Shown here: positions 1-64,000 of the stretch, piece after piece | Layout of the letters: each line of letters opens with the position of its first letter | How positions within the stretch are numbered: the first letter of the stretch is position 1 | Source of the DNA: Vicinamibacterales bacterium | GTDB taxonomy: Bacteria > Acidobacteriota > Vicinamibacteria > Vicinamibacterales > JAKQTR01 | Length of the DNA: 64,000 nucleotides | Reading direction: 5' to 3' | Assembly (NCBI GenBank): GCA_025456345.1 | Contig: JALOKU010000001.1 | Span: forward strand, 248,529-312,528 | Program-made: the position numbers and the translations under genes | The notes under the pieces: generated by a model | Told to the model about the DNA's origin: nothing | The model's input: only the letters and a program-made list of their open reading frames with translations | Databases searched by the model: none

Positions 1-1197
1 GGACGTGCCGACGAAGAACAGGGGCACCCAGGGGTAGCCCGGCACGCGATAGGGCCGCGCGGCGTCCGGCATCTTCCGGCGCAGCACGATCACGCTGGCG
101 CCGGCCAGGGCGAAGAAGATCCAGTCGGTGAAGACCACGTACGAAATCAGGTTTTCGAACGTGCCCCAGAACAGCACCAGCACCGCCGCCCACACCGACT
201 GGAGCATGATCGAGAATGCCGGCGTCCCGAAACGCGGATGGATCCCGGCGACCCTCCGGAAGAACACCCCGTCGGCGGCCATCGCATAGTAGATCCGCGG
301 CGCCGTGAGCGTGTAGATCCCGATGACGCCGAACGTCGAGATGACGATGGCGAGCGAGATCAGGCTGCCCCCGACCGGGCCGAGCACCGTGCGCACGGCG
401 TCGGCGGCCACGCGGGGCGACGCCGCCATCTGGGCCGGCGTCAGCATGAACATGTACGCCAGGTTGGCCAGCAGGTAGATGGCGGTGACGGCCGCCGTGC
501 CGAGGATCATGGCGAGGGGCAGGGTCCGCTGGGGATTCCTGACTTCGGCGCTGGCGTAGGTGGCATGCTGCCAGCCGCCGTACGACCACAGGACGCCGAC
601 CATCCCGAGCGCCAGCGCACTCGACGCGCCGGAAGGCGCGCCGGCCAGCGTCAGCGAGAAGTCGGTGGTGCCCGAGGATCCCAAAGCGAGGCCGACGCCC
701 ACCAGGCCGGCGAGGCCCAGCAGTTTCAGCACGGTGAAAACGTTCGAGAACATCGCCCCGGCCTTCACGCCAACCACGTTGAGGCCGCTCAGGACGAGCA
801 GGCTGACAATGGCGACGGCCTTCGAGGCCGCCGGGCCGAGGGGGATGAAGAACCCGAGATACGTCGCAAACGCCACGGACAGCGCGCCCAGGCCGCCCGC
901 GTTGACCACCACGAAGTAGGCCCAGCCGAACAGGAAGCCCACGAGGCCGCCGTAGGCCCGCGTCAGGTAGACGTACTCGCCGCCGGCTTCGGGCAGCAGG
1001 GCCGCGGCCTCCGAGAAGGTGAGGGCGCCGGCCAGAGTAATCAGGCCGCCGAGCACCCAGACGGCCACGATCAGCCAGGGCGACCCCACGTCGCGCGCGA
1101 TGGTTGCGGGCGTCAGGAATATCCCCGACCCGATGCTGCCGCCGATGGCAATCATCGTCATGTCGAACAGCGTCAAGCTGCGCCTGAATCCGGCCAT
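1..1197 (-). CDS. APC-family amino acid permease (partial; C-terminus runs off the left edge)
   Basis: Absent from the ORF track because it has no in-window stop. My own reverse-strand translation from ATG at 1197 reads MAGFRRSLTLFDMTMIAIGGSIGSGIFLTPATIARDVGSPWLIVAVWVLGGLITLAGALTFSEAAALLPEAGGEYVYLTRAYGGLVGFLFGW... and stays open to position 1. It has a polytopic hydrophobic pattern and GSGIF / GGEY motifs typical of APC transporters. The 238..1425 plus-strand ORF is its antisense shadow. Confidence 0.85.
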   Translation of the reverse strand, partial: MAGFRRSLTLFDMTMIAIGGSIGSGIFLTPATIARDVGSPWLIVAVWVLGGLITLAGALTFSEAAALLPEAGGEYVYLTRAYGGLVGFLFGWAYFVVVNAGGLGALSVAFATYLGFFIPLGPAASKAVAIVSLLVLSGLNVVGVKAGAMFSNVFTVLKLLGLAGLVGVGLALGSSGTTDFSLTLAGAPSGASSALALGMVGVLWSYGGWQHATYASAEVRNPQRTLPLAMILGTAAVTAIYLLANLAYMFMLTPAQMAASPRVAADAVRTVLGPVGGSLISLAIVISTFGVIGIYTLTAPRIYYAMAADGVFFRRVAGIHPRFGTPAFSIMLQSVWAAVLVLFWGTFENLISYVVFTDWIFFALAGASVIVLRRKMPDAARPYRVPGYPWVPLFFVGTS

Positions 1198-1263
1198 GCC
1201 CGCTCCGCCCGGCCTATGCGCGCCGTCATAACGCGCGGCGCCCGCGTAGCGTACCATGCTGTC

Positions 1264-1425
1264 ATGGCTCTGAGAAACATCATCCGGATTGACGAAGCAC
1301 TCTGCGACGGCTGCGGCGAGTGCGTGCCGTCCTGCGCCGAGGGTGCCCTCCAGGTGATCGACGGCAAGGCGCGCCTGGTGAAGGTTGGCATCCGGGGAGC
1401 CATCCTGGCCGACAGCGAGGTCTGA
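1264..1425 (+). pseudogene. Remnant of a 4Fe-4S cluster-binding protein (N-terminal 53 codons only)
   Basis: ATG at 1264, in frame with ORF 238..1425. Translation: MALRNIIRIDEALCDGCGECVPSCAEGALQVIDGKARLV then KVGIRGAILADSEV-stop. It carries one CxxCxxCxxxC ferredoxin motif. The expected second cluster motif and the rest of the protein are missing. Confidence 0.35.
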
Positions 1426-1469
1426 CCGCGGATTTGCCGCGCTCCCGCCGTCTGGGCGACAATCAGGCC

Positions 1470-2474
1470 ATGCCCGATCAGATCTCGCTGTTCGAGGGCG
1501 ATGGCTCGGCCCCGAAGCGGGGCCGGCGCCAGTCGGCCTGGCCCGCGCCGGGCTCGGCGCTCGAGCAGCGCTACGAGCGGTACCGCGTGCTCGCGGCCAG
1601 CCTGCCGCCCGGGTTCCGGATGGGCACCAGTTCGTGGAGTTTCCCGGGCTGGCTCGGCATCGTGTACGCCCGCAAGCGCGCCACCTCGATGCTGGCCAAA
1701 GAGGGGCTCCACGAATACGCGCAGCACCCGCTGCTCAGGACCGTCGGCATCGACCGCAGCTTTTACGCGCCGATCCCGGACGAGGACCTGCTGCGCTTCG
1801 CGGACCAGCTGGGTGACCGGTTCCCGTGCTGCGCGAAGGCGCCGGCCGCCGTCACCTCGGAGGGCATCCCGGGCCTGAACCGGCATCACCCGAATCCCGA
1901 CTTCCTGTCGGCACCGCGGTTCATCGCCGAGATGCTCGAGCCCTTCGCGCGCAGCTTCGCACGGCACACCGGGCCGTTCATCCTGCAGTTTCCCCCGCCC
2001 GTCGATCGCAAGGCGACCAACGCTGACGCGTTCATCGAGAAGCTCGACGCGTTCCTCGAGCAGGTGCCGCGCGACTACCGCTACGCGGTCGAGATCCGCG
2101 ACAAGTGGGCACTCAGCGGCCCGTACCGGGACGTGCTCGCGCGCCACGGCGCGGCCCACGTCTACAACTACTGGTCGGCGATGCCGATGCCCGGCGCGCA
2201 GGCCAGGACGATGCCTCCAGAAGACCAGCCCTTCGTCATGGTGCGACTGCTGCTGAGGCCCGGGAAGTGGTACGAGAACCAGAAGCAGGTGTTCGCCCCG
2301 TTCGACAAGCTGGTCGAGCCCGACGACGACATGCGCCGCGACGTCCTCGACATCGTCCACCGCGCCTCGGTCGCGGGCCGCGAGGCGTACCTGCTCGTGA
2401 ACAACAAGGCGGAGGGCTCCGCGCCGCTCACCATCGAGGCGCTGGCCGAGCGCTACGTGGCCGAGCATCACTGA
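1470..2474 (+). CDS. DUF72 (YecE-like) family protein
   Basis: Frame of ORF 1320..2474, with ATG at 1470 (MPDQISLFEG...). The segments GTSSWSFPGWLGIVYA, FILQFPPP and YAVEIRD, plus a length of about 335 aa, fit my memory of DUF72. Confidence 0.8.
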   Translation: MPDQISLFEGDGSAPKRGRRQSAWPAPGSALEQRYERYRVLAASLPPGFRMGTSSWSFPGWLGIVYARKRATSMLAKEGLHEYAQHPLLRTVGIDRSFYAPIPDEDLLRFADQLGDRFPCCAKAPAAVTSEGIPGLNRHHPNPDFLSAPRFIAEMLEPFARSFARHTGPFILQFPPPVDRKATNADAFIEKLDAFLEQVPRDYRYAVEIRDKWALSGPYRDVLARHGAAHVYNYWSAMPMPGAQARTMPPEDQPFVMVRLLLRPGKWYENQKQVFAPFDKLVEPDDDMRRDVLDIVHRASVAGREAYLLVNNKAEGSAPLTIEALAERYVAEHH

Positions 2475-2511
2475 CGCCGGAGCGTCGTACCGGGGGGCGG
2501 AGCGCCCACGC

Positions 2512-2997
2512 ATGTCACCTGAAGAAACGGCCGTTTGCGAGAGTCTCGAGGCGCTCGGCATCCCGTTTGAGCGTCACCAGCACCCGGCGGTCTTCACCGT
2601 CGAGCAGGCGCTCGAGCACTGGGCCGGCATCGACGCCGTCCACTGCAAGAACCTGTTCCTCCGCAACAAGAAGGGAGACCGGCATTTCCTGGTGGTGGCG
2701 GCCCACACGACGGCCATCGACATCGCGGCGATGGCGGGCCGCATCGGCGAAGGCCGCCTCAGCTTCGCCTCGGCGGAGCGGCTGGCCGCGCACCTCGGGC
2801 TGACCCCTGGGGCGGTGTCGCCGTTCGGCCTGATCAACGATGCGTCTCGAAGCGTGCGGGTGCTGCTGGACGGCACGCTCCGGACGGCCGCCCGCGTCGG
2901 GTTCCACCCCAACGTCAATACCGCGACGGTGGTGCTGGCCTTCGCCGATTTCGAGCGGTTCCTCGCGGCCCGGGGCAACCCTGTCACCTACATCTAG
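2512..2997 (+). CDS. YbaK/ProX-type aminoacyl-tRNA editing deacylase
   Basis: 161 aa. Segments HCKNLFLRNKKGDRHFLVV, LGLTPGAVSPFGL and FHPNVNTATV are hallmark segments of the YbaK/ProX trans-editing domain. Confidence 0.85.
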   Translation: MSPEETAVCESLEALGIPFERHQHPAVFTVEQALEHWAGIDAVHCKNLFLRNKKGDRHFLVVAAHTTAIDIAAMAGRIGEGRLSFASAERLAAHLGLTPGAVSPFGLINDASRSVRVLLDGTLRTAARVGFHPNVNTATVVLAFADFERFLAARGNPVTYI

Positions 2998-3146
2998 ACC
3001 AGGCGGGAGGACACCGTACCCTCGAGGGGTGACGGCCGGAGGCACGAGGCTGGCCTGAACCCCGGGAATTCCCAGGAAACAGCGCGCCGGCCCGAGGCAC
3101 CGTCATTGCATTCAATCCTGACGCCGGCGTCCAGGAGGGGTGTGCT

Positions 3147-4007
3147 ATGAGGAGGGAAGTTTCCGCGGGTCTCATTGTCGCGGCCTGCTTCTTCGCGCTG
3201 TCGTGGGCCGCTCCATCCGCCGCCCAGCCCCGGGGCCCATGGCCCGCTCCCGTCCACCGGCCGGTCTACCGTCCGCCCTTCCCGGCGGGCGTCTACTACG
3301 GCCCCTACTTCGGGCCGTACTTCTACAATCCCTGGTTCTACTCCAGCTTCTGGGGGTATCCGCCCTTCGGCTATGGCTACCCGTACTACTGGGGCGCGGT
3401 GGGTGCCAACCTCAAGGTCCAGGTGCAGCCGAAGAGCGCGGAGGTCTATGTGGACGGCCACCTCGCCGGCATCGTCGACCAGTTCGACGGCATGTTCCAG
3501 AACCTCGTGGTGGACCCCGGAGGTCACGAGATCACGGTCTACCTCGAGGGCTACAAGAGCATCGTCCAGCGGATGTACCTGAGTGCCGGGTTGAGCTACA
3601 AGATCAAGGGCACGATGGAGAAGCTGGCGGCGGGCGAACCGAACGAACCACGGCCGGTCCCCGCGCCCGAGCCTGCGGCGGCCCAAGACCGGTATCCGGA
3701 CCCCCAGCCCGCCTGGCCTCCGGCCTCGCCTCCAACCGGCGCGCCACCGGCTCAGGCGTATCCGCCGCTGAGCCCCGACTCCCGCCTCGGCCAGGTCGCC
3801 ATCCGCGTACAGCCTGCGGACGCTGAGGTCACCATCGACGGCGAGCCCTGGAGGAGCCCGCAGGGGGCCGAGCGCCTCGTCGTGCATCTTGCTGCCGGCA
3901 CCCACCGCGTCGAGATCCGAAAGGACGGGTTCGACGCGTTCGTCACGGCGATTGAGATCAGGAAGGGCGAGGTGACGGTGCTCAACGTCAGCCTGGCGAA
4001 GCTGTAG
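3147..4007 (+). CDS. Secreted PEGA-domain protein with an aromatic/Pro/Gly-rich segment
   Basis: AGGAGGGG RBS 6 nt upstream of the ATG. N-terminal signal peptide (GLIVAACFFALSWAAPSAAQ). Two PEGA-like units (LKVQVQPKSAEVYVDGHLAG...; VAIRVQPADAEVTIDGEPW...). Confidence 0.8.
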   Translation: MRREVSAGLIVAACFFALSWAAPSAAQPRGPWPAPVHRPVYRPPFPAGVYYGPYFGPYFYNPWFYSSFWGYPPFGYGYPYYWGAVGANLKVQVQPKSAEVYVDGHLAGIVDQFDGMFQNLVVDPGGHEITVYLEGYKSIVQRMYLSAGLSYKIKGTMEKLAAGEPNEPRPVPAPEPAAAQDRYPDPQPAWPPASPPTGAPPAQAYPPLSPDSRLGQVAIRVQPADAEVTIDGEPWRSPQGAERLVVHLAAGTHRVEIRKDGFDAFVTAIEIRKGEVTVLNVSLAKL

Positions 4008-4035
4008 ACGCGGGCAGGGAGAGAGGACGTCGGGA

Positions 4036-5673
4036 TCAGGCGTGCACGCCGGGCGCCTCGTGCCCGGTGCGCGCGACGTACTCGACGTATGACCCCGGGT
4101 ACAGGTGCGGGTGCGTGTCGTGCCCGCTCTCGCCGCCGAGTTCGAGCACGCGGTTGCTGAGGCCGCGCAGGAACATGCGGTCGTGCGAGACAAAGAGCAT
4201 CGTGCCCTCGAAGTCGCGAAGCGCCTCGACCAGCATCTCCTTCGTCGCGAGGTCCAGGTGGTTGGTGGGCTCGTCGAGCACGAGGAAGTTGGGCGGGTCC
4301 AGCAGCATGCGGGCCATGGCCAGCCGCGTCTTCTCGCCCCCCGACAGCGACCGGATCTTCTTCTCCACGTCATCGCCTGAGAACTGGAAGGCCCCGGCCA
4401 GATTGCGCAGGGTGCCGATGGACTCCCGGGGGAAGTCCCGCTCGAGCTGTTCGGCGACGGTCAGGCCGGAGTCCAGCAGGTCCAGCGCCTGCTGCGCGAA
4501 GTAGCCCATCTTGAGGCTGGCGCCGAGGCGGATCTCGCCGGCGTCCGGCGCGAGGGCCCCGGCCACCATCCGGAGCAGCGTCGTCTTGCCGGCGCCGTTG
4601 CGGCCCATCACGCACCATCGCTCGCCGCGCCGGACCGTCATCGACAGGCCGTCGTACACGACGTGGCGTCCGTAGGCCTTGGAGACACCCTCAAGGACCG
4701 CGACCTGTTCGCCCGAGCGCGCCGGCTGCCGGAAATCGAACGCCACCACCCGGCGCTTCTTCGGCAACTCGATCTTCTCGATCTTGTCGAGGGCCTTCAC
4801 CCGGCTCTGCACCTGCGCGGCCTTGGCCGCGTGGGCCGAGAACCGCTCGATGAACCGCCGCTCCTTGGCCAGCATGGCCTGCTGGCGCGCGTACGCGGCC
4901 TCGCGGTTGGCGTCCCGGATGCCGCGCTCGCGCTCGTAGAAGTCGTAGTTGCCGGTATAGACCGTGATCTCGCCGTCGTCGATCTCCGCGATTTTCGACG
5001 CGACGCGGTTCATGAACTCGCGGTCGTGGGAGGTCATCAGCAGAGCGCCGGACCGGCCCTTCAGGAACTGCTCGAGCCAGATGATCGACTCGATGTCGAG
5101 GTGGTTCGTCGGCTCGTCCATCAGCAGCACGTCGGGATTGCCGAGCAGCACGCGGGCCATGGCGACGCGCATCTTCCAGCCGCCCGACAGCGCGCCGACG
5201 TCGCCGTCGATGCGATCGTCGTCGAACCCCAGGCCGTGCAGCACCTCGCGGGCCTGCGCTTCGAGCGCGTAGCCGCCGAGGTGGTCGTATTCCTCCTGCA
5301 CCTCACCGAACCGCGCAAGGATGCGATCCATGTCGCCGGCCCGCGCCGGGTCGGCCATCGCGTGCTGCAGGTCTTCGAGTTCGTGATGGAGCGATCCCGC
5401 GCGCCCGCTGCCGGCGATCGCCTCGTCGAGCACCGAACGCCCGGCCATTTCTTCGGCGTCCTGGCGGAAGTACCCGATCGTGAGCTTCTTCGGGACGCTG
5501 ATCTCGCCCTCGTCCGGTTCTTCGTCGCCGGTGATCATGCGAAACAGCGTCGTCTTGCCGGACCCGTTGGGGCCGACGAGGCCGACTTTTTCGCCGGGGT
5601 TGAGCTGGAAGGAGGCTTCGACAAAGAGCAGCTGCCGGCCGTACTGCTTCGAGACGGAACTGAAAGCAATCAT
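4036..5673 (-). CDS. ABC-F family ATPase (two ABC cassettes, no membrane domain)
   Basis: 545 aa. Walker A motifs GPNGSGKTT and GRNGAGKTT, ABC signatures LSGGWKMR and LSGGEKTR, Walker B motifs LLMDEPTNHLD and LVLDEPTNHLD, and an inter-cassette linker. Confidence 0.95.
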   Translation of the reverse strand: MIAFSSVSKQYGRQLLFVEASFQLNPGEKVGLVGPNGSGKTTLFRMITGDEEPDEGEISVPKKLTIGYFRQDAEEMAGRSVLDEAIAGSGRAGSLHHELEDLQHAMADPARAGDMDRILARFGEVQEEYDHLGGYALEAQAREVLHGLGFDDDRIDGDVGALSGGWKMRVAMARVLLGNPDVLLMDEPTNHLDIESIIWLEQFLKGRSGALLMTSHDREFMNRVASKIAEIDDGEITVYTGNYDFYERERGIRDANREAAYARQQAMLAKERRFIERFSAHAAKAAQVQSRVKALDKIEKIELPKKRRVVAFDFRQPARSGEQVAVLEGVSKAYGRHVVYDGLSMTVRRGERWCVMGRNGAGKTTLLRMVAGALAPDAGEIRLGASLKMGYFAQQALDLLDSGLTVAEQLERDFPRESIGTLRNLAGAFQFSGDDVEKKIRSLSGGEKTRLAMARMLLDPPNFLVLDEPTNHLDLATKEMLVEALRDFEGTMLFVSHDRMFLRGLSNRVLELGGESGHDTHPHLYPGSYVEYVARTGHEAPGVHA

Positions 5674-5719
5674 GCGGATTGTTCAAGCGTATCACAAAGG
5701 ATACAAGGCACTTACGCTC

Positions 5720-5748
5720 TTGACCCAGCCGGATGCCGAGCGTAGGCT
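5720..5748 (+). promoter_or_regulatory. Candidate sigma70-type promoter upstream of the kinase gene
   Basis: TTGACC (5720-5725), 17-nt spacer, TAGGCT (5743-5748), about 36 nt upstream of ATG 5784. This is a sequence match only. Confidence 0.3.
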
Positions 5749-5783
5749 TGGCCCGTCGCTCCGGAACCTGGAGGGTCCCGCCC

Positions 5784-8480
5784 ATGCCTGCCGCCGTTGG
5801 CGCGCGTTTCGGGCACTACGAACTCCTTTCCCGTATCGGTGCGGGAGGGATGGGCGAGGTCTTCCGCGCCCGCGATCTCGATCTGGAGCGCGACGTCGCC
5901 ATCAAGTTCCTGCCTGCGGCGTACGCCACAGACGCCGATCGGCTGGCGAGGTTTGCCCAGGAGGCCCGCGCCGCCTCGGCGTTGAACCACCCCAATATCG
6001 TCACCATCCACGAGATCGGCCAGGCGTTCGGCCAGCCGTACATCGTGATGGAGTTGGTCGAGGGCCTCACCCTGCACGACATGATCGGCCGGGGCCGGAT
6101 CGAGCCGAAGCGGGCGATCGGCCTGGCCGCGCAGATCGCCGAGGGCCTCTCCAAGGCCCATGGCGCGGGCATCGTGCACCGCGATCTCAAGCCCGACAAC
6201 GTCATGGTGACCCGCGACGGGTTCGCCAAGGTCCTCGACTTCGGCCTCGCGAAGCTGCGCCTGGATCGGGACTTTCCGCGCACGCCGAAGCAGGCCTCGG
6301 ACGGCGACGACACGCGCGTCGGGCCGGCGACGGCCCTCGGGGCCATCCTCGGGACCGTCGGCTACATGTCGCCCGAGCAGGCGGCCGGACAGCCGGCCGT
6401 CGCGCAGTCCGACCAGTTCTCCCTTGGCGCGATCGTGTACGAGCTGGCCACCGGGCAGCGGGCCTTCGCGCGCCAGACCTCGGTCCAGACGCTCTCGGCC
6501 ATCCTCGAGAGCGAGCCGACGCCGCTGCAGGAGCTGAATCCCACGTTCCCCGCAACCGCGCGGTGGATCGTGGAGCGCTGCCTGGCCAAGCGCCCCGAGA
6601 ACCGCTACGCGTCGACCGGCGACCTCGCCCACGACCTGCGGGACGTGCGGGACCACTTCAGCGAAGTGACCACCGGGATGCGGACGAGCGCCATCCGGAA
6701 GTGGGCGGCCAGCCCCCGTGTCCGGCGTCGCGGGTTGATTGGCGCCACCGTCGTGCTCACGCTGTTCGGGTTGCTGGCGGTGCCGGCGGTGAACGATTTC
6801 CTCAGGTCGACGTTTGGATTCAGCCGGATCCCCGACGAGAAGCGCGTCGCGGTGATGCCCATCGAGTGCCTCGGCGGCACCGAGGAATACCGCGATTCCT
6901 GCAAGGGCATGCTGGATTTCATCGTCAGCAAGCTGGGCGAGCAGGACCGGTTCCAGGGCAGCGGCGGCATCTCGGTCGTGCCCGCCGTCGATATCCGCCA
7001 GGGAGGGCCATTGACGGTCGATGCCGTCCGGAAGCGCTTCGACGCCGGACTGGCGGTCGCCGTGACGTCTACCGGCACCAGCGGGCGCGTCACCTACGCC
7101 GTGAGCGTGATCGACACGGCGCTGCACAAGCAGCTCCGTTCCGCCCAGGGGAGCCTGGTGGAGGGGGAAGGCACCCTGCTCGACAGAATCGTCAAGGAGA
7201 TCGTCGAATTGCTCGACCTTGCGATGACCGACGATGCGCAGGCGGCCCTGCGGGCAGGGGGCACCAACTCGGCAGAAGCGGCCTCGCTCTACGCGCAGGG
7301 TCTGCAGTCTCTGCCGATCCAGGCCGGCCGCTCCGCCCTCGAACGCCAGGACCAGGAGCGCAGCCTGGAGCAGGCCATCGCGCTCTTCACCCGGGCTGTC
7401 GAAATCGACCCGGGCTACGCCTACGCGCATGCCAGCCTGGCCGAGGCGTACCTCCGCCTGTTCAGGCTGAATCGGAACCTCGAGTACTTCAAGCTGGCGG
7501 AGGCCCACTGCCAGCGAGCGCTGAAGCTGGACGAACTGGTCGGGCAGGCGTGGCAGACCCTCGGGAACATCCACACGGAGGTCGGCCGCGCCGACGAGGC
7601 ACTGGGCGATCTGGCGAAGGCGCAGGCGCGGATGCCTCGCAGTCCCGAGGTGCTTCGGGACCTGGCCGGGGCCTATACGCGGCTCGGCCGCAAGGATGAG
7701 GCGGAGGCGCAGTTCAAGAAGGCGATCGCGTTGCGCCCCGACTCCTGGTCGCTCTACTGGTACTACGGCGGCTTCCTGTACCGGCAGAACCGCTACAAGG
7801 AGGCAGAAGCCGCCTTCACGCTGGCGCTGGCTCGGGTGCCGGACAACGCGCGGCTCTGGTCGAGCCTGGGCGGCACGCGGATCGCGCTGGGCCGCACGGA
7901 AGACGCCCGGACCGCGCTCGAGCGGTCGATCGAGCTTCAACCGATCGCGTCGGCGGCGTCCAATCTCGGGACGATCTACTACCAGCGTCGCGACTACCCT
8001 GCGGCGGTGGTGAACTACGAGAAAGCGACCGCCCTCAGCCCGCGCGACTACCGGATGTGGCGGAACCTCGCGGCCGGGTACGACAAGGCGCCCGGCCAGC
8101 GCGACCGCGCGGCCGAGGCGTACCGGAAGGCCCTCGACCTGGCCGAACAGGAGCGCGTCCTCGACCCGAATGACGGGCGGCTCGTCATCGAGATGGCCGA
8201 CAGCGCGGGCATGCTTGGCGACAAGCCGAGGGCGTTGGCGCTCACGGCGGAGGCGATCACGCTGGCGCCCGAGCAGAGCGAAGTCCAGTACATGGCCGCC
8301 GACATCTACGAGACGCTCGGCGACCGCGCATCGGCGCTCCAGTGCCTCGCGCGGGCCCTGCGCGCCGGCTACCAGCGGACGCTCCTCGAGACTTCGCCCA
8401 GTTTCGCAAGCCTCCGGGCCGATCCGCGCTACAAGAAACTGATCGCTTCACTGCCGGCAGAGCCGGCGAAGAGACCTTAG
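5784..8480 (+). CDS. Ser/Thr protein kinase with one TM helix and a C-terminal TPR region
   Basis: GGAGGG RBS upstream of ATG 5784 (internal Met of ORF 5733..8480). Hanks motifs GAGGMGEVF, VAIKFL, HRDLKPDNV, DFGLAK and GTVGYMSPEQ. TM helix LIGATVVLTLFGLLAVPAV. Multiple TPR-like repeats extend to the C-terminus. Confidence 0.9.
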   Translation: MPAAVGARFGHYELLSRIGAGGMGEVFRARDLDLERDVAIKFLPAAYATDADRLARFAQEARAASALNHPNIVTIHEIGQAFGQPYIVMELVEGLTLHDMIGRGRIEPKRAIGLAAQIAEGLSKAHGAGIVHRDLKPDNVMVTRDGFAKVLDFGLAKLRLDRDFPRTPKQASDGDDTRVGPATALGAILGTVGYMSPEQAAGQPAVAQSDQFSLGAIVYELATGQRAFARQTSVQTLSAILESEPTPLQELNPTFPATARWIVERCLAKRPENRYASTGDLAHDLRDVRDHFSEVTTGMRTSAIRKWAASPRVRRRGLIGATVVLTLFGLLAVPAVNDFLRSTFGFSRIPDEKRVAVMPIECLGGTEEYRDSCKGMLDFIVSKLGEQDRFQGSGGISVVPAVDIRQGGPLTVDAVRKRFDAGLAVAVTSTGTSGRVTYAVSVIDTALHKQLRSAQGSLVEGEGTLLDRIVKEIVELLDLAMTDDAQAALRAGGTNSAEAASLYAQGLQSLPIQAGRSALERQDQERSLEQAIALFTRAVEIDPGYAYAHASLAEAYLRLFRLNRNLEYFKLAEAHCQRALKLDELVGQAWQTLGNIHTEVGRADEALGDLAKAQARMPRSPEVLRDLAGAYTRLGRKDEAEAQFKKAIALRPDSWSLYWYYGGFLYRQNRYKEAEAAFTLALARVPDNARLWSSLGGTRIALGRTEDARTALERSIELQPIASAASNLGTIYYQRRDYPAAVVNYEKATALSPRDYRMWRNLAAGYDKAPGQRDRAAEAYRKALDLAEQERVLDPNDGRLVIEMADSAGMLGDKPRALALTAEAITLAPEQSEVQYMAADIYETLGDRASALQCLARALRAGYQRTLLETSPSFASLRADPRYKKLIASLPAEPAKRP

Positions 8481-8505
8481 TACGGCGGCATCACGGAGGT
8501 ACTTC

Positions 8506-8880
8506 ATGGAGCTAGCGTTCGTGAAGGTGGGTCCGAAAGTGCGCGGCAGCCGATTCCACTTGGGTGTAGCGCACGCGAAGATCTACAAGGTCGACGGCGA
8601 GTATCGGGTGACGACTCCTGCTGAAGTGAACGGCCGGGAGAAGGAGTTCAGGATCCTGAACATGACGTCCGAGCCAGCAAGGGTCACGCTGTCGGAGGAC
8701 ATTGTCGGCCGCGGCGCCGGTCTTATCACCGTCCCCGGAGAGGGCATGATAACGATTCCGATCGCCAAGGGCGCTTGGGGAGTGCGGTCATACTCGGTGG
8801 CCATGGATACGCTTGGGGGATTCGTCACGGCCCACGGCAACTCCGACCCCGTCATCATCATCGACCCGCCAGCCAACTAG
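8506..8880 (+). CDS. Small hypothetical protein (124 aa, beta-rich), downstream partner of the kinase-TPR gene
   Basis: GGAGG RBS 7 nt upstream of the ATG. Starts 25 nt after the kinase stop on the same strand. Third-position GC is visibly lower than in its neighbours. I recognise no family. It ends ...YSVAMDTLGGFVTAHGNSDPVIIIDPPAN. Confidence 0.6.
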   Translation: MELAFVKVGPKVRGSRFHLGVAHAKIYKVDGEYRVTTPAEVNGREKEFRILNMTSEPARVTLSEDIVGRGAGLITVPGEGMITIPIAKGAWGVRSYSVAMDTLGGFVTAHGNSDPVIIIDPPAN

Positions 8881-8890
8881 GTTTTCGCTC

Positions 8891-9805
8891 CTACGCCCCA
8901 TCGCCGAGGATGCTGTCGAGCCGCTGCTCGACGGTGTCCTCGAGCGTGAAGCCCATCACCTGCAGGTAGTGGAGCGCCGAGTCGAGCAGCGCGCTTTGCG
9001 GCACCAGCCCCACCATCTCGACGCGGCTGACGCCCGAGCCGAAGCGCCGGAGTTCCGTCTTGACGCCCTCGAGGATGCGATAGAGGGGCGTCTCGGTGTA
9101 GTTGCCCACCGTGATGTTCAGCAGCGCCACGTTCCGGTTGCGGTCGAGGGCGGGGTAGAAGTGCACGCCCGGCATTCCCGTCGCCGGGTTTGACAGCACG
9201 GCCGCCACCCACTGGGCCGCCTCCTCGTCGGGCGTCGTGAAGTACGCCTTGAAGTTCACGATCGGCATGCGCGCGCCGATAATCGTCGCGCCCTTATCCG
9301 GCGGGAACACGTCGGGCCCGAAGTCGGGCTTCCACACCGGGTCGCCGATCTTCGCGGCGAACCCCTCGTACTCGCCCTCGCGGATGTTCTCGATGTCGCG
9401 CCGCATCGGCTTGCGGGCCGATTCGGCGAACAGGTAGACGGGCAGCTGGAAGCGCGCGGCCACCGCTTCGGCGAACTCCACGGACCAGGCCACCGCGTTC
9501 GCGATAGGCGCGTTCCGGAGCGCGACGAAGGGGAAGACGTCCACCGCCCCGATGCGCGGGTACTCGCCCTCGTGCTGGCGCATGTCGATGTGCTCGAGCG
9601 CGTCCTGGTAGAGCAGGTAGCCGCCCTGGAAGATCGCGTCCTTCCGGCCGGTGAAGGAGTAAATCGTCCGGTTGCGCACCTGGTCCATCGAGACGTCCAG
9701 CACGACCAGGCCGGGGACGGCCTCGAGCTTCTCGCGCAGCGACTGGATGAACGCCTCGTCACGGCCCTCACACACATTCGGGACGACGGAGATGATCTGC
9801 GACAT
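8891..9805 (-). CDS. ftcD: Glutamate formimidoyltransferase (FtcD N-terminal-type)
   Basis: 304 aa. The N-terminus MSQIISVVPNVCEGRD matches the VPNxSEGR start of formiminotransferases. Length and overall pattern are consistent. Confidence 0.85.
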   Translation of the reverse strand: MSQIISVVPNVCEGRDEAFIQSLREKLEAVPGLVVLDVSMDQVRNRTIYSFTGRKDAIFQGGYLLYQDALEHIDMRQHEGEYPRIGAVDVFPFVALRNAPIANAVAWSVEFAEAVAARFQLPVYLFAESARKPMRRDIENIREGEYEGFAAKIGDPVWKPDFGPDVFPPDKGATIIGARMPIVNFKAYFTTPDEEAAQWVAAVLSNPATGMPGVHFYPALDRNRNVALLNITVGNYTETPLYRILEGVKTELRRFGSGVSRVEMVGLVPQSALLDSALHYLQVMGFTLEDTVEQRLDSILGDGA

Positions 9806-9823
9806 GGTGTGCCCCCAGTACTC

Positions 9824-11557
9824 CTAGAACAATCCGAGGAAGACGCCCGCCGCGATGGCGGAGCCGATCACGCCGGCCACGTTCGGGCCCATCGCGTGCT
9901 GCAGCAGATAGTTGGTCGGGTCTTCGGCCTGGCCCACCATGTGGGCCACGCGCGCCGAGTCGGGCACCGCCGACACGCCGGCGGCGCCGATGAGCGGGTT
10001 CACCTTCTCCGTGCTGAACACGTTCATGATCTTGGCGAAGAGCACCCCGCCCGCCGTCGCCGCGCCGAAGGCGACGCAGCCGAGCGCGAAGATCATCACC
10101 GACCGCGTGTTGAGAAAGGCCTGGGCCGAAGTCGAGGCCCCAACGGCGAGACCCAGGAGAATCGTGCAGATGTCGAGCATGGCGTTGGCCGCGGTCTTGG
10201 CGAGGCGGCCGGTGACGCCCGACTCCTTCAGCAGGTTGCCGAAGAACAGCGGGCCGAGCAGCGGCAGGCCGCCAGGCGCGACCATCGTCGTCACGAGCAT
10301 GCCGCCGACGGGGAAGGCCACCCGCTCGAACCGCGACACCTTCCTCCCGGGCTTCATCCGGATCAGCCGCTCCTCGCGCGTGGTGAGCAGCTTCATAATC
10401 GGCGGCTGGATGATCGGCACCATGGCCATGTAGCTGTACGCGGCGATGGCGATGGGGCCGATGAGCGCCGGCGCGAGCCGGCTGGCGGTGAAGATGGCCG
10501 TCGGGCCGTCGGCGCCGCCGATGATCCCGATCGCCGCGGCGCTCTGGGGCGAGAAGCCGAGCGCCAGGGCGCCGAGGAACGTGATGAAGATGCCGATCTG
10601 CGCGGCGGCCCCCAGCAGCAGGCTCTTGGGGTTCGAGAGCAGGGCGGCAAAGTCGGTCATCGCCCCGATGCCCAGGAAGATGAGCGGCGGGAAGATCCCG
10701 GCGCGGACGCCGAAGTAGATCATCCCCATCACGCTGTTGCTGCCGGTGTTGAACACGAACTCGTGCGACACCGGGTCGATCATGTAGACCGACACGCTGT
10801 TGAAGATCGACAGCGGCAGCGGGACGTTCCCGATCAGGATGCCGAACCCGATCGGCACGAGGAGCAGCGGCTCGTAGTCCTTCGCGATGGCCAGCCAGAT
10901 GAACACGAGACCGATCAGGATCATCGCCAGGTTTCCGAACGTGAAGTTCGCGAACCCGCTGCTCTGCACGATCTGATCGATGAGCCCCGTGATGTCGCCC
11001 GTGCGGACGTCGTGGGCGTAGGCCCCCCGCTCGAACTGCGTCACCACCCCGAGGCTCTCCGAGGCGCCCGCCGTGACGACGCGGTAGATGCCCGCCACCC
11101 GGCCCTGCGCGTCGTACAGCATGCCTTTGGCCGCGCGCTTCAGCACGCGGGGGTCGATCTGGCCCGTGCCCTTGTCGATCCGGAAGTACGCGCTCGAGTC
11201 CTCGCGGGTCAGCGTGATGTAGGCGAGGTTCAGCGACGGGATGGCCGCGTGGTCGATGTCGGCGGTGGTCCTGCCGTCGGCGTAGCCGGTCACGCGGACG
11301 ATCGTCTCGAAGTCGTCGGCGTAGACGGTGACGAACGTGCCGACCTCGCGGTCCTGCGCGTCGAGCAGGATGCCGGCAGTCGCGCCGGGCCCGCCGTAGT
11401 CGTTCTTCAGCCCGTGCGATGTGCCCTTGGCGAGGCGCAAGTACTCGGCGGCGCCGTCGAAGGTCACCCCGAACGTCGGGCGCCCGGCCGCAGATGCCCC
11501 CGGAACCAGGACGGGCAGCAGGAGGAGGACGAGCAGGGTGCAGGCGACACGTCTCAT
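9824..11557 (-). CDS. Sodium-translocating decarboxylase beta subunit (OadB/MmdB/GcdB family) with a ~195-aa N-terminal extension
   Basis: GAGGAGG RBS. Residues from about 200 to 577 read DYEPLLLVPIGFGILIGN..., GIIGGADGPTAIF and AAGVSAVPDSARV, a polytopic pattern typical of OadB. Residues 1-195 are an extra soluble domain behind a signal-peptide-like start (MRRVACTLLVLLLLPVLVPGASAAG). Confidence 0.9.
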   Translation of the reverse strand: MRRVACTLLVLLLLPVLVPGASAAGRPTFGVTFDGAAEYLRLAKGTSHGLKNDYGGPGATAGILLDAQDREVGTFVTVYADDFETIVRVTGYADGRTTADIDHAAIPSLNLAYITLTREDSSAYFRIDKGTGQIDPRVLKRAAKGMLYDAQGRVAGIYRVVTAGASESLGVVTQFERGAYAHDVRTGDITGLIDQIVQSSGFANFTFGNLAMILIGLVFIWLAIAKDYEPLLLVPIGFGILIGNVPLPLSIFNSVSVYMIDPVSHEFVFNTGSNSVMGMIYFGVRAGIFPPLIFLGIGAMTDFAALLSNPKSLLLGAAAQIGIFITFLGALALGFSPQSAAAIGIIGGADGPTAIFTASRLAPALIGPIAIAAYSYMAMVPIIQPPIMKLLTTREERLIRMKPGRKVSRFERVAFPVGGMLVTTMVAPGGLPLLGPLFFGNLLKESGVTGRLAKTAANAMLDICTILLGLAVGASTSAQAFLNTRSVMIFALGCVAFGAATAGGVLFAKIMNVFSTEKVNPLIGAAGVSAVPDSARVAHMVGQAEDPTNYLLQHAMGPNVAGVIGSAIAAGVFLGLF

Positions 11558-11567
11558 ATCGGCCTCC

Positions 11568-12050
11568 TCAGAGCGCCGTCATCTTCGGGCGGGCCACCTC
11601 CACCAGGAGGTCGCCCTCGCTGATGCTGTCGCCTTCGCGCACGTAGACCTTCGTGACGGTGCCGTTGTAGGAGGCGGTGATGGCGTTCTCCATCTTCATG
11701 GCCTCCATGACGAGCAGGGCCTGTCCTGCCTGCACGGTGTCGCCCTCTTTCACCTTGATGGTGAGGACCAGGCCGGGCATGGGCGCCGTGATGCCGCCCT
11801 CGCCCCGCCCGGAGGGCGCTGGACGCGGGGCGGGCGAGGAAGCGGCGGCGGCCGCCGCCGGCGCCGTGCTGGCTGGGGCCCCGCCGGCGATCGCTTTCAC
11901 CGCCTCGGCGCTCATCTTCTTCCGGCCGATTCTCACGAGGTCGACGGCGTATTCCTTGCCGTCGACGAGGACCACGGCCCGTTCCGGCGTCAGTTCCTTC
12001 ACCTCGGCCTTGTAGTCGCGGCCGGCAATGCGCAGCAGGTGCGTGTGCAT
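11568..12050 (-). CDS. Biotin carboxyl carrier subunit of the decarboxylase (MmdC/OadA-C-terminal-like)
   Basis: ATG at 12050 (MHTHLLRIAGRDYKAEV...). Ala/Pro-rich linker, then a biotinyl domain with the EAMKMEN biotin-lysine motif. Confidence 0.85.
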   Translation of the reverse strand: MHTHLLRIAGRDYKAEVKELTPERAVVLVDGKEYAVDLVRIGRKKMSAEAVKAIAGGAPASTAPAAAAAASSPAPRPAPSGRGEGGITAPMPGLVLTIKVKEGDTVQAGQALLVMEAMKMENAITASYNGTVTKVYVREGDSISEGDLLVEVARPKMTAL

Positions 12051-12070
12051 AGGGTCTCTCTCGCCCGGGA

Positions 12071-12379
12071 TCAGGACTGCATCGCCGGCCGGCGGGCGTC
12101 GGGCCGGCTCACGTAGAGCTTGCGTTCCACTTCGATGGCCGTCGCAATGACGGCGAGGATGTCCGCGGGGACAGGCTCCGACGGCGCGCCGCCTGCGGCC
12201 GCCTCGGGCGCGGCAGGCGGCGAGGCCCCGTGGGCCGTCTCGCCGTGTCCGCCCTCGCCCCAGGTGATGCGCTTCGAGATGCGGCTGAACAGCTGGATGA
12301 ACGCGACGCACAGCAGCAGGCCGACGAAGACCACCGTCATGCCGAGCGCCGTGACGATCCAGGCTTCACTCTGCGACAT
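12071..12379 (-). CDS. OadG-like small membrane subunit of the decarboxylase
   Basis: 102 aa. N-terminal TM helix (WIVTALGMTVVFVGLLLCVAFIQLF), then an A/P-rich linker. It sits between the carboxyltransferase and biotin carrier genes, as in oad/mmd operons. Confidence 0.7.
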   Translation of the reverse strand: MSQSEAWIVTALGMTVVFVGLLLCVAFIQLFSRISKRITWGEGGHGETAHGASPPAAPEAAAGGAPSEPVPADILAVIATAIEVERKLYVSRPDARRPAMQS

Positions 12380-12388
12380 GGCCAGGCC

Positions 12389-13939
12389 TCACAGCGGGAT
12401 GTTGGTGTGGCGCTTGGCGGGGTTGGCGTCGCGCTTGCCCGCCAGCATCTCGAGCGCCTTGACGATGCGGAACCGCGTGCCCGCCGGCTTGATGATGTCG
12501 TCGATGTAGCCCTTCTGCGCGGCGACGAAGGGCGTCGCAAATCGGCTGGCGTAGCGCTCCTTGAGCTCGGTCGCCTTGGCCGCCGTGTCCTGCGCGGCGT
12601 CCAGTTCCTTCTTGTAGATGATTTCAACCGCGCCGTCGGGCCCCATCACCGCGATTTCCGCCGTCGGCCACGCGTAGTTCACGTCGCCGCGCAGGTGCTT
12701 CGAGCTCATCACGCAATAGGCCCCGCCGTACGCCTTGCGCAGGATCACCGTCACCTTCGGCACCGTCGCCTCCGCGAACGCGAACAGCAGCTTGGCCCCG
12801 TTGCGGATGATGCCCCCGTACTCCTGCGTCGTGCCTGGCATGAACCCGGGCACGTCCTCGAGCGTGACGAGCGGGATGTTGAACGCGTCGCAGAACCGCA
12901 CGAACCGCGCGCCCTTGATAGACGAGGCGTTGTCGAGCACGCCGGCCAGCACCTTCGGCTGGTTGGCCACGATGCCCACCGCCTGGCCGTTGAACCGGGC
13001 GAACCCCACCACCAGGTTCGGCGCGAACGCCTCGTGCACTTCGAGGAAGTCGCGGTTGTCGACGACGGAGAGAATGACGTCCTTCACGTCGTACGGCTGG
13101 TTCGCGCTCTCCGGCAGCACCGCGTTGAGCTCGGGATTGGCGCGATCGATCGGGTCCAGACACGGGACCCGCGGCGGGCGCTCCTGGTAATTCTGCGGGA
13201 TGAAGCCGAGCAGCCTGCGGACCAGCGCCAGCGCCTCGTCCTCGTTGGCGCTCACAAAATGCGCCACGCCGCTCTTCGTCGCATGGATGTCGGCGCCGCC
13301 GAGCTGCTCGGTCGTCACCGATTCGCGCGTGACCTGCTTCACGACCTTGGGGCCGGTGAGGAACATGTAGCTCGTGCCGCGCGTCATCCCGACAAAGTCG
13401 GTGATGGCCGGGCTGTAGACCGCGCCGCCCGCGCAGGGACCGAGGATCAGGCTGACCTGCGGCACCACGCCGGAATACAGGACGTTCTTCAGGAAGATGT
13501 CCGAGTACCCGGCCAGCGCGTCCACGCCCTCCTGGATGCGCGCCCCGCCCGAGTCGTTGAGGCCGATGAGAGGCGCGCCCACCTTGGCGGCGAGATCCAT
13601 GATCTTGCAGATCTTCTCGGCGTAGGCCTTCGACAGGCTGCCGCCGTAGATGGTGAAGTCCTGGCTGAACACGAACACCAGCCGCCCGGCGATCGTGCCG
13701 TGGCCCGTCACCACGCCGTCCGTGAACGGCTGGTCCTTCTCCATCCCGAAGTCCGTGCAGCGGTGCGTGACGAAGGTGTCGAACTCCTCGAAGCTCCCCT
13801 CGTCGAGCAGCCGGTCGAGGCGTTCGCGGGCGGTGTACTTGCCCTGGTCGTGCTGTTTCTTGATGCGCGCCTCGCCGCCGGACCGGTGGGCCTGCTCACG
13901 CGTGTGGGCGAGTTCGAGGATCTTCCGCTCGATGGACAT
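12389..13939 (-). CDS. Acyl-CoA carboxyltransferase (methylmalonyl-CoA decarboxylase alpha / PccB-like)
   Basis: ATG at 13939 ([18 protein letters not shown]...; internal Met 59 of ORF 12389..14113). About 517 aa, with a two-lobed carboxyltransferase pattern ([15 protein letters not shown]..., [15 protein letters not shown]...). Confidence 0.9.
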
Positions 13940-14385
13940 GAAGCGCTCCGTGAGGCGAGTAGCGGTGGCGATGGTGACCCGCAGGAACCAGGGGGCAGGT
14001 GGGGACGCCTCGTCGGGCCGGGGGGCTGGACCCGGGAATGGTAGCATGGAATCGAGCAGCGTAAATCCGATCGAACCGGTAATGTTCAGCGGTTCGACCT
14101 GGGGCGGCCGCAACAGGTCGGGCGAGGGCTGAGCGAGGCGCGTGAGGCGGGGAAGGCCGTCTGGATGGACTCAGTTGCAGCGTGGCGTGGCGGGCCGGTG
14201 TACTCTCGGTTCCCCGTTGCGGGTGTGTCTGGCCGGTGATGCCGCCAGCTTCGTGTCGAGCACGCCTGCACCCGCCGCGCCACTCGTCGATGGGTGTATC
14301 GGCCGATGGCCTCGGCGCAACAGGGCCGGCGACGGTGTACACTCTGAATCGCCGTGAATTGATCCGTTCCGTGAGGACGGACCCC

Positions 14386-15549
14386 ATGCGGATGATGCGA
14401 ATCCTTCCGGTCTCGTTCGCGCTCGCGCTCGCCGTTGTCCTGACCGCGCCGGCGCCACGTGCCGCCGCCCGCCAGGCGCCCCTGGCCGCCCCCGCCCCCG
14501 CCGCGCAATCCGCCAGGGCCGACGACGTTCGGGCCCGCGCCGAGCAGGGGGATCCCGCCGCGCAACTCAGCCTCGGTCTCATGTATGCCATCGGCCAGGG
14601 TGTGCCGCGCGACTACGCGCAGGCCGCGGCCTGGTACCGCAAGGCCGCCGAACAGGGCAAGGCGCTCGCCCAGCTCAACCTGGGCTGGTGTTACGCCGCC
14701 GGGCTCGGTGTGCCGCAGGATCTCGCGCAGGCCGCGGCCTGGTACCGCAAGGCGGCGGAGCAGGGCGACCCCACGGCGCAGGTCAAGCTGGGCGGGCTTC
14801 TCGCCGCAGGCGACGGCGTGCCGCAAGACGAGGCGGAAGCTGCGGTGTGGTATCGAAAGGCCGCGGATGAGGGCGATGCCGCCGCCCAGCTCAGGCTCGG
14901 CCTGGCCTACGCGAACGGCCGCGGCGTCGAGCGCGACGCGGCCCAGGCCGCCGGCCTGTTCCGCCAGGCGGCCGAGCAGGGGAAGGCGCAGGCGCAGTTC
15001 ATGCTCGGGGTGATGCTCGAGCAGGGCCGGGGCGTGGCGCAGAATCTCGCCGACGCGGCGCGCTGGTATCGCCGCGCCGCCGAACAGGAGGATGTGACGG
15101 CGCAGTTGAACCTGGGCGCCTGCTACGAGCTCGGCAAGGGCGTCCCGCAGGACCCGGCCCAGGCCGTGGCGTGGTACCGCCGGGCCGCCGACCAGGGCGA
15201 GGCGAGGGCCCAGGCGAACCTCGGCCGCGCGTACGCCGCCGGGCGTGGTGTCGCGCAGGACTACGCCCAGGCCGCGGCCTGGTATCGGCGTGCGGCCGAC
15301 CAGGGCCACGCGGCCTCGCAATTCGACCTGGGTGAGCTCTACGCGCGCGCGATGGGCGTGCAGCGCAGCGACGTGGAAGCGTGCCGCTGGTTCCTGATCG
15401 CCGAGTCGCGCGCGGCGTCGCCGGCGGACAGGGCGGCCTATGCCGCCGCCCGGGAACGGCTCGCCCGCCGGATGACCGCGGCGCAACACAACGAGGCGCA
15501 GCGCCTCGCCCGCGAGTGGATCGCCGCCTTCGGTCGCCGCGCGAAATAG
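14386..15549 (+). CDS. Secreted Sel1-repeat (SLR) protein
   Basis: ATG at 14386 (MRMMRILPVSFALALAVVLTAPAP..., signal peptide). Eight consecutive 36-aa Sel1 repeats of the form xAQxxLGxxYxxGxGVxxDxAQAAxWYRKAAEQG. Confidence 0.85.
   Translation: MRMMRILPVSFALALAVVLTAPAPRAAARQAPLAAPAPAAQSARADDVRARAEQGDPAAQLSLGLMYAIGQGVPRDYAQAAAWYRKAAEQGKALAQLNLGWCYAAGLGVPQDLAQAAAWYRKAAEQGDPTAQVKLGGLLAAGDGVPQDEAEAAVWYRKAADEGDAAAQLRLGLAYANGRGVERDAAQAAGLFRQAAEQGKAQAQFMLGVMLEQGRGVAQNLADAARWYRRAAEQEDVTAQLNLGACYELGKGVPQDPAQAVAWYRRAADQGEARAQANLGRAYAAGRGVAQDYAQAAAWYRRAADQGHAASQFDLGELYARAMGVQRSDVEACRWFLIAESRAASPADRAAYAAARERLARRMTAAQHNEAQRLAREWIAAFGRRAK
14551..15414 (+). repeat. Eight tandem 108-bp (36-codon) Sel1 repeat units inside the CDS
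   Basis: Read directly from the translation: DPAAQLSLGLMYAIGQGVPRDYAQAAAWYRKAAEQG / KALAQLNLGWCYAAGLGVPQDLAQAAAWYRKAAEQG / ... / HAASQFDLGELYARAMGVQRSDVEACRWFLIAESRA. Confidence 0.9.
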
Positions 15550-15564
15550 ACGGGTACAGACGAG

Positions 15565-15600
15565 GCGCCCGGCCACCGCCATACGGGTGGGCGGGCGCTT
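15565..15600 (+). terminator. GC-rich hairpin after the Sel1 gene
   Basis: GCGCCCGGCCACC (15565-15577) pairs with GGTGGGCGGGCGC (15586-15598) in 12 of 13 positions. The loop is 8 nt and TT follows. It starts 16 nt after the stop codon. Confidence 0.45.
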
Positions 15601-15894
15601 CGCGTCGCGTCACAGGGACGCGACCCGTGCGGTTGGTGCCTGACGTTTGGCGGGTGTCGCTGCCTCGCTCGCCAGGCCGGTCCCGAGGAGGATCAACGGG
15701 CCTGGCAAGGTGTGCTGAGCGCCCCCGCTACCGCCGGGTTTTCACGCAAGACCGGTACCCGCCGCCGCGGTCAGCGGAAATCGCGAAAGACGGCCCAATC
15801 TGCCACGCGCGCCTCACGCCGCCATCCAGAAGTCTGCCCCTCAGGCGACCGATGTCTGCGCTGTCATCGGGGTCAGGTCCGGGACTGACCCCCG

Positions 15895-16968
15895 CTACCG
15901 GAGTTGTCGGGGATCGACAACGACATGCTTGATGCGCTGGCGGTTCCACGTGTACGTGATGTGCACGAGGCCGTCCGACGTCTGAATGACGGCCGGGTAG
16001 GCGTAGCCGTCGGGCAGCGGCTGGTCCTCGATGACGGCGGCCTTGTTCCAGCAGACTCCGTCGGCGGAGAGCGCCACGACGAGGGGGTACCGTGCCCCGC
16101 CCCGCGTGCCTGGCCGCGGAGCCGCGTCGTTGTAGACGATGAGGTGGCGGCCGTCCTTCAGCGTGATGGCGTCGGTGCCCGCGTTGGGGTTGGGCAGCCC
16201 CAGCGCCTCGAGGGGGCTCCACGTCCGCCCGGCGTCGGCGGACCACGAGCTGGACACGACGCCGCTGCGCGTGCGGCCCACCATCTGCAGGCGTCCGTCC
16301 CGGTGGACCAGGATGCTTCCCTGGATGGCCTCGAGGTCCCACGAGCCCTTGTCGATCGGCCCGATGAACGCCCATGTCCGGCCCGCGTCCTGCGACCGCT
16401 CGACGTGGGCGCGCCAGCCGGTTGGCGCGTCCTCGGTGCTCGATGCGCTCAGCCACGCGCCGTCTGCGAGCACCACTGGCTTGTTCTTGATCGGGCCCAG
16501 CAGGGGAGCCGGCAGACGGGCGGCCTCGCTCCACGTTCTGCCGCCGTCCGGCGACGTCTTCACCATGCCCCACCAGGCGCGCGGCGAAGGGCCGACCTTG
16601 TAGAAGAGGCGCAGCGGCTGGCCCGGCGCCGCAAAGAGCACGGGGTTCCATGTGGGGTGGCGCGTGCCGTCCGGCTGCACGCCGTCCGCCACTTCGGCAG
16701 GCTCGGACCAGCGGCCCGACTCGAACCGCGTCACCCAGATGCCGACGTCCGGCGCGCTTTCGCGCGTGCCGCCGAACCACGCCGCCACGAGCCGGTCCGG
16801 CGCCACCTCGACGATGGTCGACGCATGGCACTGGGGGTATGGCGCGCGGTCGTTGAGCAACGCCGCGGATAGGATGGCGGGATGCTGAGCGCCGGCCAGG
16901 CCCGGCGCGAACATCGCGAATGCGATTGCCGCAGTCTGGACTCCACGCCGCAGGCGGGTCAGTGTCAT
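15895..16968 (-). CDS. BNR/Asp-box repeat exo-alpha-sialidase family protein (secreted)
   Basis: ATG at 16968 (MTLTRLRRGVQTAAIAFAMFAPGLAGAQ, signal peptide). Three Asp-box motifs: SPDGGRTWS, SQDAGRTWA, SADAGRTWS. Confidence 0.8.
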   Translation of the reverse strand: MTLTRLRRGVQTAAIAFAMFAPGLAGAQHPAILSAALLNDRAPYPQCHASTIVEVAPDRLVAAWFGGTRESAPDVGIWVTRFESGRWSEPAEVADGVQPDGTRHPTWNPVLFAAPGQPLRLFYKVGPSPRAWWGMVKTSPDGGRTWSEAARLPAPLLGPIKNKPVVLADGAWLSASSTEDAPTGWRAHVERSQDAGRTWAFIGPIDKGSWDLEAIQGSILVHRDGRLQMVGRTRSGVVSSSWSADAGRTWSPLEALGLPNPNAGTDAITLKDGRHLIVYNDAAPRPGTRGGARYPLVVALSADGVCWNKAAVIEDQPLPDGYAYPAVIQTSDGLVHITYTWNRQRIKHVVVDPRQLR

Positions 16969-16990
16969 GCGGTGAAGTGTACGACAGAAG

Positions 16991-17022
16991 CCCCCAACCC
17001 CTATCCCCCAGCCCCCAGCCCC
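16991..17022 (-). repeat. Five C-tracts at 7-nt spacing (G-quadruplex-capable on the minus strand)
   Basis: Plus strand: CCCCC AA CCCC TAT CCCCC AG CCCCC AG CCCC. Minus strand: GGGG CT GGGGG CT GGGGG ATA GGGG TT GGGGG. It lies in the 86-bp divergent spacer between the sialidase gene (start 16968) and the PIG-L gene (start 17055). Confidence 0.85.
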
Positions 17023-17054
17023 TAGTAAGATGCGCCCCACGGGAGGCTTGAACC

Positions 17055-17972
17055 ATGTCCGTTCCTCGACGCCTGACGCTGGCTGTCATCGTGTTCCTGT
17101 TCGCCGGTGCGGTGTGGGTGAACCTGGCTGCGGCGCCCGCCGGCCAGGCTCCCAGCGCGCCTGCGCCGCTCAACATCATCGCCTTCGGCGCGCACCCTGA
17201 CGATTGCGATATCCGCGCCGGCGGGACCGCCGCGAAGTGGGCCGCGGCCGGCCATCGCGTGCGATTCGTCTCCGTGACCAACGGCGACGCCGGGCACCAG
17301 AGCCAGGGCGGCGGCGCGCTGGCGGCGCGGCGCCGGGCGGAGGCGCAGGAGGCCGGCCGCCGCCTCGGCGTCGATTACATCACGCTCGACAACCACGACG
17401 GCGAGCTGATGCCGACGCTGCAGGTCCGCGAGCAGATCATCCGGCTCATCCGCCACTGGAAGGCGGACCTGGTGCTGGGGCCGCGGCCGCACGACTACCA
17501 CCCGGACCATCGCTACACGGGCATCCTGTTGCAGGACGCTGCGTTCATGGTGACCGTACCCAATATTGCGCCCGACACGCCGTCGCTGCGGCAGAACCCG
17601 GTGTTCATGTATTTCGAGGACGGCTTCCAGAAGCCGAACCCGTTCACGCCCGACGTGGTGGTGTCGATCGACGACACCTTCGCGAAGAAGATCGACGCGA
17701 TCGACGCGCACGAGTCGCAGATGTACGAATGGCTGCCGTGGCTGAATGGCCGGCTCGACAGCGTGCCGAAGGATCCGGCGGGGCGGAAGGCGATGACGGC
17801 GAAGCAGCGCTTCGGGCGCATCAGCGAGGCCGCGCGCGCCACGCTGGTGAAGTACTACGGCGCGGAGGCGGGCGCGAAGGTCGAGCACGCGGAGGCCTTC
17901 GAGATCTGCGAGTACGGGCGGCGGCCGGACGCGGCCGAGATCAAACGGCTGTTCCCGTTCCTGCCGCGATAG
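17055..17972 (+). CDS. PIG-L/LmbE family N-acetylglucosaminyl deacetylase (secreted or membrane-anchored)
   Basis: GGGAGG RBS. N-terminal hydrophobic anchor. AHPDDCDI (the family AHPDD motif), then HPDH. Confidence 0.85.
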   Translation: MSVPRRLTLAVIVFLFAGAVWVNLAAAPAGQAPSAPAPLNIIAFGAHPDDCDIRAGGTAAKWAAAGHRVRFVSVTNGDAGHQSQGGGALAARRRAEAQEAGRRLGVDYITLDNHDGELMPTLQVREQIIRLIRHWKADLVLGPRPHDYHPDHRYTGILLQDAAFMVTVPNIAPDTPSLRQNPVFMYFEDGFQKPNPFTPDVVVSIDDTFAKKIDAIDAHESQMYEWLPWLNGRLDSVPKDPAGRKAMTAKQRFGRISEAARATLVKYYGAEAGAKVEHAEAFEICEYGRRPDAAEIKRLFPFLPR

Positions 17973-18008
17973 CGGCGTTGATCACGCGGCACTGGCGACT
18001 GCGATTCC

Positions 18009-19424
<1,416 letters not shown>

Positions 19425-19433
19425 GGCTCCCGG

Positions 19434-22103
19434 ATGAGGCCAACCCGTTGCAGGCATCTGCGGGCGGTCGCGGCGTTCGCCGTCACCGCACTCGGCGCGT
19501 CGGCGGCGTTCGCCCAGCCGCAGCCGGTGCGCGAACTGACCGCCGTTCGTGCCGTGCCTCCGCCGGTGATCGACGGCCGGCTCGACGACGCGGTGTGGGC
19601 CGCGGCGGTGCCCGCCGGCGGCTTCCTCCAGCGGGACCCTGATGAAGGGAAGCCGGCCACCGAGGATACCTCCATCCGCCTCGCCTTCGACGACCACGCC
19701 CTGTACGTCGCCGCCGAGATGCGCGACCGCGACCCGTCCGCGATCGCGCGGCAGCTCTCGCGGCGCGACGTCCCGGTGGAGGCCGACGCGCTCATCGTGT
19801 ACCTCGATCCGCACAACGATCACCTGACGGGCGCGCAGTTCGGCGTCTCGGCGGCCGGCGTCCAGCGCGACGCGCTCATCTACAACGACAACTTCCTCGA
19901 CGCGACGTGGGACGCCGTGTGGGAGTCGGCCGTGGAGACTGGCGATCACGGCTGGACGGTGGAGATGCGCATTCCACTCTCGCAGCTGCGCTTCCCCAAG
20001 GCCGACCGTTACGCGTGGGGCATCAACGTGCAGCGCGTCATCCAGCGCCGGAACGAGTCCGCCTGGCTGCAGCTCGTGCGCAAGAACGAGTCGGGTCTGG
20101 CGTCGCGGATGGCGCACCTCGAGGGCATCGCCGGCATCGACCCCCCGCCCACGCTCGAGTTTCTGCCCTACGTGACGGCCCGGGGGGAGTTCATCACACC
20201 GGCGCCGCCAGGGTCGCCCTTCAATGACGGCTCGCGCTCCTTTGCCGGCGCCGGCCTCGACCTGAAATACGGCCTGTCGAGCAGCCTCACGCTGGATGCG
20301 ACATTCAACCCGGATTTCGGCCAGGTCGAAGTCGACCCGGCGGTCGTCAATCTCACGCAGTTCGAGACGTTCTTCGAGGAGCGCCGGCCCTTCTTCACCG
20401 AGGGCGCCAAGGTGTTCGGCGATTTCGGCCGCAGCGGCGCCAGCCAGTATTGGGGCTTCTTCAGGCCGGAGCCGACGCTGTACTACAGCCGCCGCATCGG
20501 TCGCGCGCCGCAGGGCAAGGTGAACGGCACGTGGGTCGACGTGCCGGCGGCGACCACGATTCTCGGCGCGGCGAAGGTGGTCGGCCGGACGCACAAGGGC
20601 TGGACGCTCGGCGCGCTGGGGGCGGTGACCGGCAGCGAGCATGCCCGCGTCTCCAGCGGCGCCGAGGTCACGAAGGTCGAGGTGGAGCCGCTCACCAGCT
20701 ACACCGTGCTTCGCGCGCAGCGCGAACTCGGCCGGCGCGCCGGCGTCGGCGTGCTCGGGACGGCGGTCTTCAGGGACCTGGGCGATCCCGCGCTCGCCGC
20801 GTATCTGGCCGACCGCGCGCTGATGCTCGGCGCCGACGGTCACTACTTCCTGGACCGCGGCCGCACGTGGGTGCTGCACGGCGGCATCGCGGGCAGCACC
20901 GTGCACGGGTCGACGCAGGCCATCACGCGCCTGCAGAAGGCGGAGCAGCGGTACTTTCAGCGGCCCGACGTCACCTTCGTGAAACTGGATCCGACGGCGA
21001 CGAGCATGGCGGGCTGGAACGGGCAGGCCAACCTCAACCGCAACAGCGGCAACGTGACGGTGAACCTCGGGGTCTGGGGGATGAGCCCGGGGCTCGAGGT
21101 GAACGACGCCGGCTACTCGACGCAGACCGACCGCGCCGGCGCGCACGGCATGGTGCAGTACCGGAAGCTGACGCCCGACCGGTGGACCAGCGAGCGGACG
21201 TTCTGGGTGTCGAAGTGGTGGACGTGGAACTGGGGCCGGGAGAGCCAGGGCGACGGCTGGCAGGCGTCGGCGAGCGCCCGGTTCAAGAACATGTGGCGGT
21301 CATCGGTCCTGCTGACCTATGCCAGGCGCGTGTGGGACGACAAGCTGACGCGCGGGGGGCCCACGGTCATCCGCCCGGGCAACCGCGGCGTGCAACTGGG
21401 CCTCGCCACCGACTCCCGCAGGAAGGCCGTGGTCAGCCTCGGCGCCAGCTATACCCGCCGCGACTACGACGCCTCCGCGCTGGTCCTTGACGCGCAGGTC
21501 GCGTGGCGCCCCTTGCCGGCCCTGACGCTCTCCTTCGGGCCTTCGTTCAGGCACAACATCGTCTCGGCCCAGTACCTGTCGACGGTGGTCGATCCGTACG
21601 CGACCCGCACCTACGGCAGCCGGTACGTGTTCGGGGACCTGGGGCAGACCGAGACCTCGGCGACGACGCGCATCAGTGTGGCCACCTCGCCGCGCACGTC
21701 CTTGCAGGTCTACCTGCAGCCGCTCATCTCGGCGGGCGACTTCGGCACGATCAAGGAGGTGTACGCGCCGCGCACGTACGACTTCCTGCGCTACGGCATC
21801 GACGCGGGCGCGATTACCTCATCCGGGTCGTCGCTCATCATCGACCCGGACGCCGGCGGGCCCGCCGCGCCGTTCACGATCGCGCAGCCCGACTTCAATC
21901 TGACGTCGCTGCGCGTCAATGCCGTCTTCAGGTGGGAGTTCCGTCCCGGCTCGTCGCTCTTCCTGGTGTGGACGCAGCAGCGCCGCGACCGGCTGCCGAC
22001 GGGAGAGTTCGATTTCGGCTCGGACATCTCCCGCGTCTACACCGCGCCCGCCGACGACGTGTTTCTCGTGAAGGTGAGCTACTGGTTCGGCGGTCGGCGG
22101 TAA
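19434..22103 (+). CDS. CBM9-like / DUF5916 family large secreted (probably outer-membrane-associated) protein
   Basis: 889 aa with a signal peptide. The N-terminal segment VIDGRLDDAVWAAA...GFLQRDPDEG...ALYVAAEM...DHGWTVEMRIPLSQLRF matches my memory of CBM9/DOMON-like heads of DUF5916 proteins. The C-terminus ends in an aromatic-rich strand (VKVSYWFGGRR). Confidence 0.7.
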   Translation: MRPTRCRHLRAVAAFAVTALGASAAFAQPQPVRELTAVRAVPPPVIDGRLDDAVWAAAVPAGGFLQRDPDEGKPATEDTSIRLAFDDHALYVAAEMRDRDPSAIARQLSRRDVPVEADALIVYLDPHNDHLTGAQFGVSAAGVQRDALIYNDNFLDATWDAVWESAVETGDHGWTVEMRIPLSQLRFPKADRYAWGINVQRVIQRRNESAWLQLVRKNESGLASRMAHLEGIAGIDPPPTLEFLPYVTARGEFITPAPPGSPFNDGSRSFAGAGLDLKYGLSSSLTLDATFNPDFGQVEVDPAVVNLTQFETFFEERRPFFTEGAKVFGDFGRSGASQYWGFFRPEPTLYYSRRIGRAPQGKVNGTWVDVPAATTILGAAKVVGRTHKGWTLGALGAVTGSEHARVSSGAEVTKVEVEPLTSYTVLRAQRELGRRAGVGVLGTAVFRDLGDPALAAYLADRALMLGADGHYFLDRGRTWVLHGGIAGSTVHGSTQAITRLQKAEQRYFQRPDVTFVKLDPTATSMAGWNGQANLNRNSGNVTVNLGVWGMSPGLEVNDAGYSTQTDRAGAHGMVQYRKLTPDRWTSERTFWVSKWWTWNWGRESQGDGWQASASARFKNMWRSSVLLTYARRVWDDKLTRGGPTVIRPGNRGVQLGLATDSRRKAVVSLGASYTRRDYDASALVLDAQVAWRPLPALTLSFGPSFRHNIVSAQYLSTVVDPYATRTYGSRYVFGDLGQTETSATTRISVATSPRTSLQVYLQPLISAGDFGTIKEVYAPRTYDFLRYGIDAGAITSSGSSLIIDPDAGGPAAPFTIAQPDFNLTSLRVNAVFRWEFRPGSSLFLVWTQQRRDRLPTGEFDFGSDISRVYTAPADDVFLVKVSYWFGGRR

Positions 22104-22165
22104 TCCGCCGACCGCCCTGAGCGAGCACTCGGCGAAGCAGCGAGTCGAAGGGCGCCACCCTCCAG

Positions 22166-23128
22166 CTACGCCCAACTCGGGTACTTGAACAGCGGCGCTC
22201 TCGCCAGCGCCTTCTCCTTGATGGCGCGCGCCTCGGCTTCCGAAAGAGGCGTGAAGCGCGTCGCCAAAGCCAGCGCCTGCTTGAACAACGTTTCGTCGCC
22301 CGGAGGAATCGCCGCGGTCACCGGGTGCGAGAGCGTGAAGCGCAGTCCCATCATCGCATCGTCCGGAGCCGAGAGCGGCTCGTACCAGCACTTCGGGTAC
22401 TGATCGCGCTTCGCGTCCTTCGGCCACGGCCCGCGCGCCATCGCCTTGAGCGCCAGGATGCCCATCCGCTTCGCCTGCGCCGCCGCGAGCACCTGCGGCC
22501 CGAAATTGCCCGCATGCCACGTCCCGAAGTTCATCGGGAAGAGCATCGTGTCGAAGTCGTAGCGCCCGATGAGCGCCAGGGCGGCCTCGACGGAGTGCGC
22601 CGAGAAGCCGAGGAACCGGACCTTGCCCCCCTGCTTCGCCGCCACGAACGTTTCGAGGGCCCCGCCCGGCGCGAAGACCTTCTCGACATCGTCTTTCGTG
22701 GTCACGGCATGCAGCTGGTACAGATCGAAATGATCCGTCCGCATGGTGCGCAGGGAGTTCTCCAGCTCCCGCTGCGACCCGCCGCGGCTGCGCTCGGTCG
22801 TCTTGCACGCCAGGAAGACGCGTTTGCGATAGGGCTCGAGCGCCGGCCCCAGCATCTCCTCGGCATTGCCGTAGCTCGGCGCCACGTCGAAGTAGTTGAC
22901 GCCGTGATCGACCGCCTCGGCCACGCGGCTCGACGCCTCCTGGGCGGTGGCGTTCATGACGACGATGCCGCCGAAGCCGAGGATGGAGAGCCGCTCGCCC
23001 GTGCGGCCGAGCGGCCGGCGTTCCAGCTTGCCGGCTTCGGTGACGCGCTCGAGGCCGGCGAGCGACGCCGGGAAGCACGCAAGCATCGACGCGGCAGAAC
23101 TCTTCAGGAGGAAGTCGCGGCGTTCCAT
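22166..23128 (-). CDS. Aldo/keto reductase with a twin-arginine (Tat) signal peptide
   Basis: I prefer ATG at 23128 (GGAGG 5 nt upstream) over the GTG at 23140. The protein starts MERRDFLLKSSAASMLA (Tat motif RRDFLL). AKR core segments: GVNYFDVAPSYG, DLYQLH, FLGFSAH. Confidence 0.9.
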   Translation of the reverse strand: MERRDFLLKSSAASMLACFPASLAGLERVTEAGKLERRPLGRTGERLSILGFGGIVVMNATAQEASSRVAEAVDHGVNYFDVAPSYGNAEEMLGPALEPYRKRVFLACKTTERSRGGSQRELENSLRTMRTDHFDLYQLHAVTTKDDVEKVFAPGGALETFVAAKQGGKVRFLGFSAHSVEAALALIGRYDFDTMLFPMNFGTWHAGNFGPQVLAAAQAKRMGILALKAMARGPWPKDAKRDQYPKCWYEPLSAPDDAMMGLRFTLSHPVTAAIPPGDETLFKQALALATRFTPLSEAEARAIKEKALARAPLFKYPSWA

Positions 23129-23245
23129 GGGCACCTCCACAGGACCGGCTTCAGAACCTGCGCACGGCGGCTCGACCGTGCCGGGCGATCGGGTTCAAGA
23201 GCCGCCTCGGGCAAAGTATAGCGCCGCTGGGATATCATCCGCGGC

Positions 23246-24469
23246 ATGATCGCTGCCCACGCCTCGCCCGGAAGTGCTGCGGCCGCCGTTCCTGCCGCGG
23301 CCCCGCTGCGTCTCGCGTCGCTCGATGCCTACCGCGGCTTCGTGATGTTCCTGATGATGGCCGAGGTGCTGCGCCTCGCCGAGGTGGCGTCCCGCGTGCC
23401 GGAGAGCGCGCTCTGGGCGTTCTTGGCCTTTCATCAGACCCACGCGCCCTGGGCGGGGTGCTCGCTGCACGACCTCATTCAGCCGTCGTTCTCGTTCATG
23501 GTCGGCGTGGCCGTGCCGTACTCGATGGCCAGCCGCCTCGCGAAAGGGCAGACGAAGGGAGTGATGACGCTGCACGCGTTCTGGCGGGCGTTCATCCTGG
23601 TGGCCCTGGGGATCTTCCTGAGGTCGATTGGCCGGGACGTCACGCGGTTCACGTTCGAGGACACGCTGACGCAGATTGGCCTCGGATACGGCCTGCTGTT
23701 CCTGCTGGGCTTCCGCACGTCGCGCGACGCGTGGATCGCCCTCGGGCTGATCCTGGCGGGCTACTGGGCGGCGTTCGCCCTCTACCCGCTGCCCGGTCCG
23801 GGGTTCGACTGGGCGGCCGCCGGCGCACAGCCCGACTGGGCCTACAACTTCCAGGGCTTCGCGGCCCACTGGAACAAGAACACCAACCTGGCGTGGGCCT
23901 TCGACACCTGGTTCCTGAACCTGTTCCCGCCGGACGGGTGGTTCAGGTTCAACGGCGGCGGGTACGCCACGCTCAGCTTCATCCCCACGCTCGGCACGAT
24001 GATCCTCGGCCTGCAGGCCGGCAGGGTGATGAAGAGCGACAGGACGGCGCGGGAGAAGCTGACGTGGCTGATCGTCGCTGGCGCCATCGGCATCGCGGCG
24101 GGCTGGGCGCTCGACGCGACAGGCATCTGCCCGTCCGTGAAGCGCATCTGGACGCCAGCTTGGACCCTCTTCAGCGGCGGCTGGTGCTTCCTGCTCCTCG
24201 CGGCCTTCTACGCCGTCGTCGACCTCGCCGGGTGGCGCAAGAGCGCCCTCTGGCTCGTTGTGATCGGGATGAACTCGATCGCGGCCTACATGATCGCGCA
24301 CCTCTTCGAGGACTTCCTCCGCGGTTCGCTGCGCACCCATCTCGGCGCAGAGACGTTCTCGGCCTTCGGGGCGGCGTACGCGCCCTTCGTCATGGGAAGC
24401 GCGATCCTGTTCTTCTACTGGCTGATCGTGTACTGGATGTATCGACGGAAGCTGTTCTTGCGAATCTGA
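23246..24469 (+). CDS. Polytopic membrane acyltransferase-like protein (DUF5009/DUF1624, HGSNAT-like)
   Basis: 407 aa. The [17 protein letters not shown] start motif (RxxSLDxxRG) and about 10 TM helices resemble heparan-alpha-glucosaminide N-acetyltransferase-like proteins. Confidence 0.75.
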
Positions 24470-24504
24470 GCGGCGGCCGTGAAAATCTGAAGCAGGAGGT
24501 CGGA

Positions 24505-25338
24505 ATGCGCGCGTGTGTCGTCCTGTTGACGCTATTCGTATTCACGCTGCCGGCCGGCTCGGCGGCCCAGACCGCGATCCAGCCCGACAAGGTCATTCAC
24601 CTGTTCGACGGGAAGAGCCTGGACGGGTTCTACACGTGGCTCGTCGACGTCCACCGGGAGGACCCGCTGCGCGTGTTCACCGTCGTCGACCAGGTGGACG
24701 GGGCGCCGGCCATCCGGATCAGCGGCGAGAAGTGGGGCGGCATCATCACCCGCGAGTCGTACCGCGACTACCGTCTCATCGTCGAGTTCCGGTGGGGGCT
24801 GTTGACGTGGGGGCAGCGGCGGAACGCGACGCGCGACAGCGGCGTGCTCGTGCATGGGCAGGGGGCAGACGGCAACACCGGCCGCGATTTCAACGGGCCG
24901 TGGATGCGGTCCATCGAGGCGCAGGTCATCGAGGGCGGCGTCGGCGACCTCATTCTCGTGGCCGGCTTCGAGGCTGACGGCACGCGCCTCACGCCCCGCA
25001 TCACGGCGAGGACGAGCAAAGACCGGGACGGGGAGCCGGTGTTCGACCCGAACGGCGAACCCCGCGAGTTCGAGAGCGGCCGCATCAACTGGTTCGGCCG
25101 GGATCCCGACTGGCAGGACAAGCTCGGCTTCCGCGGCAAGGCTGACGTCGAGAGCCCTCTCGGCGAATGGACGCGCCTCGAGGTGGTCGCGCAGGGTGAC
25201 CGCCTCACCTACGTCGTGAACGGGAAGGGCGTGAACGAAGGCTTCCGGTCGAGCCTGACGGAGGGGAAGATCATGATCCAGTCGGAAGGGGCCGAGATCT
25301 TCTTCCGCCGCATCGATCTGGAGCCGGTGGGGAAGTAG
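24505..25338 (+). CDS. DUF1080 (3-keto-disaccharide hydrolase-like) secreted protein
   Basis: AGGAGG RBS. ATG at 24505 (MRACVVLLTLFVFTLPAGSAAQ, signal peptide). Segments LFDGKSLDGF, YRDYRLIVEFRW, IMIQSEGAEIFFRRIDLEP are hallmarks of the DUF1080 jelly-roll. Confidence 0.85.
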   Translation: MRACVVLLTLFVFTLPAGSAAQTAIQPDKVIHLFDGKSLDGFYTWLVDVHREDPLRVFTVVDQVDGAPAIRISGEKWGGIITRESYRDYRLIVEFRWGLLTWGQRRNATRDSGVLVHGQGADGNTGRDFNGPWMRSIEAQVIEGGVGDLILVAGFEADGTRLTPRITARTSKDRDGEPVFDPNGEPREFESGRINWFGRDPDWQDKLGFRGKADVESPLGEWTRLEVVAQGDRLTYVVNGKGVNEGFRSSLTEGKIMIQSEGAEIFFRRIDLEPVGK

Positions 25339-25356
25339 GGCGGGGACGCTACCGAT

Positions 25357-25445
25357 CAGTATTCAGTAGCCAGTAGCCAGTAGAAAGGCTCCTGAGCTGC
25401 GAGCTGTTCCGACCTACTGGCTACTGACTACTTGCTACTGGCTAC
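25357..25445. repeat. Inverted pair of heptad (7-nt) tandem arrays, CAGTAGC type
   Basis: Arm A (25357-25383): CAGTATT CAGTAGC CAGTAGC CAGTAG. Arm B (25414-25445): CTACTGG CTACTGA CTACTTG CTACTGG CTAC. The 13-bp core pairs perfectly (25371-25383 with 25414-25426) inside an imperfect stem of about 27 bp. The loop is 30 nt. Confidence 0.9.
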
Positions 25446-25463
25446 GGATACCGGAGGAGACTG

Positions 25464-25493
25464 GGGCCCGCCGCCAGGTGCGGCGGCGGGCCC
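25464..25493. terminator. Perfect 12-bp GC hairpin between convergent genes
   Basis: GGGCCCGCCGCC (25464-25475), loop AGGTGC, GGCGGCGGGCCC (25482-25493), followed by TCTGTTG on the plus strand. It lies 17 nt from the stop (25510-25512) of the minus-strand oxidoreductase gene. Confidence 0.6.
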
Positions 25494-25509
25494 TCTGTTG
25501 CGCTGACTC

Positions 25510-26802
25510 CTACGCGAACTGCGCGAAGTTGATCTTCGGGTCGAAGACGTCCGTCGACTTCAGCAGTTCTTCCCACGTCACCTCGCGGCCCGTCTCGGCG
25601 GCCATGCGGCCGAGCATGGCCGCCAGGGTCGACTCGGTGCCCGACATGGCCTCGTTCAACAGGGTGCCGGTCTGGATGCTGCCGATGAACGCGGCCTGCT
25701 TGTTGGCGTCCGCATCGTCAAGCGCCCCGCTGAACCGGCCGGTGACGGCGGCCTGCTGGTCGACCGCCTGCGGCCGGCCCAGGCCCGGGAACTCCCAGGA
25801 CGTCTCGCCGGAGATCCGGACTGGCGCGTCGTACCGTGCCTCGGCAACGCCGCGGGTTCCGGAGTACTGCATGCCGACGCCCCACGCCGCCTTGCCGAAC
25901 TGCGTCGACGAGAAGCTCACGTGCACGTCCCTGGGATACGTGAACACGCAGTTGTAATGGCTGGAGCAATCGCCGCCGTCGGTGCGGCCCGCCCGTCCGT
26001 TCCTGCCGTAGGCCTTCAGGGGCCTGCCGGCGAGCAGCCAGTTCGTCACGTCGATGATGTGAATGTTCTGCTCGACGATGATATCGCCGGAGATCGTTCT
26101 CTCGTGGATCCAGTTCCGCAGGCGCCGCTCATCGGCGCTCTTGTCTGCGAACGGCGGACGGTTGATGAACGACGCGAAGTAGTAGATCTGGCCCGACACC
26201 GGCGCGCCGATCTGCCCCTCGCGGATGCGCTTCTCGAGAAGGACGTACGGTGACGCGTAGCGGATCTGGAAGCCCACGGCCAGGCTCAGCTTGCCCTTCA
26301 TCTTCTCGCCGACGGCCATGATCCGCCTGGCGCCGGGCACGTCCACCGCGACGGGTTTTTCCAGGTAGACATGCTTGCCGGCGGCCGCCGCGGCCTCGAG
26401 GTGCTCGGGGTGGAAATAGGGCGGCGTCGCGATGTAGACGGCGTCGACGTCCTTGCTCGCGAAGAGCTGTTCGTAGGCCTTGAGGCCCTTGAACATGTGG
26501 GCGGCACCGGCGAACGGCTTGTTGAGCTTTCCAGAGATCAAGCCCAGGGTCATGGCGCTGTTCTCCATGTTGTCTTGGAAGACGTCGCCCATCGCCGTCA
26601 CGACGGCGTTCGAGTACCGCAGGAACGACTCGGTCACCGCGGTGCCGCGGCCGCCGCAGCCGAGTACGCCGAGCCGCACGGCCGAGTTGGCCTGGGTGCC
26701 GAAGACCGTGCTGGGTTTCAGAATGGTGAACCCGGCCGTGGCCGCGGCGGCCAGGCCCACGAACTCGCGGCGGCCGACCTTGGTGTCGTGTGATTCGTTC
26801 AT
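25510..26802 (-). CDS. Gfo/Idh/MocA-family oxidoreductase with a Tat signal peptide
   Basis: ATG at 26802 with AAGGAGAG RBS (internal Met 73 of ORF 25510..27018). The protein starts MNESHDTKVGRREFVGLAAAATAGF (Tat motif). Rossmann segment LGVLGCGGRG. EKPVA motif typical of the family. Confidence 0.9.
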   Translation of the reverse strand: MNESHDTKVGRREFVGLAAAATAGFTILKPSTVFGTQANSAVRLGVLGCGGRGTAVTESFLRYSNAVVTAMGDVFQDNMENSAMTLGLISGKLNKPFAGAAHMFKGLKAYEQLFASKDVDAVYIATPPYFHPEHLEAAAAAGKHVYLEKPVAVDVPGARRIMAVGEKMKGKLSLAVGFQIRYASPYVLLEKRIREGQIGAPVSGQIYYFASFINRPPFADKSADERRLRNWIHERTISGDIIVEQNIHIIDVTNWLLAGRPLKAYGRNGRAGRTDGGDCSSHYNCVFTYPRDVHVSFSSTQFGKAAWGVGMQYSGTRGVAEARYDAPVRISGETSWEFPGLGRPQAVDQQAAVTGRFSGALDDADANKQAAFIGSIQTGTLLNEAMSGTESTLAAMLGRMAAETGREVTWEELLKSTDVFDPKINFAQFA

Positions 26803-26890
26803 GTCTCCCTCTCCTTGCTGGCGGGAATCAGTCCGGGAGAATTCTATACCCCCGCCTTCGCCCGGTCCAACATTCAGGGCTTCGGCGAGG

Positions 26891-26918
26891 CAAGCCCGCG
26901 CGCGAGCGCGCGGGCTTG
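26891..26918. promoter_or_regulatory. Perfect 12-bp inverted repeat in the divergent promoter region (candidate operator)
   Basis: CAAGCCCGCGCG cgag CGCGCGGGCTTG. It lies 48 nt upstream of the TIM-barrel gene ATG (26966) and 89 nt upstream of the oxidoreductase ATG (26802). Confidence 0.35.
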
Positions 26919-26965
26919 AGTCGCGCGCCGCATCGGAGTAGTCTGCGCCTGCGAGGGAGGACAGC

Positions 26966-27892
26966 ATGATGAAGATCGATAGACGGGCGTTTCTGGAGAT
27001 GACGGCGGCCGCGTCCACGCTGGCCGCGATCCGCGGCGCGACGCTGTCGGCTGCGCCGCAGGCCGGCGCTGGCGGGGGCCTGAAAAAGGCGGTCTACGTG
27101 TCGATGCTCCCGAAGGAGCTGGGCTACCTGGACAAGTTCAAGCTGGCCCTCGACGTGGGGTTCCAGGGCATCGAGATCGGGACGATTTCGGCTCCGGCCG
27201 TCGCCGACGAGATCAAGGAAGCGTCAACCAAGACCGGCCTGAAGATCCACGGCGTCATGAACGCGGATCACTGGCGCTACCCGTTGTCGAGCGCCGACCC
27301 GGAGGTGGTCAACAAGAGCGTCGCGGGCATGGAAACCTCGCTGCGCAACGCGAAACTCTGGGGCGCCGACGTGGTCCTGCTCGTGCCGGGCGTCGTCAAC
27401 CCCGAGACCGGCTACAAGGACGCCTGGACTCGTTCCCAGAAGGTGATCAAGGAGCGCATCCTGCCGCTGGCCCAGGAACTGAAGGTCGTCGTCGGCATGG
27501 AGGAGGTCTGGAACAAGTTCCTCCTGAGCCCGCTCGAGATGGCGCGCTACTGCGACGAGTTCAATTCGCCCTGGGTGAAGGCGTATTTCGACGTCGGCAA
27601 CATGCTCTTCTACGGCTACCCGCAGGACTGGGTCCGCACGCTCGGCCCGCGCATCGCCCGGGTGCATGTCAAAGACTTCAAGCTCGATCGCAAGGAGAGC
27701 AAGTACGCCTGGACGAACCTCGGCGAAGGCGACGTGGACTGGCCGGAGGTGAGGAAGGCCCTCGCCGAGGTCAAGTACGAAGGGTGGGTGACGACCGAGA
27801 TCAGCGGCGGCGACGCCGCCTACCTGAAGGACGTCGTCGCGCGCCTCGACAAAATCTTCGCGGGCCAGAAGCCGTTCACGCCGCCGGCGTAG
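26966..27892 (+). CDS. Xylose-isomerase-like TIM-barrel protein (sugar phosphate isomerase/epimerase family) with a Tat signal
   Basis: GGGAGGA RBS. The protein starts MMKIDRRAFLEMTAAASTLAAIRG (Tat motif). Segments GFQGIEIG, VVLLVPG, MEEVWNKF and VHVKDF are typical AP-endonuclease-2/xylose-isomerase-like barrel segments. Confidence 0.85.
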   Translation: MMKIDRRAFLEMTAAASTLAAIRGATLSAAPQAGAGGGLKKAVYVSMLPKELGYLDKFKLALDVGFQGIEIGTISAPAVADEIKEASTKTGLKIHGVMNADHWRYPLSSADPEVVNKSVAGMETSLRNAKLWGADVVLLVPGVVNPETGYKDAWTRSQKVIKERILPLAQELKVVVGMEEVWNKFLLSPLEMARYCDEFNSPWVKAYFDVGNMLFYGYPQDWVRTLGPRIARVHVKDFKLDRKESKYAWTNLGEGDVDWPEVRKALAEVKYEGWVTTEISGGDAAYLKDVVARLDKIFAGQKPFTPPA

Positions 27893-28014
27893 GGGCCAGG
27901 GACTAGGGGCTAGGCGCTAGGGGCTAGTCAGCAACGGTGTGACGCTGCACCCACGCGGCGGCAGCCGCGTCAGACTAGCGCCCAGCGCCCAGTCCCTAGC
28001 GCCTCCGTACCCTA
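27890..28014. repeat. Inverted pair of heptad tandem arrays, TAGGGGC type, filling the whole convergent spacer
   Basis: Arm A (27890-27931): TAGGGGC CAGGGAC TAGGGGC TAGGCGC TAGGGGC TAGTCAG. Arm B (27972-28014): ...GACTAGC GCCCAGC GCCCAGT CCCTAGC GCC...CTA. The stem is about 33 bp and imperfect (about 27 pairs). A nested hairpin TGACGC...GCGTCA (27940-27972) sits in the loop. The first TAG is the stop codon of the plus-strand gene and the last CTA is the stop codon of the minus-strand gene. Confidence 0.9.
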
Positions 28015-29133
28015 GAGCGCCGCGAGCACTTCCTTCATCAGCCACTTCGTGCCCTCGATGCCGTCCATCGGCCCGTTCTCCCACTCGAGGGCAATCGTCC
28101 CCTTGAAGCGGTGCGCGTTCAGGATGCGCACGCTGCGCTGCACGTCGTTCCAGTCCTTCTCGGGCGTCTTCCAGCGATCCCAGTACTTCGCGTGCACGTG
28201 CGTGAACGTGTAGGGCATCACCGCCTCGAGGCCGTGGAAGAGGTGGTACTCGTGCTCCCAGTTGCAGAAGTCCGGCGTGCACTCGCAGTAGGGGTGGTTC
28301 ACCTCGTCCATGATGATCCGGATGTTCATGGGGTTGGCGCAGAGGCCCCAGTGGTTCTCGATGGTGATCTTCACGCCCACCTTCTCGCCGTACTCGGCGA
28401 GCTCCCGGAACGAGTCGATGCACTTCTTCAGGTAGACGACGATCCGCTCGTTCTTCGGGTAGCCGGTGGAGTGGTCCTCGGCCTCGGGCATGATGCGCCC
28501 GCTAGAGGTGCCGGTGTTCGCGCGCATCGTCTTGGCGCCGAGTACCGCGGCCGTGTCCATCCACAGCTTCGCGACGCGGATGCCTTCCTTCCGCTTGGTG
28601 TCGTCGGGATCGGCCAGAAACTGTGGTGCGTTGTTTGAGAGGTGCTGGGTCACGAACTTCTCGTTCGCGACGATGGCCGCCAGCTTCTCGACCCACTTCT
28701 TCGACGCCGGTGCGCTCGGATCCCATCGGCGCATCGTGAACGGCTTGCCGTTGCGCTCGATCGTCGTCTCCGTGTACTGGGCGGCGTCGGCCGGATCGCC
28801 GAACACGTCCGACCACAGGTCGAGGTGATAGACGCCGGGGAAGAAGTCCCTCGTCCACCTCGGCAGATCGTGCATCGTGATCTCGCCGTACTTCTTCCGC
28901 AAGGCCATCGTCTCTTCGTTGGGCGTGCCGCGGCCGTACGTCTTGAACAGGTGGCGCTGCGGCCAGCACGTCATGGCGAGGCGCGACAGCTTCTCCGGTT
29001 CGGTCAACTGGCGCGCGACAGACGCCTGCGCGGACAGCGAGTCCGACAGCAGCGTGCCGGCGGCGGCGACGCCGAGGCCAGCCTTCAGCAGGAAGTCGCG
29101 GCGGTCGGCGGTGGATGGGTGACGCGTGTCCAT
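28012..29133 (-). CDS. Xylose-isomerase-like TIM-barrel family protein with a Tat signal
   Basis: I prefer ATG at 29133 (GGGAGGA RBS) over the GTG at 29148. The protein starts MDTRHPSTADRRDFLLKAGLGVAAAG (Tat motif). ITIENHWG, HVHAKYW and TIALEWEN are barrel-type metal-site segments. Confidence 0.8.
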   Translation of the reverse strand: MDTRHPSTADRRDFLLKAGLGVAAAGTLLSDSLSAQASVARQLTEPEKLSRLAMTCWPQRHLFKTYGRGTPNEETMALRKKYGEITMHDLPRWTRDFFPGVYHLDLWSDVFGDPADAAQYTETTIERNGKPFTMRRWDPSAPASKKWVEKLAAIVANEKFVTQHLSNNAPQFLADPDDTKRKEGIRVAKLWMDTAAVLGAKTMRANTGTSSGRIMPEAEDHSTGYPKNERIVVYLKKCIDSFRELAEYGEKVGVKITIENHWGLCANPMNIRIIMDEVNHPYCECTPDFCNWEHEYHLFHGLEAVMPYTFTHVHAKYWDRWKTPEKDWNDVQRSVRILNAHRFKGTIALEWENGPMDGIEGTKWLMKEVLAAL

Positions 29134-29342
29134 GATTCCTCCCGGCACAAAACAGGTGCCGCGGGCATGCTACACCAAGGGCGCCGCGGCGTGCAGGGGC
29201 AAAGGGCACGGCGAGGGGCGAGCGACGGGTGACCTGATGTGACGCGGATGTGGCGTTGTGTGAAGAAATGGTGGCGCACGATTTACGCGCGGACTCCTGT
29301 GCTCTACTAGGAACGCCTGCGCCTGAGAATTGCGGAGTGTTC

Positions 29343-30539
29343 ATGCGTCGGGAGGGTTCTGCCGCTCGGTCGGGTCTCATCACCACCATCGTCATCGCCG
29401 CCTCGCTGGGCGCGCTTGCTTGCGGAGAAGGCAGTCCCGCGTCCCCCACCGACACGGCGACCGCCATGACGACGACCACGACGACGACGGCGTTGTACAC
29501 GCCGAAGGTGACTGGTGTCGAGCCCGCGAGCGGCGCCGACGCGGGCGGCACGGTCATCACGATCACGGGCGAGCACTTCACGTCCAGCGCCTCGGTGAAG
29601 ATCGGCGGGACGTCCGCCACGAGCATCACCTACAAGGACGAGGCGACTCTCCTGGCGACCACGCCTGCCGGCGCCGCCGGCTCGGCCGACATCGTCGTCA
29701 CCGTCGGGTATCTGTCGGGCACGCTGGCAGGAGGATTCACCTACCTCCCGCCCGTCGACGCCGCGCTGACGTTCACCGTCTACAACCACACGGCGGGCCG
29801 GCTCGGATCGTGGACCGCGACGCTTCAGAGCGGCTCGACGGTCACGCTGTCGGTTGGGTCCCTCGGTGAAGTCGTCGACGCAGACGGGAATGTCGTGCAG
29901 GCGGCCATCCCGGTCGATTCAGCCGACTCGCAGCGGCTCGTAGTTCGCAAGGCGGCCTCGGACGGCCGGGTCGGCGACTTCGTCGCCGCCTCCACGTCGG
30001 GCACCGCCACTTTCCAGGTGCCAATCGCCAGCCGGTCTGCGTACGACGTGTTCGTGATGAACGCGCAGAACGGGACCGACTACACCCTCATCGACAGGGG
30101 TGCGTTGGGATTCGCACGAAACCTCAGCATTTCGCGCGGAGCGGACGTGGGCGGCGCGACAGGACCGGACGGCGCGATCGACAGTTTGGTGCGGGCGCTG
30201 TCGGAGGCGGTCACCTTCCCCTGGATGGCCTACGGACGCGTGTCCAGAGTCACCGCCGACGGGCAGATCGTTGTCGTCTATACCCAGCCGAACGCCGGCG
30301 CGTGCGCCACCTATACCCGCTCGTCGGGCATGCTCTACGTGAACCCGGAGCGGTGCGCGGCCGTACCGGCGGATGTCAGCGGCGTCGTGCTGGAGAACGG
30401 GATCGAACTCGTCGCGGGTGTCCGCGACATTGGTGGCGCCGACTCGTCCGGGCTCCTGGACTGGGGCTCGCTCCGCCTGACGCCGACCGGCCGCGATCTG
30501 CTGACCTACGTGTTTCTGAAGGACAGCAGAGGCTGGTAA
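29343..30539 (+). CDS. Lipoprotein with an IPT/TIG domain and an uncharacterised C-terminal region
   Basis: ATG at 29343 (internal Met of ORF 29250..30539). Lipobox LGALAC, then a Thr-rich linker (TTTTTTT). IPT/TIG-like segment PKVTGVEPASGADAGGTVITITGEHF...VKIGGTSA. I recognise no family for the remaining ~270 aa. Confidence 0.7.
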   Translation: MRREGSAARSGLITTIVIAASLGALACGEGSPASPTDTATAMTTTTTTTALYTPKVTGVEPASGADAGGTVITITGEHFTSSASVKIGGTSATSITYKDEATLLATTPAGAAGSADIVVTVGYLSGTLAGGFTYLPPVDAALTFTVYNHTAGRLGSWTATLQSGSTVTLSVGSLGEVVDADGNVVQAAIPVDSADSQRLVVRKAASDGRVGDFVAASTSGTATFQVPIASRSAYDVFVMNAQNGTDYTLIDRGALGFARNLSISRGADVGGATGPDGAIDSLVRALSEAVTFPWMAYGRVSRVTADGQIVVVYTQPNAGACATYTRSSGMLYVNPERCAAVPADVSGVVLENGIELVAGVRDIGGADSSGLLDWGSLRLTPTGRDLLTYVFLKDSRGW

Positions 30540-30767
30540 TCGGGCCGATCTGCGGGCGGCCGCGCAGGTGGACGTCGGTCCCCGACCGCCCGACGGTCAC
30601 CACCGTCCCGACGCCTCCGGCGATGTCGCGGTCGCCGAGGGCCTCTTTGAACGCCGCCACGATGCGGCCGACGTCGGCAGGCGGCGTGATCGTTCCCGGC
30701 CGGCTCCGCACTATACTCGTAGATCGCCGAGCCGCCGGCCTCCGCCGCCGGCGCCGGTCCTTCATGA

Positions 30768-33011
<2,244 letters not shown>

Positions 33012-33036
33012 GCGGCGCGCCGGTGAGCAGCGCGGC

Positions 33037-33429
33037 GTGCTGCAGGCCGTGGTGGACATCGGCGGCCGCGACCGCCTCTTCCTCGCGACGCACATCGACT
33101 ACCGGCCCGACGACGCCGAGCGGCTGGCCAACGTGGAGCAGTTTCGCGAAGTGCTGGCGGAGTACGGTAATATGCCTGCCCTGTTCGGCGGGGACTTCAA
33201 CGACACTCCCGCCAGCCGGACCTACGCGGCCATGGCCGCGGCGTTCGACGACGTGTGGGTGAAGGCCGGCGATGGTGTTGGGTTCACGATTCCCAGCCGT
33301 GAACCCAACAAGCGCATCGACTTCCTCTGGCTCAGGCACGGTGCCCCGCTCCGGCCCATCCGGGCGTGGGTGCCGCGCTCGGAGGGATCGGACCACCTGC
33401 CGGTCGTCGCCGAATTCGCGTGGCAGTGA
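33037..33429 (+). pseudogene. C-terminal half of an endonuclease/exonuclease/phosphatase (EEP) family protein, truncated by the icd 3' end
   Basis: 130 codons from a GTG 26 nt after the icd stop. They contain only the distal EEP motifs ([24 protein letters not shown]). The roughly 120-aa N-terminal half, with the first catalytic Asn/Glu motifs, would have to lie inside icd and is absent. Confidence 0.5.
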
Positions 33430-33492
33430 GACGCCTGCGGCCGGCCTGAACGCCGTGGCGAGGCCGGGCACTCCGAGCCCAGGGATGACCCG

Positions 33493-33912
33493 ATGGCCCA
33501 CGACCTGCTTCCGTACACCACACGATTTCGCTGGAGCGCGTTGCGGGGGCGATGCCGCCGTCGCCTGCTCGGCGGCCTCGTCCTGCTCGCAGCAGCGGCG
33601 GCCTACGCGTGGTTCGCGGGTGCGCAGATGGCCCGCCGCGGCGCCGATGACCACGCCTTCGATCAGCCCCTCGTGCGGATGGCGGCGCGCATGAACCCCC
33701 CGCCCTCACACCTGCAGGCCTACGCGCCGCAGAACGGCCGGGAAGAGTATCTGGCGGCCGTCATCAGCGATCAGCAGGACATGATCAACGGCCTGACGCT
33801 GCTCGCGTTGCGGTTGATTCTGGCGGTGACGGCGGGCGGGTTCGGGCTGATCCTCCTGACGGCCGGATCGACCGAATGGGAGATGCGGAGCGAGGCCGGT
33901 CCGGGATCCTGA
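33493..33912 (+). CDS. Hypothetical membrane protein (two TM helices)
   Basis: 139 aa. Hydrophobic helices LLGGLVLLAAAAAYAWFAG and LTLLALRLILAVTAGGFGLILLTAG. No recognisable family. Coding status is moderate. Confidence 0.4.
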   Translation: MAHDLLPYTTRFRWSALRGRCRRRLLGGLVLLAAAAAYAWFAGAQMARRGADDHAFDQPLVRMAARMNPPPSHLQAYAPQNGREEYLAAVISDQQDMINGLTLLALRLILAVTAGGFGLILLTAGSTEWEMRSEAGPGS

Positions 33913-33919
33913 TCCCGCC

Positions 33920-34486
33920 CTACCAGCAGCGGACTCGTCCGGTATCGAGATGCACGAAGTCGCTTGACGCGTAGTAGCCGACGCCGCCGCGGCGGAGGCG
34001 CATCGCCGCGTCGCGCAGCGCCGCCGAGCTCACGTCGGCAAGCCGGACATCGATAGCGCGTCCCTGGAGATGCAGGCTGCCCGAGGCGACGCCGGAACTG
34101 TGCTCGCGCAGCATGCCGTTCGTCTGAGGGGAGCGGTAGCCGGAGATGACCTGGTAGGGGCTGGCCGCGCCGGTGGCGAGCCGCAACTCGTGCAGGATGT
34201 CGAACAGGGCCGGGTCGATCGGATGCTCGTCGCCTGTCCGGTGGTCCCGGAGGAACCAGCTCAGGGCAGCCAGGCTCTCAGGGTCGTAGGAACCGTCCGC
34301 GAAGAACGTGACCGAGAGCCGTTCGTGCGTGTGCGTATGCACCAACGCCACCTCGCGGGGCTCCGGCCCCGCCGCGAACGCCGCCCTGGACGGCACCATG
34401 GCGACGGTGAGCGCGGCAGCAAGCCTCTGAAGGACATCGCGGCGCGAGAGCACGGGGCGGCCGAGGCACGCCGGCGGCAAGTACAT
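33920..34486 (-). CDS. DUF882 / YcbK(MepK)-like peptidase M15A family protein with a Tat signal
   Basis: ATG at 34486 (internal Met 71 of ORF 33920..34696). Tat-like segment LSRRDVLQRLAAALTVAMVPSRAAFA. Segments ISGYRSPQTN, SLHLQGRAIDV and FVHLDTG are typical of DUF882 murein endopeptidase-like proteins. Confidence 0.8.
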   Translation of the reverse strand: MYLPPACLGRPVLSRRDVLQRLAAALTVAMVPSRAAFAAGPEPREVALVHTHTHERLSVTFFADGSYDPESLAALSWFLRDHRTGDEHPIDPALFDILHELRLATGAASPYQVISGYRSPQTNGMLREHSSGVASGSLHLQGRAIDVRLADVSSAALRDAAMRLRRGGVGYYASSDFVHLDTGRVRCW

Positions 34487-34624
34487 CGGGTAATGATAAC
34501 GGAGCCGCCCGCCTCCGCCAACCTCGCAGCCGACGTTCACGGGGCCGGACCCTGGCCAGTAAGGCCGATCGTTTGCCGGGTCGCCGGGGCATTCGCGTTT
34601 AGATGAGCCTGTTCGACTGATTTC

Positions 34625-34633
34625 TGGTAAAAT
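34625..34633 (+). promoter_or_regulatory. Candidate extended -10 promoter element (TGgTAAAAT) in an AT-rich patch
   Basis: TGGTAAAAT at 34625-34633, about 75 nt upstream of the LysM gene ATG (34708). This is an unusually AT-rich island for this sequence. Sequence match only. Confidence 0.3.
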
Positions 34634-34707
34634 CCATCGGATCGGCATGCGACAAGTTCGTCGCTGGGATCGATGGCGCCACAGTTGCTGGGCCACAGGA
34701 GGACGAG

Positions 34708-34908
34708 ATGGCAGACACTGCGAAGACCGGTGGCGGCAGCTGGGACGCCACGCAGTGGTACGAAGTGAAGAAGGGCGACACGCTCTCGAAGATCGCGGAG
34801 CAGTTCTACGGCGACCCGAAGCTGTACACGACGATTTTCGAGGCCAACCAGGATGTCCTGAAGGACCCGAACCTGATTCAGATCGGGCAGAAGCTCAGGA
34901 TTCCCTAA
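34708..34908 (+). CDS. Small LysM peptidoglycan-binding domain protein
   Basis: 66 aa with an AGGAGGA RBS. YEVKKGDTLSKIAEQFYGDPKLYTTIFEANQDVLKDPNLIQIGQKLRIP is a canonical LysM domain. Confidence 0.85.
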   Translation: MADTAKTGGGSWDATQWYEVKKGDTLSKIAEQFYGDPKLYTTIFEANQDVLKDPNLIQIGQKLRIP

Positions 34909-34950
34909 CCCATAGTCGGCAACTGTTGTGATGCGAGAGGAGAGCGATCG

Positions 34951-35544
34951 ATGAAGAAGTTGTTTGCGTTGGCTCTGGTGATCGGGCTCGCGGTCGGCGT
35001 GACCGCATGCGGCGACGGCGGCAAGGCCGCGGCCGACACCGCCATCAAGGCGGCGGAAGCGGCGTTCAGCGCGGCGTCGGCCGAGGCCATGAAGTACGTG
35101 CCGGACGAGGCGAGGAGCGTCGAAGGCGCCATCGCGGCCGCGAGGGCGGCGTTCGACAAGGGTGATTTCAAAGGTGCGACCGCGGCGGCGAGCGAGCTGA
35201 CCGCCAAGATCACGGCCCTCGGCGAGGCCGCGACGGCGAAGAAGGCCGAGCTCACCACCGCGTGGGAAGGCCTGAGCACCGGGCTGCCGGGCGTTGTGGG
35301 CGCGATTACGAGCCGCGTCGAGATCCTCTCGAAGTCGAAGAAGCTGCCCCAGGGCATCACCCAGGAAGCGTTCGACGGCGCGAAGAGCGGCCTCGACATG
35401 ATCAACTCGGCGTGGACCGAGGCGAACGACGCGTTCAAGTCGGGTGATGTGGCCGGGGCGATGGCGAGGGCCAGCACCGTGAAAGCGAAGGCCGCCGAGA
35501 TCATGGCCGCCCTCAGCATGCCGGTGCCCGACGCGCTGAAGTAG
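34951..35544 (+). CDS. Alanine-rich alpha-helical lipoprotein, function unknown
   Basis: GAGAGGAGAG RBS. Signal peptide plus lipobox (LAVGVTAC). 197 aa of helical Ala/Lys/Glu-rich sequence. Confidence 0.7.
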   Translation: MKKLFALALVIGLAVGVTACGDGGKAAADTAIKAAEAAFSAASAEAMKYVPDEARSVEGAIAAARAAFDKGDFKGATAAASELTAKITALGEAATAKKAELTTAWEGLSTGLPGVVGAITSRVEILSKSKKLPQGITQEAFDGAKSGLDMINSAWTEANDAFKSGDVAGAMARASTVKAKAAEIMAALSMPVPDALK

Positions 35545-35572
35545 GAAGCCGGAAGACCGTTCGAATCAGACT

Positions 35573-35640
35573 GCCGCCCGGCGTCCGGAGGCCGTCTCGC
35601 GCATCGCGAGGCGGTTCCGGGCGCCGGGCGGCTTCGTGTT
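35573..35640 (+). terminator. Long GC hairpin followed by a T-rich tail after the lipoprotein gene
   Basis: Outer stem GCCGCCCGGCG (35573-35583) pairs with CGCCGGGCGGC (35622-35632). Inner stem CCGTCTCGCG / CGCGAGGCGG. Followed by TTCGTGTT. Confidence 0.6.
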
Positions 35641-35721
35641 CGCCGGTGCCACCCGGCGTTCCGGCGGCCGATGACGGTGCGCACAGTCCGCCGTCGCCAC
35701 GCCGGGCGCTCCCAGGTTGAC

Positions 35722-37008
35722 CTACCTGAACAGCCGCGGCGTGAACTCGCGCAGGTAGTCGCGCCAGACGAGCCACGTGTGGGCGCCCGGCGTCTCCTTG
35801 AACTCCGGCTGGAAACCATGGTTCTTCAGCAGTTCCACGGTGGTGCGGGTGTTGGCGATCAGCCGGTCGTCAACGCCCGTGGCGAGCCAGAGGAGCGTCG
35901 TCCCCTTCTTGAGGCTCGCGTTGTCGAGGTCGGCGAGGTGCACCGCCTCCCAGGTGGGCGGAGGAGGCGCGGGTGCGGCGCCCGGTGCCGGACCGCGGCC
36001 GCCGCCCAGCGTGGCGCCCGAACTGTAGACACCGATGTACGCGAACTTCGCGAGGTGGCGGAACGCGATGTCGAGCGTCTGGCTCCCGCCCATCGAGAGA
36101 CCGGCAATCGCGCGGTTCGGGCGATCGGCGAGCACCCGATAGCGCCGTTCGACGTACGGCATGACGTCGCTGACGAACTCGAGCGTGAACGGGCTGATGG
36201 CGGGTGGCGCAACCGCGGGCGGCGGCGGGCCAGCGGGCGCGGCGCCGGGCCGGGCCGGCTGATGTCCCGCCGGCATCACGACGATCATCGGGACGGCCTG
36301 CCTGGCCGCGATCAGATTGTCGAAGATGAATCCTGCCCGCCCCACCGACGTCCACGCATCGTCGGTGTCACCCGCGCCGTGCAGCAGGTAGAACACCGGG
36401 TACTTCTGGCTGCCCGTTTCGTAGCCCGGAGGGGTGTAGACGTGCATCCGCCGCGTGGTCTTGAGCACCGATGACGCGTAGTGGATCTCTGCGACCGCGC
36501 CGTGAGGCACATCCCTGACCTCTTCGAGGTCGATGCCCGGCACGAAGAACATGCTCCATATCGCCGTGTTCGATTCGCTCGTCCTCGTGTTCACGGGGTC
36601 GAGCGTGCGCACGCCGTCGACCATGATGGCGTAGCGGAACGCCCCGGGCGGTGCGGGCGCCGAGGTGGTGAACTCCCAGACTCCGCTCTCGCTCTTGGTG
36701 AACACGGTGGCGCCGGGCGAGCCCGGCGTCTGCGGCGCGGGCACGGTGCCGGGAGCTGCGAACGTCACCGGCGGCAGATCGCCGGCGTTGAGCGTCACCG
36801 TCGTGGCGTTCGGCGCGTAGATGCGGAACGTCACGTGGCGGTCGCCGAGCAGGTCGGGCGACACCACGGCAGGCGGACGCGCCGGCGGTGCCTGCGCCGC
36901 TGCGGCTGCGGCAGGCGGCGCCGCCGACTGCGCGGCGGCGGTGTCCGGGGAGAGGGCGACGACTGCCGCCGCGAGCAGGAGGCTTCTTCCGATCGCGTGA
37001 TGTCTCAT
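35722..37008 (-). CDS. Secreted esterase (putative-esterase / CE1-like alpha/beta hydrolase with an N-terminal beta-sandwich domain)
   Basis: ATG at 37008 (MRHHAIGRSLLLAAAVVALSPDTAAAQ, signal peptide). N-terminal E-set-like segment HVTFRIYAPNATTVTL. YPVFYLLHGAGD and nucleophile elbow GLSMGG. Confidence 0.85.
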   Translation of the reverse strand: MRHHAIGRSLLLAAAVVALSPDTAAAQSAAPPAAAAAAQAPPARPPAVVSPDLLGDRHVTFRIYAPNATTVTLNAGDLPPVTFAAPGTVPAPQTPGSPGATVFTKSESGVWEFTTSAPAPPGAFRYAIMVDGVRTLDPVNTRTSESNTAIWSMFFVPGIDLEEVRDVPHGAVAEIHYASSVLKTTRRMHVYTPPGYETGSQKYPVFYLLHGAGDTDDAWTSVGRAGFIFDNLIAARQAVPMIVVMPAGHQPARPGAAPAGPPPPAVAPPAISPFTLEFVSDVMPYVERRYRVLADRPNRAIAGLSMGGSQTLDIAFRHLAKFAYIGVYSSGATLGGGRGPAPGAAPAPPPPTWEAVHLADLDNASLKKGTTLLWLATGVDDRLIANTRTTVELLKNHGFQPEFKETPGAHTWLVWRDYLREFTPRLFR

Positions 37009-37297
37009 CTCAATGCTCCAGAAACGCACACGGGAGGGGCGGGCGCGCCCATTGTATGCCGTATGGGGCGCACCGGAACGCCCGGCCCGGTGAGGTCGTT
37101 CCGAGCGCGGCCTTGCGGCCCGGCCCTGGGGCGCCTCAGACCCCGCGCCTGCGCGCGCTGGTTGCCGGATTCAACACGGGCGGCTACGATCAGTTCTTCG
37201 CCACGCCCTACAGCGCCGAGCGGCGGCCGTTGAAGTAGGGCGATGTGATGGCGGCCTCGTTCCGGCTGGTGATGAGGCGCAACAGGAACCGACCACG

Positions 37298-37663
37298 ATG
37301 CCACTCCAGGTGCTCAGCACGCTCGACGGTCTTGAATCCGCGTTGTCCGGCTCGAGTGGCCGCCCGCTGCTCCTCCTCAAGCACAGCCTGACGTGCGGCA
37401 CAAGCGCCTACGCCCACGAGGAAGTCGAGGACTTCCTGTCGGAGCCCGGTGTCCCGGTCGATGCCTGCGTCGTGCACGTGCAGACAGGGCGCGCGGTTTC
37501 CGACGCCATCGCCGGGCGCTTCGGCATCCGCCACGAATCTCCGCAACTGCTGCTCATCGCGAACAGCCAGGTCGTCTGGCAGGCGTCGCACCACCGCATC
37601 ACCAGGCGCGAGATCGCGGCTGCCCTGAAACGCCACGTTACGGCCCCGCCCGGCCATCCATGA
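37298..37663 (+). CDS. ytxJ: YtxJ-like (bacillithiol-system, DUF2847) monothiol thioredoxin-fold protein
   Basis: 121 aa. LLLLKHSLTCGTS resembles the KHSxxCxxS single-Cys motif of YtxJ. Length and the C-terminal HxxIT pattern fit. Confidence 0.7.
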   Translation: MPLQVLSTLDGLESALSGSSGRPLLLLKHSLTCGTSAYAHEEVEDFLSEPGVPVDACVVHVQTGRAVSDAIAGRFGIRHESPQLLLIANSQVVWQASHHRITRREIAAALKRHVTAPPGHP

Positions 37664-38061
37664 CGCCGCTTGCCGCCCGTGCGCACTTCGCGCATGATCG
37701 GCGTGTGGCGGAGCGCGAATCCTCCCGGCTGGTCTACTCATCCGGCGCCGGCCGGGTGTGCCCGCGCTGCGGCTGGCCGGCCGGCAACTGCCGCTGCAGC
37801 ACGCGCGGCGCCGACGCACCGGTCCCCGTGCGCGTGGTTGCGAAGCTTCGCGTCGAGAAAGCGGGGCGGGGCGGGAAGGCGGTCACCCTCGTCTACGACC
37901 TTCCCAGAAACGCCGCGTTTCTCAAAGAGCTGTCCCGCGAACTGAAGCAGGCCTGCGGCGCCGGAGGCACCGTCCTGGACGATGCCATCGAGATCCAGGG
38001 CGACCTGCGCGACCGCATCCGCGATCTGCTCCTGAAGAAGGGTTTCGGCGTCAAAGGGTGA
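37660..38061 (+). CDS. yciH: SUI1/YciH-family translation initiation factor
   Basis: ATG at 37660 overlaps the ytxJ stop (ATGA). CPRCGWPAGNCRC zinc-knuckle-like segment, then GRGGKAVTLV...LKQACGAGGTV...IEIQGD, typical of SUI1. Confidence 0.8.
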   Translation: MTPLAARAHFAHDRRVAERESSRLVYSSGAGRVCPRCGWPAGNCRCSTRGADAPVPVRVVAKLRVEKAGRGGKAVTLVYDLPRNAAFLKELSRELKQACGAGGTVLDDAIEIQGDLRDRIRDLLLKKGFGVKG

Positions 38062-38117
38062 CGGTCCGCGGAGCGGATTCAGTGCGTCCGGCAGGCGTGC
38101 TGGAATGGAGGTGCCGC

Positions 38118-40286
38118 ATGATCGGGCTCCTGCTCGACGCGGCCGGCCGCATCGGCGCGGGCCCGGCCGAGACCGAGGACGACCGCGTCCGCCGCCTCAT
38201 CTGGTCTGCCACGCTGATATGCGCGGCGCCGCTGTCGGCCCTCATGGCCGTCGCCTTCGCCGTGCTCGGCCTTCGTCTGGCGGCGGCGGTCTGGGCTATC
38301 GGCGCGGCATTCTGGCTGGCGGAATTGCTGCTCTTTCACCTGCTCCGCCGCGGCCTGAACGGGTTCGCCCTGGCCAGCCAACTCGCGTGCGTCGTGTTTG
38401 CGTTTGTCGGTTCGATCAGCCTGGGCGGGCCCCTCTCCTCCGGCGGCCTCATCCTCATGGGGCTCATCGGTCCGTTCTACGCCCTGGTGTTTCCCCGGCC
38501 ACGCCGTGCGGCCTGGCTCCTCGTCGCCTGCGTCGTGTCGGTCGCCGCCAGCGTCGCGCTCGCCGGGATGCTCCCATGGGCTCAGGTGCTGCCTCCCGTC
38601 GTCAATCTGGTGATGTTCGGGGCCACCCTCACCGTGGTGGCGATCTTCGTGTTCGTGACACTGCGTTTCTTTGTCCGCGAGCGCGACAGGGCGTTGGCTC
38701 TTCTCCGGGAAGCGCAGGATCGAATCTCGAGGCTTCTCGAGTCGTCACCGCGCGCGTCCGAGACCGTTCCCGAGTGGTCGAGATCTGTCGCGAAGGACAT
38801 CGGTGCCGCCATCGGGGCCGACGCGATCGGTATCTGGGAACTGGAGGGCGGGGGCCTGATCCCCGTGTCAAACCAGGATCTCCCGCCGCCTTCCGTCGAG
38901 GAACTCGCTGCGGCGCTCTCCGCGGCGGGCTCGCGATTCATCGAGAGGACTGACGGAGTGGCCGTGCCCCTGGCAGGCATGAGCGGCGAGCTATGCGGCG
39001 CCCTCGTGGTGCATGGCGCGGGGCTGGTCTGGGGCGAGAGCGAACGGCGCCTCCTCGCCGGGCTGGCCCATCAGCTTGGCGCGGCGCTCGACATGGGCCG
39101 GATGCGCCGGCAGCTCGACGTGGCCGAGCAGCGGCGCGCGAGCACGCGTCGCGAGATGCAGGCGCGCGGCATTGCGACGCTGCAGGTCTGCCGGTCCTGC
39201 GGCCGGTGCTACGACCACGTGGCGGCCCGCTGCGCGGCCGACGGGGCGACGCTCGAATCGCCCCGCACGCTGCCGTACCGCCTGCTCGATCGATACCGCT
39301 TCCTGCGGGTGCTCGGACAGGGCGGCATGGGCATGGTCCTCGCGGCGCATGACGAGAAGCTCGCGCGCGATGTCGCCGTCAAGCTCATCCGGGCGGAGCA
39401 CTTCAACGACCAGGGCATGAAAGAACGATTCGAGCGGGAGGCCCGCGCGGTGGCCCGCATCCAGCACCCGGGCGTGATCAACCTCCACGATTCCGGCGAA
39501 CTCGAAGACGGTACGGCGTTTCTCGTGATGGAGAAGCTCACCGGGTGCGATCTCGCCGCCGTGCTCAGGTCCGCCGGCCGTGGAACGCCCGCACAGGTGG
39601 CCGCCCTGATCCGTGAGGGGTGCGCGGCCCTCGGGGCCGCCCACCGGGCCGGCGTCGTGCATCGCGACGTGAAGCCGGAGAACATCTTTCTCGTCGAGAC
39701 TCCGGGCGGATTCCTGGTCAAAGTGCTCGATTTCGGCCTGGCGAAATCGATGACGATCGAGAAGGGGCTCACGCAAACGGGAATCATGGTCGGGACACCT
39801 CGCTACATGTCCCCCGAGCAGGTTCGCGGCGAGGACGTCGACGCGGGCACCGACATCTACTCGTTCGCGGCCGTCTGCCACGAGGCGCTCACGGGCCGGA
39901 CGGCGGTCTCGGGCGACGACCTCGCGCGGATCCTGATCAACGTCTGCACCGAAGTGGCGGCCGTCCCTTCGTCGATCGTTCCCGGGCTTCCGCTCGAACT
40001 GGACCAGGTGTTCGCATCGGCGCTCTCCAAGGACAGGGCTCGACGGCCCGGAGACATCGAGCGGTGGGGAGCTGCTGCCGCCCGGATCCTGGAACACCTT
40101 CTTCCGGATTCCGAGGCGGCAGGATGGCCGGCCACCGGGGAGCTCAGGCGCGCGGAGCGTCAACCGCCACCCGGTGAGGCGGATACGGTTGACACGGCCG
40201 CTGCATCGCCCGCCCTGCCTTCCAGCCCGGCCGAGACCACCGAGACCACCGGCGTCGACGCTGACCGGACCGGCCGTCGTCGATGA
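38118..40286 (+). CDS. Sensor Ser/Thr kinase: polytopic membrane N-terminus, GAF-like domain, Cys4 ribbon, C-terminal Hanks kinase
   Basis: ATG at 38118 (internal Met of ORF 37758..40286). Five or six TM helices in residues 25-185. GAF-like residues 215-330. CRSCGRCYDHVAARC (358-372). Kinase motifs GQGGMGMV, VAVKL, HRDVKPENI, DFGLAK, GTPRYMSPEQ. Confidence 0.85.
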   Translation: MIGLLLDAAGRIGAGPAETEDDRVRRLIWSATLICAAPLSALMAVAFAVLGLRLAAAVWAIGAAFWLAELLLFHLLRRGLNGFALASQLACVVFAFVGSISLGGPLSSGGLILMGLIGPFYALVFPRPRRAAWLLVACVVSVAASVALAGMLPWAQVLPPVVNLVMFGATLTVVAIFVFVTLRFFVRERDRALALLREAQDRISRLLESSPRASETVPEWSRSVAKDIGAAIGADAIGIWELEGGGLIPVSNQDLPPPSVEELAAALSAAGSRFIERTDGVAVPLAGMSGELCGALVVHGAGLVWGESERRLLAGLAHQLGAALDMGRMRRQLDVAEQRRASTRREMQARGIATLQVCRSCGRCYDHVAARCAADGATLESPRTLPYRLLDRYRFLRVLGQGGMGMVLAAHDEKLARDVAVKLIRAEHFNDQGMKERFEREARAVARIQHPGVINLHDSGELEDGTAFLVMEKLTGCDLAAVLRSAGRGTPAQVAALIREGCAALGAAHRAGVVHRDVKPENIFLVETPGGFLVKVLDFGLAKSMTIEKGLTQTGIMVGTPRYMSPEQVRGEDVDAGTDIYSFAAVCHEALTGRTAVSGDDLARILINVCTEVAAVPSSIVPGLPLELDQVFASALSKDRARRPGDIERWGAAAARILEHLLPDSEAAGWPATGELRRAERQPPPGEADTVDTAAASPALPSSPAETTETTGVDADRTGRRR

Positions 40287-41281
40287 ACCGGCGCGTGGCC
40301 GGCCGGGAGTGGTGCTGGTACTCCCGCCGCGCTCCGGCCGGATGCTATGATGACGGTCGGGTACACCACGTGAACGTCAGCCCCCGTCTCCGTCGCGGCG
40401 CGAGTGCCGTCGCTGCCGCCATCCTCGCGATCCTGATCGCCCTGACGCCGGTGTGGGCCGCCGACGGCCCCGGCGCCGTGGCCTACGCCGCGATGATGAA
40501 GGCCTGGCAGGCCGGCAAGCTCGACGACGCGATCAGGTCCGCCGACGCCGTGCTGAAGGCCGAGCCTGCCAACGTCGCCTTCCTGAACGCCATCGGCGGC
40601 CTCTACTGCGAGAAGGCGCAGAAGGCGAGCGTCTTCACGAAGCTCTCATGGGCCGGCAAGTGCCACAGCGTCTGGGAGCGCGCGCTCACGCTTGATCCGA
40701 AGAACGTCCAGACCCATACGAGCCTGATGCAGTACTACCTGCGGGCGCCCGGCATCGCGGGCGGCGGCACCGACAAGGCGAAGGCCGAAGCCGACCGGAT
40801 GGCGGCGCTCGACCCGGTAGCCGGCGAGATCAGCCGGGGCCACATCGCCCGGTCCGGGAAGCTGCCGGCCGAGGCCGAACGGCACTATCGGAAGGCCGTG
40901 GAGATCGACGCCACCGGCCGGCGCGGGCCCGTCGAACTCGCGTCGTTCTACGCGGGGGAGCAGCGCTGGAGCGACGCGCGCGGCGTCTTCGAGGCCCGGC
41001 TGACGAAGAACCCCGGCGACTCGTTCTCGGCATACATGCTCGCGCGGCTGATGCAAGCCCAGGGTGCGGATCTTCCGCGGGCCCTCGACCTGATCGATCG
41101 CTATCTGGCCTCGCCCGCGCTCGAAGGCGGCCCCACCCACGCCGACGCGTGGTTCCGGAAGGGGCAGGTGTTCGACAAGCTCGGCCGTCGTGCCGACGCG
41201 GTCGCCGCGCTGGAGACCGCGCTGAAGCTGGATCCCAGGCACGCGCTCGCGTCGCGCGAACTCCAGAAGCTCAAGGGCTGA
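40283..41281 (+). CDS. TPR-repeat protein with a hydrophobic N-terminal anchor or signal sequence
   Basis: ATG at 40283 overlaps the stop of the upstream kinase (ATGA). An alternative GTG start at 40370 lies directly before the hydrophobic segment AVAAAILAILIALTPVWAAD. The protein is TPR-like helical repeats throughout. Confidence 0.7.
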   Translation: MNRRVAGREWCWYSRRAPAGCYDDGRVHHVNVSPRLRRGASAVAAAILAILIALTPVWAADGPGAVAYAAMMKAWQAGKLDDAIRSADAVLKAEPANVAFLNAIGGLYCEKAQKASVFTKLSWAGKCHSVWERALTLDPKNVQTHTSLMQYYLRAPGIAGGGTDKAKAEADRMAALDPVAGEISRGHIARSGKLPAEAERHYRKAVEIDATGRRGPVELASFYAGEQRWSDARGVFEARLTKNPGDSFSAYMLARLMQAQGADLPRALDLIDRYLASPALEGGPTHADAWFRKGQVFDKLGRRADAVAALETALKLDPRHALASRELQKLKG

Positions 41282-41287
41282 CGCGCG

Positions 41288-44257
41288 ATGTCGTTGTCGA
41301 GCGACGACGAGCCGACCATGCTCCCGGCGCCGGGACCCGGCGCAGCCGATGCGGGGAGCGACGGTCCCCGCCTCGCCGGCGGGCAGATCATCGGCCCGTA
41401 CCGGATCGCAGGGCTCCTCGGCAGGGGAGGCATGGGGGAGGTCTACGACGCCGAGCACCTCGAGCACGGCCGCCGCGTGGCGCTCAAGGTGCTGAGCCAG
41501 CGGCTCGCAGGCGCCGACGACCGCGCGCGGTTCCTGCGCGAAGGCCAGCTGGCGGCTTCCCTCAATCATCCGAACACGGTCTTCGTCTTCGGCAGCGAGG
41601 AGATCAGCGGCAACCCCGTCATCGCGATGGAGCTGGTGGCGGGCGGGACGCTGAAAGACGTCGTTGACCGCGACGGGCCGATGGCGCCGCCGGCGGCGGT
41701 CGACGCGATCCTGCAGGTGGCGGCTGGCCTCGACGCCGCGCTGGCCTGCGGCGTCCTTCACCGGGACGTGAAGCCGTCGAACTGCTTCGTCGAGCCCGAT
41801 GGCACGGTGAAAGTCGGCGACTTCGGCCTGTCGATTCCGGTGCTCGCGCCCGACGTCACGCAGCCGGGCGAGATGGCCACGTTCCAGGGCACGCCCCAGT
41901 TTGCCGCGCCGGAGCAGCTGCGCGGCCAGCGGCTGGATGTCCGCGCCGACATCTATGCCGTCGGAGCCACGCTGCATTACCTGCTCACGGGCCGCCCGCC
42001 GTTCGAGGACCGCGATCTGATGGCGCTACTGACGAAAGTGGCCACCGAGCTGCCCGCACCGCCCAGCCGGCCGGGAACCGTCATCGCGCCGGGCCTGTCG
42101 GCGGTCGTCCTCCGGTGCCTCGCGAAGGACCCGGCCGCCAGGCCTTCGTCGTACGCCGAACTCGAGGTCAGCCTGCGCCCGTTCAGTTCGGCCGTGCCCG
42201 TGCCCGCGAGCCTCGGCCTGCGCGCCGTCGCCGGGTTGATCGACGCGCTGCTGCTGGGCGCCGTCACCGCGCCGCTCGCGATCGCGCCCGTGCTCGAGTT
42301 GGTCGGCGACAACAGCATCAACGCCTCGATTCGCTACTCGAGCCCCCGCGCCCTCGGCAGTCCGTTGTGGGTCACGCTGGCTGCCGGCGCGCTCATCGTC
42401 CTGTACTACGGCCTGCTGGAAGGGCGGTGGGCGAGGTCGCTCGGCAAACGGGTGTGTGGTCTCGAGGTCGTTGCGACAGGGGGCGGACCTGCCGGGTTCC
42501 GCCGAGCGATGCTGCGCGTGCTGGTGTTCGTGCTGCCGTACTGGATCGTGACCGTGCCCAAGGTGGTCGCGGCCGTGGCCGGCGCAACCGGAGGGCGCTC
42601 CTCGACAGGCTGGTGGGGGGAGGCGCTCTACTGGGGCGGCGACCTGCTGCTGCTGCTCATGTTCTCGTCCATGCGCCGGAGCAACGGGTTTGCCGCGTGG
42701 CACGACCTCGCGTCCGGGACCCGCGTGACCGCGACGGCCCGGCGGAAGGGCCGGGAGGCGATTGACGCGCCCGCGGCGGCCGTTCCGGCCGGCTCGGATG
42801 CGTCATCGCGGGATGCTGTCGGACCCTACTCCGTCATCGGGGCGGTCGGCCCGACGACGGGCGGCGGCGTCGTGCTCCTCGGTTTCGACGGCGCGCTCAA
42901 ACGGCATGTGTGGATTCACTGGCTGCCTCCCGGCGAGCCCGCCGTCGGCGCGGTCCGTGCGCGCCTGGGCCGCGCGGGCCGCCTGCGCTGGGTCAACGGC
43001 CGGCGCTCCGGCGATGAGGCGTGGGACGCCTACGAGGCCCCGGACGGGGCGCCGCTCCTGGAGGTGTGCGCCGCCGCGCAGCCGTGGAGCGTCGTGCAGC
43101 ATTGGATGGCGGACCTTGCGCGGGAGCTGGAGGCGGCGTCGGTGGACGGGTCGACGCCCGTGCTGGCGCTCGATCGAGTCTGGATCACGCGAAGCAGCGG
43201 GGCGCGCCTGTTCGACTTTCCGGCACCGGGACTCGGTGCCGTGACAGATTCCGGATCCGGTGAAGCGGTGGCGGACGCGCAGCACTTCCTCGCTCGCGTG
43301 GCGGCGCATGCCCTCGGTGCCGGACCACAGGCGGCGCCGGCGCGCGCGCTGCCGCACGGACCGCTGCCGCGCCTGGCGCAGCACACGCTCGCCACGCTGG
43401 AGCGGAGCGGATTCCCGTCGGGAACTGCTGTCGCGGAGCGGGCGGCCGCGTTGACGCAGGGCCCCGACCGCGTGACCCGCGCACGCCGCGCGGCGTCGAT
43501 CCTGCTCGCCAATGTCCCCCTGTTCTTCGCCCTGCTTGCGCTGTCGATCGGGCTGCCCACTGCCGTCCGTCTGCTGGAGACCCAGTTCCTGGAGATGAGC
43601 AGGGCCTTGGTGGAGATACGGACACTCGACGGAAAGACGGACCAGGAGTCCGTGACGGCGCGAGAGGCGCTGGAACTGTACGCTGCGGACCGCTTCCGCG
43701 CGAAACTCGCCGATGAGACAACGTGGCATGACCCGCGTTCCGCCGGCCTGCTGACGCCGCTGAGGCCGATCGCCGTCCGCATCCTGGCCGGCACGTCCTC
43801 CCCGTCGGACGAAGAACGCCGCGCCGCGCATGCCGCCGCCGCCGCTCGCCTCGGGAACCCGGTCTCTATCAGGAGACAGGCAGTCAGCATCGCCACCCTT
43901 CTGCCGGCCATCGTCCTGCTGGTGTCGGCGATCGTCGCGGTGCTTTCGGCACTGCTGTTCAGGGGCGGCCTGCTGCTGAGGTCGCTCGGCGTTGCCGTCG
44001 TCTCTCCGCGCGGGTCGGACGCCTCGCGGGTCAGGGCGGCGTGGCGCGCGATCGTGGCCTGGAGCCCGGTCCTGCTGCTCTGGCTCTACCTGTTGGCGTG
44101 GTCGGCGGCTGGCGGCGAGGTGTTCGACGCGTTCTCGAACTGGTGGGTGCCAGCTGCGGCGGCCGCCGTCGCGATCCTTGGCAGCGCGTGGGCGATCCTC
44201 CACCCGTCGAGCGGCGCCGCGGAGCGCCTGACGGGCACCTGCCTGGTTCCGCGCTAG
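41288..44257 (+). CDS. Ser/Thr kinase fused to RDD domain, kinase-like degenerate domain and second RDD-like membrane domain
   Basis: 989 aa, starting 6 nt after the TPR gene. Kinase motifs GRGGMGEVY, VALKVL, HRDVKPSNC, DFGLS, GTPQFAAPEQ. RDD domain 1 (residues ~308-482): LRAVAGLIDALLLG, SLGKRVCGLEVV, WHDLASGTRV. A degenerate kinase-like block spans ~510-650. A C-terminal RDD-like block spans ~905-989. Confidence 0.85.
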   Translation: MSLSSDDEPTMLPAPGPGAADAGSDGPRLAGGQIIGPYRIAGLLGRGGMGEVYDAEHLEHGRRVALKVLSQRLAGADDRARFLREGQLAASLNHPNTVFVFGSEEISGNPVIAMELVAGGTLKDVVDRDGPMAPPAAVDAILQVAAGLDAALACGVLHRDVKPSNCFVEPDGTVKVGDFGLSIPVLAPDVTQPGEMATFQGTPQFAAPEQLRGQRLDVRADIYAVGATLHYLLTGRPPFEDRDLMALLTKVATELPAPPSRPGTVIAPGLSAVVLRCLAKDPAARPSSYAELEVSLRPFSSAVPVPASLGLRAVAGLIDALLLGAVTAPLAIAPVLELVGDNSINASIRYSSPRALGSPLWVTLAAGALIVLYYGLLEGRWARSLGKRVCGLEVVATGGGPAGFRRAMLRVLVFVLPYWIVTVPKVVAAVAGATGGRSSTGWWGEALYWGGDLLLLLMFSSMRRSNGFAAWHDLASGTRVTATARRKGREAIDAPAAAVPAGSDASSRDAVGPYSVIGAVGPTTGGGVVLLGFDGALKRHVWIHWLPPGEPAVGAVRARLGRAGRLRWVNGRRSGDEAWDAYEAPDGAPLLEVCAAAQPWSVVQHWMADLARELEAASVDGSTPVLALDRVWITRSSGARLFDFPAPGLGAVTDSGSGEAVADAQHFLARVAAHALGAGPQAAPARALPHGPLPRLAQHTLATLERSGFPSGTAVAERAAALTQGPDRVTRARRAASILLANVPLFFALLALSIGLPTAVRLLETQFLEMSRALVEIRTLDGKTDQESVTAREALELYAADRFRAKLADETTWHDPRSAGLLTPLRPIAVRILAGTSSPSDEERRAAHAAAAARLGNPVSIRRQAVSIATLLPAIVLLVSAIVAVLSALLFRGGLLLRSLGVAVVSPRGSDASRVRAAWRAIVAWSPVLLLWLYLLAWSAAGGEVFDAFSNWWVPAAAAAVAILGSAWAILHPSSGAAERLTGTCLVPR

Positions 44258-44476
44258 GCCGCGTCCTCCGTCCGCGCCGCCCTCGATTGCATTTTCTGCA
44301 CGCTCATCGCATCGGACCGCCGCAGAAATCGCCACATGCCTGCCAGGCGAGCGTTTCGGTTCCCTCAAGTCGTTGTCCCGACACGAGATGCGGAGAAGGG
44401 ATTCGTCCGTCCGTTGGCGTGCTGATTGCTCACGCCACGCCAGAGGGGCAGGCAGGGCCCGTTGGGAGGGATTGGC

Positions 44477-44845
44477 ATGTTGCATCAGGCAGCCGTTCTT
44501 GTATACGATGATTATCGTATGAGCAAGCAGGCGATTTCCGTCACGTTGTCGCCGGACAACCTGGTCTGGCTGCGGGGGCGTGCACTGGCTGACGGCAGGG
44601 TCAGCCTCAGTGAGTTCCTCGACAGGCTCGTCACGCGGGCGCGGACCGGCGGGGCGCCGGCGCGTCCGGCGAGGTCGATGAGGGGCGCCCTTGCGGTGAA
44701 CGCCGACGAGGACGTCGTTGCGACGCCGTCGGTCGAACCCGACGTGTGGGCAGCCTGGGAGGCGAAGTGGGAGGGGCTGCTCGAGGGCCTCGACCCTTCA
44801 TCGCCGACGCCCAGGCGGGGAGGCGCACGTGGCCAGGGTGCCTGA
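44477..44845 (+). CDS. vapB: Ribbon-helix-helix (CopG/VapB-like) antitoxin
   Basis: ATG at 44477 has a GGAGG RBS 7 nt upstream. The alternative ATG at 44519 gives MSKQAISVTLSPDNLVWLRGRA..., a typical RHH N-terminal strand plus helix. The stop overlaps the start region of the PIN gene. Confidence 0.6.
   Translation: MLHQAAVLVYDDYRMSKQAISVTLSPDNLVWLRGRALADGRVSLSEFLDRLVTRARTGGAPARPARSMRGALAVNADEDVVATPSVEPDVWAAWEAKWEGLLEGLDPSSPTPRRGGARGQGA
44503..44520. promoter_or_regulatory. 7-bp perfect inverted repeat ATACGAT-gatt-ATCGTAT at the 5' end of the antitoxin gene
   Basis: 44503-44509 and 44514-44520. It overlaps the ATG at 44519. It could be an autoregulatory operator if the gene starts at 44519, but it is intragenic if the gene starts at 44477. 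Confidence 0.3.
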
Positions 44846-45239
44846 CGCCGCGGTCTGCGACACCAACGCGCTGCTTTACTACGGCTTCGGCAGCCGGCGG
44901 CTGGGCAAGGTCGCTGCGGCGCTCTTCGACGCCTGCGACGCGCAGGACACGATCATCTACGTGCCGGCCGCCGTCATCCTGGAGTTCGGCCTCGTGCTTG
45001 GCGGCCGGCGTTCTCCGGTCCGGGTCCGCCTGCGCGGCTTCTTTGAGGACCTCTTCGCGAACCCGGCATTCCAGCCGTTCGATCTCACGCCGGAACAGGT
45101 CTATCTGGCGGACGAGGAGCGGCCCAATAACGACCCGTTCGATGGGTTGATCTGCGCGGCGGCGCGGCGCCTCGGCCTGCCGCTCATCACCTGCGACACT
45201 GACATCGCCGACTGGGGACGCGTCCGCGTCGTCTGGTAG
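44838..45239 (+). CDS. vapC: PIN-domain toxin (VapC-like ribonuclease)
   Basis: GTG at 44838 (or 44829) overlaps the antitoxin stop at 44843-44845. VCDTNALLYY carries the first PIN acidic residue. EFGLVL, NDPFDGLICAAA and ITCDTD match the remaining acidic positions. Confidence 0.75.
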   Translation: MPDAAVCDTNALLYYGFGSRRLGKVAAALFDACDAQDTIIYVPAAVILEFGLVLGGRRSPVRVRLRGFFEDLFANPAFQPFDLTPEQVYLADEERPNNDPFDGLICAAARRLGLPLITCDTDIADWGRVRVVW

Positions 45240-45251
45240 GCGACCCGGCCC

Positions 45252-45272
45252 CCGGCGTCCGGCGTCCGGCGT
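45252..45272. repeat. Three perfect tandem heptads CCGGCGT
   Basis: CCGGCGT CCGGCGT CCGGCGT, starting 13 nt after the vapC stop. A 6-bp hairpin follows: TACGGC tcctat GCCGTA (45283-45300). Confidence 0.85.
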
Positions 45273-45349
45273 TCCTCCGCCATACGGCTCCTATGCCGTA
45301 GCAATCCTCCTGCATCCGCACTAGAATCGGCCGGGCGCCGCGAGCATCC

Positions 45350-48235
45350 ATGGTCGGCCAGACTATCTCGCACTACCGCATCGCCGAGCGGCTGGGCTCG
45401 GGCGGGATGGGTGTGGTCTACCGGGCCCAGGACCTGCGCCTGGAGCGGCCGGTCGCCCTCAAGTTCCTGCCTGAAGCGCTGACCAAGGACCCCTCGGCCA
45501 TGGAGCGCCTGCTTCGCGAGGCGAAGGCCGCCTCGTCGCTTCACCATCAGAACATCCGCACGATCTTCTCGTTCGACGAGTACGAGGGACGCCAGTTCAT
45601 CGTCATGGAGCTGCTCGACGGGCGTCCGCTCGACCGCGTGGTCGCGGACGGGCCGATGGCGCCCGCCCTCGTGCTGTCGATGGCAGCCCAGGTTGCCGAC
45701 GCCCTCGACGTCGCGCATGCCCGGGGCATCGTGCATCGCGACATCAAGCCCGCCAACCTGTTCCTGACCGGCTCGGGTCTTCTGAAGGTGCTGGACTTCG
45801 GCCTGGCCAAGACGCACCACGTGGCGCCGGCAACCGATTCCGCCATCGACGGCCAGGCGACCATGCTGGACCTGACGATGTCGGGCACGACGATCGGAAC
45901 GGCGTCGTACATGGCACCCGAGCAGGTGCTCGGCGAATCGGTCGACAGGCGCAGCGACCTGTTTTCGTTCGGTGCCGTGCTGTACGAAATGGCCACCGGG
46001 CGCCAGGCGTTCTGCGGGCCGACGCTGGGTGCGATTTTCGACGCGATCCTGAACCGCCCGCCCTTACCGCTGCAGTTGTTGCAGCCGGATCTGCCGGCAG
46101 AGCTCGGCGCGATCATCAGCAAGGCGCTCGAGAAGGACCCGGCCTGCCGGTATCAGAGCGCTGCCAAGATGCGCACGGACCTCGAGTCCGCGAGGCAGAT
46201 CCTGGAGGCGGACTCGGGCGCAGATCTCGGCCCCCGCGCGGCGGAGACTCGCTCGCGGTCAAGACCGGCGGGCGGCGGCCGCCGCTGGCCCGCCGCCGCC
46301 GCAGGCGTGACCGCCGCAGCCGTGCTTGCCCTCGTGGCTGCCGGGCTGTGGATGGGCGTGCCGCGCGCCACGTACTATCCGTGCGTGGTGGTCGGCGAGT
46401 TTCGGAGCACCATCGACGAGGTGCCGGCGAAGCTCGTGGAGTTCCAGGTGAAGCGGGCGCTCAGCCAGGTGCCGGAGTTCGTGGTGTATGACCAGCGCGG
46501 CTACGAGCTCGCGCTGAAGGCGGCGGTTCCAGACGAGACACACGACGCAGCGTCCTGGAAGCGGTGGATGCCTGGCCGGCGGACCAGCCGTCCGGCCGGG
46601 CCCGCCGTGCGGGTCACCGCGGACATCGGGCCGTCGCTGGGCAACATCGACGTCGCGCTCTCCATCACCACCAGAGCACGCGCGGAACACCGTGCGATGC
46701 CATACAAGGGCGTGAACGCCTTCTTCGACCGGGGCATCGACGACATCGCCAGGCTCGCCATCGCCCGCTTTCGCGAGGACGACCACGGAGCGGCGGCGGC
46801 CGGGGCCCTGCAGTACAGGCCCGCGCGGACGCTGCTGTCGCATCATCTCGACGCGGTGAGGATCTTCTGGCGGGCCCACGACGCGTGGACGCGCCTGGAC
46901 CTGGGCGCCGAACGCGACCTGCAGCGCGCCCTCGAGATTGACGCCGACTTCGCGCTTGCGCGCCTCACGCTGGGGGAGATCCGGATCTTCCAGATGAGGA
47001 TGAAGCCCGCGATCGACGAGATCGAGCGGGCGCGGCAGACCCCGGACGCGCTCACCGACGCCGAGCGGCTCCGCAGTTCGGCGCTGCTCGCGCGCGCGTC
47101 GCTCAACGCGCCGGACGAGAGGGTCGGGCTGCAGCGCCTGATCGAGCTCGAGCCCACGAGCAAGGAGTACGTCTTCGAGCTTGGCGAATCGTATTTCCAC
47201 ACCGCCGACATTGACGAAGCGAGCGTGCAGTACGAGCGGGCGCTCCGGCTCGAGCCCGACTACGCCACGGCGCACAATCACCTTGGCTACTGCTACTCGT
47301 GGAGCGGTGATCACAGGAGAGCCCAGGAACACTTGACCCGCTACCTGGAGCTGGACCGGTCAGCGAACGCCTGGGACAGTCTCGGCGACGCGTACATGCA
47401 CGCCGGCGAATACGCGAAAGCCGCTCACGCGAAGCAGCAGGCGCTGGCGCAGGCGCCCGACCTCTACTTCGCGGTCAAGCGCCTGATTGCCATCGACATC
47501 CTCAGCGGCCGGCTCTCGGAGGCGGCGCGCAAGGTCCAGGCCGCGCTGGGGAGCGCGGCGGACGCCCTGCAGAGGGCCGAGTTCTACGCGGCCCGCGCGT
47601 ACGGCGAACTGCGGGCAGGGCGCCTCAACCAGGCTGCCGACGCCTGTCGCGCCGGCCTCGCGCTCATCGCGCCAGACAGCGATGACTCGCCCGCCGATGA
47701 ACTGTTGTGGCTTCAGGGCCAGGCCGCCCTCGCACGACACGATACTGCAGCCGCGGCCAGGGCGCTGGCCAGGCTGCACGAGATGGTGGCGAAGGGCCGC
47801 ATCTCCGAAACGAACTACCGGCCGGTTTACAAGTACTGGCTGCACCTTGCCGCCCTGGTCGATGCCGCGGAAGGACGGCGGACCGAGGCGGCGGCCCGGC
47901 TGGGCGACCTCGACCACGTCAGGCAGAAGCTGGGCTATTGGGGCACACCGTACGACCAGGCGTTCTTCCTTGATGAGATCGGCCGCGTGCGCGAGTCCCT
48001 CGGTGATGCCGTGCGGGCGGAACGCGACTACCGCGATGCCCTGGCCTACAATCCGCACTACGCGCTCGCGCGCGTCCATCTGGGGATGCTCCTGCGCTCC
48101 GCAGGCAGGGCCGAGGAGGCCCGCCGCGAGCTCGCGGCGTTTGCCGCCGAGTGGAAGGACGCCGACCCTGCGGTGCCCGAACTGAAGCAGCTTGCCGGCC
48201 TGAGCACGGACAGCGGCCGGCCGCTTCGACCGTAG
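45350..48235 (+). CDS. Ser/Thr protein kinase with TM helix and C-terminal TPR region
   Basis: 961 aa. Motifs GSGGMGVVY, VALKFL, HRDIKPANL, DFGLAK, GTASYMAPEQ. TM helix AAAGVTAAAVLALVAAGLW. Long TPR region. Confidence 0.9.
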   Translation: MVGQTISHYRIAERLGSGGMGVVYRAQDLRLERPVALKFLPEALTKDPSAMERLLREAKAASSLHHQNIRTIFSFDEYEGRQFIVMELLDGRPLDRVVADGPMAPALVLSMAAQVADALDVAHARGIVHRDIKPANLFLTGSGLLKVLDFGLAKTHHVAPATDSAIDGQATMLDLTMSGTTIGTASYMAPEQVLGESVDRRSDLFSFGAVLYEMATGRQAFCGPTLGAIFDAILNRPPLPLQLLQPDLPAELGAIISKALEKDPACRYQSAAKMRTDLESARQILEADSGADLGPRAAETRSRSRPAGGGRRWPAAAAGVTAAAVLALVAAGLWMGVPRATYYPCVVVGEFRSTIDEVPAKLVEFQVKRALSQVPEFVVYDQRGYELALKAAVPDETHDAASWKRWMPGRRTSRPAGPAVRVTADIGPSLGNIDVALSITTRARAEHRAMPYKGVNAFFDRGIDDIARLAIARFREDDHGAAAAGALQYRPARTLLSHHLDAVRIFWRAHDAWTRLDLGAERDLQRALEIDADFALARLTLGEIRIFQMRMKPAIDEIERARQTPDALTDAERLRSSALLARASLNAPDERVGLQRLIELEPTSKEYVFELGESYFHTADIDEASVQYERALRLEPDYATAHNHLGYCYSWSGDHRRAQEHLTRYLELDRSANAWDSLGDAYMHAGEYAKAAHAKQQALAQAPDLYFAVKRLIAIDILSGRLSEAARKVQAALGSAADALQRAEFYAARAYGELRAGRLNQAADACRAGLALIAPDSDDSPADELLWLQGQAALARHDTAAAARALARLHEMVAKGRISETNYRPVYKYWLHLAALVDAAEGRRTEAAARLGDLDHVRQKLGYWGTPYDQAFFLDEIGRVRESLGDAVRAERDYRDALAYNPHYALARVHLGMLLRSAGRAEEARRELAAFAAEWKDADPAVPELKQLAGLSTDSGRPLRP

Positions 48236-48267
48236 CGCGCCAGGCCGTCGTCTGCTGGCGTCCCCGG

Positions 48268-51200
48268 CTAGGCGCCGCGGCTGCCGCGCAGCTGCTCGAG
48301 GGCGATCAGCTGCTCGATGGCCCGCAGCGTGAGCGCGTCCCTGTCGAGTTCCCGGAGCGGCGCCCACGCGCGGCGCAGCTCGCGCGACAGCGCGTCGGGC
48401 AGCGCGCGCAGCCACCCCTCGATCCTGAGGTCGACAAACTCCCGCTTCTCCTCGATCGTCAGTTCGCGCGCCAGCAGCAGGCGCGCCGCCTCGTCGGCAT
48501 CCACCAGCGTCTGCAGCACCGGCCATCGCTCGCCGGGCCGTTCCGCACAGATGGCCGAGAAGGACCCGTTGCTCGTGTCGCGGATGAGCTCGCTTTCGCG
48601 CGTCGCCAGGCTTTCGTGCTCCTTGGTCTCGTCCCAGCTGTCGGCATCCTCGGCGACGTACCGCAGGTAGAGCATCGCGAACAGGCTGGTGGGCAGCACC
48701 AGTTCCTCGTGCACGCGGACATCCGCCCAGATCGCGGCAGCGGCCCGCAGGCTGCGCCGGGCCAGGGCCTCGGCAAAGCGCCTGCCGAACACGAGCGCGA
48801 CCGACTCGCGGACGAACGAGGGCAGCTCGCTCGCGAGGATCTCGCGGTAGCCGGGCACGTGCCGGTCGAGGAGCACGGCGGCGCGTTTGTCGAGGGCCGC
48901 CAGATCGCTCACGACCGCCGGCAGTCCGAGCGTCGTGCAGCCCAGGTTGAAGACGATCGCGCGTGGCAACGTGACGCCCTCGGGCCACGCGTCGCGCAGG
49001 TCGCGATTGTCGGGGAGCGACGAGCCGCCGCCCCATTCCTCGGGATACTCGGGGATCGACCGCCCGTAGTTGACCGATCCCGTCGCGCGGATGCGCACGC
49101 GCGTCTGCGGCACCAGGCCGCCGAACGGAGCCACGAGCGGCGCGATCGCAAGCAAGGTCGAGGTGTGCGCCTTGACGCCCTGTTCGAGCAGCCTGCCCAG
49201 CGATTCGCGGTCGGCCGCATTCACGAGCGGGACGGGCCGGCTGGCCGCGATGGCGTCCCGGAACTTTCCAGCCAGGCGCACGGTCTCGGCCGGCGCGTCG
49301 GCGCGGATGCCCTGCAGGCTGACGCCGTCCGCCCGCGCGAATTGCGCGATGACGCCGTCGTGCGCCGGATCGAACCCGCCGCGGAATCCGGCGCGGCCGG
49401 CGCCGACGAGGAACGTCACCTTCGGGGCCGGTTCCCCGGCGCGCCGCGCGTGCCCGGCGAGCCGCCGCTCGGCCTCGTCGCGCCCGGCGATCAGGAGCGC
49501 GTAGGCGGTATCGGTGGCAATCTTGCCGCTCTGCTCGGCCGTGTCCGACATCGCCACGAACACCCGCAGGACCGCGGCCGCTTCGCCGGCGCCGGTCACG
49601 AAGCTCGACGCCGACGGCAGGCCCGGCACGCCGCGGTTGCGTTCCAGCATCCCGTAGTACGCCTCGAGCAGGTCCGGCAGGTGCGACAGCGCGCCGACGT
49701 TCTCGACGAGCGGGACGAGGCGGACGCGGGCGACGCGGGCGATGAGATCCGCGCGGTCCGCGTCAGGGATGCGGGCCAGGAGGAACGCATCGACGCGATC
49801 GGGCGACCCCTGGAACAGGTGATCGATCGCCTGGCGGTAGAGCGTGCCGATCTTCATCAGCGCGCCGATGTCGGCGCGTGCGTTGATCTGAGGAACCGTC
49901 AGCTCGTAGATGGCGTTCTGCGACGGCTCGAGACCGAGGCGCCGCGCCGCCAGCAGGAAGAGGAAGTTCGTCCGAGCCACGACGGCCAGGATTTTCTCGA
50001 TCTTCTCCTCGTCCTGCTCGAGCCACGGATTCGGCACGCGGAACAGGAGGTGGCAGTCGTCGCCGGGCACCAGCCCGTGGCGGAGCAGCGCGAGCACCAC
50101 CTTCTCGGGCACGTCGAGCCACTCGGGGCTGATCTGCCGGCCCTCGTAGTCGAGCAGCACCTCGTTGCACGGGCCGAGCAGGTCCGTGATGCTCTCTTCG
50201 TACTCCTGCCGGGCGTCGACGAGCGGGTGCCACTCGAGGTGGCCGAGGATCCGGCTGGCGTGATCGCGATCCGTGCCGGCGTCCGAGCCGATGGCCCGGG
50301 CGAGCTGCCCGGCGCGATGGACGGTGGAGTCGGGGTGCTTGGTACCCGTGAGCCGGGGACGGTCCGGCCACGACGGGCGCTGCCGCGCGCGGCGGGCCGT
50401 GTCGAAGGCGGCGGCGTCGAGACCGTCGAGGGCGTCATACCCGTCTGCCGTGCACACGCTGCTCCAGACGGCGTCCTCGATGGACGACGGCGCGGCCGTC
50501 CCGCCTCCCGCGAGCGGCGCGGGCGCGGGCGCCGGGGCGCTCGAGCCCAGCCGGCCCTGTTGCGCAATCCGGCGCCGCACGCGCTCGATGAACACCGCGA
50601 GCTCCTTCACGTCCTTCGACCCGTACGACAGGCGTTGCCACGTGCCGTAGCGCGCGGGGTCGCGCCCGGCGAACGCCGTGAACGGAATGCCGCCGACGCC
50701 CGCCGTCAGCAGGAAGTCGAACGCATCGTCGGCGGTGCGCACGGTCGCGCGCTCGCGGAGGCCGTGACGGAGCCGCTCGAAGCGCTCGCCGACCAGGCCG
50801 GGAAACGCCAGCGGGGCGTAGAAGGTGCCGCCGAAGTCCGTGCGCGCCACGCCGAGGCCGGCGATCTCGTCGGCGGCCTTCACCATGAAATCGCGGCGTT
50901 CGCGCATGTACGGCGACGGGCGCCGCAACGCGGCCAGCGGGCTCTGAAGCGCGGCCAGCGCCCAGTCCTGCGCGAGGGTGGACGGCGTCGCCACGAGCCA
51001 CGCCGACAGGTTCGCGATCACCTCGCGCGCCCGGACCCCGTTGGCCTGAATCTGGTCGGACAGGACCAGCCAGCACGCCCTCGCGCCCGTCGACGCGCCG
51101 AACATGTCCATTTTCGACAGGCCCGAGAGCGTCACGACCCGGTCGCGCCACTCGGCGCGGGCGAAGGCGGGGTTCACGAAGCCGCCGACGTAATCGAGGC

Positions 51201-51849
51201 GCTGGTACACCGAGTCGTACAGCACGTACGCGCCGTGCCGCACGCAGACGCCCACGAGCGACTCGACCAGCTCGCGCGGGTAGACGCGGCCCGTCGGATT
51301 GTGCGGGTTGTTGATGATGACCGACGAGATCCTGCCGGCCGCCAGCAGGCGGTCGAGCTGCTCCGGGTCGGGCAGGAAGGCCGGCGGGGCGGTGGGCAGT
51401 TCGACCAGGTGCTTGCCGGCGCGCTCCACGAACCAGTCGTACTCCCAGCTCGGCCGGGGCACCACGACCCCCGTGCCGTCGGCGCCGAGCACCTCCAGCA
51501 CCATCGCAAGGCCCGACCGTGTGCCCGACGTGAAGAGGACTTCATCGGGCAGGAACCGGACGTCGGAGGACGGGTAGTCGATGCGTCCGTCACGGTTGAA
51601 GAACTGGGCGATCTCGCTGCGCACGTCCATGCGCCCGACCGCCGGCCCGTAGCTGTGCACCGTGTTGCGCGTGATCCGCTGGGCGGCCCGGACCACCTCC
51701 GGGTGCGGCGCGAAGTCGGCGTTCTTGTAGTCGCCCTGCGTCAGGTCGAGGGCGCCTTCCTGCTGCACGCGGCGGGCGAACGCGCGCACGAGCGGCTCGG
51801 GCGTCGACAGGGCATGGGCGGACAGCTGCGGCGCGTACGGGCGATTCAT
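48268..51849 (-). CDS. Fusion protein: class I/II PLP aminotransferase (N-terminal) :: archaeal-type phosphoenolpyruvate carboxylase PepcA-like (C-terminal)
   Basis: 1193 aa with a GAGGAG RBS 6 nt upstream of ATG 51849. Aminotransferase motifs: NPHNPTG (181-187), YDSVY (211-215), SGLSK (K246), R257. Ala/Pro linker at 436-450. PepcA-like motifs in order: TKHPDS (503-508), EVLLDYEGR (563-571), FRVPNP (603-608), LVPLVENV (711-718), AMSDTAEQSG (766-775), GAGRAGFRGG (816-825), LPRAIVFNLGCTTLGLP (961-977). Confidence 0.85.
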   Translation of the reverse strand: MNRPYAPQLSAHALSTPEPLVRAFARRVQQEGALDLTQGDYKNADFAPHPEVVRAAQRITRNTVHSYGPAVGRMDVRSEIAQFFNRDGRIDYPSSDVRFLPDEVLFTSGTRSGLAMVLEVLGADGTGVVVPRPSWEYDWFVERAGKHLVELPTAPPAFLPDPEQLDRLLAAGRISSVIINNPHNPTGRVYPRELVESLVGVCVRHGAYVLYDSVYQRLDYVGGFVNPAFARAEWRDRVVTLSGLSKMDMFGASTGARACWLVLSDQIQANGVRAREVIANLSAWLVATPSTLAQDWALAALQSPLAALRRPSPYMRERRDFMVKAADEIAGLGVARTDFGGTFYAPLAFPGLVGERFERLRHGLRERATVRTADDAFDFLLTAGVGGIPFTAFAGRDPARYGTWQRLSYGSKDVKELAVFIERVRRRIAQQGRLGSSAPAPAPAPLAGGGTAAPSSIEDAVWSSVCTADGYDALDGLDAAAFDTARRARQRPSWPDRPRLTGTKHPDSTVHRAGQLARAIGSDAGTDRDHASRILGHLEWHPLVDARQEYEESITDLLGPCNEVLLDYEGRQISPEWLDVPEKVVLALLRHGLVPGDDCHLLFRVPNPWLEQDEEKIEKILAVVARTNFLFLLAARRLGLEPSQNAIYELTVPQINARADIGALMKIGTLYRQAIDHLFQGSPDRVDAFLLARIPDADRADLIARVARVRLVPLVENVGALSHLPDLLEAYYGMLERNRGVPGLPSASSFVTGAGEAAAVLRVFVAMSDTAEQSGKIATDTAYALLIAGRDEAERRLAGHARRAGEPAPKVTFLVGAGRAGFRGGFDPAHDGVIAQFARADGVSLQGIRADAPAETVRLAGKFRDAIAASRPVPLVNAADRESLGRLLEQGVKAHTSTLLAIAPLVAPFGGLVPQTRVRIRATGSVNYGRSIPEYPEEWGGGSSLPDNRDLRDAWPEGVTLPRAIVFNLGCTTLGLPAVVSDLAALDKRAAVLLDRHVPGYREILASELPSFVRESVALVFGRRFAEALARRSLRAAAAIWADVRVHEELVLPTSLFAMLYLRYVAEDADSWDETKEHESLATRESELIRDTSNGSFSAICAERPGERWPVLQTLVDADEAARLLLARELTIEEKREFVDLRIEGWLRALPDALSRELRRAWAPLRELDRDALTLRAIEQLIALEQLRGSRGA

Positions 51850-51992
51850 GTAGCACTCCTCGACGAGGCGAGCGGCGAAGCGCGTGTCTGTGGAAGATAG
51901 CGCATTCTACCGGACCGGCGGCAGTCTGCCACTCACGCAATCGGCACGCCATCCTCGGCCGGGGAGTTGAGCGGGAGCCATTCCATCCGGAC

Positions 51993-53693
51993 TCAGCGGT
52001 ATTCGCGCGCGACGATCGCGCTGTCGAGGTAGCCGAGCCGGCAGGCCTTGACGCGAACGGTCGCGGGCAGCGGCAGGTCGATCGCGCCTGTCGACAGCTT
52101 CCAGCGTGCCGCATCCCCGGCCTCCGTCGTGTACGCGAACGATGCGCCGGGCGTCGGCGAGGTCACCATCAGCCTGATCATGCCGGCGTGCGGCCTCGCG
52201 TCTGTCAGCACCGGCTCCGCCACCTGGACCCACACGCCGCCGGGCCGCATGCGCTCGCGCAAGTCAGCCTCCGGCACGAGGCCGAGATCGCCCGTGTCGC
52301 GCTGCCACTCATCGAGGGCCCGGCGCATGCGCGCCAGCACGGCCTGGTGAGCGGGAGCGCCCGCCAGGTTTCGCACCTCGTGCGGGTCGTCGACGACGTC
52401 GTAGAGCTCTTCGGCGGGCTTCTCTGGCGCGAAGAACAACAGTTGCACCGGGTTCAGGGCCCTGCCGTATTCGGGGCTGAGCGCGTTCATGTGGTCCTTG
52501 TACCGGCGCCGCCACTCCCGCATCGTCGGCATCTCTTCCATGTACTCGATGTGCTGCGCGTACGGGCGGCCTGGGTAGAAGTTCCTGATGTAGCGGAAGC
52601 GCGCGTCACGGACGGTCCGCATCATGTCGTAGGCCTCATCCATCCGATCCCGGTGCCCGACGACGTATTGGCGCGCGGGCGGCTTTCCCGGACCGAGGAA
52701 CGCCCGCCCCTGCATGTGCGCCGGAACGGGCACGCCCGCCAGTGTCAGCACGGTGGGGCCAAGGTCCATCAGGCTGACGAGGCCGTCGACGACCGACCCT
52801 GGCGCGATCGTGCCGGGCCAACGCACGATGAGCGGGACGGTCAGGCCGGAGTCGTAGACGAACCGCTTGCCCCGCGGCAATCCGCGGCCGTGATCGCCCC
52901 AGAAGAACACGATCGTGCGATCGGCGAGGCCGTCGTCAGCCAGTTGCTGCAGGATGGCGTTCACCTGCCCGTCCATCGTGGAGATCAGGTCGTAGTACCT
53001 CGCCCAGTCCCTCCGTACCAGTGGCGTGTCGGGATAGTAGGGCGGCAGCTGGGCGCGCGCCGGATCGTGGCGCGCAGCTGGAGCGAGCGAGGCCGTCACC
53101 CGCGCGAATTGCGAGTCCTCCAGCCGGATCTGGCTCTCGTGGGTGGTCAGGATGTTGAAGACCGCGAAGAACGGTTGTTGCGGATCCGGCCGGTTCCTCC
53201 AGTGCGCCTGCTCGCGCGACTCGTCCCACACGGTGTCCGGGGGGCGGTTGGACGGCGGCGCCTCGAAGTTGTAGTCCGTCTTCGAGCGGTTCGTGCAGTA
53301 GTAGCCGGCGGCCCTGAGGTACTCGGTAAACGCCTTGACGCCGGCCGGCGGCACCGCCTTGGACCGCATGTGCATGGATCCGATGGTGGTCGGGTACATC
53401 CCCGTGATGATGGCCGACCGGCTCGGCGCGCAGACCGGCGCGGCCGAGAAAGCGTTGGTGAACCGGGCGCCCTCGCGCGCCAGTCGATCCAGCGTGGGCG
53501 TGACCGCGTACGCGTCGCCGTAGGCGCCCAGGTCGGGGCTCAGATCCTCCGCGGAGATCCAGAGGATGTTCGGCCGTGCGGCCGCCGCGCCTTCCGCGGC
53601 CTGGGCGCTCGACGCCGCTGGCCGGAGGCACGCAAGCAGCATCGCGAGGGCGCCCGCCGCCCGCTTCACGCGCCGAAAGTCCCGGACGGTCAT
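51993..53693 (-). CDS. Cys-type (formylglycine) arylsulfatase, secreted
   Basis: ATG at 53693 ([23 protein letters not shown]..., signal peptide). This is an internal Met of ORF 51993..54152 and overlaps the upstream gene stop by 4 nt (ATGA). Sulfatase motif [15 protein letters not shown]. Confidence 0.9.
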
Positions 53694-56164
53694 CGCGACG
53701 CCTCCACGGTGAACGCGTTTGGCCCTGGTCGGAGCGGGCGCTGGACGCCGCTCCAGGAGAAGTCGCCGGTCACGCCGGCCGGCAGGGTGATGCCGGCGCG
53801 AAGGCGCGTGCCGGCGCGCTCGAGCGTCACGGCGATCTCGCCCTTCGGGTGGGGGATGGAGCCCGAGACGCGCTCCAGCGCCCCGAGGAACGGGCGGACC
53901 CGCACGCGCTCGAACCCCGGTGCGGCCGTATCGACGCCGAGCACGGTGCGGAAGACCTCGAAGTTCGGGCTCGAGCTCCACGCATGGCAGTCGGATCGCG
54001 ACGGGTTGCCCGGCTGCTCGTAGCGCTCGGCAAACGTCGTCAGTCCGCGCGACAGCATCGATTCCCATTCGCCGAGCAGGCCGAGGAAGCGGTCGCCCTC
54101 GCCGGCCATGTTGACGGCCGAGTGCACGTAGTGGCGGAAGTAGTACGAGCACTGGACGATGGATGTGTCGGCGAGGATGCGCGTGACGAGGCCCCGGGCC
54201 TCATCACCCGCCGAGACGCCAGCCAGCACGGCCAGCACGTTCGTGTGCTGGGAGAACTGTTGTTTCGCAGGGGTATCCGCGAAGAGGCGCCGGCCCTGGT
54301 CCCAATAGCGCGGCCGGAGCGCCGCGCGGAGCGTCGAGGCCGCTGCCCCGTACTCCGCGGCCATCGCCTTCGAGCCCAGATCCGCTTCGAGACGCGCGGC
54401 CCAGTCGTACGCCAGCAGCAACTGCAGGTCGAGCGGCGCGCTCGACCCGTCGGCGTCGCGCGGCGGGACGCCGCTTCGCCACTCGGTTGTCCAGTCCACG
54501 TAGTTCCACCACGGCAGCGGCCCCAGCGAACCGTTGGCCCGCTGGCGTGCCGCGAAGAACTGCAGGACCGCCCGCACCCCGGGCAGCATCTCGCGGACAA
54601 ACGACGGATCGTCCACGTACATGTAGTAGTCGTGCACCATCCCGATCCACCACAGCGAGAACGGCGGGATGTACTGCTGCTGCCGCGTCGGCGCGCGGCT
54701 CATCGTGGCGCCTTCCGCGGTTCTCGAGTCGTTCAGGTGCGCGATGGCGTTCTTCATCAGCCGCGCGTCGCCGGACGTGTAGAGCGAGACCAGCGCCTGG
54801 ATGCGCGTGTCGCCGGCATACTGCAGCTGCTCGTAGTAGGGGCAGTCCATGTAGCTTTCGTGGGCGCACAGGCGCGCCGTGCGCCAGCCGACGTCGAGAA
54901 TCTGCGGCAGAACCGCCGAGCCCGTGTCGATCTGCGCCCTCCGCTCGAACGGGTAGCCGGTGTAGATGCCGTGCAGGTCGTCGATGACCAGCGGCTCGGC
55001 CTGCGTGTCGACGGTCAGCTCCAGGTACCGGTACGTGCGCCACCACAGCGGACTGTAGCGGCGGTTGCGCCCGCCGTCGGCGACCACGACGTCGTAGTTG
55101 CCGACGAATTCCTTGCCGTCGACGTCGTTGCGGTTGCCCTTGTCCGGGCGCGATGTCGACGTCGCCGGCCGATAGAGCGCCTCCGCGTACCCCATCGTGA
55201 TCGTGGCGCCCGCGCCGCCGCTGTACTCGAGCACCGGATAGGCGGTCGTCAGGTGCGCCTGGTCGATGAGGAGACGCGCCCGGGTGCCGGCCGGGATCGT
55301 GAACGCTTCCCGCGTCTTCGGAAACCCTGGCGGCACGTGCGCACCGGCGGCCTGCCGCACCGCGGCCATCCGCTCGGGCCGTTCCTCCATCAGGGGAATC
55401 GTCCGGGGCACGAGCAGCCACCGGTTCGGCGAGTCCTGCGAGGACCTCGGCGAACCGCTGGCCCGGCCGTCCGGCACCGCCGGCACCGCCATCGCCCACG
55501 GCGCATCGTCGTACGCGGAGGCCTCCCATCCCCAGAGGAACTTCGCCCCATCGACCCGCTCGCCGGGCCCGACGACGTAGTAGCCGCGCAATTGGGCGGA
55601 GGTGAACGGAATGGGCGAGTAGGCCGGGTTGCGGGCCGCCCTCCAGGTTTCGTTGGAGTTCACGGCCTGCTCGGCTTTCGTGTCGCCCTGCAGCAGGAAG
55701 CCCGTCCGCCACGTGACCTGCGACTCGGGCGCCAGCTCGCCGTAGTTCCAGACGACCGCCGCGAGCACGTTCCTTCCTGCACGCAGATGCGGCGCGAGGT
55801 CGATCGTGTCGAAGCGCCAGTGATTGAGATCGCCCCGCGCCGGCCCCCAGACCACGCGCTCGCCGTTCACCCAGAGCTGGTAACGGTTGTCAGCCGTAAC
55901 GTGAACGACGAAGCGCCTCGGGCGTTCGGCCAGCTCGAAGACCTTGCGGAAGTGATACACGCCGAAACCGAAGGGGTCCGTGCCCGGGGCGACGATCCAC
56001 CGCGCGTCCCACCGGCGGGCCAGCAGGTCCGGGTTGATCGCGGGCGGCGCCTGGGCCGCAGCCTTCGCCACCAACTGGGCCTGCGACGCGCCGCCGATCG
56101 CCTGGGCAGCCAGCAGCAGCGATGGGACGAGAATCTTCAACATGCGCACGGGACTCTCAGCCAT
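53690..56164 (-). CDS. Glycoside hydrolase family 78-like (alpha-L-rhamnosidase family) protein, secreted
   Basis: 824 aa with a signal peptide (alternative ATG at 56143). Segments [14 protein letters not shown] (beta-sandwich), [17 protein letters not shown] and [10 protein letters not shown] ((alpha/alpha)6 barrel) match my memory of GH78-type enzymes. Confidence 0.75.
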
Positions 56165-56305
56165 GTCAGCACTCCGGGGCGCCAGCCGCCGTGCGAATCA
56201 TAGCGCCAACCAGCGTCAGGGGAGCGGAGCGCCATCCGGTCGCCTTGCCGGGACTCGCTCATCTGGACTATGTTCACGGGCGAGCGCTGAAAGGGGAACT
56301 CGCTC

Positions 56306-57271
56306 ATGTCAAGGCCGGCGCACAGGCCGCTCGCTGGAGTCTCCAGGTCCGAACTTGAGGAGACACGCTTGACCCGGCGTCCCTGGCGGGCATTCCTGCT
56401 CGTGCTGGCGCTTCACGGTGCGGGGTTTGCCCTCGTCGGCGTCGTCCTCTACCGGCTGCTTCGGTTGCCGCAGGACCTGTCGAACATCGAGGCGTTCCCC
56501 ACCGCGCTGCACTTCACCGCGGGGGGTCTCCTCGGGTACGTGCTGATGCCCTACCTGCTGCGCCTTCCCTGCGGCTCGCGCAGCTTCCGCCGGTATCTCG
56601 ACGACATCCGGCTGACCAGGGTGGAGCCGTTCCTGCCGTTGCTGCTGTTGACGGTGTCGTGTGTTCTCATTCTCATCGCGTGCCAGGGCGCGGGCTCGAT
56701 CGTCTACCGGCTGACCGAGGGCAAGCCGGTGACGCTGGGCTTCCTGGGCCAGGTCTTCGACCTGCCGTCTGTGGTGCCGCCGCGATCGATGCTGCTGTTC
56801 GCGCAGATGTTCTCGTCGCTCGAGGAAGTGCTGTTTCGAGGAGTATTGCTGACGATGCTCCTTCGCGTGTACTCGCCGCGGAAGGCCATCGTCTGCTCGG
56901 CGGCCGCGTTCGGGCTGATGCACCTGCCAGGGGTCTTCGTCGGAATGCCGGTTGTCACGGTCCTGGCACAAGTGCTGTGGGCCTTCCTCTTCGGCCTTTT
57001 CTACGGGTACATCTTCCTCGTGTCGGGCAGCCTCCTCCCCTCGATGGTGATCCACTGGTTGAGCAACGTGTTTCAGGAGCCGCTCACGGCTTACTGGACA
57101 ACGGCTTCCGTTTCCGTGCGTGCGTTCTACGGCGTCGTGTTTGGATACGGCATTGCGTCGGTCCTGATGATTCTCTGGGTCCGTGTCTTCTCCGATCGAT
57201 GGCTGCCTCGACAGGAGTCGGAGGAGTTACCGGCAGGCGCGTCAACGTATCCGGACCGTCGGACATGCTAA
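56306..57271 (+). CDS. CPBP-family intramembrane glutamic endopeptidase (CAAX protease-like)
   Basis: 321 aa, polytopic. Motifs EEVLFRG, FGLMH and HWLSN are the three conserved CPBP motifs. Confidence 0.8.
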   Translation: MSRPAHRPLAGVSRSELEETRLTRRPWRAFLLVLALHGAGFALVGVVLYRLLRLPQDLSNIEAFPTALHFTAGGLLGYVLMPYLLRLPCGSRSFRRYLDDIRLTRVEPFLPLLLLTVSCVLILIACQGAGSIVYRLTEGKPVTLGFLGQVFDLPSVVPPRSMLLFAQMFSSLEEVLFRGVLLTMLLRVYSPRKAIVCSAAAFGLMHLPGVFVGMPVVTVLAQVLWAFLFGLFYGYIFLVSGSLLPSMVIHWLSNVFQEPLTAYWTTASVSVRAFYGVVFGYGIASVLMILWVRVFSDRWLPRQESEELPAGASTYPDRRTC

Positions 57272-57306
57272 TGTGCGGAGCGCCTAGCGGCTGGAGGAGA
57301 GCAGAC

Positions 57307-59325
57307 ATGAGAAGAAGACCGCGTCTGGTTCCGGCCTGCGCCGGTGTCCTGTGCCTCTGCCTGCTGTCGCCGGCGGCCGCGCAGGTGAGGCAAGGCGTCC
57401 TCGACAAGGACACCTTCATGGAGATGGAGACCGTGTCGAACGCGGCCATCTCGCCGGACGGATCCCAGATCGTCTTTTCGCGCGGATGGGTCGACAAGCT
57501 GAAGGATCAGGCGCGCAGCAACATCTGGATTGTTGACACGGCCGGCACGCGGCTGCGCGAACTCACCCGCGGCAGCTGGCGCGACTCGGCGCCGGTCTGG
57601 TCGCCCGACGGGTCGCGGATCGCGTTTCTCTCCGACCGGGACGGCACCACGCAGATACACGTGCTCTTCGCGGCCACGGGCGAGTTGTCGCAGCTGACCC
57701 ACATCGACAAGACACCCGCGGGCCTCACCTGGTCGCCCGACGGCAAGCAACTCGCCTTCACCATGTCCGTCTCCGACGATGCCCCGCTGCTCCCGGTGCA
57801 GCTCCCGAAGCGCCCGCGCGGGGCCGAGTGGGCGAAAGGCGCGACCATCGTGGACCGCCTCACGTGGGCGCGCGACGGCGAAGGGCCCGTCGAGCCTGGG
57901 TACACGCAGGTCTTCACGCTGAACGCGGCCACCGGCGGCACGCCGCGACAGGTGACCGACGGCGCATTCAATCACAACAACCCGGAGTGGTCCGCCGACG
58001 GGCAGGCGATCTTCGTGTCGGGCATCCGCAAACCGGACGCCGAGTACCTCGACAACGATTCCGAGATTTATGCGGTCGATCTCACGTCGCTCGCGGTGAC
58101 GCCGATGACCGACCGCAAGGGCCCCGACACCAATCCGGCTGTCTCGCCAGACGGCCGGTGGATCGCCTACACGGGGTACGACGACAAGCGGTTCACGAGC
58201 CACGTTTCGAGCCTGTATCTGATGGACAGGGCGGGCGGGTCCAGGAGGGTCTGGGCCGGGGCGCTGAACGATTCGCCCTCGAGCACGACGTGGGCGCCGG
58301 ACAGCTCAGGCGTCTACTACCTCGTCCGCGAACTCGGAGGGACGTCGCTCTACTTCGCGCCGCTGAAGGGAGAGCGGAGGAAGCTCGGCGGCGGCACGCA
58401 GGTGTTCAACGGGCTGTCGATCGCCAACACCGGCCAGGCGGCGGCCGTGCGCTCGACGCCGCTGGAGCCCGTACACCTCGTCACGTTCGACGTGGCGCAT
58501 CCGACCGCCGCGAGGAAGCTCGTGGACGTGAATGCCGACGTGCTCGAGAGCCGCGCCCTGGGACAGGTCGAGGAGATGTGGTTCGAGTCGAAGGACGGCC
58601 TCAAGGTGCAAGGCTGGCTGGTGAAGCCCGTCGGTTTCCAGCCCGGGAAGAAGTATCCCATGGTGCTCTGGATCCATGGCGGCCCATGGTCCATGTACGA
58701 CGTCGGGTTCAGTTGGAGCTATCAGAACTTCGCCAGCCTCGGCTACGCGGTGCTGTACACCAACCCGCGCGGCAGCACGGGCTACGGCCAGGACTTCGTG
58801 AACGGCATTCAGTACGCGTACCCCGGCAAGGACTACGACGACCTCATGGCGGGCGTCGACGCGGCCCTCGCGAAGGGCTTCATCGACGAGAGGAACCTCT
58901 TCGTGTGCGGCGGCAGCGGGGGAGGCGTCCTGACGGCGTGGATCGTCGGCCACACGGACCGGTTCGCGGCGGCCGTCTCGATGCGGCCCGTGATCAACTG
59001 GCACTCGTTTGTCGGCACGACGGACGGCCCGGCCTGGTACCGGCAGTTTCGGAAGTACCCATGGGAAGATCCGATGGAGTACGCGGTGCGGTCGCCACTG
59101 CACTACGTGGCCAACGTCACCACGCCGACCATGGTGATGACCGGCGAAGCGGACCTGCGAACCCCGATGCGGCAGAGCGAGGAGTTCTACCGCGCGCTGA
59201 AGCTGCTGAAGAAGGAGACGCTGCTCGTGCGGATGCCGGACGAGTTCCATGGCTGGCGGCGGCCCTCGCACCAGCTCCTCCAGCAGCTCTACCTGCTGGC
59301 CTGGTTCGAGAAGCACAAGCGGTGA
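57307..59325 (+). CDS. S9-family serine peptidase (TolB-like beta-propeller plus alpha/beta hydrolase)
   Basis: ATG at 57307 (MRRRPRLVPACAGVLCLCLLSPAAAQ, signal peptide; internal Met of ORF 56659..59325). Repeated SPDGxxIAF propeller motifs. WIHGGP. Nucleophile segment CGGSGGG. C-terminal DEFHG. Confidence 0.9.
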   Translation: MRRRPRLVPACAGVLCLCLLSPAAAQVRQGVLDKDTFMEMETVSNAAISPDGSQIVFSRGWVDKLKDQARSNIWIVDTAGTRLRELTRGSWRDSAPVWSPDGSRIAFLSDRDGTTQIHVLFAATGELSQLTHIDKTPAGLTWSPDGKQLAFTMSVSDDAPLLPVQLPKRPRGAEWAKGATIVDRLTWARDGEGPVEPGYTQVFTLNAATGGTPRQVTDGAFNHNNPEWSADGQAIFVSGIRKPDAEYLDNDSEIYAVDLTSLAVTPMTDRKGPDTNPAVSPDGRWIAYTGYDDKRFTSHVSSLYLMDRAGGSRRVWAGALNDSPSSTTWAPDSSGVYYLVRELGGTSLYFAPLKGERRKLGGGTQVFNGLSIANTGQAAAVRSTPLEPVHLVTFDVAHPTAARKLVDVNADVLESRALGQVEEMWFESKDGLKVQGWLVKPVGFQPGKKYPMVLWIHGGPWSMYDVGFSWSYQNFASLGYAVLYTNPRGSTGYGQDFVNGIQYAYPGKDYDDLMAGVDAALAKGFIDERNLFVCGGSGGGVLTAWIVGHTDRFAAAVSMRPVINWHSFVGTTDGPAWYRQFRKYPWEDPMEYAVRSPLHYVANVTTPTMVMTGEADLRTPMRQSEEFYRALKLLKKETLLVRMPDEFHGWRRPSHQLLQQLYLLAWFEKHKR

Positions 59326-59533
59326 GGGCGCCGGCGACGTGCTCGGGCGCCCGGTCAGCACCACGAGCGCAGCGCACGACCACGAACGTGTGAAGGGCGT
59401 GGGCGATCCCTGCGCCGTCCCGGGCTCCCGGCCGCCCGAACGTTCTTCTGGCCCGCTCCGTATTACCCTATATGCGCGCGTCCCCACGTGTGTCCTGCGG
59501 TGCATTCGTAATTCGGCTTGGAGGTCTGTAGAC

Positions 59534-62500
59534 ATGCGACTGGCCCGACTCGCTTTGCTCATCCTGCTCGCGGCGCTCATCCTGCCCGCCACCGTCTCGA
59601 CCGAGCCCAACACGCGTGACACGCGCCTGCTGGCCCAGCCCGCCACCAACGGCACCCACGTGGCGTTCGTGTACGCCGACGACCTGTGGGTGGCGAAGCT
59701 GGACGGCACCGACGTCCGTCGCCTGACCACCGACGATGGCGTGGAGAGCCGCCCGGCGTTCTCGCCGGATGGGAGACTCATCGCGTTCTCGGCGCAGTAC
59801 GACGGCAACACCGATGTGTTCCTCGTGGCGGCCGAGGGCGGCGTGCCGAAGCGCCTCACCTGGCATCCAGGCCCCGACTTCGTGCAGGGCTTCACGGCAG
59901 ACGGGAAGCAGGTGCTGTTCACCTCCGGCCGCGCCGCGTTCACCGGCGCCTACCAGCACCTCTTCACCGTGCCCGTCGAGGGCGGCATGGAAGTGCCGTT
60001 GCCCATTCCGAACGCCTTCCAGGCGACGTACTCGCCCGACGGACGCCGCATCGCGTACAACCCGCTGCCGCCGGCCTTCGACCAGTGGAAGCAGTATCGC
60101 GGCGGGCGCGTGTCGCGCCTCTGGCTCTACAGCACGGCGGACCACGCCGTCGAGAAGGTGCCGCAGCCGGCCGACCGCGCGAACGACGTGGATCCGATGT
60201 GGGTTGGCGGCGCGGTTTATTTCCGCTCGGATCGCGACGGCGAATTCAACGTCTACGCCTATGACACGGCGTCGAAGCAGGTGCGGAAGATCACCCGGCA
60301 CGAGGACTTCCCGGTGCTCAAGGCGTCGGCGGGCGGCGGGAAGATCGTGTACGAGCAGGCCGGGTGGCTGCACCTGCTCGACCCGGCCACCGGATCCGCC
60401 AAGCGCCTCGTCATTCCCGTGCCGGCGGACCTGCGCGAGACCCGGGCCCGCTTCGTGAAGGGCCCTGACTACATCCGCAACGCGGGCATGTCGCCGGCCG
60501 GCGCACGGGCGGTCTTCGAGTTCCGAGGCGAAATCGTGACGGTGCCGGCCGAGAAAGGCGACGTGCGCAATATCACGGGCAGCGTGGCGGCGCACGAGCG
60601 AGCGCCGCAGTGGTCGCCGGACGGCTCCCGCATCGCCTACTTCTCGGACGCCTCGGGCGAGTACGAACTGCACGTGGCCTCGCACGACGGCAAGGGCGAC
60701 GTGAAGAGGTTCACGCTGAGTGGCGCAGGCTTCTACGATGACCTGCGCTGGTCGCCCGACAGCCAGAAAGTGGCGTTTGCGGACAACTCCCAGTCGGTCC
60801 TCTGGCTGGACCTGGCCACCGGGACCATGACGCGCATCGGCGGCAACCGGATCTACAGCCCGATCAACCCGCTGGCCTTCGACTGGTCGCCTGATTCGAA
60901 GTGGCTGGCCTACGTCGTCAACACGCAGGCCCTGGTGAACACCGTCTTCGCGTACTCGATCGACCAGGACAGGTCGTTCGCCATCACCGATGGCTTGAGC
61001 GAGGTGGCCGAGCCCGTCTTCGACAAGGGCGGCAAGTATCTCTACCTGTTCGGTTCGACCGACGCCGGCCCGCTGCAGGACTGGTTCGCGCAGTCCAACG
61101 CGGACATGCGCCGGCAGCGGAACGTCTACCTGGTGGTGCTCCGCAAGGGGATCGTGTCGCCGCTCGCGAAGGAGAGCGACGAGGAGAAGCCGAAGAAGCC
61201 GGACGCGCCGGCGGAGAAGCCCGCGGACAAACCGGCCCAGGGCGCCGAGAAGGCCGCGCCGGGGGGTGAGAAAGCCGCCGCGGCCGCCGGGGAGAAGAAG
61301 GCCGACGCCGAGAAGAAGGAGCCGTTCACCATCGACTTCGACGGCATCGAAAACCGCATCCTCGCCCTGCCCATTCCGGCTGGAGACCTCAATAACCTGC
61401 AGGCCGGCGAGGCCGGCTTCGTGTTCTACCAGCGCGTCGATGGCCGCGAGCGGTCGCTGCACCGCTTCGACCTCGCCAAGCGCAAGGACGAGACGCCGCT
61501 CGCATCCGTCGACAGCTACCTGCTCTCGGCTGACGCGAAAAAGGTGCTGTACGCGAAGGATCGTGCGTGGTTCATCACCGCGGCAGGGCCGAAGATCGCT
61601 CCGGGCGAAGGGAGGATTGCCGCCGGCGACATCGAGGTCCGCATCGACCCGCGAGCCGAGTGGCCGCAGATCTTCAACGAGGCGTGGCGCGTCAACCGCG
61701 ACTACTTCTATGCGCCGAACATGCACGGCGTCGACTGGCCGGCGATGAAGGCGAAGTACGCGGCCTTCCTGCCCGATGTCGCCACGCGCGGCGACCTGAA
61801 CCGCGTCATCCAGTGGATGTGCAGTGAACTGGCGGTGGGCCACCATCGCGGCGGCGGCGGCGACCGGCTCGAGCAGGCGAAGATCGTGCCGGGCGGGCTG
61901 CTCGGTGCCGACTACGAGGTGGCAAACGGCCGGTACCGCTTCAAGCGCGTGCTCGGCGGCCTCAACTGGACGCCCGATCTGCGCTCCCCGCTCACCGAAC
62001 CGGGCGTGGACGTGAAGGCTGGCGAGTACCTGATCTCGGTGAACGGCCGCGACGTGCGCCCGCCTGCGAACCTCTACAGCTTCTTCGAGAACACCTCGGG
62101 GAAGATCGTCGAACTGACCGTCGGACCCAACGCCGACGGCACAGGTTCGCGGTCGGTGCAGGCGGTCCCGATCGCGTCGGAGTCGGCGCTGCGGAACCGC
62201 GACTGGGTCGAGGGCAATCTGAAGAAGGTCGACAAGGCCACCGGCGGCCGCGTGGCGTATGTCTACGTGCCGAACACCGCCGGCGCCGGCCACACCTACT
62301 TCAAGCGCTACTTCTTCCCCCAGGCCCACAAGGACGCCGTCATCGTCGACGAGCGCTTCAATGGCGGCGGATCGGTGGCTGACTACTACATCGACATTCT
62401 CCGGCGGCCTTACATCAGCAGCTGGGCCATGCGATACGGCGACGACCTGAAGACGCCGACCGCGTCGATTCAGGGGCCGAAGGTGATGATCATCGACGAG

Positions 62501-62875
62501 ATGGCCGGATCGGGCGGCGACCTGCTGCCGTGGATGTTCCGCAAGTTCAAGGTCGGGACCCTCGTGGGCCAGCGCACCTGGGGCGGACTGGTCGGCGTGC
62601 TCGGCTTCCCGACGCTGATGGACGGCGGTTCGATCACCGCGCCGAACCTCGCCATCTGGGTGCCCGGGGAAGGCTGGGTCGTGGAGAACGAGGGCGTGCC
62701 GCCCGACATCGAGGTGGAGCAGACGCCAGCCGATGTGATCGCCGGGCGCGACCCTCAGCTCGAGAAGGCCATCGACGTGGCGATGGCCGAGCTGAAGAAG
62801 TCGCCGCCGCCGGACGACAAACGCCCGGCGTACCCCGTGCGCGGCAAGACCCTCCGCGGCACGGTCAAGAGGTAG
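59534..62875 (+). CDS. Tricorn-protease homologue (beta-propellers, PDZ, S41 peptidase core)
   Basis: ATG at 59534 (MRLARLALLILLAALILPA, signal peptide; internal Met of ORF 59249..62875). N-terminus LLAQPATNGTHVAFVYADDLWVAKLDG, repeated SPDGxxIAF motifs, PDZ-like segment GEYLISVNGRDV, and S41 core segments DERFNGGG and MAGSGGD. Confidence 0.9.
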   Translation: MRLARLALLILLAALILPATVSTEPNTRDTRLLAQPATNGTHVAFVYADDLWVAKLDGTDVRRLTTDDGVESRPAFSPDGRLIAFSAQYDGNTDVFLVAAEGGVPKRLTWHPGPDFVQGFTADGKQVLFTSGRAAFTGAYQHLFTVPVEGGMEVPLPIPNAFQATYSPDGRRIAYNPLPPAFDQWKQYRGGRVSRLWLYSTADHAVEKVPQPADRANDVDPMWVGGAVYFRSDRDGEFNVYAYDTASKQVRKITRHEDFPVLKASAGGGKIVYEQAGWLHLLDPATGSAKRLVIPVPADLRETRARFVKGPDYIRNAGMSPAGARAVFEFRGEIVTVPAEKGDVRNITGSVAAHERAPQWSPDGSRIAYFSDASGEYELHVASHDGKGDVKRFTLSGAGFYDDLRWSPDSQKVAFADNSQSVLWLDLATGTMTRIGGNRIYSPINPLAFDWSPDSKWLAYVVNTQALVNTVFAYSIDQDRSFAITDGLSEVAEPVFDKGGKYLYLFGSTDAGPLQDWFAQSNADMRRQRNVYLVVLRKGIVSPLAKESDEEKPKKPDAPAEKPADKPAQGAEKAAPGGEKAAAAAGEKKADAEKKEPFTIDFDGIENRILALPIPAGDLNNLQAGEAGFVFYQRVDGRERSLHRFDLAKRKDETPLASVDSYLLSADAKKVLYAKDRAWFITAAGPKIAPGEGRIAAGDIEVRIDPRAEWPQIFNEAWRVNRDYFYAPNMHGVDWPAMKAKYAAFLPDVATRGDLNRVIQWMCSELAVGHHRGGGGDRLEQAKIVPGGLLGADYEVANGRYRFKRVLGGLNWTPDLRSPLTEPGVDVKAGEYLISVNGRDVRPPANLYSFFENTSGKIVELTVGPNADGTGSRSVQAVPIASESALRNRDWVEGNLKKVDKATGGRVAYVYVPNTAGAGHTYFKRYFFPQAHKDAVIVDERFNGGGSVADYYIDILRRPYISSWAMRYGDDLKTPTASIQGPKVMIIDEMAGSGGDLLPWMFRKFKVGTLVGQRTWGGLVGVLGFPTLMDGGSITAPNLAIWVPGEGWVVENEGVPPDIEVEQTPADVIAGRDPQLEKAIDVAMAELKKSPPPDDKRPAYPVRGKTLRGTVKR

Positions 62876-62890
62876 ACCTGTGCAGGATGG

Positions 62891-62925
62891 CGGGCTGGCG
62901 CCTGCGCTGTGCGCGCGCCAGCCCG
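62891..62925. terminator. 11-bp GC hairpin between convergent genes
   Basis: CGGGCTGGCGC (62891-62901) pairs with GCGCCAGCCCG (62915-62925), with a 13-nt loop. It lies between the tricorn stop (62875) and the stop of the small minus-strand gene (62949). There is no U-tract. Confidence 0.4.
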
Positions 62926-62948
62926 AGCCTCGTCTCGAGTCGTGCCTC

Positions 62949-63356
62949 TCAGTGCCTCGGGCCGCGGATTTCGATCTCCGGATCTCTCAACGTGCGGTCA
63001 CCGAACTTGATGTCGTACTTGTAGAAACCGGGGTCGGTCTTGTCGAGGGGGAGCGAGGCCTGGAAGCGCCCGCGCAGCTGCTGCACCTCGATGGGCCCGT
63101 CGGGCAGCGCCCGCACCTTGAGCGGGACCAGGGCCCGGCGTCGCAGCGCAATGCGAGGGGACACCTCAAGAGGCAGGAAGCCTCCGATCTGGACGGTCCC
63201 CGCAAGGCTGGCCGGGAGACCCTGCACGTCCCACACGATGGTATCGCCGTACCGGACGATGATCTGTTCAGGGGTGATACGGAGATCGTAATCCCCTCGA
63301 CGCGGCTCCTCGATGAACTCCACTGTGACGACGCGCTTGACTGGCCTGTACCGCAT
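62949..63356 (-). CDS. Small hypothetical protein (135 aa, beta-rich), downstream partner of a TPR gene
   Basis: AGGAGG RBS 6 nt upstream of ATG 63356. It starts 63 nt after the stop of the upstream TPR gene on the same strand. It ends ...GFYKYDIKFGDRTLRDPEIEIRGPRH, resembling the C-terminus of the 8506..8880 product. Confidence 0.55.
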   Translation of the reverse strand: MRYRPVKRVVTVEFIEEPRRGDYDLRITPEQIIVRYGDTIVWDVQGLPASLAGTVQIGGFLPLEVSPRIALRRRALVPLKVRALPDGPIEVQQLRGRFQASLPLDKTDPGFYKYDIKFGDRTLRDPEIEIRGPRH

Positions 63357-63419
63357 CTGTGCCTCCTGGCGTGAGTGTCGAAGGACCGGCGAGACGTCAT
63401 TGCCTCGCCGGGCATCGCT

Positions 63420-64000
63420 CTAGCCCTCCTGCAACAACGCTGCAACCTGCGGCAGCTTCAGAATCGACTCGAGATCGAGATCGCTGGCCGCCCTCGACCG
63501 GCTGTATCCTCGCTCGATCGCCTTCCGAAGCCAGATGACAGCCTCGCCCCGCTGGCCGAGCAGCGCGTGCACGACGGCGCGCTTGTACAACACGGTGCCG
63601 TCGTCCGGCTGCAGGGTGACGGCCAGCCGGATGTGCTCGAGCGCCTGCGCATGGTCTCCCAGCTTCGCATCGAACACCGCGTGGCGAGCGAGCGCGATCG
63701 CATCCGTGCGGTCGGTCTTCAGCTGTTCGCCCGTGAGGCGCGCCGCGAGGCGATACTCGTCAGCTGCCTCCCGCTCACGGCCGAGCCGTCGATACACATC
63801 CCCGAGGTTTCCGTGCTTCACTGCCGACCTGGGCTCGAGCGCCAGCGCCCGTGTCAGGAGATCCGCGGCCTCCTGGTAGCGCCTTTCGTCGACGTAGAGC
63901 ATGGCGAGGTTCGACATCATCGTCGCGTCCATGTCGGAGACGCTTTCGTAGAGGGCGATGGCCTTCCGCGGTTCGCCGTTGTAGCTGTATGCGGCCGCCA
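63420..64000 (-). CDS. TPR-repeat protein, C-terminal part (gene continues beyond the right edge; possibly another kinase-TPR protein)
   Basis: The ORF track starts it at Met 63932. My translation upstream of that Met stays open and TPR-like up to the window edge (...AAAYSYNGEPRKAIALYESVSD-MDATMMSNLAMLYV...). The C-terminal tail LRKAIERGYSRSRAASDLDLESILKLPQVAALL parallels LARALRAGYQRTLLETSPSFASLRADPRYKKLI of the kinase at 5784..8480. Confidence 0.75.
   Translation of the reverse strand, partial: AAAYSYNGEPRKAIALYESVSDMDATMMSNLAMLYVDERRYQEAADLLTRALALEPRSAVKHGNLGDVYRRLGREREAADEYRLAARLTGEQLKTDRTDAIALARHAVFDAKLGDHAQALEHIRLAVTLQPDDGTVLYKRAVVHALLGQRGEAVIWLRKAIERGYSRSRAASDLDLESILKLPQVAALLQEG

Follow-up and report, generated by a model that had tools for sequence, protein, structure and literature searches.

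Hanks-type kinases are abundant in Acidobacteria, and hardly any of their substrates and partners are known. In the RRNPP cassettes (Rap-Phr, PlcR-PapR, NprR-NprX), a small gene comes directly after a TPR receptor gene in the same orientation, and the C-terminal residues of its product are the conserved part on which function depends. The product of this small gene is a short pro-peptide that carries a signal sequence and is secreted, whereas the receptor stays in the cytoplasm. SO1698 of Shewanella oneidensis reportedly cleaves at Asp116-Pro117, and we know of no kinase linkage for DUF1888. PknG is soluble, odhI and garA are not encoded directly behind pknG, and to our knowledge no hypervariability has been described for OdhI. 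PknG, a kinase with TPR repeats, works with the small beta-sandwich FHA substrate OdhI/GarA (PMC8546545).

The window (the whole 64-kb stretch of DNA that was analysed) contains five Hanks-type kinases. Kinase A (5733..8480, + strand) is a Hanks-type Ser/Thr kinase matching Pfam Pkinase (4.7e-45) and TPR families; its start was placed at 5784 by public gene callers (898 aa). The protein is made up of a kinase domain (~aa 29-300), a TM segment (~aa 335-355), and then an extracytoplasmic domain and TPR repeats. By hydropathy, there is a single TM helix with RVRRR on its N side, which places the TPR domain outside the cytoplasm; judged from these residues, the TPR sensor domain of kinase A should be periplasmic. 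Small gene A (8506..8880, + strand) begins with an ATG 25 nt after the kinase stop TAG (8478-8480) and encodes a ~13-kDa product of 124 aa. An RBS, GGAGG (8495..8499, + strand), was read from the sequence 6 nt 5' of the ATG. The strong RBS and the 25-nt spacing given in the initial annotation were both verified, as was its remark that third-position GC is lower than in the neighbours (GC3 0.79 vs 0.90-0.96 in the adjoining genes); overall GC is 0.616 vs 0.67-0.69. The order GC3 > GC1 > GC2 is of the coding type, the ORF antisense to gene A has a non-coding GC pattern, and dN/dS against the closest allele is 0.27. Neither promoter-like nor terminator-like sites were detected around gene A, including the gap behind the kinase, and transporter or protease genes are not conserved at this locus. 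Mobile-element genes were absent near A among the loci inspected. ORF 8506..8880 is a genuine gene.

Small gene B (62949..63356, - strand; 135 aa) starts 63 nt after a TPR gene running off the window end, which is the 3' part (TPR C-terminus) of a B-type kinase (63420..64000, - strand). Full-length orthologues of this kinase are Pkinase-TPR proteins of 849-883 aa. The RBS of gene B, AGGAGG (63362..63367, - strand), was likewise read from the sequence and lies 5 nt 5' of the ATG. Neither A nor B has a signal peptide or hydrophobic segment (maximum 19-residue Kyte-Doolittle 1.10-1.14). A third Pkinase-TPR gene (45350..48235) has no small partner, and other Pkinase-TPR genes within the window likewise lack one, which taken by itself speaks against a kinase-partner role for the small proteins.

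Homologues of A were searched for in three ways. The word-indexed search returned A itself only, and the earlier description of A as an orphan is true of that search alone: exhaustive phmmer gave 22 matches and the profile search at least 361 sequence clusters. Members are 80-133 aa long among the 120 clusters listed, and those with a taxon label all belong to Acidobacteriota, mostly Vicinamibacterales; the bearers in Vicinamibacterales are soil bacteria. Large repeat proteins among the phmmer matches (P0025, 1360 aa, 10 stretches; P0030) were rejected as repeat or low-complexity similarity over 30-residue stretches. Gene B belongs to a family of its own with at least 23 clusters, in which the copies are tandemly duplicated in L042-L044. 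Searches of Pfam, NCBIfam, PHROGs, and PADLOC assigned no family to A or B (102 members of both families were compared with Pfam), in keeping with the initial statement that the small component fits no family. Family A is a previously unannotated family of small all-beta proteins.

Conservation in both families was counted by column at the C-terminus. The tail of A, S113-D114-P115-V-I-I-I-D120-P121 (codons 8842..8868, + strand), has the consensus S-[DE]-P-V-I-I-I-D-P in 80 members, with S, P, I, I, I, D, and P each in 80/80 and position D114 occupied by D (67), E (11), K (1), or R (1). Seven of the nine tail positions are thus invariant although the 80 sequences average 33% identity. Asp-Pro bonds flank the VIII strand of this tail, and apart from the invariant S113 no Ser/Thr of A stands out as a candidate phospho-acceptor, a point against the kinase-partner reading. 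The tail of B, D125-P126-E-I-E-I-R-G-P133 (codons 62958..62984, - strand), is a conserved motif in 22 sequences: P126 was found in 22/22, D125, E129, R131, G132, and P133 each in 21/22, and I130 in 20/22. T122 of B is present in 20 of the 22.

A Pkinase-TM-TPR gene was found directly upstream at 13 of 13 distinct A loci and at 23 of the 23 B loci having upstream DNA. This Pkinase-TPR gene is present at the A loci L001, L011, L013, L014, L016, L017, L018, L019, L021, L022, L023, and L045. Family A genes start 6-31 nt behind the kinase in the same orientation, and kinase subtype and small-gene family co-vary with no exception. The flanking genes differ in L017, L018, and L022, so that the linkage is not mere synteny of close relatives. 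Because the kinase lies upstream at every locus examined, the two-gene module is real for both A and B. The conserved module of kinase-TPR gene and small gene put forward in the initial annotation is therefore retained, non-syntenic contexts included, and its proposed check for homologues linked to kinase/TPR genes elsewhere found that linkage and did not refute the module. At L015, small gene A is intact and the kinase is reduced to remnant fragments, an observation that on its own weighs against a kinase partner.

A new result of the comparison between strains is that A and B each form a divergence island: the adjoining genes keep 92-100% identity, the small genes only 47-65%, and dS in the small genes is ~4x the flank value. 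Against L045, the kinase tail upstream of A has 92% aa identity with dS 0.21, and the small gene 64.5% with dS 0.93; against L039, the corresponding values for B are 92% with dS 0.19 for the kinase tail and 47% with dS 0.75 for the small gene. DNA identity across A is 32-53%, and that of the flanks 63-97%. Hypervariability is commoner in exposed or conflict-related proteins than in housekeeping signalling adaptors, which weighs against the kinase-partner reading.

Structure models were all-beta for A (AF2 pLDDT 80.5, moderate confidence) and a beta-sandwich for B (pLDDT 91.5). Foldseek matched A weakly to cupredoxin domains (E ~0.01-0.04, TM 0.28-0.44), with SO1698 also among the matches. B had 21 PDB matches at E <= 1e-3 (TM 0.38-0.46), mostly cupredoxins and for the rest SO1698 and MakC/MakD; SO1698 was the best PDB fold match (E=5.8e-5). 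A viral fold library gave generic beta-sandwich matches only. The models place A and B in one class, cupredoxin-like beta-sandwiches that have no copper ligands; this agrees with the earlier guess that the fold is cupredoxin/Ig-like and devoid of metal ligands. Neither protein contains Cys, and no Cys, His, or Met column is conserved in 80 A or 22 B sequences. No Pfam cupredoxin match reached threshold for A or B, and 1 of 80 A members matched Cupredoxin_1 at E=0.012. Searches of PDB sequences with single sequences and profiles gave chance-level matches only, with SO1698 absent at E <= 10.

We give about even chances to the reading that A is a dedicated cytoplasmic partner of the upstream kinase, either as a substrate or as an adaptor/output, in which the tail is functional and the body is a diversifying cassette. 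A cytoplasmic partner is favoured because the TPR domain is predicted to be periplasmic and the small proteins have no signal peptide. The same topology makes the interaction between small protein and TPR domain suggested in the initial annotation awkward. The membrane-spanning kinase would sense through its periplasmic TPR domain, and A, probably cotranscribed with it, would sit in the cytoplasm as a cupredoxin-like protein devoid of a metal site and couple physically or functionally to the kinase. The invariant strand S-[DE]-P-V-I-I-I-D-P may be a docking or assembly element, and the rest of A would be a rapidly diversifying scaffold swapped between strains as an allelic cassette. B would play the analogous part for a second kinase built in the same way; it has in common with A the predicted fold class, the genomic position, an Asp-Pro-led terminal strand, the lack of a signal peptide, and the island behaviour.

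Whether A and B are also related by descent was assessed by alignment. The peptides quoted in the initial annotation for a shared A-B pattern are all present, yet the similarity is no more than chance: BLASTP of A vs B gave E=26 with a 2-residue match, and hhalign of the family profiles gave a probability of 0.2-1.1% (6% with model secondary structure) and P of 0.015-0.26. Among the controls, 13 of 200 B profiles shuffled by segment and 11 of 200 shuffled by column scored as high as the real profile or higher, and reversing the B profile gave the same score as the real one (18.0 against 17.9). No significant match was obtained with the global and greedy modes of hhalign and secondary structure added. 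The pairwise and profile alignments that had been proposed as a check thus found no significant similarity, and at the level of sequence A-B paralogy is not supported. The two TPR C-termini do align (30% identity, 166 aa, E=4e-14), as had been noted; the likeness is weak evidence for kinship of the modules because the partner-less gene 45350..48235 resembles kinase A about as closely as the B-type kinases do. The A-type and B-type kinases were checked as mutual closest relatives, and this was rejected, kinase A being equally close to the partner-less kinase. A and B are alike in having a fast-diverging body and a conserved C-terminal tail, without demonstrable sequence homology.

A and B may still be true, very distant paralogues, from an ancestral module of kinase and small gene that was duplicated and whose small genes diverged past recognition; we consider this possible though somewhat doubtful. 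Position and orientation behind the kinase are identical, the kinases are colinear end to end (30% identity, E=5e-68), the strand order in the DSSP strings of the models can be matched one-to-one with an insertion in B, and the fold-match lists overlap, including SO1698 and two-domain laccases. Greedy hhalign registers pair L..G.Y.Y.V and DP.I.I..P, and in HMM cross-searches the sub-threshold matches are enriched in the other family (14/18 and 3/7). Loss of signal is expected because both islands diverge extremely fast. Against this common origin, every comparison stays below significance, the shuffled and reversed controls equal the score, the registers of the cross-matches are inconsistent and several pair non-equivalent hairpins, the partner-less kinase is as near to kinase A as are the B-type kinases, and beta-sandwiches converge easily.

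The island signature also bears on whether the small protein acts in the kinase pathway at all. A dS at 4x the flank value implies that alleles are replaced through recombination, and the small gene could be a polymorphic cassette that serves a separate function (e.g., conflict, immunity, or recognition) in a recombination-prone slot, outside the pathway. In L039 the small-gene type is uncoupled from kinase identity, a 92% identical kinase tail standing beside a 47% identical B-type small protein, which argues against tight co-evolution of body and kinase; the persistence of a small gene beside the degraded kinase of L015 and the tandem B duplicates fit an independent function as well. We regard it as unlikely, given that kinase linkage is perfect over 36 loci and two families, that the gap is short, conserved, and free of promoter-like sites, that the small proteins have no PADLOC or PHROG match, and that no mobile-element genes lie close by. 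The kinase itself matches PD-T4-6 and other PADLOC models over the kinase domain only, and these matches are read as generic kinase homology.

The fold matches raise a further alternative, that A and B are SO1698/DUF1888-like self-processing beta-sandwiches, autocleaved at the Asp-Pro ~10 residues from the C-terminus with the last strand staying bound or self-assembling. The PDB entries of SO1698 (3nji, 3njk, 3njm), best fold match of B and also among those of A, name in their titles the S114A, D116A, and P117A mutants of a ~120-residue 'aspartic peptidase', and these positions match S113-D114-P115 of A (124 aa) and D125-P126 of B (135 aa). The structural agreement, however, is limited to TM 0.38-0.48 with rmsd 5.6-9 A, cupredoxins fit about as well, 0 of 102 family members match DUF1888 in Pfam at E <= 10, and the PDB sequence searches gave no match to it. 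The replacements of D114 by E (11), K (1), and R (1) in 80 A members fit poorly with a mechanism for which Asp-Pro is obligatory, and self-processing is judged quite unlikely. Equally speculative and improbable is the broader proposal that A and B form a new class of polymorphic kinase-coupled, metal-less cupredoxin-like cassettes swapped under balancing or diversifying selection, in which the tail would contact the kinase (whether it docks, exchanges strands, or undergoes SO1698-like self-processing) and the body would set a strain-specific identity.

An RRNPP-like arrangement would make the small protein a precursor whose conserved C-terminal peptide is freed and exported, to be sensed by the upstream kinase through its periplasmic TPR domain. 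The gene order, in which a TPR receptor gene precedes a small gene whose C-terminal peptide is conserved, the predicted extracytoplasmic TPR domain, and the VIII strand bounded by Asp-Pro bonds are compatible with such a precursor, but a signal peptide or export motif is absent, the proteins are folded domains of 100-135 aa in whose models the tail forms an integral strand, an invariant tail on a variable body is the reverse of pherotype systems, and the A locus has no conserved transporter or protease; this arrangement is highly improbable. That ORF 8506..8880 is a chance open frame within an intergenic spacer, as its low GC and GC3 against the neighbours and the self-only result of the word-indexed search might suggest, is effectively refuted by the family A alignment, with homologues in the hundreds, conserved length, and invariant residues, and is further opposed by the strong RBS, the dN/dS of 0.27, the predicted fold (AF2 pLDDT 80.5), and the non-coding GC pattern of the antisense ORF.

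On the preferred reading of A as a cytoplasmic kinase partner, two unannotated families fixed behind particular membrane kinases are concrete candidates, open to testing, for the output of these kinases in the cytoplasm. It is unusual for a signalling component to combine a conserved kinase, a hypervariable cassette partner, and an invariant nine-residue tail, and this hints at a signalling pathway that diversifies between strains. The tail is an easy experimental handle (peptide, point mutants). At minimum, A and B each define a new family of unknown function that has a clear genomic signature.

Compared with known systems, A and B share with cupredoxins (plastocyanin, pseudoazurin, amicyanin, Cupredoxin_1, multicopper oxidase domains) a size of 100-135 aa and, in the models, a putative Greek-key beta-sandwich, and show cupredoxin-resembling sequence patterns, 'Y.[IV]R[IV].P..[IV].[IV]..GD.[IV].[WF].[NV]' and 'G.Y.Y.[IV] ... 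[IV].[IV]'; cupredoxins also make up the majority of the fold matches for A as well as for B. Unlike cupredoxins, they have no His/Cys/His/Met ligands and no signal peptide, and the TM is 0.4-0.46. SO1698 is like A and B in size, in its all-beta sandwich, and in part in a Ser..Asp-Pro ~9-10 residues before the C-terminus followed by the last strand, and differs in that there is no sequence or profile match and that some family A members lack the Asp. Unlike the RRNPP cassettes, the loci described here encode a folded domain without a signal peptide and a membrane-kinase receptor, and the tail is invariant instead of specificity-determining. In contrast to OdhI/GarA, A and B are not FHA proteins (no Pfam FHA match and no FHA domain among the listed fold matches), and in contrast to PknG, the kinase spans the membrane with its TPR domain predicted outside the cytoplasm. 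Both systems nonetheless appear to pair a Hanks-type kinase carrying C-terminal TPR repeats with a cytoplasmic beta-sandwich protein of ~13-15 kDa, and PknG-OdhI/GarA is the closest functional parallel to a kinase that has a small partner dedicated to it.

The small genes A (8506..8880, +, 124 aa) and B (62949..63356, -, 135 aa) represent two new families that are each tied to a membrane Ser/Thr kinase and show an unusual evolutionary signature. The source of the window is a Vicinamibacterales (Acidobacteriota) metagenome-assembled genome. The product of A is identical to the NCBI entry 'MAG: hypothetical protein MUE61_01085 [Vicinamibacterales bacterium]', and A recurs, flanked by the same genes, on several contigs from NCBI assemblies and JGI samples. 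The initial annotation had described its RBS, its 25-nt distance from the kinase stop and its reduced GC3 correctly: the ATG is preceded by GGAGG (8495-8499, +, read from the sequence), the stop of kinase A (5733..8480, +; Pkinase domain, 4.7e-45, and many TPR repeats) lies at 8478-8480 (+), and GC and GC3 are 0.616 and 0.79, compared with 0.67-0.69 and 0.90-0.96 in the neighbours. Since the annotated FTCD_N gene downstream (8891..9805, -) is convergent, the A ORF takes up the whole gap. Codon-position GC in A follows the coding-frame order (GC3 > GC1 > GC2), and the antisense ORF 8583..8876 has GC2 > GC1. A is a real gene of a new family.

The description of A as an orphan was true only of a word-indexed search, in which the sole match was A itself. 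Exhaustive phmmer searching of 1.84 billion representatives returned 22 matches, about 15 of them proteins of 100-125 aa with 35-51% identity to A, all finishing with G-[NDE]-S-D-P-V-I-I-I-D-P-P, and at E <= 1e-3 a profile of the homologues collected 361 clusters. Among the 120 listed, lengths are 80-133 aa and no Pfam domain is present; the few named ones are Vicinamibacterales or Acidobacteria, with a single exception labelled Rhodospirillaceae. When 185,579 species genomes were scanned with a pattern, five loci came up, all in Acidobacteriota. Across 80 members (mean identity 33%), N52, V98, S113, P115, I117, I118, I119, D120 and P121 are invariant, Y96 occurs in 79/80, and position 114 has D (67 members), E (11), K (1) or R (1). 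Invariant N52 opens a sequon-like N-x-[TS] motif after the fourth strand (alignment residues 52-54, with T or S at position 54 in 73/80), which is probably equivalent to a conserved Asn found in cupredoxin-like folds. No match in Pfam, NCBIfam, PHROGs or PADLOC was obtained for A, B or any family member.

B has AGGAGG 5 nt before its ATG and starts 63 nt past a TPR gene that extends beyond the window end. Its family is a separate set of 23 clusters, with V.R..TVEF, GDTIVWDVQGL, GFYKYD and DPEIEIRGPR conserved. One divergent lineage of the B type has two B-family genes in tandem behind the kinase, not one (137-140 aa and 136 aa; loci L042, 3540-4411; L043, 3388-4411; L044, 757-1780). The last ~25 residues of one family member, P0020 (SRAASDLDLESILMMPQVAALLRER), are not the B tail and are almost those that end the B-type kinase; P0020 is a chimera produced either by recombination or by misassembly of its 1.3-kb contig. 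B is always convergent with the gene of a Tricorn-like protease (Tricorn_N, PDZ_Tricorn, Peptidase_S41), ahead of which lies a PD40/Peptidase_S9 gene; this region spans 56659-62875 (+) in the window, 6568-12040 in locus L007 and 6480-9774 in locus L010. As proteases of the S41/PDZ kind recognise C-terminal tails, a tie between this protease and the conserved B tail is conceivable; there is no Tricorn-like protease neighbour at the A locus.

The proposal of a conserved module of a kinase-TPR gene and a small gene is well supported, the kinase lying directly upstream at every examined A and B locus with upstream DNA, and kinase subtype and small-gene family co-varying with no exception. The family A loci examined were the window population (L001-L006), L011/L012, L013, L014 (same contig as L020), L015 to L019, L021, L022, L023 and L045. 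At every one, a kinase homologue ends just upstream, 24-31 nt by public gene calls. L017, with a radical-SAM gene upstream and cytochromes downstream, has different surroundings, as do L018 and L022, so the pairing is more than inherited synteny. At L015 (4859-6309), the A-family gene P0037 (102 aa) is intact, whereas three short pieces within a 237-aa TPR ORF are all that is left of the upstream kinase, and the ABC-F gene is truncated too; either a deletion arose naturally or the assembly is at fault. The three family B loci with gene calls (L007; L008 and L009 in the same arrangement; L010) have a Pkinase-TPR gene of 849-865 aa upstream and the convergent protease downstream, and a B-type TPR C-terminus lies upstream in 20/20 metagenome loci having any upstream DNA.

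The further claim that A and B are likely paralogues was refuted at the sequence level by the criterion set for it at the outset. BLASTP of A against B gave E=26, and hhalign gave probabilities of 0.2% for the B profile against A and of 0.9% and 1.1% when the B profile was compared with two A profiles of growing size. With DSSP strings of the models supplied as secondary structure, the probability rose to 6% (P=0.024). The rival reading, that A and B are distant true paralogues, draws on a greedy-mode alignment in which the C-terminal halves run colinearly and L...G.Y.Y.V and DP.I.I..P fall in the register originally proposed. Some controls did as well: permuted B profiles reached the real score in 13/200 segment shuffles and 11/200 column shuffles, and the reversed B profile scored 18.0 against 17.9 for the real one. 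HMM cross-searches of the 470 ORFs of the fetched loci gave sub-threshold matches only, which were enriched in the other family, several pairing non-equivalent hairpins. Paralogy is thus not apparent from sequence.

Kinase A and a B-type kinase are colinear over their full length (30% identity, E=5e-68), and the likeness of the TPR C-termini noted initially was borne out (E=4e-14). This is no proof of a duplicated module, because the Pkinase-TPR kinase at 45350..48235 (+), which has no partner gene, scores 209-243 bits with kinase A, about as much as the B-type kinases do (232-273 bits). The window has no further A-like or B-like gene, and three extra kinases (37758-48235) have no such gene behind them. 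The other two are also Hanks kinases. In 37758..40286 (+) the kinase domain occupies the C-terminal portion of the ORF as listed, and the next gene encodes a TPR protein of 332 aa (40283..41281, +); in 41288..44257 (+) Pkinase is fused to an RDD membrane domain. A likely toxin-antitoxin pair lies between two of the kinase genes (44426-45239, +): a 173-aa ORF carries a PIN domain (7e-11), and a 139-aa ORF lacking any Pfam match overlaps it on the upstream side. An unusual 1193-aa ORF (48268-51849, -) fuses an aminotransferase class I/II domain (2e-31) to a PEPcase_2 phosphoenolpyruvate carboxylase domain (9e-30).

AlphaFold2 models were built with the family alignments. The B model is confident (pLDDT 91.5, pTM 0.84) and the A model fair (pLDDT 80.5, N-terminal 20 residues disordered). 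Both are all-beta with strands pairable in the same order, B having an insertion at about residues 66-96 relative to A. The suggestion of a cupredoxin/Ig-like fold lacking metal ligands describes the models fairly, with no conserved Cys, His or Met in either family. Foldseek against the PDB placed the B model closest to SO1698, a Shewanella 'aspartic peptidase' (E=5.8e-5), followed by plastocyanins, pseudoazurins, AcoP, rusticyanin and laccase domains (TM 0.38-0.46). Matches of A were weaker (E 0.011 or more), many of them cupredoxin domains of multicopper oxidases and nitrite reductases, with SO1698 at rank 31. SO1698-like Asp-Pro self-processing is a rival explanation that draws on the Asp-Pro immediately before the last strand of both models and on SO1698 PDB entries that include S114A, D116A and P117A mutants. 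The modelled likeness is one of cupredoxin-like fold only, not established membership of a copper-protein family or DUF1888.

Both small genes are sharp divergence islands between flanks that overall are 85-100% identical, diverging far faster than their neighbours, a behaviour common to A and B. Kinases 73-80% identical in protein are paired with A proteins only 28-49% identical. Compared with locus L011, L014 or L021, the window has a DNA identity of 63-93% over the 3' region of the kinase and 84-97% over FTCD, falling to 32-53% across 8470-8880 (32-73% when L045 is also compared). For L045, the closest A allele, the kinase tail is 92% identical (dN 0.038, dS 0.205) and the small gene 64.5% (dN 0.249, dS 0.93). 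Between the window and B locus L039 (3204-5422), identity is 93-100% in the kinase tail until about 40 nt ahead of its stop, and 82-98% in the Tricorn gene beyond its last ~60 nt; between these limits (62900-63460) identity is 53-67%, and dS is 0.75 in the small gene and 0.19 in the kinase tail. Within one allele class (L025, L026), small-gene dN/dS is 0.18-0.20. The roughly four-fold synonymous excess over the adjacent kinase tail in both A and B points to replacement by old, divergent alleles via recombination, beyond relaxed protein constraint, and weaker synonymous constraint, as read from the lower GC3, could explain part of it. This signature explains why A looked like an orphan, why base composition dips there and why sequence methods did not link A with B. 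The islands also suit a rival reading of the small gene as an independent polymorphic cassette; against it stands the obligate adjacency to a specific kinase subtype.

Kinase A has a single strongly hydrophobic segment (about residues 335-355) with RVRRR in front, which by the positive-inside rule would place the kinase domain in the cytoplasm and the C-terminal ~560 residues, including the TPR repeats, outside. No hydrophobic stretch or signal peptide was found in A or B, and both are predicted to be cytoplasmic. Direct contact with the TPR domain, as first suggested, would need some export route, and it is simpler to suppose that the small protein contacts the kinase domain in the cytoplasm. 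A rival reading, an exported peptide derived from the small protein as in RRNPP (TPR receptor/propeptide) cassettes, would suit externally placed TPR repeats and is poorly matched by proteins free of export signals. Residues 590-694 of kinase A pass Pfam TPR-S ('Tetratricopeptide Repeats-Sensor'; 29.8 bits, cutoff 27.6) and its kinase domain matches PADLOC PD-T4-6 models (1e-83); these are read as generic domain homology, worth recalling given the hypervariable partner.

The initial observation is thereby partly confirmed and its interpretation partly supported. The small protein would be co-expressed with the kinase and may partner it in the cytoplasm, either as a substrate or as an adaptor; the invariant terminal strand S-[DE]-P-VIII-D-P would be a putative interaction or assembly element, and invariance of all three isoleucines suggests that both strand faces are constrained. 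The two families offer concrete candidate kinase partners in Acidobacteria and show a cassette-like hypervariability. In function, the closest precedent is the TPR-bearing kinase PknG together with its small beta-sandwich substrate OdhI (PMC8546545); it differs from the kinase A-small protein pair in fold, membrane topology and gene arrangement.

Follow-up and report, generated by a model that had tools for sequence, protein, structure and literature searches.

Facing CAGTAG heptanucleotide arrays between two convergent genes of a Vicinamibacterales genome and the intergenic repeat class to which they belong

Most of the space between the stop codons of two convergent genes in a Vicinamibacterales (Acidobacteriota) metagenome-assembled genome (MAG) is filled by a facing pair of repeats, that is, two inverted tandem arrays of a heptanucleotide consisting of CAGTAG and one variable base (Table 1). 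The pair is a member of a widely distributed class of 7-nt intergenic arrays. These lie at a stop codon or within about 20 nt of it and face each other so that, whichever DNA strand is read, the 5' arm is the one rich in G and poor in C; their unit sequence and copy number change fast between close relatives, in which the arrays can also be lost. Judging from sequence comparison, the reading that we favour, with moderate confidence, is that of a heptanucleotide repeat pair grown by slippage that would form a losable accessory stem-loop at gene 3' ends. The locus itself is ordinary, a further example of paired intergenic heptamer repeats, this time from Acidobacteriota. What does offer a concrete way into the question of why heptamers prevail among bacterial intergenic microsatellites, and whether they act at gene 3' ends, is the orientation rule together with the change of unit in both arms between close relatives. 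All coordinates refer to the window, the whole 64-kb stretch of DNA that was analysed.

Table 1. Genes, arrays and stems at the two facing pairs and the two single arrays of the window
Feature	Position	Strand	Remarks
Single G-rich heptad array	16989..17022	-	TAGGGGC TGGGGGC TGGGGGA TAGGGGT TGGGGGC on the - strand
Upstream convergent gene, 3-keto-disaccharide hydrolase/DUF1080, 277 aa	24505..25338	+	Pfam PF06439; called in identical contigs L001-L005
Left (5') arm	25357..25383	+	CAGTATT CAGTAGC CAGTAGC CAGTAG; TAG in all three + frames
Spacer/loop AAAGGCTCCTGAGCTGCGAGCTGTTCCGAC, 30 nt	25384..25413	.	internal stem weak, 4-6 bp
Right (3') arm	25414..25445	-	CTACTGG CTACTGA CTACTTG CTACTGG CTAC on +, (CAGTAGN)n on the - strand; TAG in all three - frames
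Perfect GC stem, 12 bp, 6-nt loop, no U tract	25464-25475 / 25482-25493	.	100% complementary; 16 nt downstream of the Gfo stop codon
Downstream convergent gene, Gfo/Idh/MocA oxidoreductase, 430 aa	25510..26802	-	Pfam PF01408, PF22725; exact protein on record
Second pair, left arm	27890..27927	+	TAGGGGC CAGGGAC TAGGGGC TAGGCGC TAGGGGC TAG; runs of G present
Second pair, right arm, C-rich array	27977..28014	-	CTAGCGC / CCAGCGC ...; facing 27890-27927
Single heptad array (CCGGCGT)3-4	45244..45272	+	4 nt past the stop of a PIN-domain gene (44718-45239)

Using Tandem Repeats Finder, we recovered one array of period 7 at 25364-25383 (CAGTAGC, 2.9 copies, 100%) and another at 25414-25445 (CTACTGG, 4.6 copies, 84%); counted as CAGTAGN and NCTACTG, the units number about 4 in 25357-25383 and about 4.6 in 25414-25445. 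An inverted-repeat search joined 25357-25383 to 25414-25440 as arms of 27 nt each, 85% complementary and 30 nt apart, and other pairing registers of the CAGTAGN arms exist, for example one of 19 nt at 95%. Arrays, arms and spacer therefore read exactly as in the preliminary description of this DNA, and the Pfam assignments agree with the convergent DUF1080 and Gfo/Idh/MocA genes that it named. The TAG stop of the former (25336-25338) is 18 nt ahead of the left arm, and that of the latter, whose protein has a twin-arginine-like N-terminus, is the reverse complement of 25510-25512. All three frames of both strands of 25357-25445 contain stop codons, which are TAG apart from three TGA, and the element is AT-richer than its surroundings, both as first described, with a GC content of 52% at 25350-25449 against 69% for the window. 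The motif CAGTAGNCAGTAG, allowing at most one mismatch, has seven matches in the window, all at this locus, where 0.06 are expected, and TAG repeated three times at a 7-nt period occurs eight times (0.01 expected), only here and at 27903-27927.

The arms can pair as a long imperfect hairpin, as had been proposed, and the view of a structured, non-random element is upheld. For 25350-25452 the predicted folding energies are -44.1 kcal/mol (+ strand, z -5.0) and -49.0 kcal/mol (- strand, z -5.6), and none of 200 shuffled sequences folded as well as the native one. The separate 12-bp GC hairpin at 25464-25493 was likewise found as announced (-34.3 and -31.9 kcal/mol, z -4.9 and -5.5). The stems are followed by CTCTGTTG and CAGTCTCC, neither of which is the U tract of a Rho-independent terminator; a consensus promoter and terminator scan returned nothing at the locus, with no terminator-like site at 25339-25509 or 27893-28011, and Rfam 15 gave no match with an E-value up to 1 on either strand of 25000-28300.

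A second facing pair, (TAGGGGC)n, is present in the window at 27890-28014. The first TAG of its left arm is the stop codon of a 308-aa AP_endonuc_2 gene (26966-27892) and the last CTA of its right arm (28012-28014) is the stop of a convergent 378-aa AP_endonuc_2 gene (28012-29148, - strand); the 49-nt spacer contains two small GC hairpins, and 27886-28016 folds at -78.7 and -84.2 kcal/mol (z -4.4 and -5.2). The single array at 16989-17022 occupies a divergent region, between a BNR_2 gene (15895-16968, -) and a PIG-L gene (17055-17972, +), and that at 45244-45272 is upstream of a Ser/Thr kinase-TPR gene (45350-48235). By period, the window contains five arrays at period 7, all five intergenic, compared with 0-2 at periods 4-12.

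Among the orthologous loci of relatives (L124-L146), the position of the element is kept while the number and sequence of its units vary. Contigs of the same population are identical. Five relatives (L127, L130, L131, L135 and L137) have CAGTAGN arms with differing numbers of units and all conserve the 30-nt spacer and the 12-bp GC hairpin. Eight others with the same gene order (L124, L125, L128, L133, L134, L139, L141 and L146) have CAGAAG-type arrays on at least one side, and in all of these except L128 and L133 both arms are of the form CAGAAGN/NCTTCTG, a unit that carries no stop codon; the changed arms still fold (z -3.7 in L124, -6.7 in L125 and -6.1 in L134). Units are mixed in L146, and the left arm of L136 is (CAGGAGC)x10. 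The close relative L126 has no heptads at the site, from which it follows that any function of the element is dispensable, and the GC hairpin is the sole structure there; among window-type relatives this hairpin is more widely kept than the arms. Heptads were also absent from the site in relatives at or below 80% identity. As for the second element, its orthologues have the units GGGGATT and CTCGGGG, both of them stop-free.

These comparisons bear directly on the first explanation given for the element, a designed insulator of convergent genes in which stops in six frames catch frameshifted or read-through ribosomes and a hairpin completes the barrier. The hairpin part of this proposal stands, the arms being able to pair, and the stop-pad part fails because relatives have, at the same site, stop-free units, changed numbers of units or no heptads at all. 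Apart from the six-frame stops, the idea of a selected stop pad draws on the CAGTAG family, in which TAG falls on the sense strand of the neighbouring gene in 66 cases and on the antisense strand in 4, on the other families, in which TAG or TGA is commoner in 5' arms (8/14) than in 3' arms (2/14), and on the frequent location of arrays just upstream of a hairpin and T run, where an entering ribosome could disturb termination. It has to face the orthologous CAGAAG arms, which fold equally well, and the stop-free units (on either strand) abutting gene ends, which follow the same orientation rule, 23 against 5, so that the rule tracks G over C and not stops; the units of Xanthomonas (GGGAATC) and Nostoc (GGGGAYT), as read from the published repeats (PMC4692102), are without stops as well. 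Nor are facing pairs restricted to convergent regions: assigned by codon-position GC periodicity, which was right in four of four window cases, their gene contexts are co-directional for 28, convergent for 10 and divergent for 4. We consider a selected stop pad very unlikely. The stops have one real but trivial role, which is that they are often the adjacent gene's own stop codon, as at 27890 and 28012 and in 33 of the 57 CAGTAG-type arrays adjoining gene ends, a point of some use in annotation. The candidate idea that arrays are seeded from TAG stops was rejected; the gene's own stop before CAGTAG arrays is TGA, TAG or TAA at background rates.

To place the element among other genomes, we used a 20-nt (CAGTAGC) probe, which matched more than 118 genome stretches from many phyla among the matches listed, where about one is expected by chance; Acidobacteriota make up about half of these listed stretches, and the usual form in them is a facing pair with about 30-33 nt per arm, starting at a stop codon. 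Period 7 also predominates with the CAGTAG family left out, as 827 kb of other genomes contain 60 such arrays against 0-7 for periods 4-14. Where two arrays lie next to each other, they repeat one unit in inverted orientation in 54 of 74 cases and in direct orientation in only 4, and rare units (GTGATTC, GAGTGAT, GTTTCGA and others) likewise come as complementary pairs; many unrelated units coexist in single genomes with the same layout. As both arms are usually built of one unit, they are able to pair. The facing order, with the G-rich, C-poor arm 5', holds for 50 of the 54 adjacent arrays with assignable polarity, the swapped order being seen in 2, and single arrays that hug stop codons share the same polarity relative to the gene (42 against 12). 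The arm adjoining a gene 3' end starts at most 20 nt from the stop in 27 of 31 left arms and 19 of 21 right arms, and arm lengths are narrowly spread around 30-33 nt, even for units unable to form quadruplexes. Pairing of the arms is frequent and not obligatory, as complementarity is lacking in a number of facing pairs (L031, L057, L058, L068, L129 and L136 among them); the rule of the G-rich arm first holds for these pairs as it does for stop-free units.

The spacers of facing pairs recall the context of terminators: of 78, 26 begin A-rich and 32 finish T-rich, and the opposite pattern was counted 4 times at each end. GC hairpins occur inside the longer spacers, and spacers outside the window often end in T runs, yet the terminator scan flags few of them. 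No MITE-like second copy was found in the 64-kb window, and spacers are common only to orthologous sites. Two loops are alike in L078, a single Pyrinomonadaceae contig.

A non-adaptive origin has to be weighed against this regularity. The arrays could be functionless, self-propagating mutational structures born of slippage in 7-nt steps, which might be favoured by R-loops or by a stall at the adjacent hairpin once the RNA is free of ribosomes. Purifying selection alone would shape them, letting them survive where genes, promoters and ribosome-binding sites stay intact. The fast turnover of units and copy number, the growth to at least ten units, and the loss in L126 and in distant relatives are as such a process would have it, and so are the non-complementary pairs. 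The same can be said of the seventh position, the free one in CAGTAGN, whose six core positions are conserved: complementarity between the seventh positions of the two arms is not beyond chance (90 observed, 86.6 +/- 5.0 expected), and in-register complementarity of these positions was rejected. Co-directional pairs show no preference of RNA folding for the transcribed strand (17 against 15, with crude gene calls), which also disposed of RNA-level selection in the form of G-U tolerance. In viral contigs, CAGTAGC arrays were found in 10 stretches and two composition-matched control heptads in 4 and 3; control heptads thus form arrays too, and CAGTAGC, only 2.5-3 times commoner, is not a very special unit, let alone a uniquely favoured one. 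Moreover, no regulatory role was found for the Xanthomonas and Nostoc repeats by Rehm et al. (2015, PMC4692102). On the other side are the strictness of the orientation rule, the narrow range of arm lengths, the complementarity that the arms retain across a change of unit, and the under-representation of pairs in divergent regions; pure neutral slippage predicts none of these, which need selection or a directional mechanism. The non-adaptive account is a possible one, and we judge it rather unlikely.

Another candidate explanation is that each arm is a row of sites, spaced by 7 nt, for an oligomeric RNA- or DNA-binding protein that would control formation of the hairpin, by analogy with HutP, which binds three XAG motifs 7 nt apart at two sites with a 12-17-nt linker around a terminator (PMC2425495). 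In transcripts of both strands, the UAGs of (CAGUAGN)n recur exactly every 7 nt along the 5' arm, and the conservation of the six core positions with position 7 free, as well as the orientation kept even by non-complementary arms, would suit such a protein. Like the Bacillus hut terminator (PMC2425495), the element has NAG triplets at a 7-nt period, at least three per site, flanking a stem. In hut, however, both sites carry the motif on one strand, whereas here the second arm shows its complement, so that a given transcript has UAG on its 5' arm only, and in close relatives UAG becomes AAG or GAG, or the array is lost. Many unrelated units share the layout in the same genomes and would require as many binding specificities. 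HutP is, besides, a Bacillus-type protein. Reading the unit as (XAG)2X, after HutP and TRAP, was tried and given up, position 1 being as conserved as the AG positions and position 7 alone being free. We give the protein-binding proposal little credence.

A different kind of explanation centres on DNA breaks: the central hairpin would be fragile, and the arms would be either scars left where both 3' ends of a healed break were extended with repeats, or GT-rich strands in the correct orientation to favour RecA loading after resection. In its favour, the G-rich strand runs 5' to 3' towards the centre from both sides, whatever the orientation of the genes or the complementarity of the arms, which is the geometry of a head-to-head telomere fusion or of Chi sites in productive orientation around a break. 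The Chi idea was discarded because each species has a single Chi sequence, whereas one genome can contain many of these units side by side. No bacterial enzyme is known to add heptad repeats. The gene-relative polarity of single arrays hugging stops in turn points to transcription or translation rather than breaks. We regard a break-centred origin as extremely improbable.

According to the slippage-grown stem-loop reading that we prefer, the arrays would grow and shrink in 7-nt steps by replication slippage, as the differences in unit number between relatives suggest, and the arms would be kept alike by templated copying between the inverted repeats or by selection for pairing. RNA transcribed from either gene is predicted to fold its arms into a long stem of 6-bp helices broken at the variable seventh position, which together with the adjacent 12-bp GC hairpin may serve as an accessory 3'-end structure, hindering read-through into the convergent gene and blocking 3'-to-5' exonucleases in the manner of REP hairpins. 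The element would be helpful at most and not essential, and the stop codons would be a by-product of the unit sequence, with a demonstrated use only as the neighbouring gene's own stop. Several observations weigh against this preferred reading, namely the lack of a U tract, of a strand bias and of covariation at the seventh position, the non-complementary pairs, and the absence from L126; furthermore, a function of the hairpin alone does not explain the strict order with the G-rich arm first. Going further, facing heptad arrays might mark an orientation-locked process common to many bacterial phyla, a proposal that we put forward as unlikely and speculative. Repeats of 7 nt, rich in G, might be written by a directional mechanism into the sense strand immediately after stops, with a possible coupling to transcription termination, to R-loops or to break repair at the central hairpin. 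Alternatively, the pairs might be a new class of bidirectional 3'-end module, in which the G-rich arm comes ahead of the terminator and the C-rich arm enters the RNA only when read-through occurs; a duplex of about 30 bp would then form and mark the read-through RNA for cleavage.

Several familiar repeat families can be set apart from the element. REP/BIME sequences of enterobacteria are imperfect intergenic or intercistronic hairpins after stops that can stabilise the upstream mRNA and hinder read-through. They differ in having a single conserved palindromic consensus per genome, spread by RAYT transposases, whereas the arms of the present element are tandem 7-nt arrays of many possible units and no conserved full-length copy was seen; the motif is found at one locus only in 64 kb, where the other arrays have other units. 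CRISPR arrays consist of 23-47-nt direct repeats with unique spacers of comparable length, here replaced by contiguous 7-nt units in two inverted arrays. The STRR units CCCCAGT, TTGGTCA and CAACAGT come from heterocyst-forming cyanobacteria; CAGTAGN in a Vicinamibacterales host is the same kind of repeat and another family. Three heptanucleotides in Calothrix are cited in PMC4692102. A literature search with the repeat as a string returned only eukaryotic primer and marker sequences, and we found no published account that would explain the G-rich-arm-first rule and the common arm length together.

Closer to the element are the TAACTGA direct repeats of Beggiatoaceae, Cyanobacteria and Bacteroidetes (MacGregor 2015, PMC4679880), also an intergenic stop-carrying heptamer scattered over phyla, which can overlap only the extreme end of the upstream gene and for which closure of all three frames by a stop-bearing array was already noted. 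In contrast with our arrays, most of them closely precede a start codon in forward orientation, with one inverted set only among 170, and their proposed role is that of binding sites for a translational regulator (PMC4679880). More generally, heptanucleotides are the most abundant class of long simple-sequence repeats (LSSRs, 5-11 nt) in many bacteria, with polymerase slippage as their proposed origin, as summarised from Mrazek (2007) in PMC4679880 and PMC4692102; the excess of period 7 over other periods is reproduced in our window and in the other genomes. By the same summaries, LSSRs favour large, GC-rich, non-pathogen genomes and are excluded from coding sequence, and the census dealt with direct arrays, the facing pairs, the polarity rule and the CAGTAGC unit not being described there.

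The best match is with the G-rich heptameric intergenic simple-sequence repeats of Xanthomonas (GGGAATC) and Nostoc (GGGGA(C/T)T, of the cyanobacterial STRR type) described by Rehm et al. (2015, PMC4692102), contrary to the initial impression that no named family applied. At our locus, at least three 7-nt units are arranged head to tail, near gene ends, as a variable and inverted pair, and the two systems have in common a preference for about four units, a location up to about 50 nt past the stop codon with the G-rich strand as sense, scarcity between divergent genes, and a position that is kept while length and sequence differ in close relatives; each Xanthomonas genome has 70-75 inverted pairs of the kind called "convergent", which are potential stem-loops (PMC4692102). 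The TAGGGGC element of the window, with its orthologues GGGGATT and CTCGGGG, is of this G-rich type. Unlike it, CAGTAGN contains no run of two or more G and cannot form a G-quadruplex, and for this reason the element belongs to the broad heptanucleotide class and not to the quadruplex subclass of Rehm et al.; it differs further in its lineage, Acidobacteriota, and in its hypervariable seventh position. Rehm et al. used the G-quadruplex to explain the preference for four units (PMC4692102), an explanation of the Xanthomonas and Nostoc repeats that is probably not the general one, because the non-quadruplex CAGTAGN shares with them the arms of four to five units, the position after the stop codon and the facing orientation.

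The element at 25357-25445 consists of two 7-nt arrays (arms) in inverted orientation, which make up a facing pair of heptanucleotide simple-sequence repeats. It belongs to a class that is widespread and evolves fast; its members lie just past stop codons, their polarity is fixed and their arms are usually complementary. The sequence of the element is as given in the preliminary description: Tandem Repeats Finder returned period 7 for both arrays, and an inverted-repeat search found arms of 27 nt, 85% complementary and 30 nt apart, which can pair in several registers because they are tandem arrays. The imperfect hairpin proposed earlier folds better than all 200 shuffled sequences (z -5.0 and -5.6 on the two strands), and the separate GC hairpin, the lower GC content (52% against 69% for the window) and the stop codons in all three frames of both strands were also confirmed. 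The motif CAGTAGNCAGTAG matches seven times in the window, always at the element, for 0.06 matches expected. Rfam gave no match to the element, and a consensus terminator scan flagged nothing at this locus. The Gfo/Idh/MocA protein encoded beside it is on record under Vicinamibacterales bacterium, phylum Acidobacteriota.

Heptad arrays, flanking genes and terminator-like spacers (window positions, except for the Pyrinomonadaceae stretches, which are numbered on their own)
Feature	Position	Strand	Description
3-keto-disaccharide hydrolase/DUF1080 gene	ends 25338	+	277 aa
Element, left arm	from 25357	+ (reading)	CAGTATT CAGTAGC CAGTAGC CAGTAG
Element, spacer	between arms		30 nt
Element, right arm	up to 25445	+ (reading)	CTACTGG CTACTGA CTACTTG CTACTGG CTAC
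Separate GC hairpin	25464-25475 / 25482-25493		perfect 12-bp stem
Gfo/Idh/MocA gene	25510-26802	-	430 aa
Second facing pair, G-rich arm	27890-27927		TAGGGGC CAGGGAC TAGGGGC TAGGCGC TAGGGGC TAG; between convergent AP_endonuc_2 genes
Second facing pair, C-rich complement arm	27977-28014
Single G-rich array	16989-17022	-	TAGGGGC TGGGGGC TGGGGGA TAGGGGT TGGGGGC; between divergent BNR_2 and PIG-L genes
Single array	45244-45272		(CCGGCGT)3-4; 4 nt past stop of PIN-domain gene, upstream of Ser/Thr kinase-TPR gene
Terminator-like spacer, L067	4600-4657		Pyrinomonadaceae
Terminator-like spacer, L095	3389-3442		Pyrinomonadaceae
Terminator-like spacer, L120	4217-4273		Pyrinomonadaceae
Terminator-like spacer, L122	3849-3908		Pyrinomonadaceae

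A period scan found five period-7 arrays in the window, all intergenic, against 0-2 for periods 4-12. The first TAG of the G-rich arm of the second pair is the stop codon of the plus-strand AP_endonuc_2 gene and the last CTA of the opposite arm is that of the minus-strand gene, so that both genes end in TAG because the array itself supplies the stop. TAG is the stop codon of each of the four genes that border the two facing pairs (25336, 25510, 27890, 28012); the commonest stop codon in the GC-rich loci surveyed is TGA. By sequence, this G-rich arm, with four runs of at least three G, has G-quadruplex potential. The single G-rich array is of the same family, runs antisense to PIG-L and lies upstream of that gene, 32 nt from its start; the (CCGGCGT) array is without polarity, since its unit holds as many G as C. 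Another kind of repeat is found at 14599-15306, where 108-nt tandem DNA repeats encode a Sel1-repeat protein (gene 14386-15549; seven Sel1 stretches matched, Pfam E 3e-72).

Using the exact 20-nt probe CAGTAGCCAGTAGCCAGTAG on a database of one genome per species, we recovered more than 118 genome stretches, about one being expected by chance. Among the matches listed, 56 of 118 are Acidobacteriota by their record titles (Pyrinomonadaceae, Blastocatellia, Acidobacteriaceae, Bryobacterales, Vicinamibacterales), and the remaining groups are Acidimicrobiia, Streptomyces, Chloroflexota, Planctomycetota, Bacteroidota, Chlorobi, Desulfobacterota, Nitrospirota, Cyanobacteria, Treponema and a few Proteobacteria. 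With the CAGTAG family left out, 827 kb among the matches listed still contain 60 period-7 arrays, against 0-7 at each other period from 4 to 14, and in viral contigs the CAGTAGC probe found 10 stretches against 4 and 3 for two composition-matched control heptads. The phenomenon is heptad arrays as such, CAGTAGC being only mildly favoured. Distant Gfo homologues (51-53% identity, probably from other Acidobacteriota) have arrays of (GCAGTAG)x11.7 or (AGTAGGC)x4.4 just upstream of the gene (L203, 2758-2839; L204-L206, about 123-1402), which indicates that the CAGTAG unit family recurs independently.

Arrays in these genomes share a common anatomy. Among 74 cases of two neighbouring arrays at most 150 nt apart, 54 have one unit in inverted copies and four have direct copies; median arm lengths are 30.5 and 33 nt (about 4.3-4.9 units) and spacer lengths cluster at about 15 or about 57 nt. 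The same layout is found in the same genomes with the units GTGATTC, GAGTGAT, GTGAATG, TGAGTGC, GGTGATG, CGTGAAC, AGAGGTT, GTTTCGA, GTCGAGC and ATTGCGG. The unit consists of six conserved bases and one free base: across 990 units, position 7 departs from the consensus of its own array in 20% of cases and other positions in 2-7%. The free positions of the two arms show no excess complementarity (90 observed, 86.6 +/- 5.0 by chance), so single mismatches would often interrupt the folded stem, dividing it into successive 6-bp helices. Spacers have an A-rich start in 26 and a T-rich end in 32 of 78 pairs (reverse arrangement, 4 and 4) and, when long, often contain a GC hairpin; many pairs therefore flank a look-alike of a bidirectional terminator, and a simple consensus terminator scan flagged only one of the three loci tried. 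In the spacers of about 57 nt between CAGTAG arms in Pyrinomonadaceae, a GC-rich hairpin is accompanied by an A run and a T run, and the whole resembles a bidirectional terminator; the heptad arms lie on either side of this structure and do not form it.

Gene context was called from codon-position GC periodicity, which gave the right class for all four window cases. By this method 28 facing pairs separate co-directional genes, 10 separate convergent genes and four separate divergent genes, where such pairs are scarce; this does not bear out the proposed restriction to convergent genes. Where an arm adjoins the 3' end of a gene, no more than 20 nt separate the start of the arm from the stop codon in 27 of 31 left and 19 of 21 right cases, and 33 of 57 CAGTAG-type arrays contain the stop codon of their gene.

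The arrays obey a strict orientation rule, seen across many survey loci (L006-L123 and L124-L207). In adjacent arrays the G-rich, C-poor arm, which in the CAGTAG family is the CAGTAG strand, comes first (5') whichever DNA strand is read in 50 cases; in two the order is swapped. This order also prevails when the arms are non-complementary (11 against 1) and has no exception at loci gathered via protein homology and not via the repeat. Single arrays abutting a stop codon are G-rich in the sense strand of that gene in 42 cases against 12, and for the CAGTAG family at gene ends the TAG strand is the sense strand in 66 against 4. The element had been read as a designed translation stop pad. Units that are stop-free on both strands nevertheless have G>C in the sense strand at gene ends (23 against 5), so that the rule tracks base composition or strand and not stop codons, and the orthologous CAGAAG arms contain no stop codon in their unit; we regard a stop pad as very improbable. 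Of the earlier insulator interpretation the hairpin part stands, without the designed pad or the convergent-gene restriction. Hairpin function alone does not predict the polarity, since the swapped order would fold equally well.

Relatives with a Gfo protein of 81-97% identity keep the gene order around the element, and both intergenic regions are identical in contigs of the same population. In five orthologous loci (L127, L130, L131, L135, L137) the CAGTAGN arms are preserved together with the spacer and the GC hairpin, with differences in the number of units and in single units. Eight others (L124, L125, L128, L133, L134, L139, L141, L146) have CAGAAG-type arrays on at least one side and a different GC hairpin adjoining the Gfo stop. 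In the six of them where both sides are seen (L124, L125, L134, L139, L141, L146), a CAGAAGN left arm stands opposite a complementary C/T-rich array, NCTTCTG or CTTCTTG, and CAGAAG arms fold into long stems (z -3.7, -6.7, -6.1). Other loci combine types: L146 mixes AAGTAGC and CAGAAGG units within one arm, L132 has CAGTAG arms with the second hairpin type, L136 has (CAGGAGC)x10 opposite CTACTG units, and L129 has a non-complementary CCCGAAT right arm. Orthologues of the second facing pair use TAGGSGC, CT[ACG]GGGG, GGCTCGG or GGGGATT units, always with the G-rich arm first. With units replaced in this way, an array of protein-binding sites is, in our judgement, a highly doubtful explanation.

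L128 also carries a 38-nt higher-order repeat in four copies; the repeat (gtcAGAAGCAAGAAGCCAGAAGggctcactgacgatc) comprises a heptad arm and part of the spacer and lies about 60-215 nt past the Gfo stop codon. L128 and L129 are mosaic: they are 97% identical to the window over the final 600 nt of the Gfo gene and 86-87% over the DUF1080 gene, and their intergenic element is of another type, which places a recombination breakpoint at or near the heptad region. We consider it hardly credible that the element is a DNA structure centred on breaks.

Heptads are missing, and only a GC hairpin is present, in L126, L138 and every relative of 80% identity or less; because a close relative does without the element, its role must be dispensable. 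A purely non-adaptive by-product is a possible, though rather unlikely, reading. We lean modestly towards a facing pair grown by slippage, its arms kept alike, with an accessory stem at 3' ends. Arrays would grow and shrink by 7-nt replication slippage, and either templated copying from one arm to the other or selection for pairing may keep the arms alike. The stem and the adjacent GC hairpin would play an accessory part for each convergent transcript at its 3' end, limiting read-through and guarding against exonucleases, by analogy with REP hairpins.

The element does not show the defining sequence features of REP/BIME, CRISPR, canonical intrinsic terminators or HutP sites, which were sought in this window, and it is assigned to none of them. 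Our literature search found no paper mentioning a CAGTAGN repeat in bacteria, nor a published account explaining the orientation rule and the unit change on both arms, which are the chief interest of these elements. Mrazek et al. 2007, as cited in PMC4679880 and PMC4692102, proposed slippage as the cause of the general excess of heptanucleotides. MacGregor 2015 pointed out for the heptamer TAACTGA, which carries stops, that all three frames are stopped and that overlap with a gene is therefore possible only at its very end (PMC4679880). The closest published description is that of Rehm et al. 2015, who reported heptameric GGGAATC repeats in Xanthomonas and GGGGA(C/T)T repeats in Nostoc that are intergenic, prefer four units, lie up to about 50 nt past a stop codon with the G-rich strand as sense, are rare between divergent genes and vary among close relatives, with 70-75 convergent inverted pairs per Xanthomonas genome, and left their function unresolved (PMC4692102). 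CAGTAGN arrays resemble these in arm length, position and polarity but differ in lineage and unit, and CAGTAGN is unable to form a G-quadruplex, which makes a quadruplex a weaker explanation for the preference for four units.

Follow-up and report, generated by a model that had tools for sequence, protein, structure and literature searches.

The DNA studied here comes from a metagenome-assembled genome (MAG) of an uncultured soil acidobacterium of the Vicinamibacterales (Acidobacteriota), and the window analyzed is a stretch of 64,000 nt. Two convergent open reading frames, 26966–27892 on the plus strand and 28012–29148 on the minus strand, both encode xylose-isomerase-like TIM barrels (PF01261). 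The spacer between them (27890–28014) is an imperfect palindrome with a 7-nt period. On the plus strand it begins with a G-rich arm of five heptads, TAGGGGC CAGGGAC TAGGGGC TAGGCGC TAGGGGC (27890–27924; delimited by TRF, inverted-repeat search and family alignment), followed by the junction unit TAGTCAG (27925–27931), which is largely retained in the family and can pair with GACTAG on the opposite side. Next come a variable segment, CAACGGTGTGACGCTGCACCC (27932–27952); the core hairpin ACGCGGC-GGCA-GCCGCGT (27953–27970), the family signature, with a 7-bp stem and a GNNA loop; and its conserved 3' flank, CAGAC (27971–27975). The C-rich arm comprises four heptads, TAGCGCC CAGCGCC CAGTCCC TAGCGCC (27976–28003); it complements the G-rich arm and is itself G-rich on the minus strand. 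A short non-periodic stretch, TCCGTACC (28004–28011), leads to the minus-strand gene.

Both genes end inside this structure. The TAG stop of the plus-strand gene (27890–27892) forms bases 1–3 of the first heptad, and the CTA at 28012–28014 is the TAG stop of the minus-strand gene. The first-pass annotation had described a heptad inverted repeat whose outermost units are the stop codons of both genes; the sequence reads exactly so (27890–27931, then 27976–28014), and the reading frames end at 27892 and 28012, respectively. It had also placed a single nested GC hairpin between the arms. Hairpin structure is indeed present there, but is better described as two small hairpins, one within the variable segment (27936–27940/27947–27951) and the other in the core (27953–27959/27964–27970).

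Tandem repeat analysis (TRF) finds period 7 on both sides, with 5.4 copies at 27890–27927 and 3.9 at 27977–28003, so that each arm is a heptameric simple-sequence repeat (SSR; at least three head-to-tail units). The 33-nt arms are 82% complementary and form about 27 pairs, as first annotated. Predicted RNA folds are −80.5 kcal/mol (z −4.9) for the plus strand and −86.9 kcal/mol (z −5.3) for the minus strand, and none of 200 shuffled sequences folds as stably as the real one. Base composition predicts about 183 sites for the tetranucleotide CTAG in the window, yet only 19 are observed, a roughly ten-fold deficit, and seven of the 19 fall within the 125 bp of 27890–28014; the pattern therefore is not chance. 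Nor is the element an assembly artifact, since one NCBI MAG and four independent JGI metagenome assemblies all contain the identical element. Covariation was set aside as uninformative because the core stem is invariant and the purine/pyrimidine positions of the arms vary without clear compensation. Period 7 dominates the intergenic tandem periods in 1.38 Mb of related loci, with 68 arrays (versus 14 in coding sequence); the next most common periods account for 17 and 16 intergenic arrays.

The spacer element has many relatives. Homologue comparison recovered relatives from the Acidobacteriota/Vicinamibacterales only, and a planctomycete origin, at first suggested by gene content, is rejected. 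A metagenome scan with the core pattern returned at least about 24 full-length copies, at 79–99% identity, among the matches listed, and about 17 of these have no TIM-barrel genes beside them. Because the search used the core, the core hairpin's apparent conservation owes something to ascertainment. The shared anatomy is as follows: a G-rich arm of three to nine heptads (TAGGGGC, TAGGCGC, or TGGGCGC type) and then TAGTCAG; a variable segment of about 20–50 nt, differing in sequence and length between copies, and then CACCC-ACGCGGC-GNNA-GCCGCGT-CAGAC; and finally a C-rich arm complementary to the G-rich arm. The arms pair in all copies of the family alignment.

Related contigs carry the same body in at least 11 further, unrelated gene contexts (at least 12 including the TIM–TIM spacer). 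Copies follow genes for an aldehyde:ferredoxin oxidoreductase (L193/L205), an FAD-binding oxidoreductase read as NadB-like (L109), AsnS (L139), a sortilin/BNR-like protein (L143/L157/L131/L195), a sodium:solute symporter (L204), and a hypothetical protein (L101/L177/L203). Further distinct flanks are found in L187, L133, L094, and L170, and a copy discovered by chance lies in a divergent spacer (L211, 75–174). The MAG JAKQTR contains two copies, one between TIM-barrel genes (L011) and one at asnS (L212). Concerted evolution of this pair was considered and rejected: their mutual identity of 69% is not clearly above their identity to copies elsewhere. Copy number per genome seems low; in about 200 kb of family-positive genomes, a covariance model added only one or two copies that had not been retrieved through the core. 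Absence of the core elsewhere in 1.44 Mb had suggested a single-locus, non-mobile structure, a view overturned by the metagenome scan. The scan also disposes of the first-pass argument for selection on the architecture "rather than" simple copies of one mobile sequence, given the same arms and non-repetitive core in at least 11 other gene contexts and the two copies in one MAG. No described mobile element of which the spacer element is a fragment was found.

Contact with stop codons recurs across the family. A long, high-GC3 reading frame has its stop precisely at the arm's first TAG in six independent contexts. In L204, a TAA directly precedes that TAG, and in L143, L157, and L131 a convergent gene takes its stop codon from the opposite end of the element. 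The AsnS carboxyl terminus (LYP, then stop) is the same with or without an element.

The orientation of the body is not fixed. Copies between the TIM-barrel genes fall into two classes: the window copy, L192, and L127 in one orientation; L006, L007, L011, L185, L105, L174, L145, and L142 in the other. Comparison by blastn with L006 gives 96.9% identity over element positions 15–111, reversed. Judged against the flanking genes, which are the same, the 97-bp body at 27904–28000 thus is inverted in situ compared with the closest relatives.

The arms themselves behave as simple-sequence repeats, in which units are gained, lost, and replaced. Near-identical copies differ by one unit (L177 versus L203, 140 and 147 nt; L143 versus L157, 132 and 139 nt), and orthologous arms vary in unit number, the whole-unit copy-number variation that is a signature of slippage. 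Unit types may be mixed within a single array (L207, 983–1035), shifting gradually along it. The comparison of orthologous spacers proposed at the outset accords with an architecture that persists while the unit drifts: every convergent TIM–TIM spacer examined has 7-nt arrays with other units, including TCGGGAT/CCGAGCC (L008), TGGGGGT/CCCCAGC (L010), ATGGGGC/ACGTCCC (L014), and GAGCCCC (L057). The covariance model also matches the L057 spacer, from a relative at 65% amino-acid identity, which bears on the age of the element at this locus. In the orthologous spacers of L009 and L025 the palindrome is degraded, and a canonical hairpin plus T-run terminator is present instead.

Turnover is also seen downstream of asnS. 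Seven genomes whose AsnS proteins are 87–95% identical to the L139 query display six different spacer contents, which include: an empty spacer; a hairpin plus (CCCGAGT)5; three coreless G-type palindromes; one TAGTCAG-type palindrome; and the core-bearing type. The empty spacer (16 nt) is in L206, from the same MAG as L006; it has no recognizable remnant in common with the filled sites, and already contains GGGGGCT, the unit of L208 and L210. At the asnS–miaB junction, a palindrome reaching up to the start codon takes the place of a 16-nt spacer containing the Shine-Dalgarno sequence. The window's other heptad palindrome, at 25357, is missing from a 96%-identity relative, and no common core was found between its orthologues and a same-type element at the L211 asnS site.

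Element identity is 97–99% in two pairs and 81–87% in most pairs of closer relatives; pairs that include L011, which is more distant, reach 65–74%. Third codon positions are saturated (about 0.75–0.82), and the flanking gene becomes less identical to L192 the farther it lies from the element, a pattern suggestive of a recombination tract. Cross-species identity permits no firm conclusion about purifying selection.

We consider it probable, on balance, that the spacer is one copy of a dispersed, non-coding family of imperfect-palindrome repeats of about 100–140 bp in the Vicinamibacterales, resembling MITEs or REPINs but with heptad-SSR arms. Many unrelated gene boundaries have received a copy of the body; there, copies lie flush with genes and the terminal TAG often is the stop codon. 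Terminal inverted repeats and multiple unrelated contexts both are hallmarks of MITEs, and the element presumably is non-autonomous. It might have spread through a transposase acting in trans, which may favor sites adjacent to TAG, or through gene conversion guided by the arms. Recombination between the element's own inverted arms could account for the flip, and TAG-rich arms would render insertion at gene ends harmless. The junctions display no consistent target-site duplication; the right flank begins with T(G/A), which may be a decaying heptad. Neither a transposase nor an autonomous partner was found; the 2.26 Mb of sequence scanned contains no widely spaced arm pairs of the kind expected from a partner with the same arms.

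A possible but somewhat unlikely alternative is that heptad palindromes grow in place, without transposition. Replication slippage would expand a heptamer seeded beside the stop codon or overlapping it, the complementary arm would come from hairpin-templated repair, and the core would spread between loci only by ectopic gene conversion that uses the similar arms as homology; palindromic arms would let the donor pair in either orientation, and so the flips also would be explained. Heptamers are reported to be the commonest long SSRs in bacteria and have been attributed to slippage (Mrazek 2007, as cited in PMC4679880 and PMC4692102). Several observations fit well: the six contents of the asnS spacer; the one-unit polymorphisms; the gradual change of unit type along one array; the local seed, GGGGGCT, in the empty spacer; and the want of both target-site duplication and transposase. 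Indeed, coreless heptad palindromes with other units occupy the same orthologous sites, so in situ array growth clearly also happens. Three observations oppose it as the full account. A non-repetitive core of 35–60 nt is present in at least 12 unrelated contexts, each of which would have needed compatible arms beforehand for conversion. The coreless palindromes at asnS carry right arms unlike those of the core-bearing copy, so the two are not the same element with and without the core. Finally, slippage alone does not predict exact coincidence with a TAG stop in six contexts.

Returning to a dispersed family, dedicated machinery that targets TAG or the stop codon at gene ends might place its copies, and perhaps also the other heptad palindromes of this clade. 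This extension is unlikely on present evidence. One candidate would be a transposase of the single-strand, Y1/RAYT-like kind, inserting 3' of TAG and recognizing the ACGCGGC-GNNA-GCCGCGT hairpin. Were it real, the family would represent a previously undescribed class of mobile element, carrying its own stop codons within a reversible, orientation-free hairpin and rewriting 3' UTRs and operon junctions at a high rate, as in the six states of the asnS–miaB site.

The related proposal that these are true REP or REPIN sequences, mobilized by a RAYT of the IS200/IS605 type (Y1 transposase), is very unlikely. Under this proposal, the transposase would bind the core hairpin and use TAG as its target or cleavage site, so that elements would come to lie directly 3' of TAG stops. 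IS200/IS605 elements insert 3' of a short fixed target without duplicating it, which counts in its favor. The overall shape also is similar: a REPIN (PMC3116915) is an inverted doublet plus spacer that forms a long hairpin. Copies of the present family share a GC-rich, 7-bp hairpin with common flanking motifs, and four of nine contexts have GTAG at the left junction. RAYT-like genes flanked by long terminal inverted repeats have been reported from Acidobacteria (PMC3733652). However, a REP is recognized by a GTAG (or CGTC) tag at one end of a 20–40-bp palindrome (PMC3733652), whereas the core here has no consistent tag at the hairpin foot: GTAG is missing and CGTC occurs only within the 3' stem. 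Moreover, each element has a single, asymmetric core hairpin to one side of the center, whereas a REPIN has two inverted REPs, and no RAYT gene was noticed among the related loci.

The first-pass annotation amounted to a different idea: a purpose-built stop module, in which each spacer is independently selected to provide TAG stops in all frames on both strands, plus a hairpin, thereby ending both translation and transcription. We regard this as highly improbable, and as a general rule it already is largely refuted. Several facts speak for it. The outer units are real stop codons here and in other contexts, the architecture is kept at the orthologous spacer while units change, and the TAGs of the plus arm do occupy all three frames (0, 2, 0, 1, 2), those of the minus arm only two. 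TAG stops also are commoner beside heptad arrays, at 21 of 34 versus 348 of 938 (orthologous loci counted separately). Selection for TAG in all frames nevertheless fails in the set of 34 heptad arrays that lie within 15 nt of a stop codon: six close three frames in the sense direction, the same number as in antisense and below the 21% expected from shuffled units, and 24 contain no stop codon at all. Three-frame stop selection therefore is rejected as a general rule. Units in relatives may lack TAG altogether (TCGGGAT, ATGGGGC, GAGCCCC), and both JAKQTR copies have lost nearly all of their TAGs, with two junction CTAG sites per copy now CCGG, yet persist. One copy occupies a divergent promoter spacer, where no stop is needed. 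Related copies lie flush against the stops of unrelated genes in related genomes, so the element is a new dispersed family of a familiar kind, not a purpose-built stop device.

Least probable of these alternatives is a G-quadruplex heptamer repeat like Xanthomonas GGGAATC or Nostoc GGGGA(C/T)T, in which the quadruplex would form on the coding strand just past the stop. Among arrays within 15 nt of a stop, those with the G-rich strand in the sense direction outnumber the reverse (18 versus 7), and Xanthomonas offers precedents both for inversion, with 70–75 convergent inverted pairs of heptamer arrays, and for variation, with arrays that differ in length and sequence between closely related species (PMC4692102). 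The canonical motif (four tracts of at least three Gs, with loops of 1–7 nt) is absent from both strands of the window copy and present in only seven of 25 copies on the plus strand and four of 25 on the minus strand. It thus is rejected as a conserved feature. G tracts are missing altogether from sister elements of the CAGTAGC/TAGTCAG type, and a fully complementary arm in cis means that the hairpin would compete with any quadruplex. Three further identities fall at once: carriage by phage (no copies in viral contigs), a known RNA family (no Rfam match at the family gathering score anywhere in the window), and a canonical intrinsic terminator (none called at 27890–28014, where the hairpin has no T-run on either strand).

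What might the hairpin do? Transcribed from either convergent gene, the element would fold into a structure of about −80 kcal/mol at the mRNA 3' end, and folding models indicate that this hairpin probably forms on both transcripts. Such a 3'-end structure could work in both directions, whether as terminator, barrier to read-through, or stabilizer of the RNA, and would dispense with a U-tract. The strong predicted fold, and the canonical terminators that replace the degraded palindrome in L009 and L025, favor such a role. Against it, the hairpin is not followed by a T-run, short spacers with no structure are the rule between convergent genes in the window, some genomes have nothing at the asnS site, the 25357 palindrome is missing from the 96%-identity relative, and coreless heptad palindromes with other units occur at the same orthologous sites.

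The closest known systems are the heptamer repeats of Xanthomonas and Nostoc (the latter the STRR1 unit) described by Rehm et al. 2015 (PMC4692102). These share 7-nt G-tract units, a strong intergenic bias, a G-rich strand that is the coding strand just past the stop, arrays that may overlap the stop, frequent convergent inverted pairs capable of forming stem-loops, unit numbers and sequences that vary between close relatives, and no established function. They differ in phylum and in unit, most copies of the family described here have no canonical quadruplex motif, and in-place inversion is documented here. Furthermore, the common core, TAGTCAG...ACGCGGC-GNNA-GCCGCGT-CAGAC, marks the present copies as one dispersed element. 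Other short tandem heptamers include TAACTGA of Beggiatoaceae, cyanobacteria, and Bacteroidetes (PMC4679880) and GGGACCG and MTYCTGA of Geobacter metallireducens (PMC2700814). Like the arrays described here, they occur in two to six or more copies at many intergenic sites, often beside start or stop codons, with function unknown; unlike the element, they are mostly direct (BOGUAY, 169 direct sets versus one inverted), mostly lie upstream of starts, and have no common core.

In heterocystous cyanobacteria, STRR units are CCCCAGT, TTGGTCA, or CAACAGT. The units here (TAGGGGC, TAGGCGC, or TGGGCGC) and the acidobacterial host place the family outside this group. MITEs and other small dispersed repeats (Correia/NEMIS, ERIC, RUP, and BOX) too are non-coding, intergenic sequences of 100–150 bp, found in many contexts, with terminal inverted repeats that fold into a long hairpin and presence/absence polymorphism between relatives; BOX elements, with variable numbers of the boxB module, also vary modularly in length. 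The present family departs from them in that its terminal inverted repeats are heptad SSR arrays, its ends coincide with stop codons, and it has neither a detected target-site duplication nor a known cognate insertion sequence. No sequence similarity to any described family emerged, and Rfam gave nothing. REP/REPIN sequences with their RAYTs (Di Nocera 2013, PMC3733652; Bertels and Rainey 2011, PMC3116915) likewise set a small GC-rich hairpin within a larger inverted doublet, lie mostly downstream of genes, probably are transcribed as RNA hairpins, and spread without obvious duplication. They lack heptad arms and differ in the hairpin and tag features noted above. Intrinsic and bidirectional terminators also place a stable, GC-rich hairpin between convergent genes; the stem here is far longer, built from repeats, and has no T/U tract.

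These results join two classes that usually are kept apart: heptameric SSRs, whose origin and role in bacteria are unexplained, and small dispersed palindromes of the MITE/REP type. The inverted ends of a dispersed element are heptad arrays, so copying and slippage both shape it. Exact fusion with TAG stops is a sharp, testable clue to how copies are placed. The family may serve as a marker for strain typing, and it advises caution in gene calling and assembly of Vicinamibacterales MAGs. In this abundant, uncultured soil lineage, 3' UTRs and even tight operon junctions are being overwritten by such elements at a pace well beyond that of point mutation, and effects are to be expected on termination, on mRNA stability, and on how translation of the downstream gene is initiated.

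The spacer at 27890-28014 separates two convergent genes whose products are both xylose-isomerase-like TIM barrels (PF01261), and its sequence reads exactly as the first-pass annotation had given it. Six heptads (TAGGGGC CAGGGAC TAGGGGC TAGGCGC TAGGGGC TAGTCAG) run on the plus strand from 27890; after a central part come four more (TAGCGCC CAGCGCC CAGTCCC TAGCGCC), followed by eight bases with no periodicity and a final CTA. In both halves of the element, TRF detects arrays of period 7. The outer units are, as proposed, real stop codons: the first TAG closes the plus-strand ORF 26966-27892, and the last CTA closes the minus-strand ORF 28012-29148. Left-arm TAGs block all three frames and right-arm TAGs two, again as claimed, and the arms do pair (33 nt, 82% complementary). 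A long hairpin is predicted for each strand (-80.5 kcal/mol, z -4.9; -86.9 kcal/mol, z -5.3), with a stability that none of 200 shuffles reaches, and two small hairpins (27936-27940/27947-27951 and 27953-27959/27964-27970) form in the central part. Because the identical sequence occurs in one NCBI MAG (GCA_025490975.1, contig JAOQIB010000110) and four JGI metagenome assemblies, the element is not an assembly artefact. Window G+C is 68.9%; CTAG occurs there 19 times against about 183 expected, roughly a ten-fold depletion, and 7 of the 19 sites lie inside the element. Across the window and its related loci, CTAG is under-represented about ten-fold in all genomes, and TAG closes 37% of called genes, unusually many for 69% G+C.

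The plus-strand protein identified 80 related loci, all from MAGs and nearly all from Acidobacteriota (mostly Vicinamibacterales or Vicinamibacteria), the closest at 96% amino-acid identity. Wherever the convergent TIM-TIM order is retained, 7-nt arrays persist in the spacer. Four of these loci (L006, L007, L011, and L057; L-numbers denote loci or contigs from relatives or metagenomes) carry the same element as the window; the units are TCGGGAT/CCGAGCC in L008, TGGGGGT/CCCCAGC in L010, and ATGGGGC/ACGTCCC in L014; and L009 and L025 hold partial arrays along with canonical hairpin-and-T-run terminators. With arrays in every retained spacer and units that differ, the prediction of a conserved architecture with drifting units is borne out at this locus. 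A short remnant of the variable segment, AACCGCTGCC, is common to L008, L010, and L057, and on that basis these spacers are read here as having diverged from a single ancestral element.

The 97-bp body of the element (27904-28000) is reverse-complemented, relative to the same two genes, in L006 (96.9% identity), L007 (86.7%), and L011 (88.6%). The reversed body is also found in metagenome contigs L185, L105, L174, L145, and L142, and the window orientation in L192 and L127. Breakpoints fall within the outermost heptads; we infer, as the simplest cause, that the two inverted arms recombined with each other. Compared with L192 (28012-29148 against 170-1307), the element is 99% identical and the minus-strand TIM gene only 89.7% at the nucleotide level; within that gene, identity is 0.95 beside the element and drops to 0.86 at a distance of about 1 kb, a pattern suggestive of a recombination tract with the spacer at its centre.

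A metagenome collection was scanned with a degenerate core pattern, most of the listed matches (at least 120) being chance occurrences within genes. Among the matches listed are at least about 24 full-length copies, 79-99% identical, sharing one layout: arms, TAGTCAG, a variable segment, the core hairpin ACGCGGC-GNNA-GCCGCGT, CAGAC, and arms again. At least about 17 of these roughly 24 lie away from TIM genes, downstream of genes for aldehyde:ferredoxin oxidoreductase (AOR), an FAD-binding oxidoreductase (read here as NadB-like), asparaginyl-tRNA synthetase (AsnS), a sortilin/BNR-like protein, a sodium:solute symporter, and a hypothetical protein, with four more distinct flanks besides. Another copy was met incidentally in L211 (75-174), where it occupies a divergent spacer. 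The suggestion that the element is something other than a simple copy of one mobile sequence is not supported: the window element is one copy of a dispersed family with a shared core. The related MAG JAKQTR (GCA_029562975.1) holds two diverged copies on separate contigs, one in the TIM-TIM spacer (L011 10942-11034) and one after asnS (L212 11299-11398). In both, the two junction CTAG sites have become CCGG and nearly all other TAGs are gone, which could reflect concerted change or lineage-specific CTAG loss. A covariance model built from 16 family copies found no further copies in 1.53 Mb except the TIM-TIM spacer of L057 (a 65% identity relative), so copy number per genome is probably modest. 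Covariation is uninformative, the core stem being invariant, partly because the core itself was used in the search. No family copy was found in viral contigs, and 2.26 Mb of sequence contained no widely spaced arm pair able to bracket a transposase gene.

The asnS-miaB interval is a hypervariable operon junction, taking seven forms among genomes whose AsnS is 87-95% identical to the L139 query. It is empty in L206 (from the same MAG as L006), with 16 nt that include a Shine-Dalgarno sequence; L207 has a hairpin and (CCCGAGT)5; L208, L209, and L210 have three different coreless G-type palindromes; L211 has a TAGTCAG/CTACTGG palindrome; and L139 and L212 have the core-bearing element. In the palindromic forms the stop codon is the start of the G-rich arm. 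In the coreless palindromes (for example, L208 11306-11391) the C-rich arm runs right up to the miaB-like start codon, and the Shine-Dalgarno sequence is gone in several forms with this abutment. The AsnS C-terminus (...LYP and stop) does not differ between genomes with and without the element, which means that the stop has kept its native position.

Exact fusion recurs: in six independent contexts (the plus-strand TIM gene, the hypothetical protein, the NadB-like oxidoreductase, AsnS, the sortilin-like protein, and AOR) the stop codon of a long high-GC3 ORF is precisely the G-rich arm's first TAG. The sortilin-like context also has, at the opposite end of the element, the convergent gene's stop codon, and in L204 a TAA directly precedes the first heptad. 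No target-site duplication was found at the element junctions. Stop-containing units are rejected as a general feature: a stop codon lies within 15 nt of 34 arrays, of which 6 close every frame in the sense direction; the antisense count is equal, shuffled units would give 21%, and 24 of the 34 contain no stop. Stops beside arrays are somewhat enriched for TAG (21/34 against 348/938), in a count that includes orthologous loci repeatedly. The original interpretation stands in part: architecture outlasts its units at the TIM-TIM locus, but stop-containing units are not general.

The arms behave as simple-sequence repeats. Copies that are otherwise nearly identical are a single whole unit apart in length (L177 and L203; L143 and L157), and unit types change along a single array. 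One such array, with eight heptads and only one arm, immediately precedes a glyoxalase gene start (L207 983-1035); its units pass stepwise from TCGGGAT through TCGGGGC and TGGGGGC to TAGGCGC. The orthologous L211 spacer holds a core-bearing family copy instead. Period 7 is the dominant intergenic tandem repeat period in 81 related loci, with many unit sequences, often in inverted pairs and often starting at most a few bases from a stop.

Several further arrays were noted. A second heptad palindrome (25355-25445, the 25357 element), also between convergent genes, pairs CAGTAGC (TAGCCAG in the TAG-first register) with CTACTGG. It is present in L007, L008, and L185 and absent from the L006 spacer; units of this type also occupy the asnS spacer in L211, and no shared core was found for elements of this type. 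A one-armed C-rich array (16989-17022; AGCCCCC x4.9, GGGGGCT on the minus strand) occupies a divergent spacer just upstream of a gene that starts at about 17056, for which the orthologous L007 spacer (82-107) has CTAGCGC units and an (AGAAGCA)4 array. A perfect (CCGGCGT)3 (45252-45272) lies 12 nt past the stop of gene 44718-45239, with no inverted partner. At its end, locus L033 (80-437) has a higher-order repeat of three heptad arrays (GTTGCCA, GCTTCCC, GGAAGCT), about 2.5 times over some 360 bp. Two 108-nt-period arrays (14599-15306; 73-74% matches), unrelated to the heptads, have the appearance of a 36-residue motif repeated in coding sequence.

The nearest published counterparts are the G-rich heptamers of Xanthomonas and Nostoc (Rehm et al. 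2015, PMC4692102), for which 70-75 convergent inverted pairs are reported in Xanthomonas; arrays differ between close relatives, and function is known for none. The Vicinamibacterales element adds a new phylum, a documented inversion, and a shared core, which proves copying. TAACTGA arrays (PMC4679880) and Geobacter heptads (PMC2700814) are mostly direct repeats. The likeness to MITEs and REPINs extends to size, shape, dispersal, and polymorphism. The element differs from MITEs in lacking a detected target-site duplication; from REP/REPIN sequences in having neither a GTAG nor a CGTC tag (PMC3733652); and from REPINs in its single, asymmetric hairpin and from both in having no known transposase. 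It is a dispersed palindromic repeat with heptad simple-sequence-repeat arms.

Copying of the element between loci is established, and the results are consistent with a small dispersed palindrome that is non-autonomous and has heptad arrays as its inverted ends. A trans-acting transposase with a preference for TAG would generate the flush stop-codon junctions. A serious rival is arm-guided ectopic gene conversion between arrays grown in place, which would account both for the body flips and for the missing duplications.

For the dispersed palindrome, the 3' end of a transcript from either convergent gene would be predicted to form a very stable hairpin. Such structure is not general in the window, where the majority of convergent spacers are short and lack it. 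No T-run follows the element hairpin, and neither the window copy nor most family copies contain the canonical G-quadruplex motif. Canonical terminators in palindrome-less orthologous spacers suggest a possible role as terminator or 3' stabiliser. Two observations speak against this role: an asnS site without any element exists, and L006, the 96% relative, has only a plain GC hairpin in place of the 25357 palindrome. The element may accordingly be, for the most part, selfish DNA that is tolerated. What most deserves further attention is that the element fuses exactly with TAG stop codons and that gene junctions turn over very rapidly.
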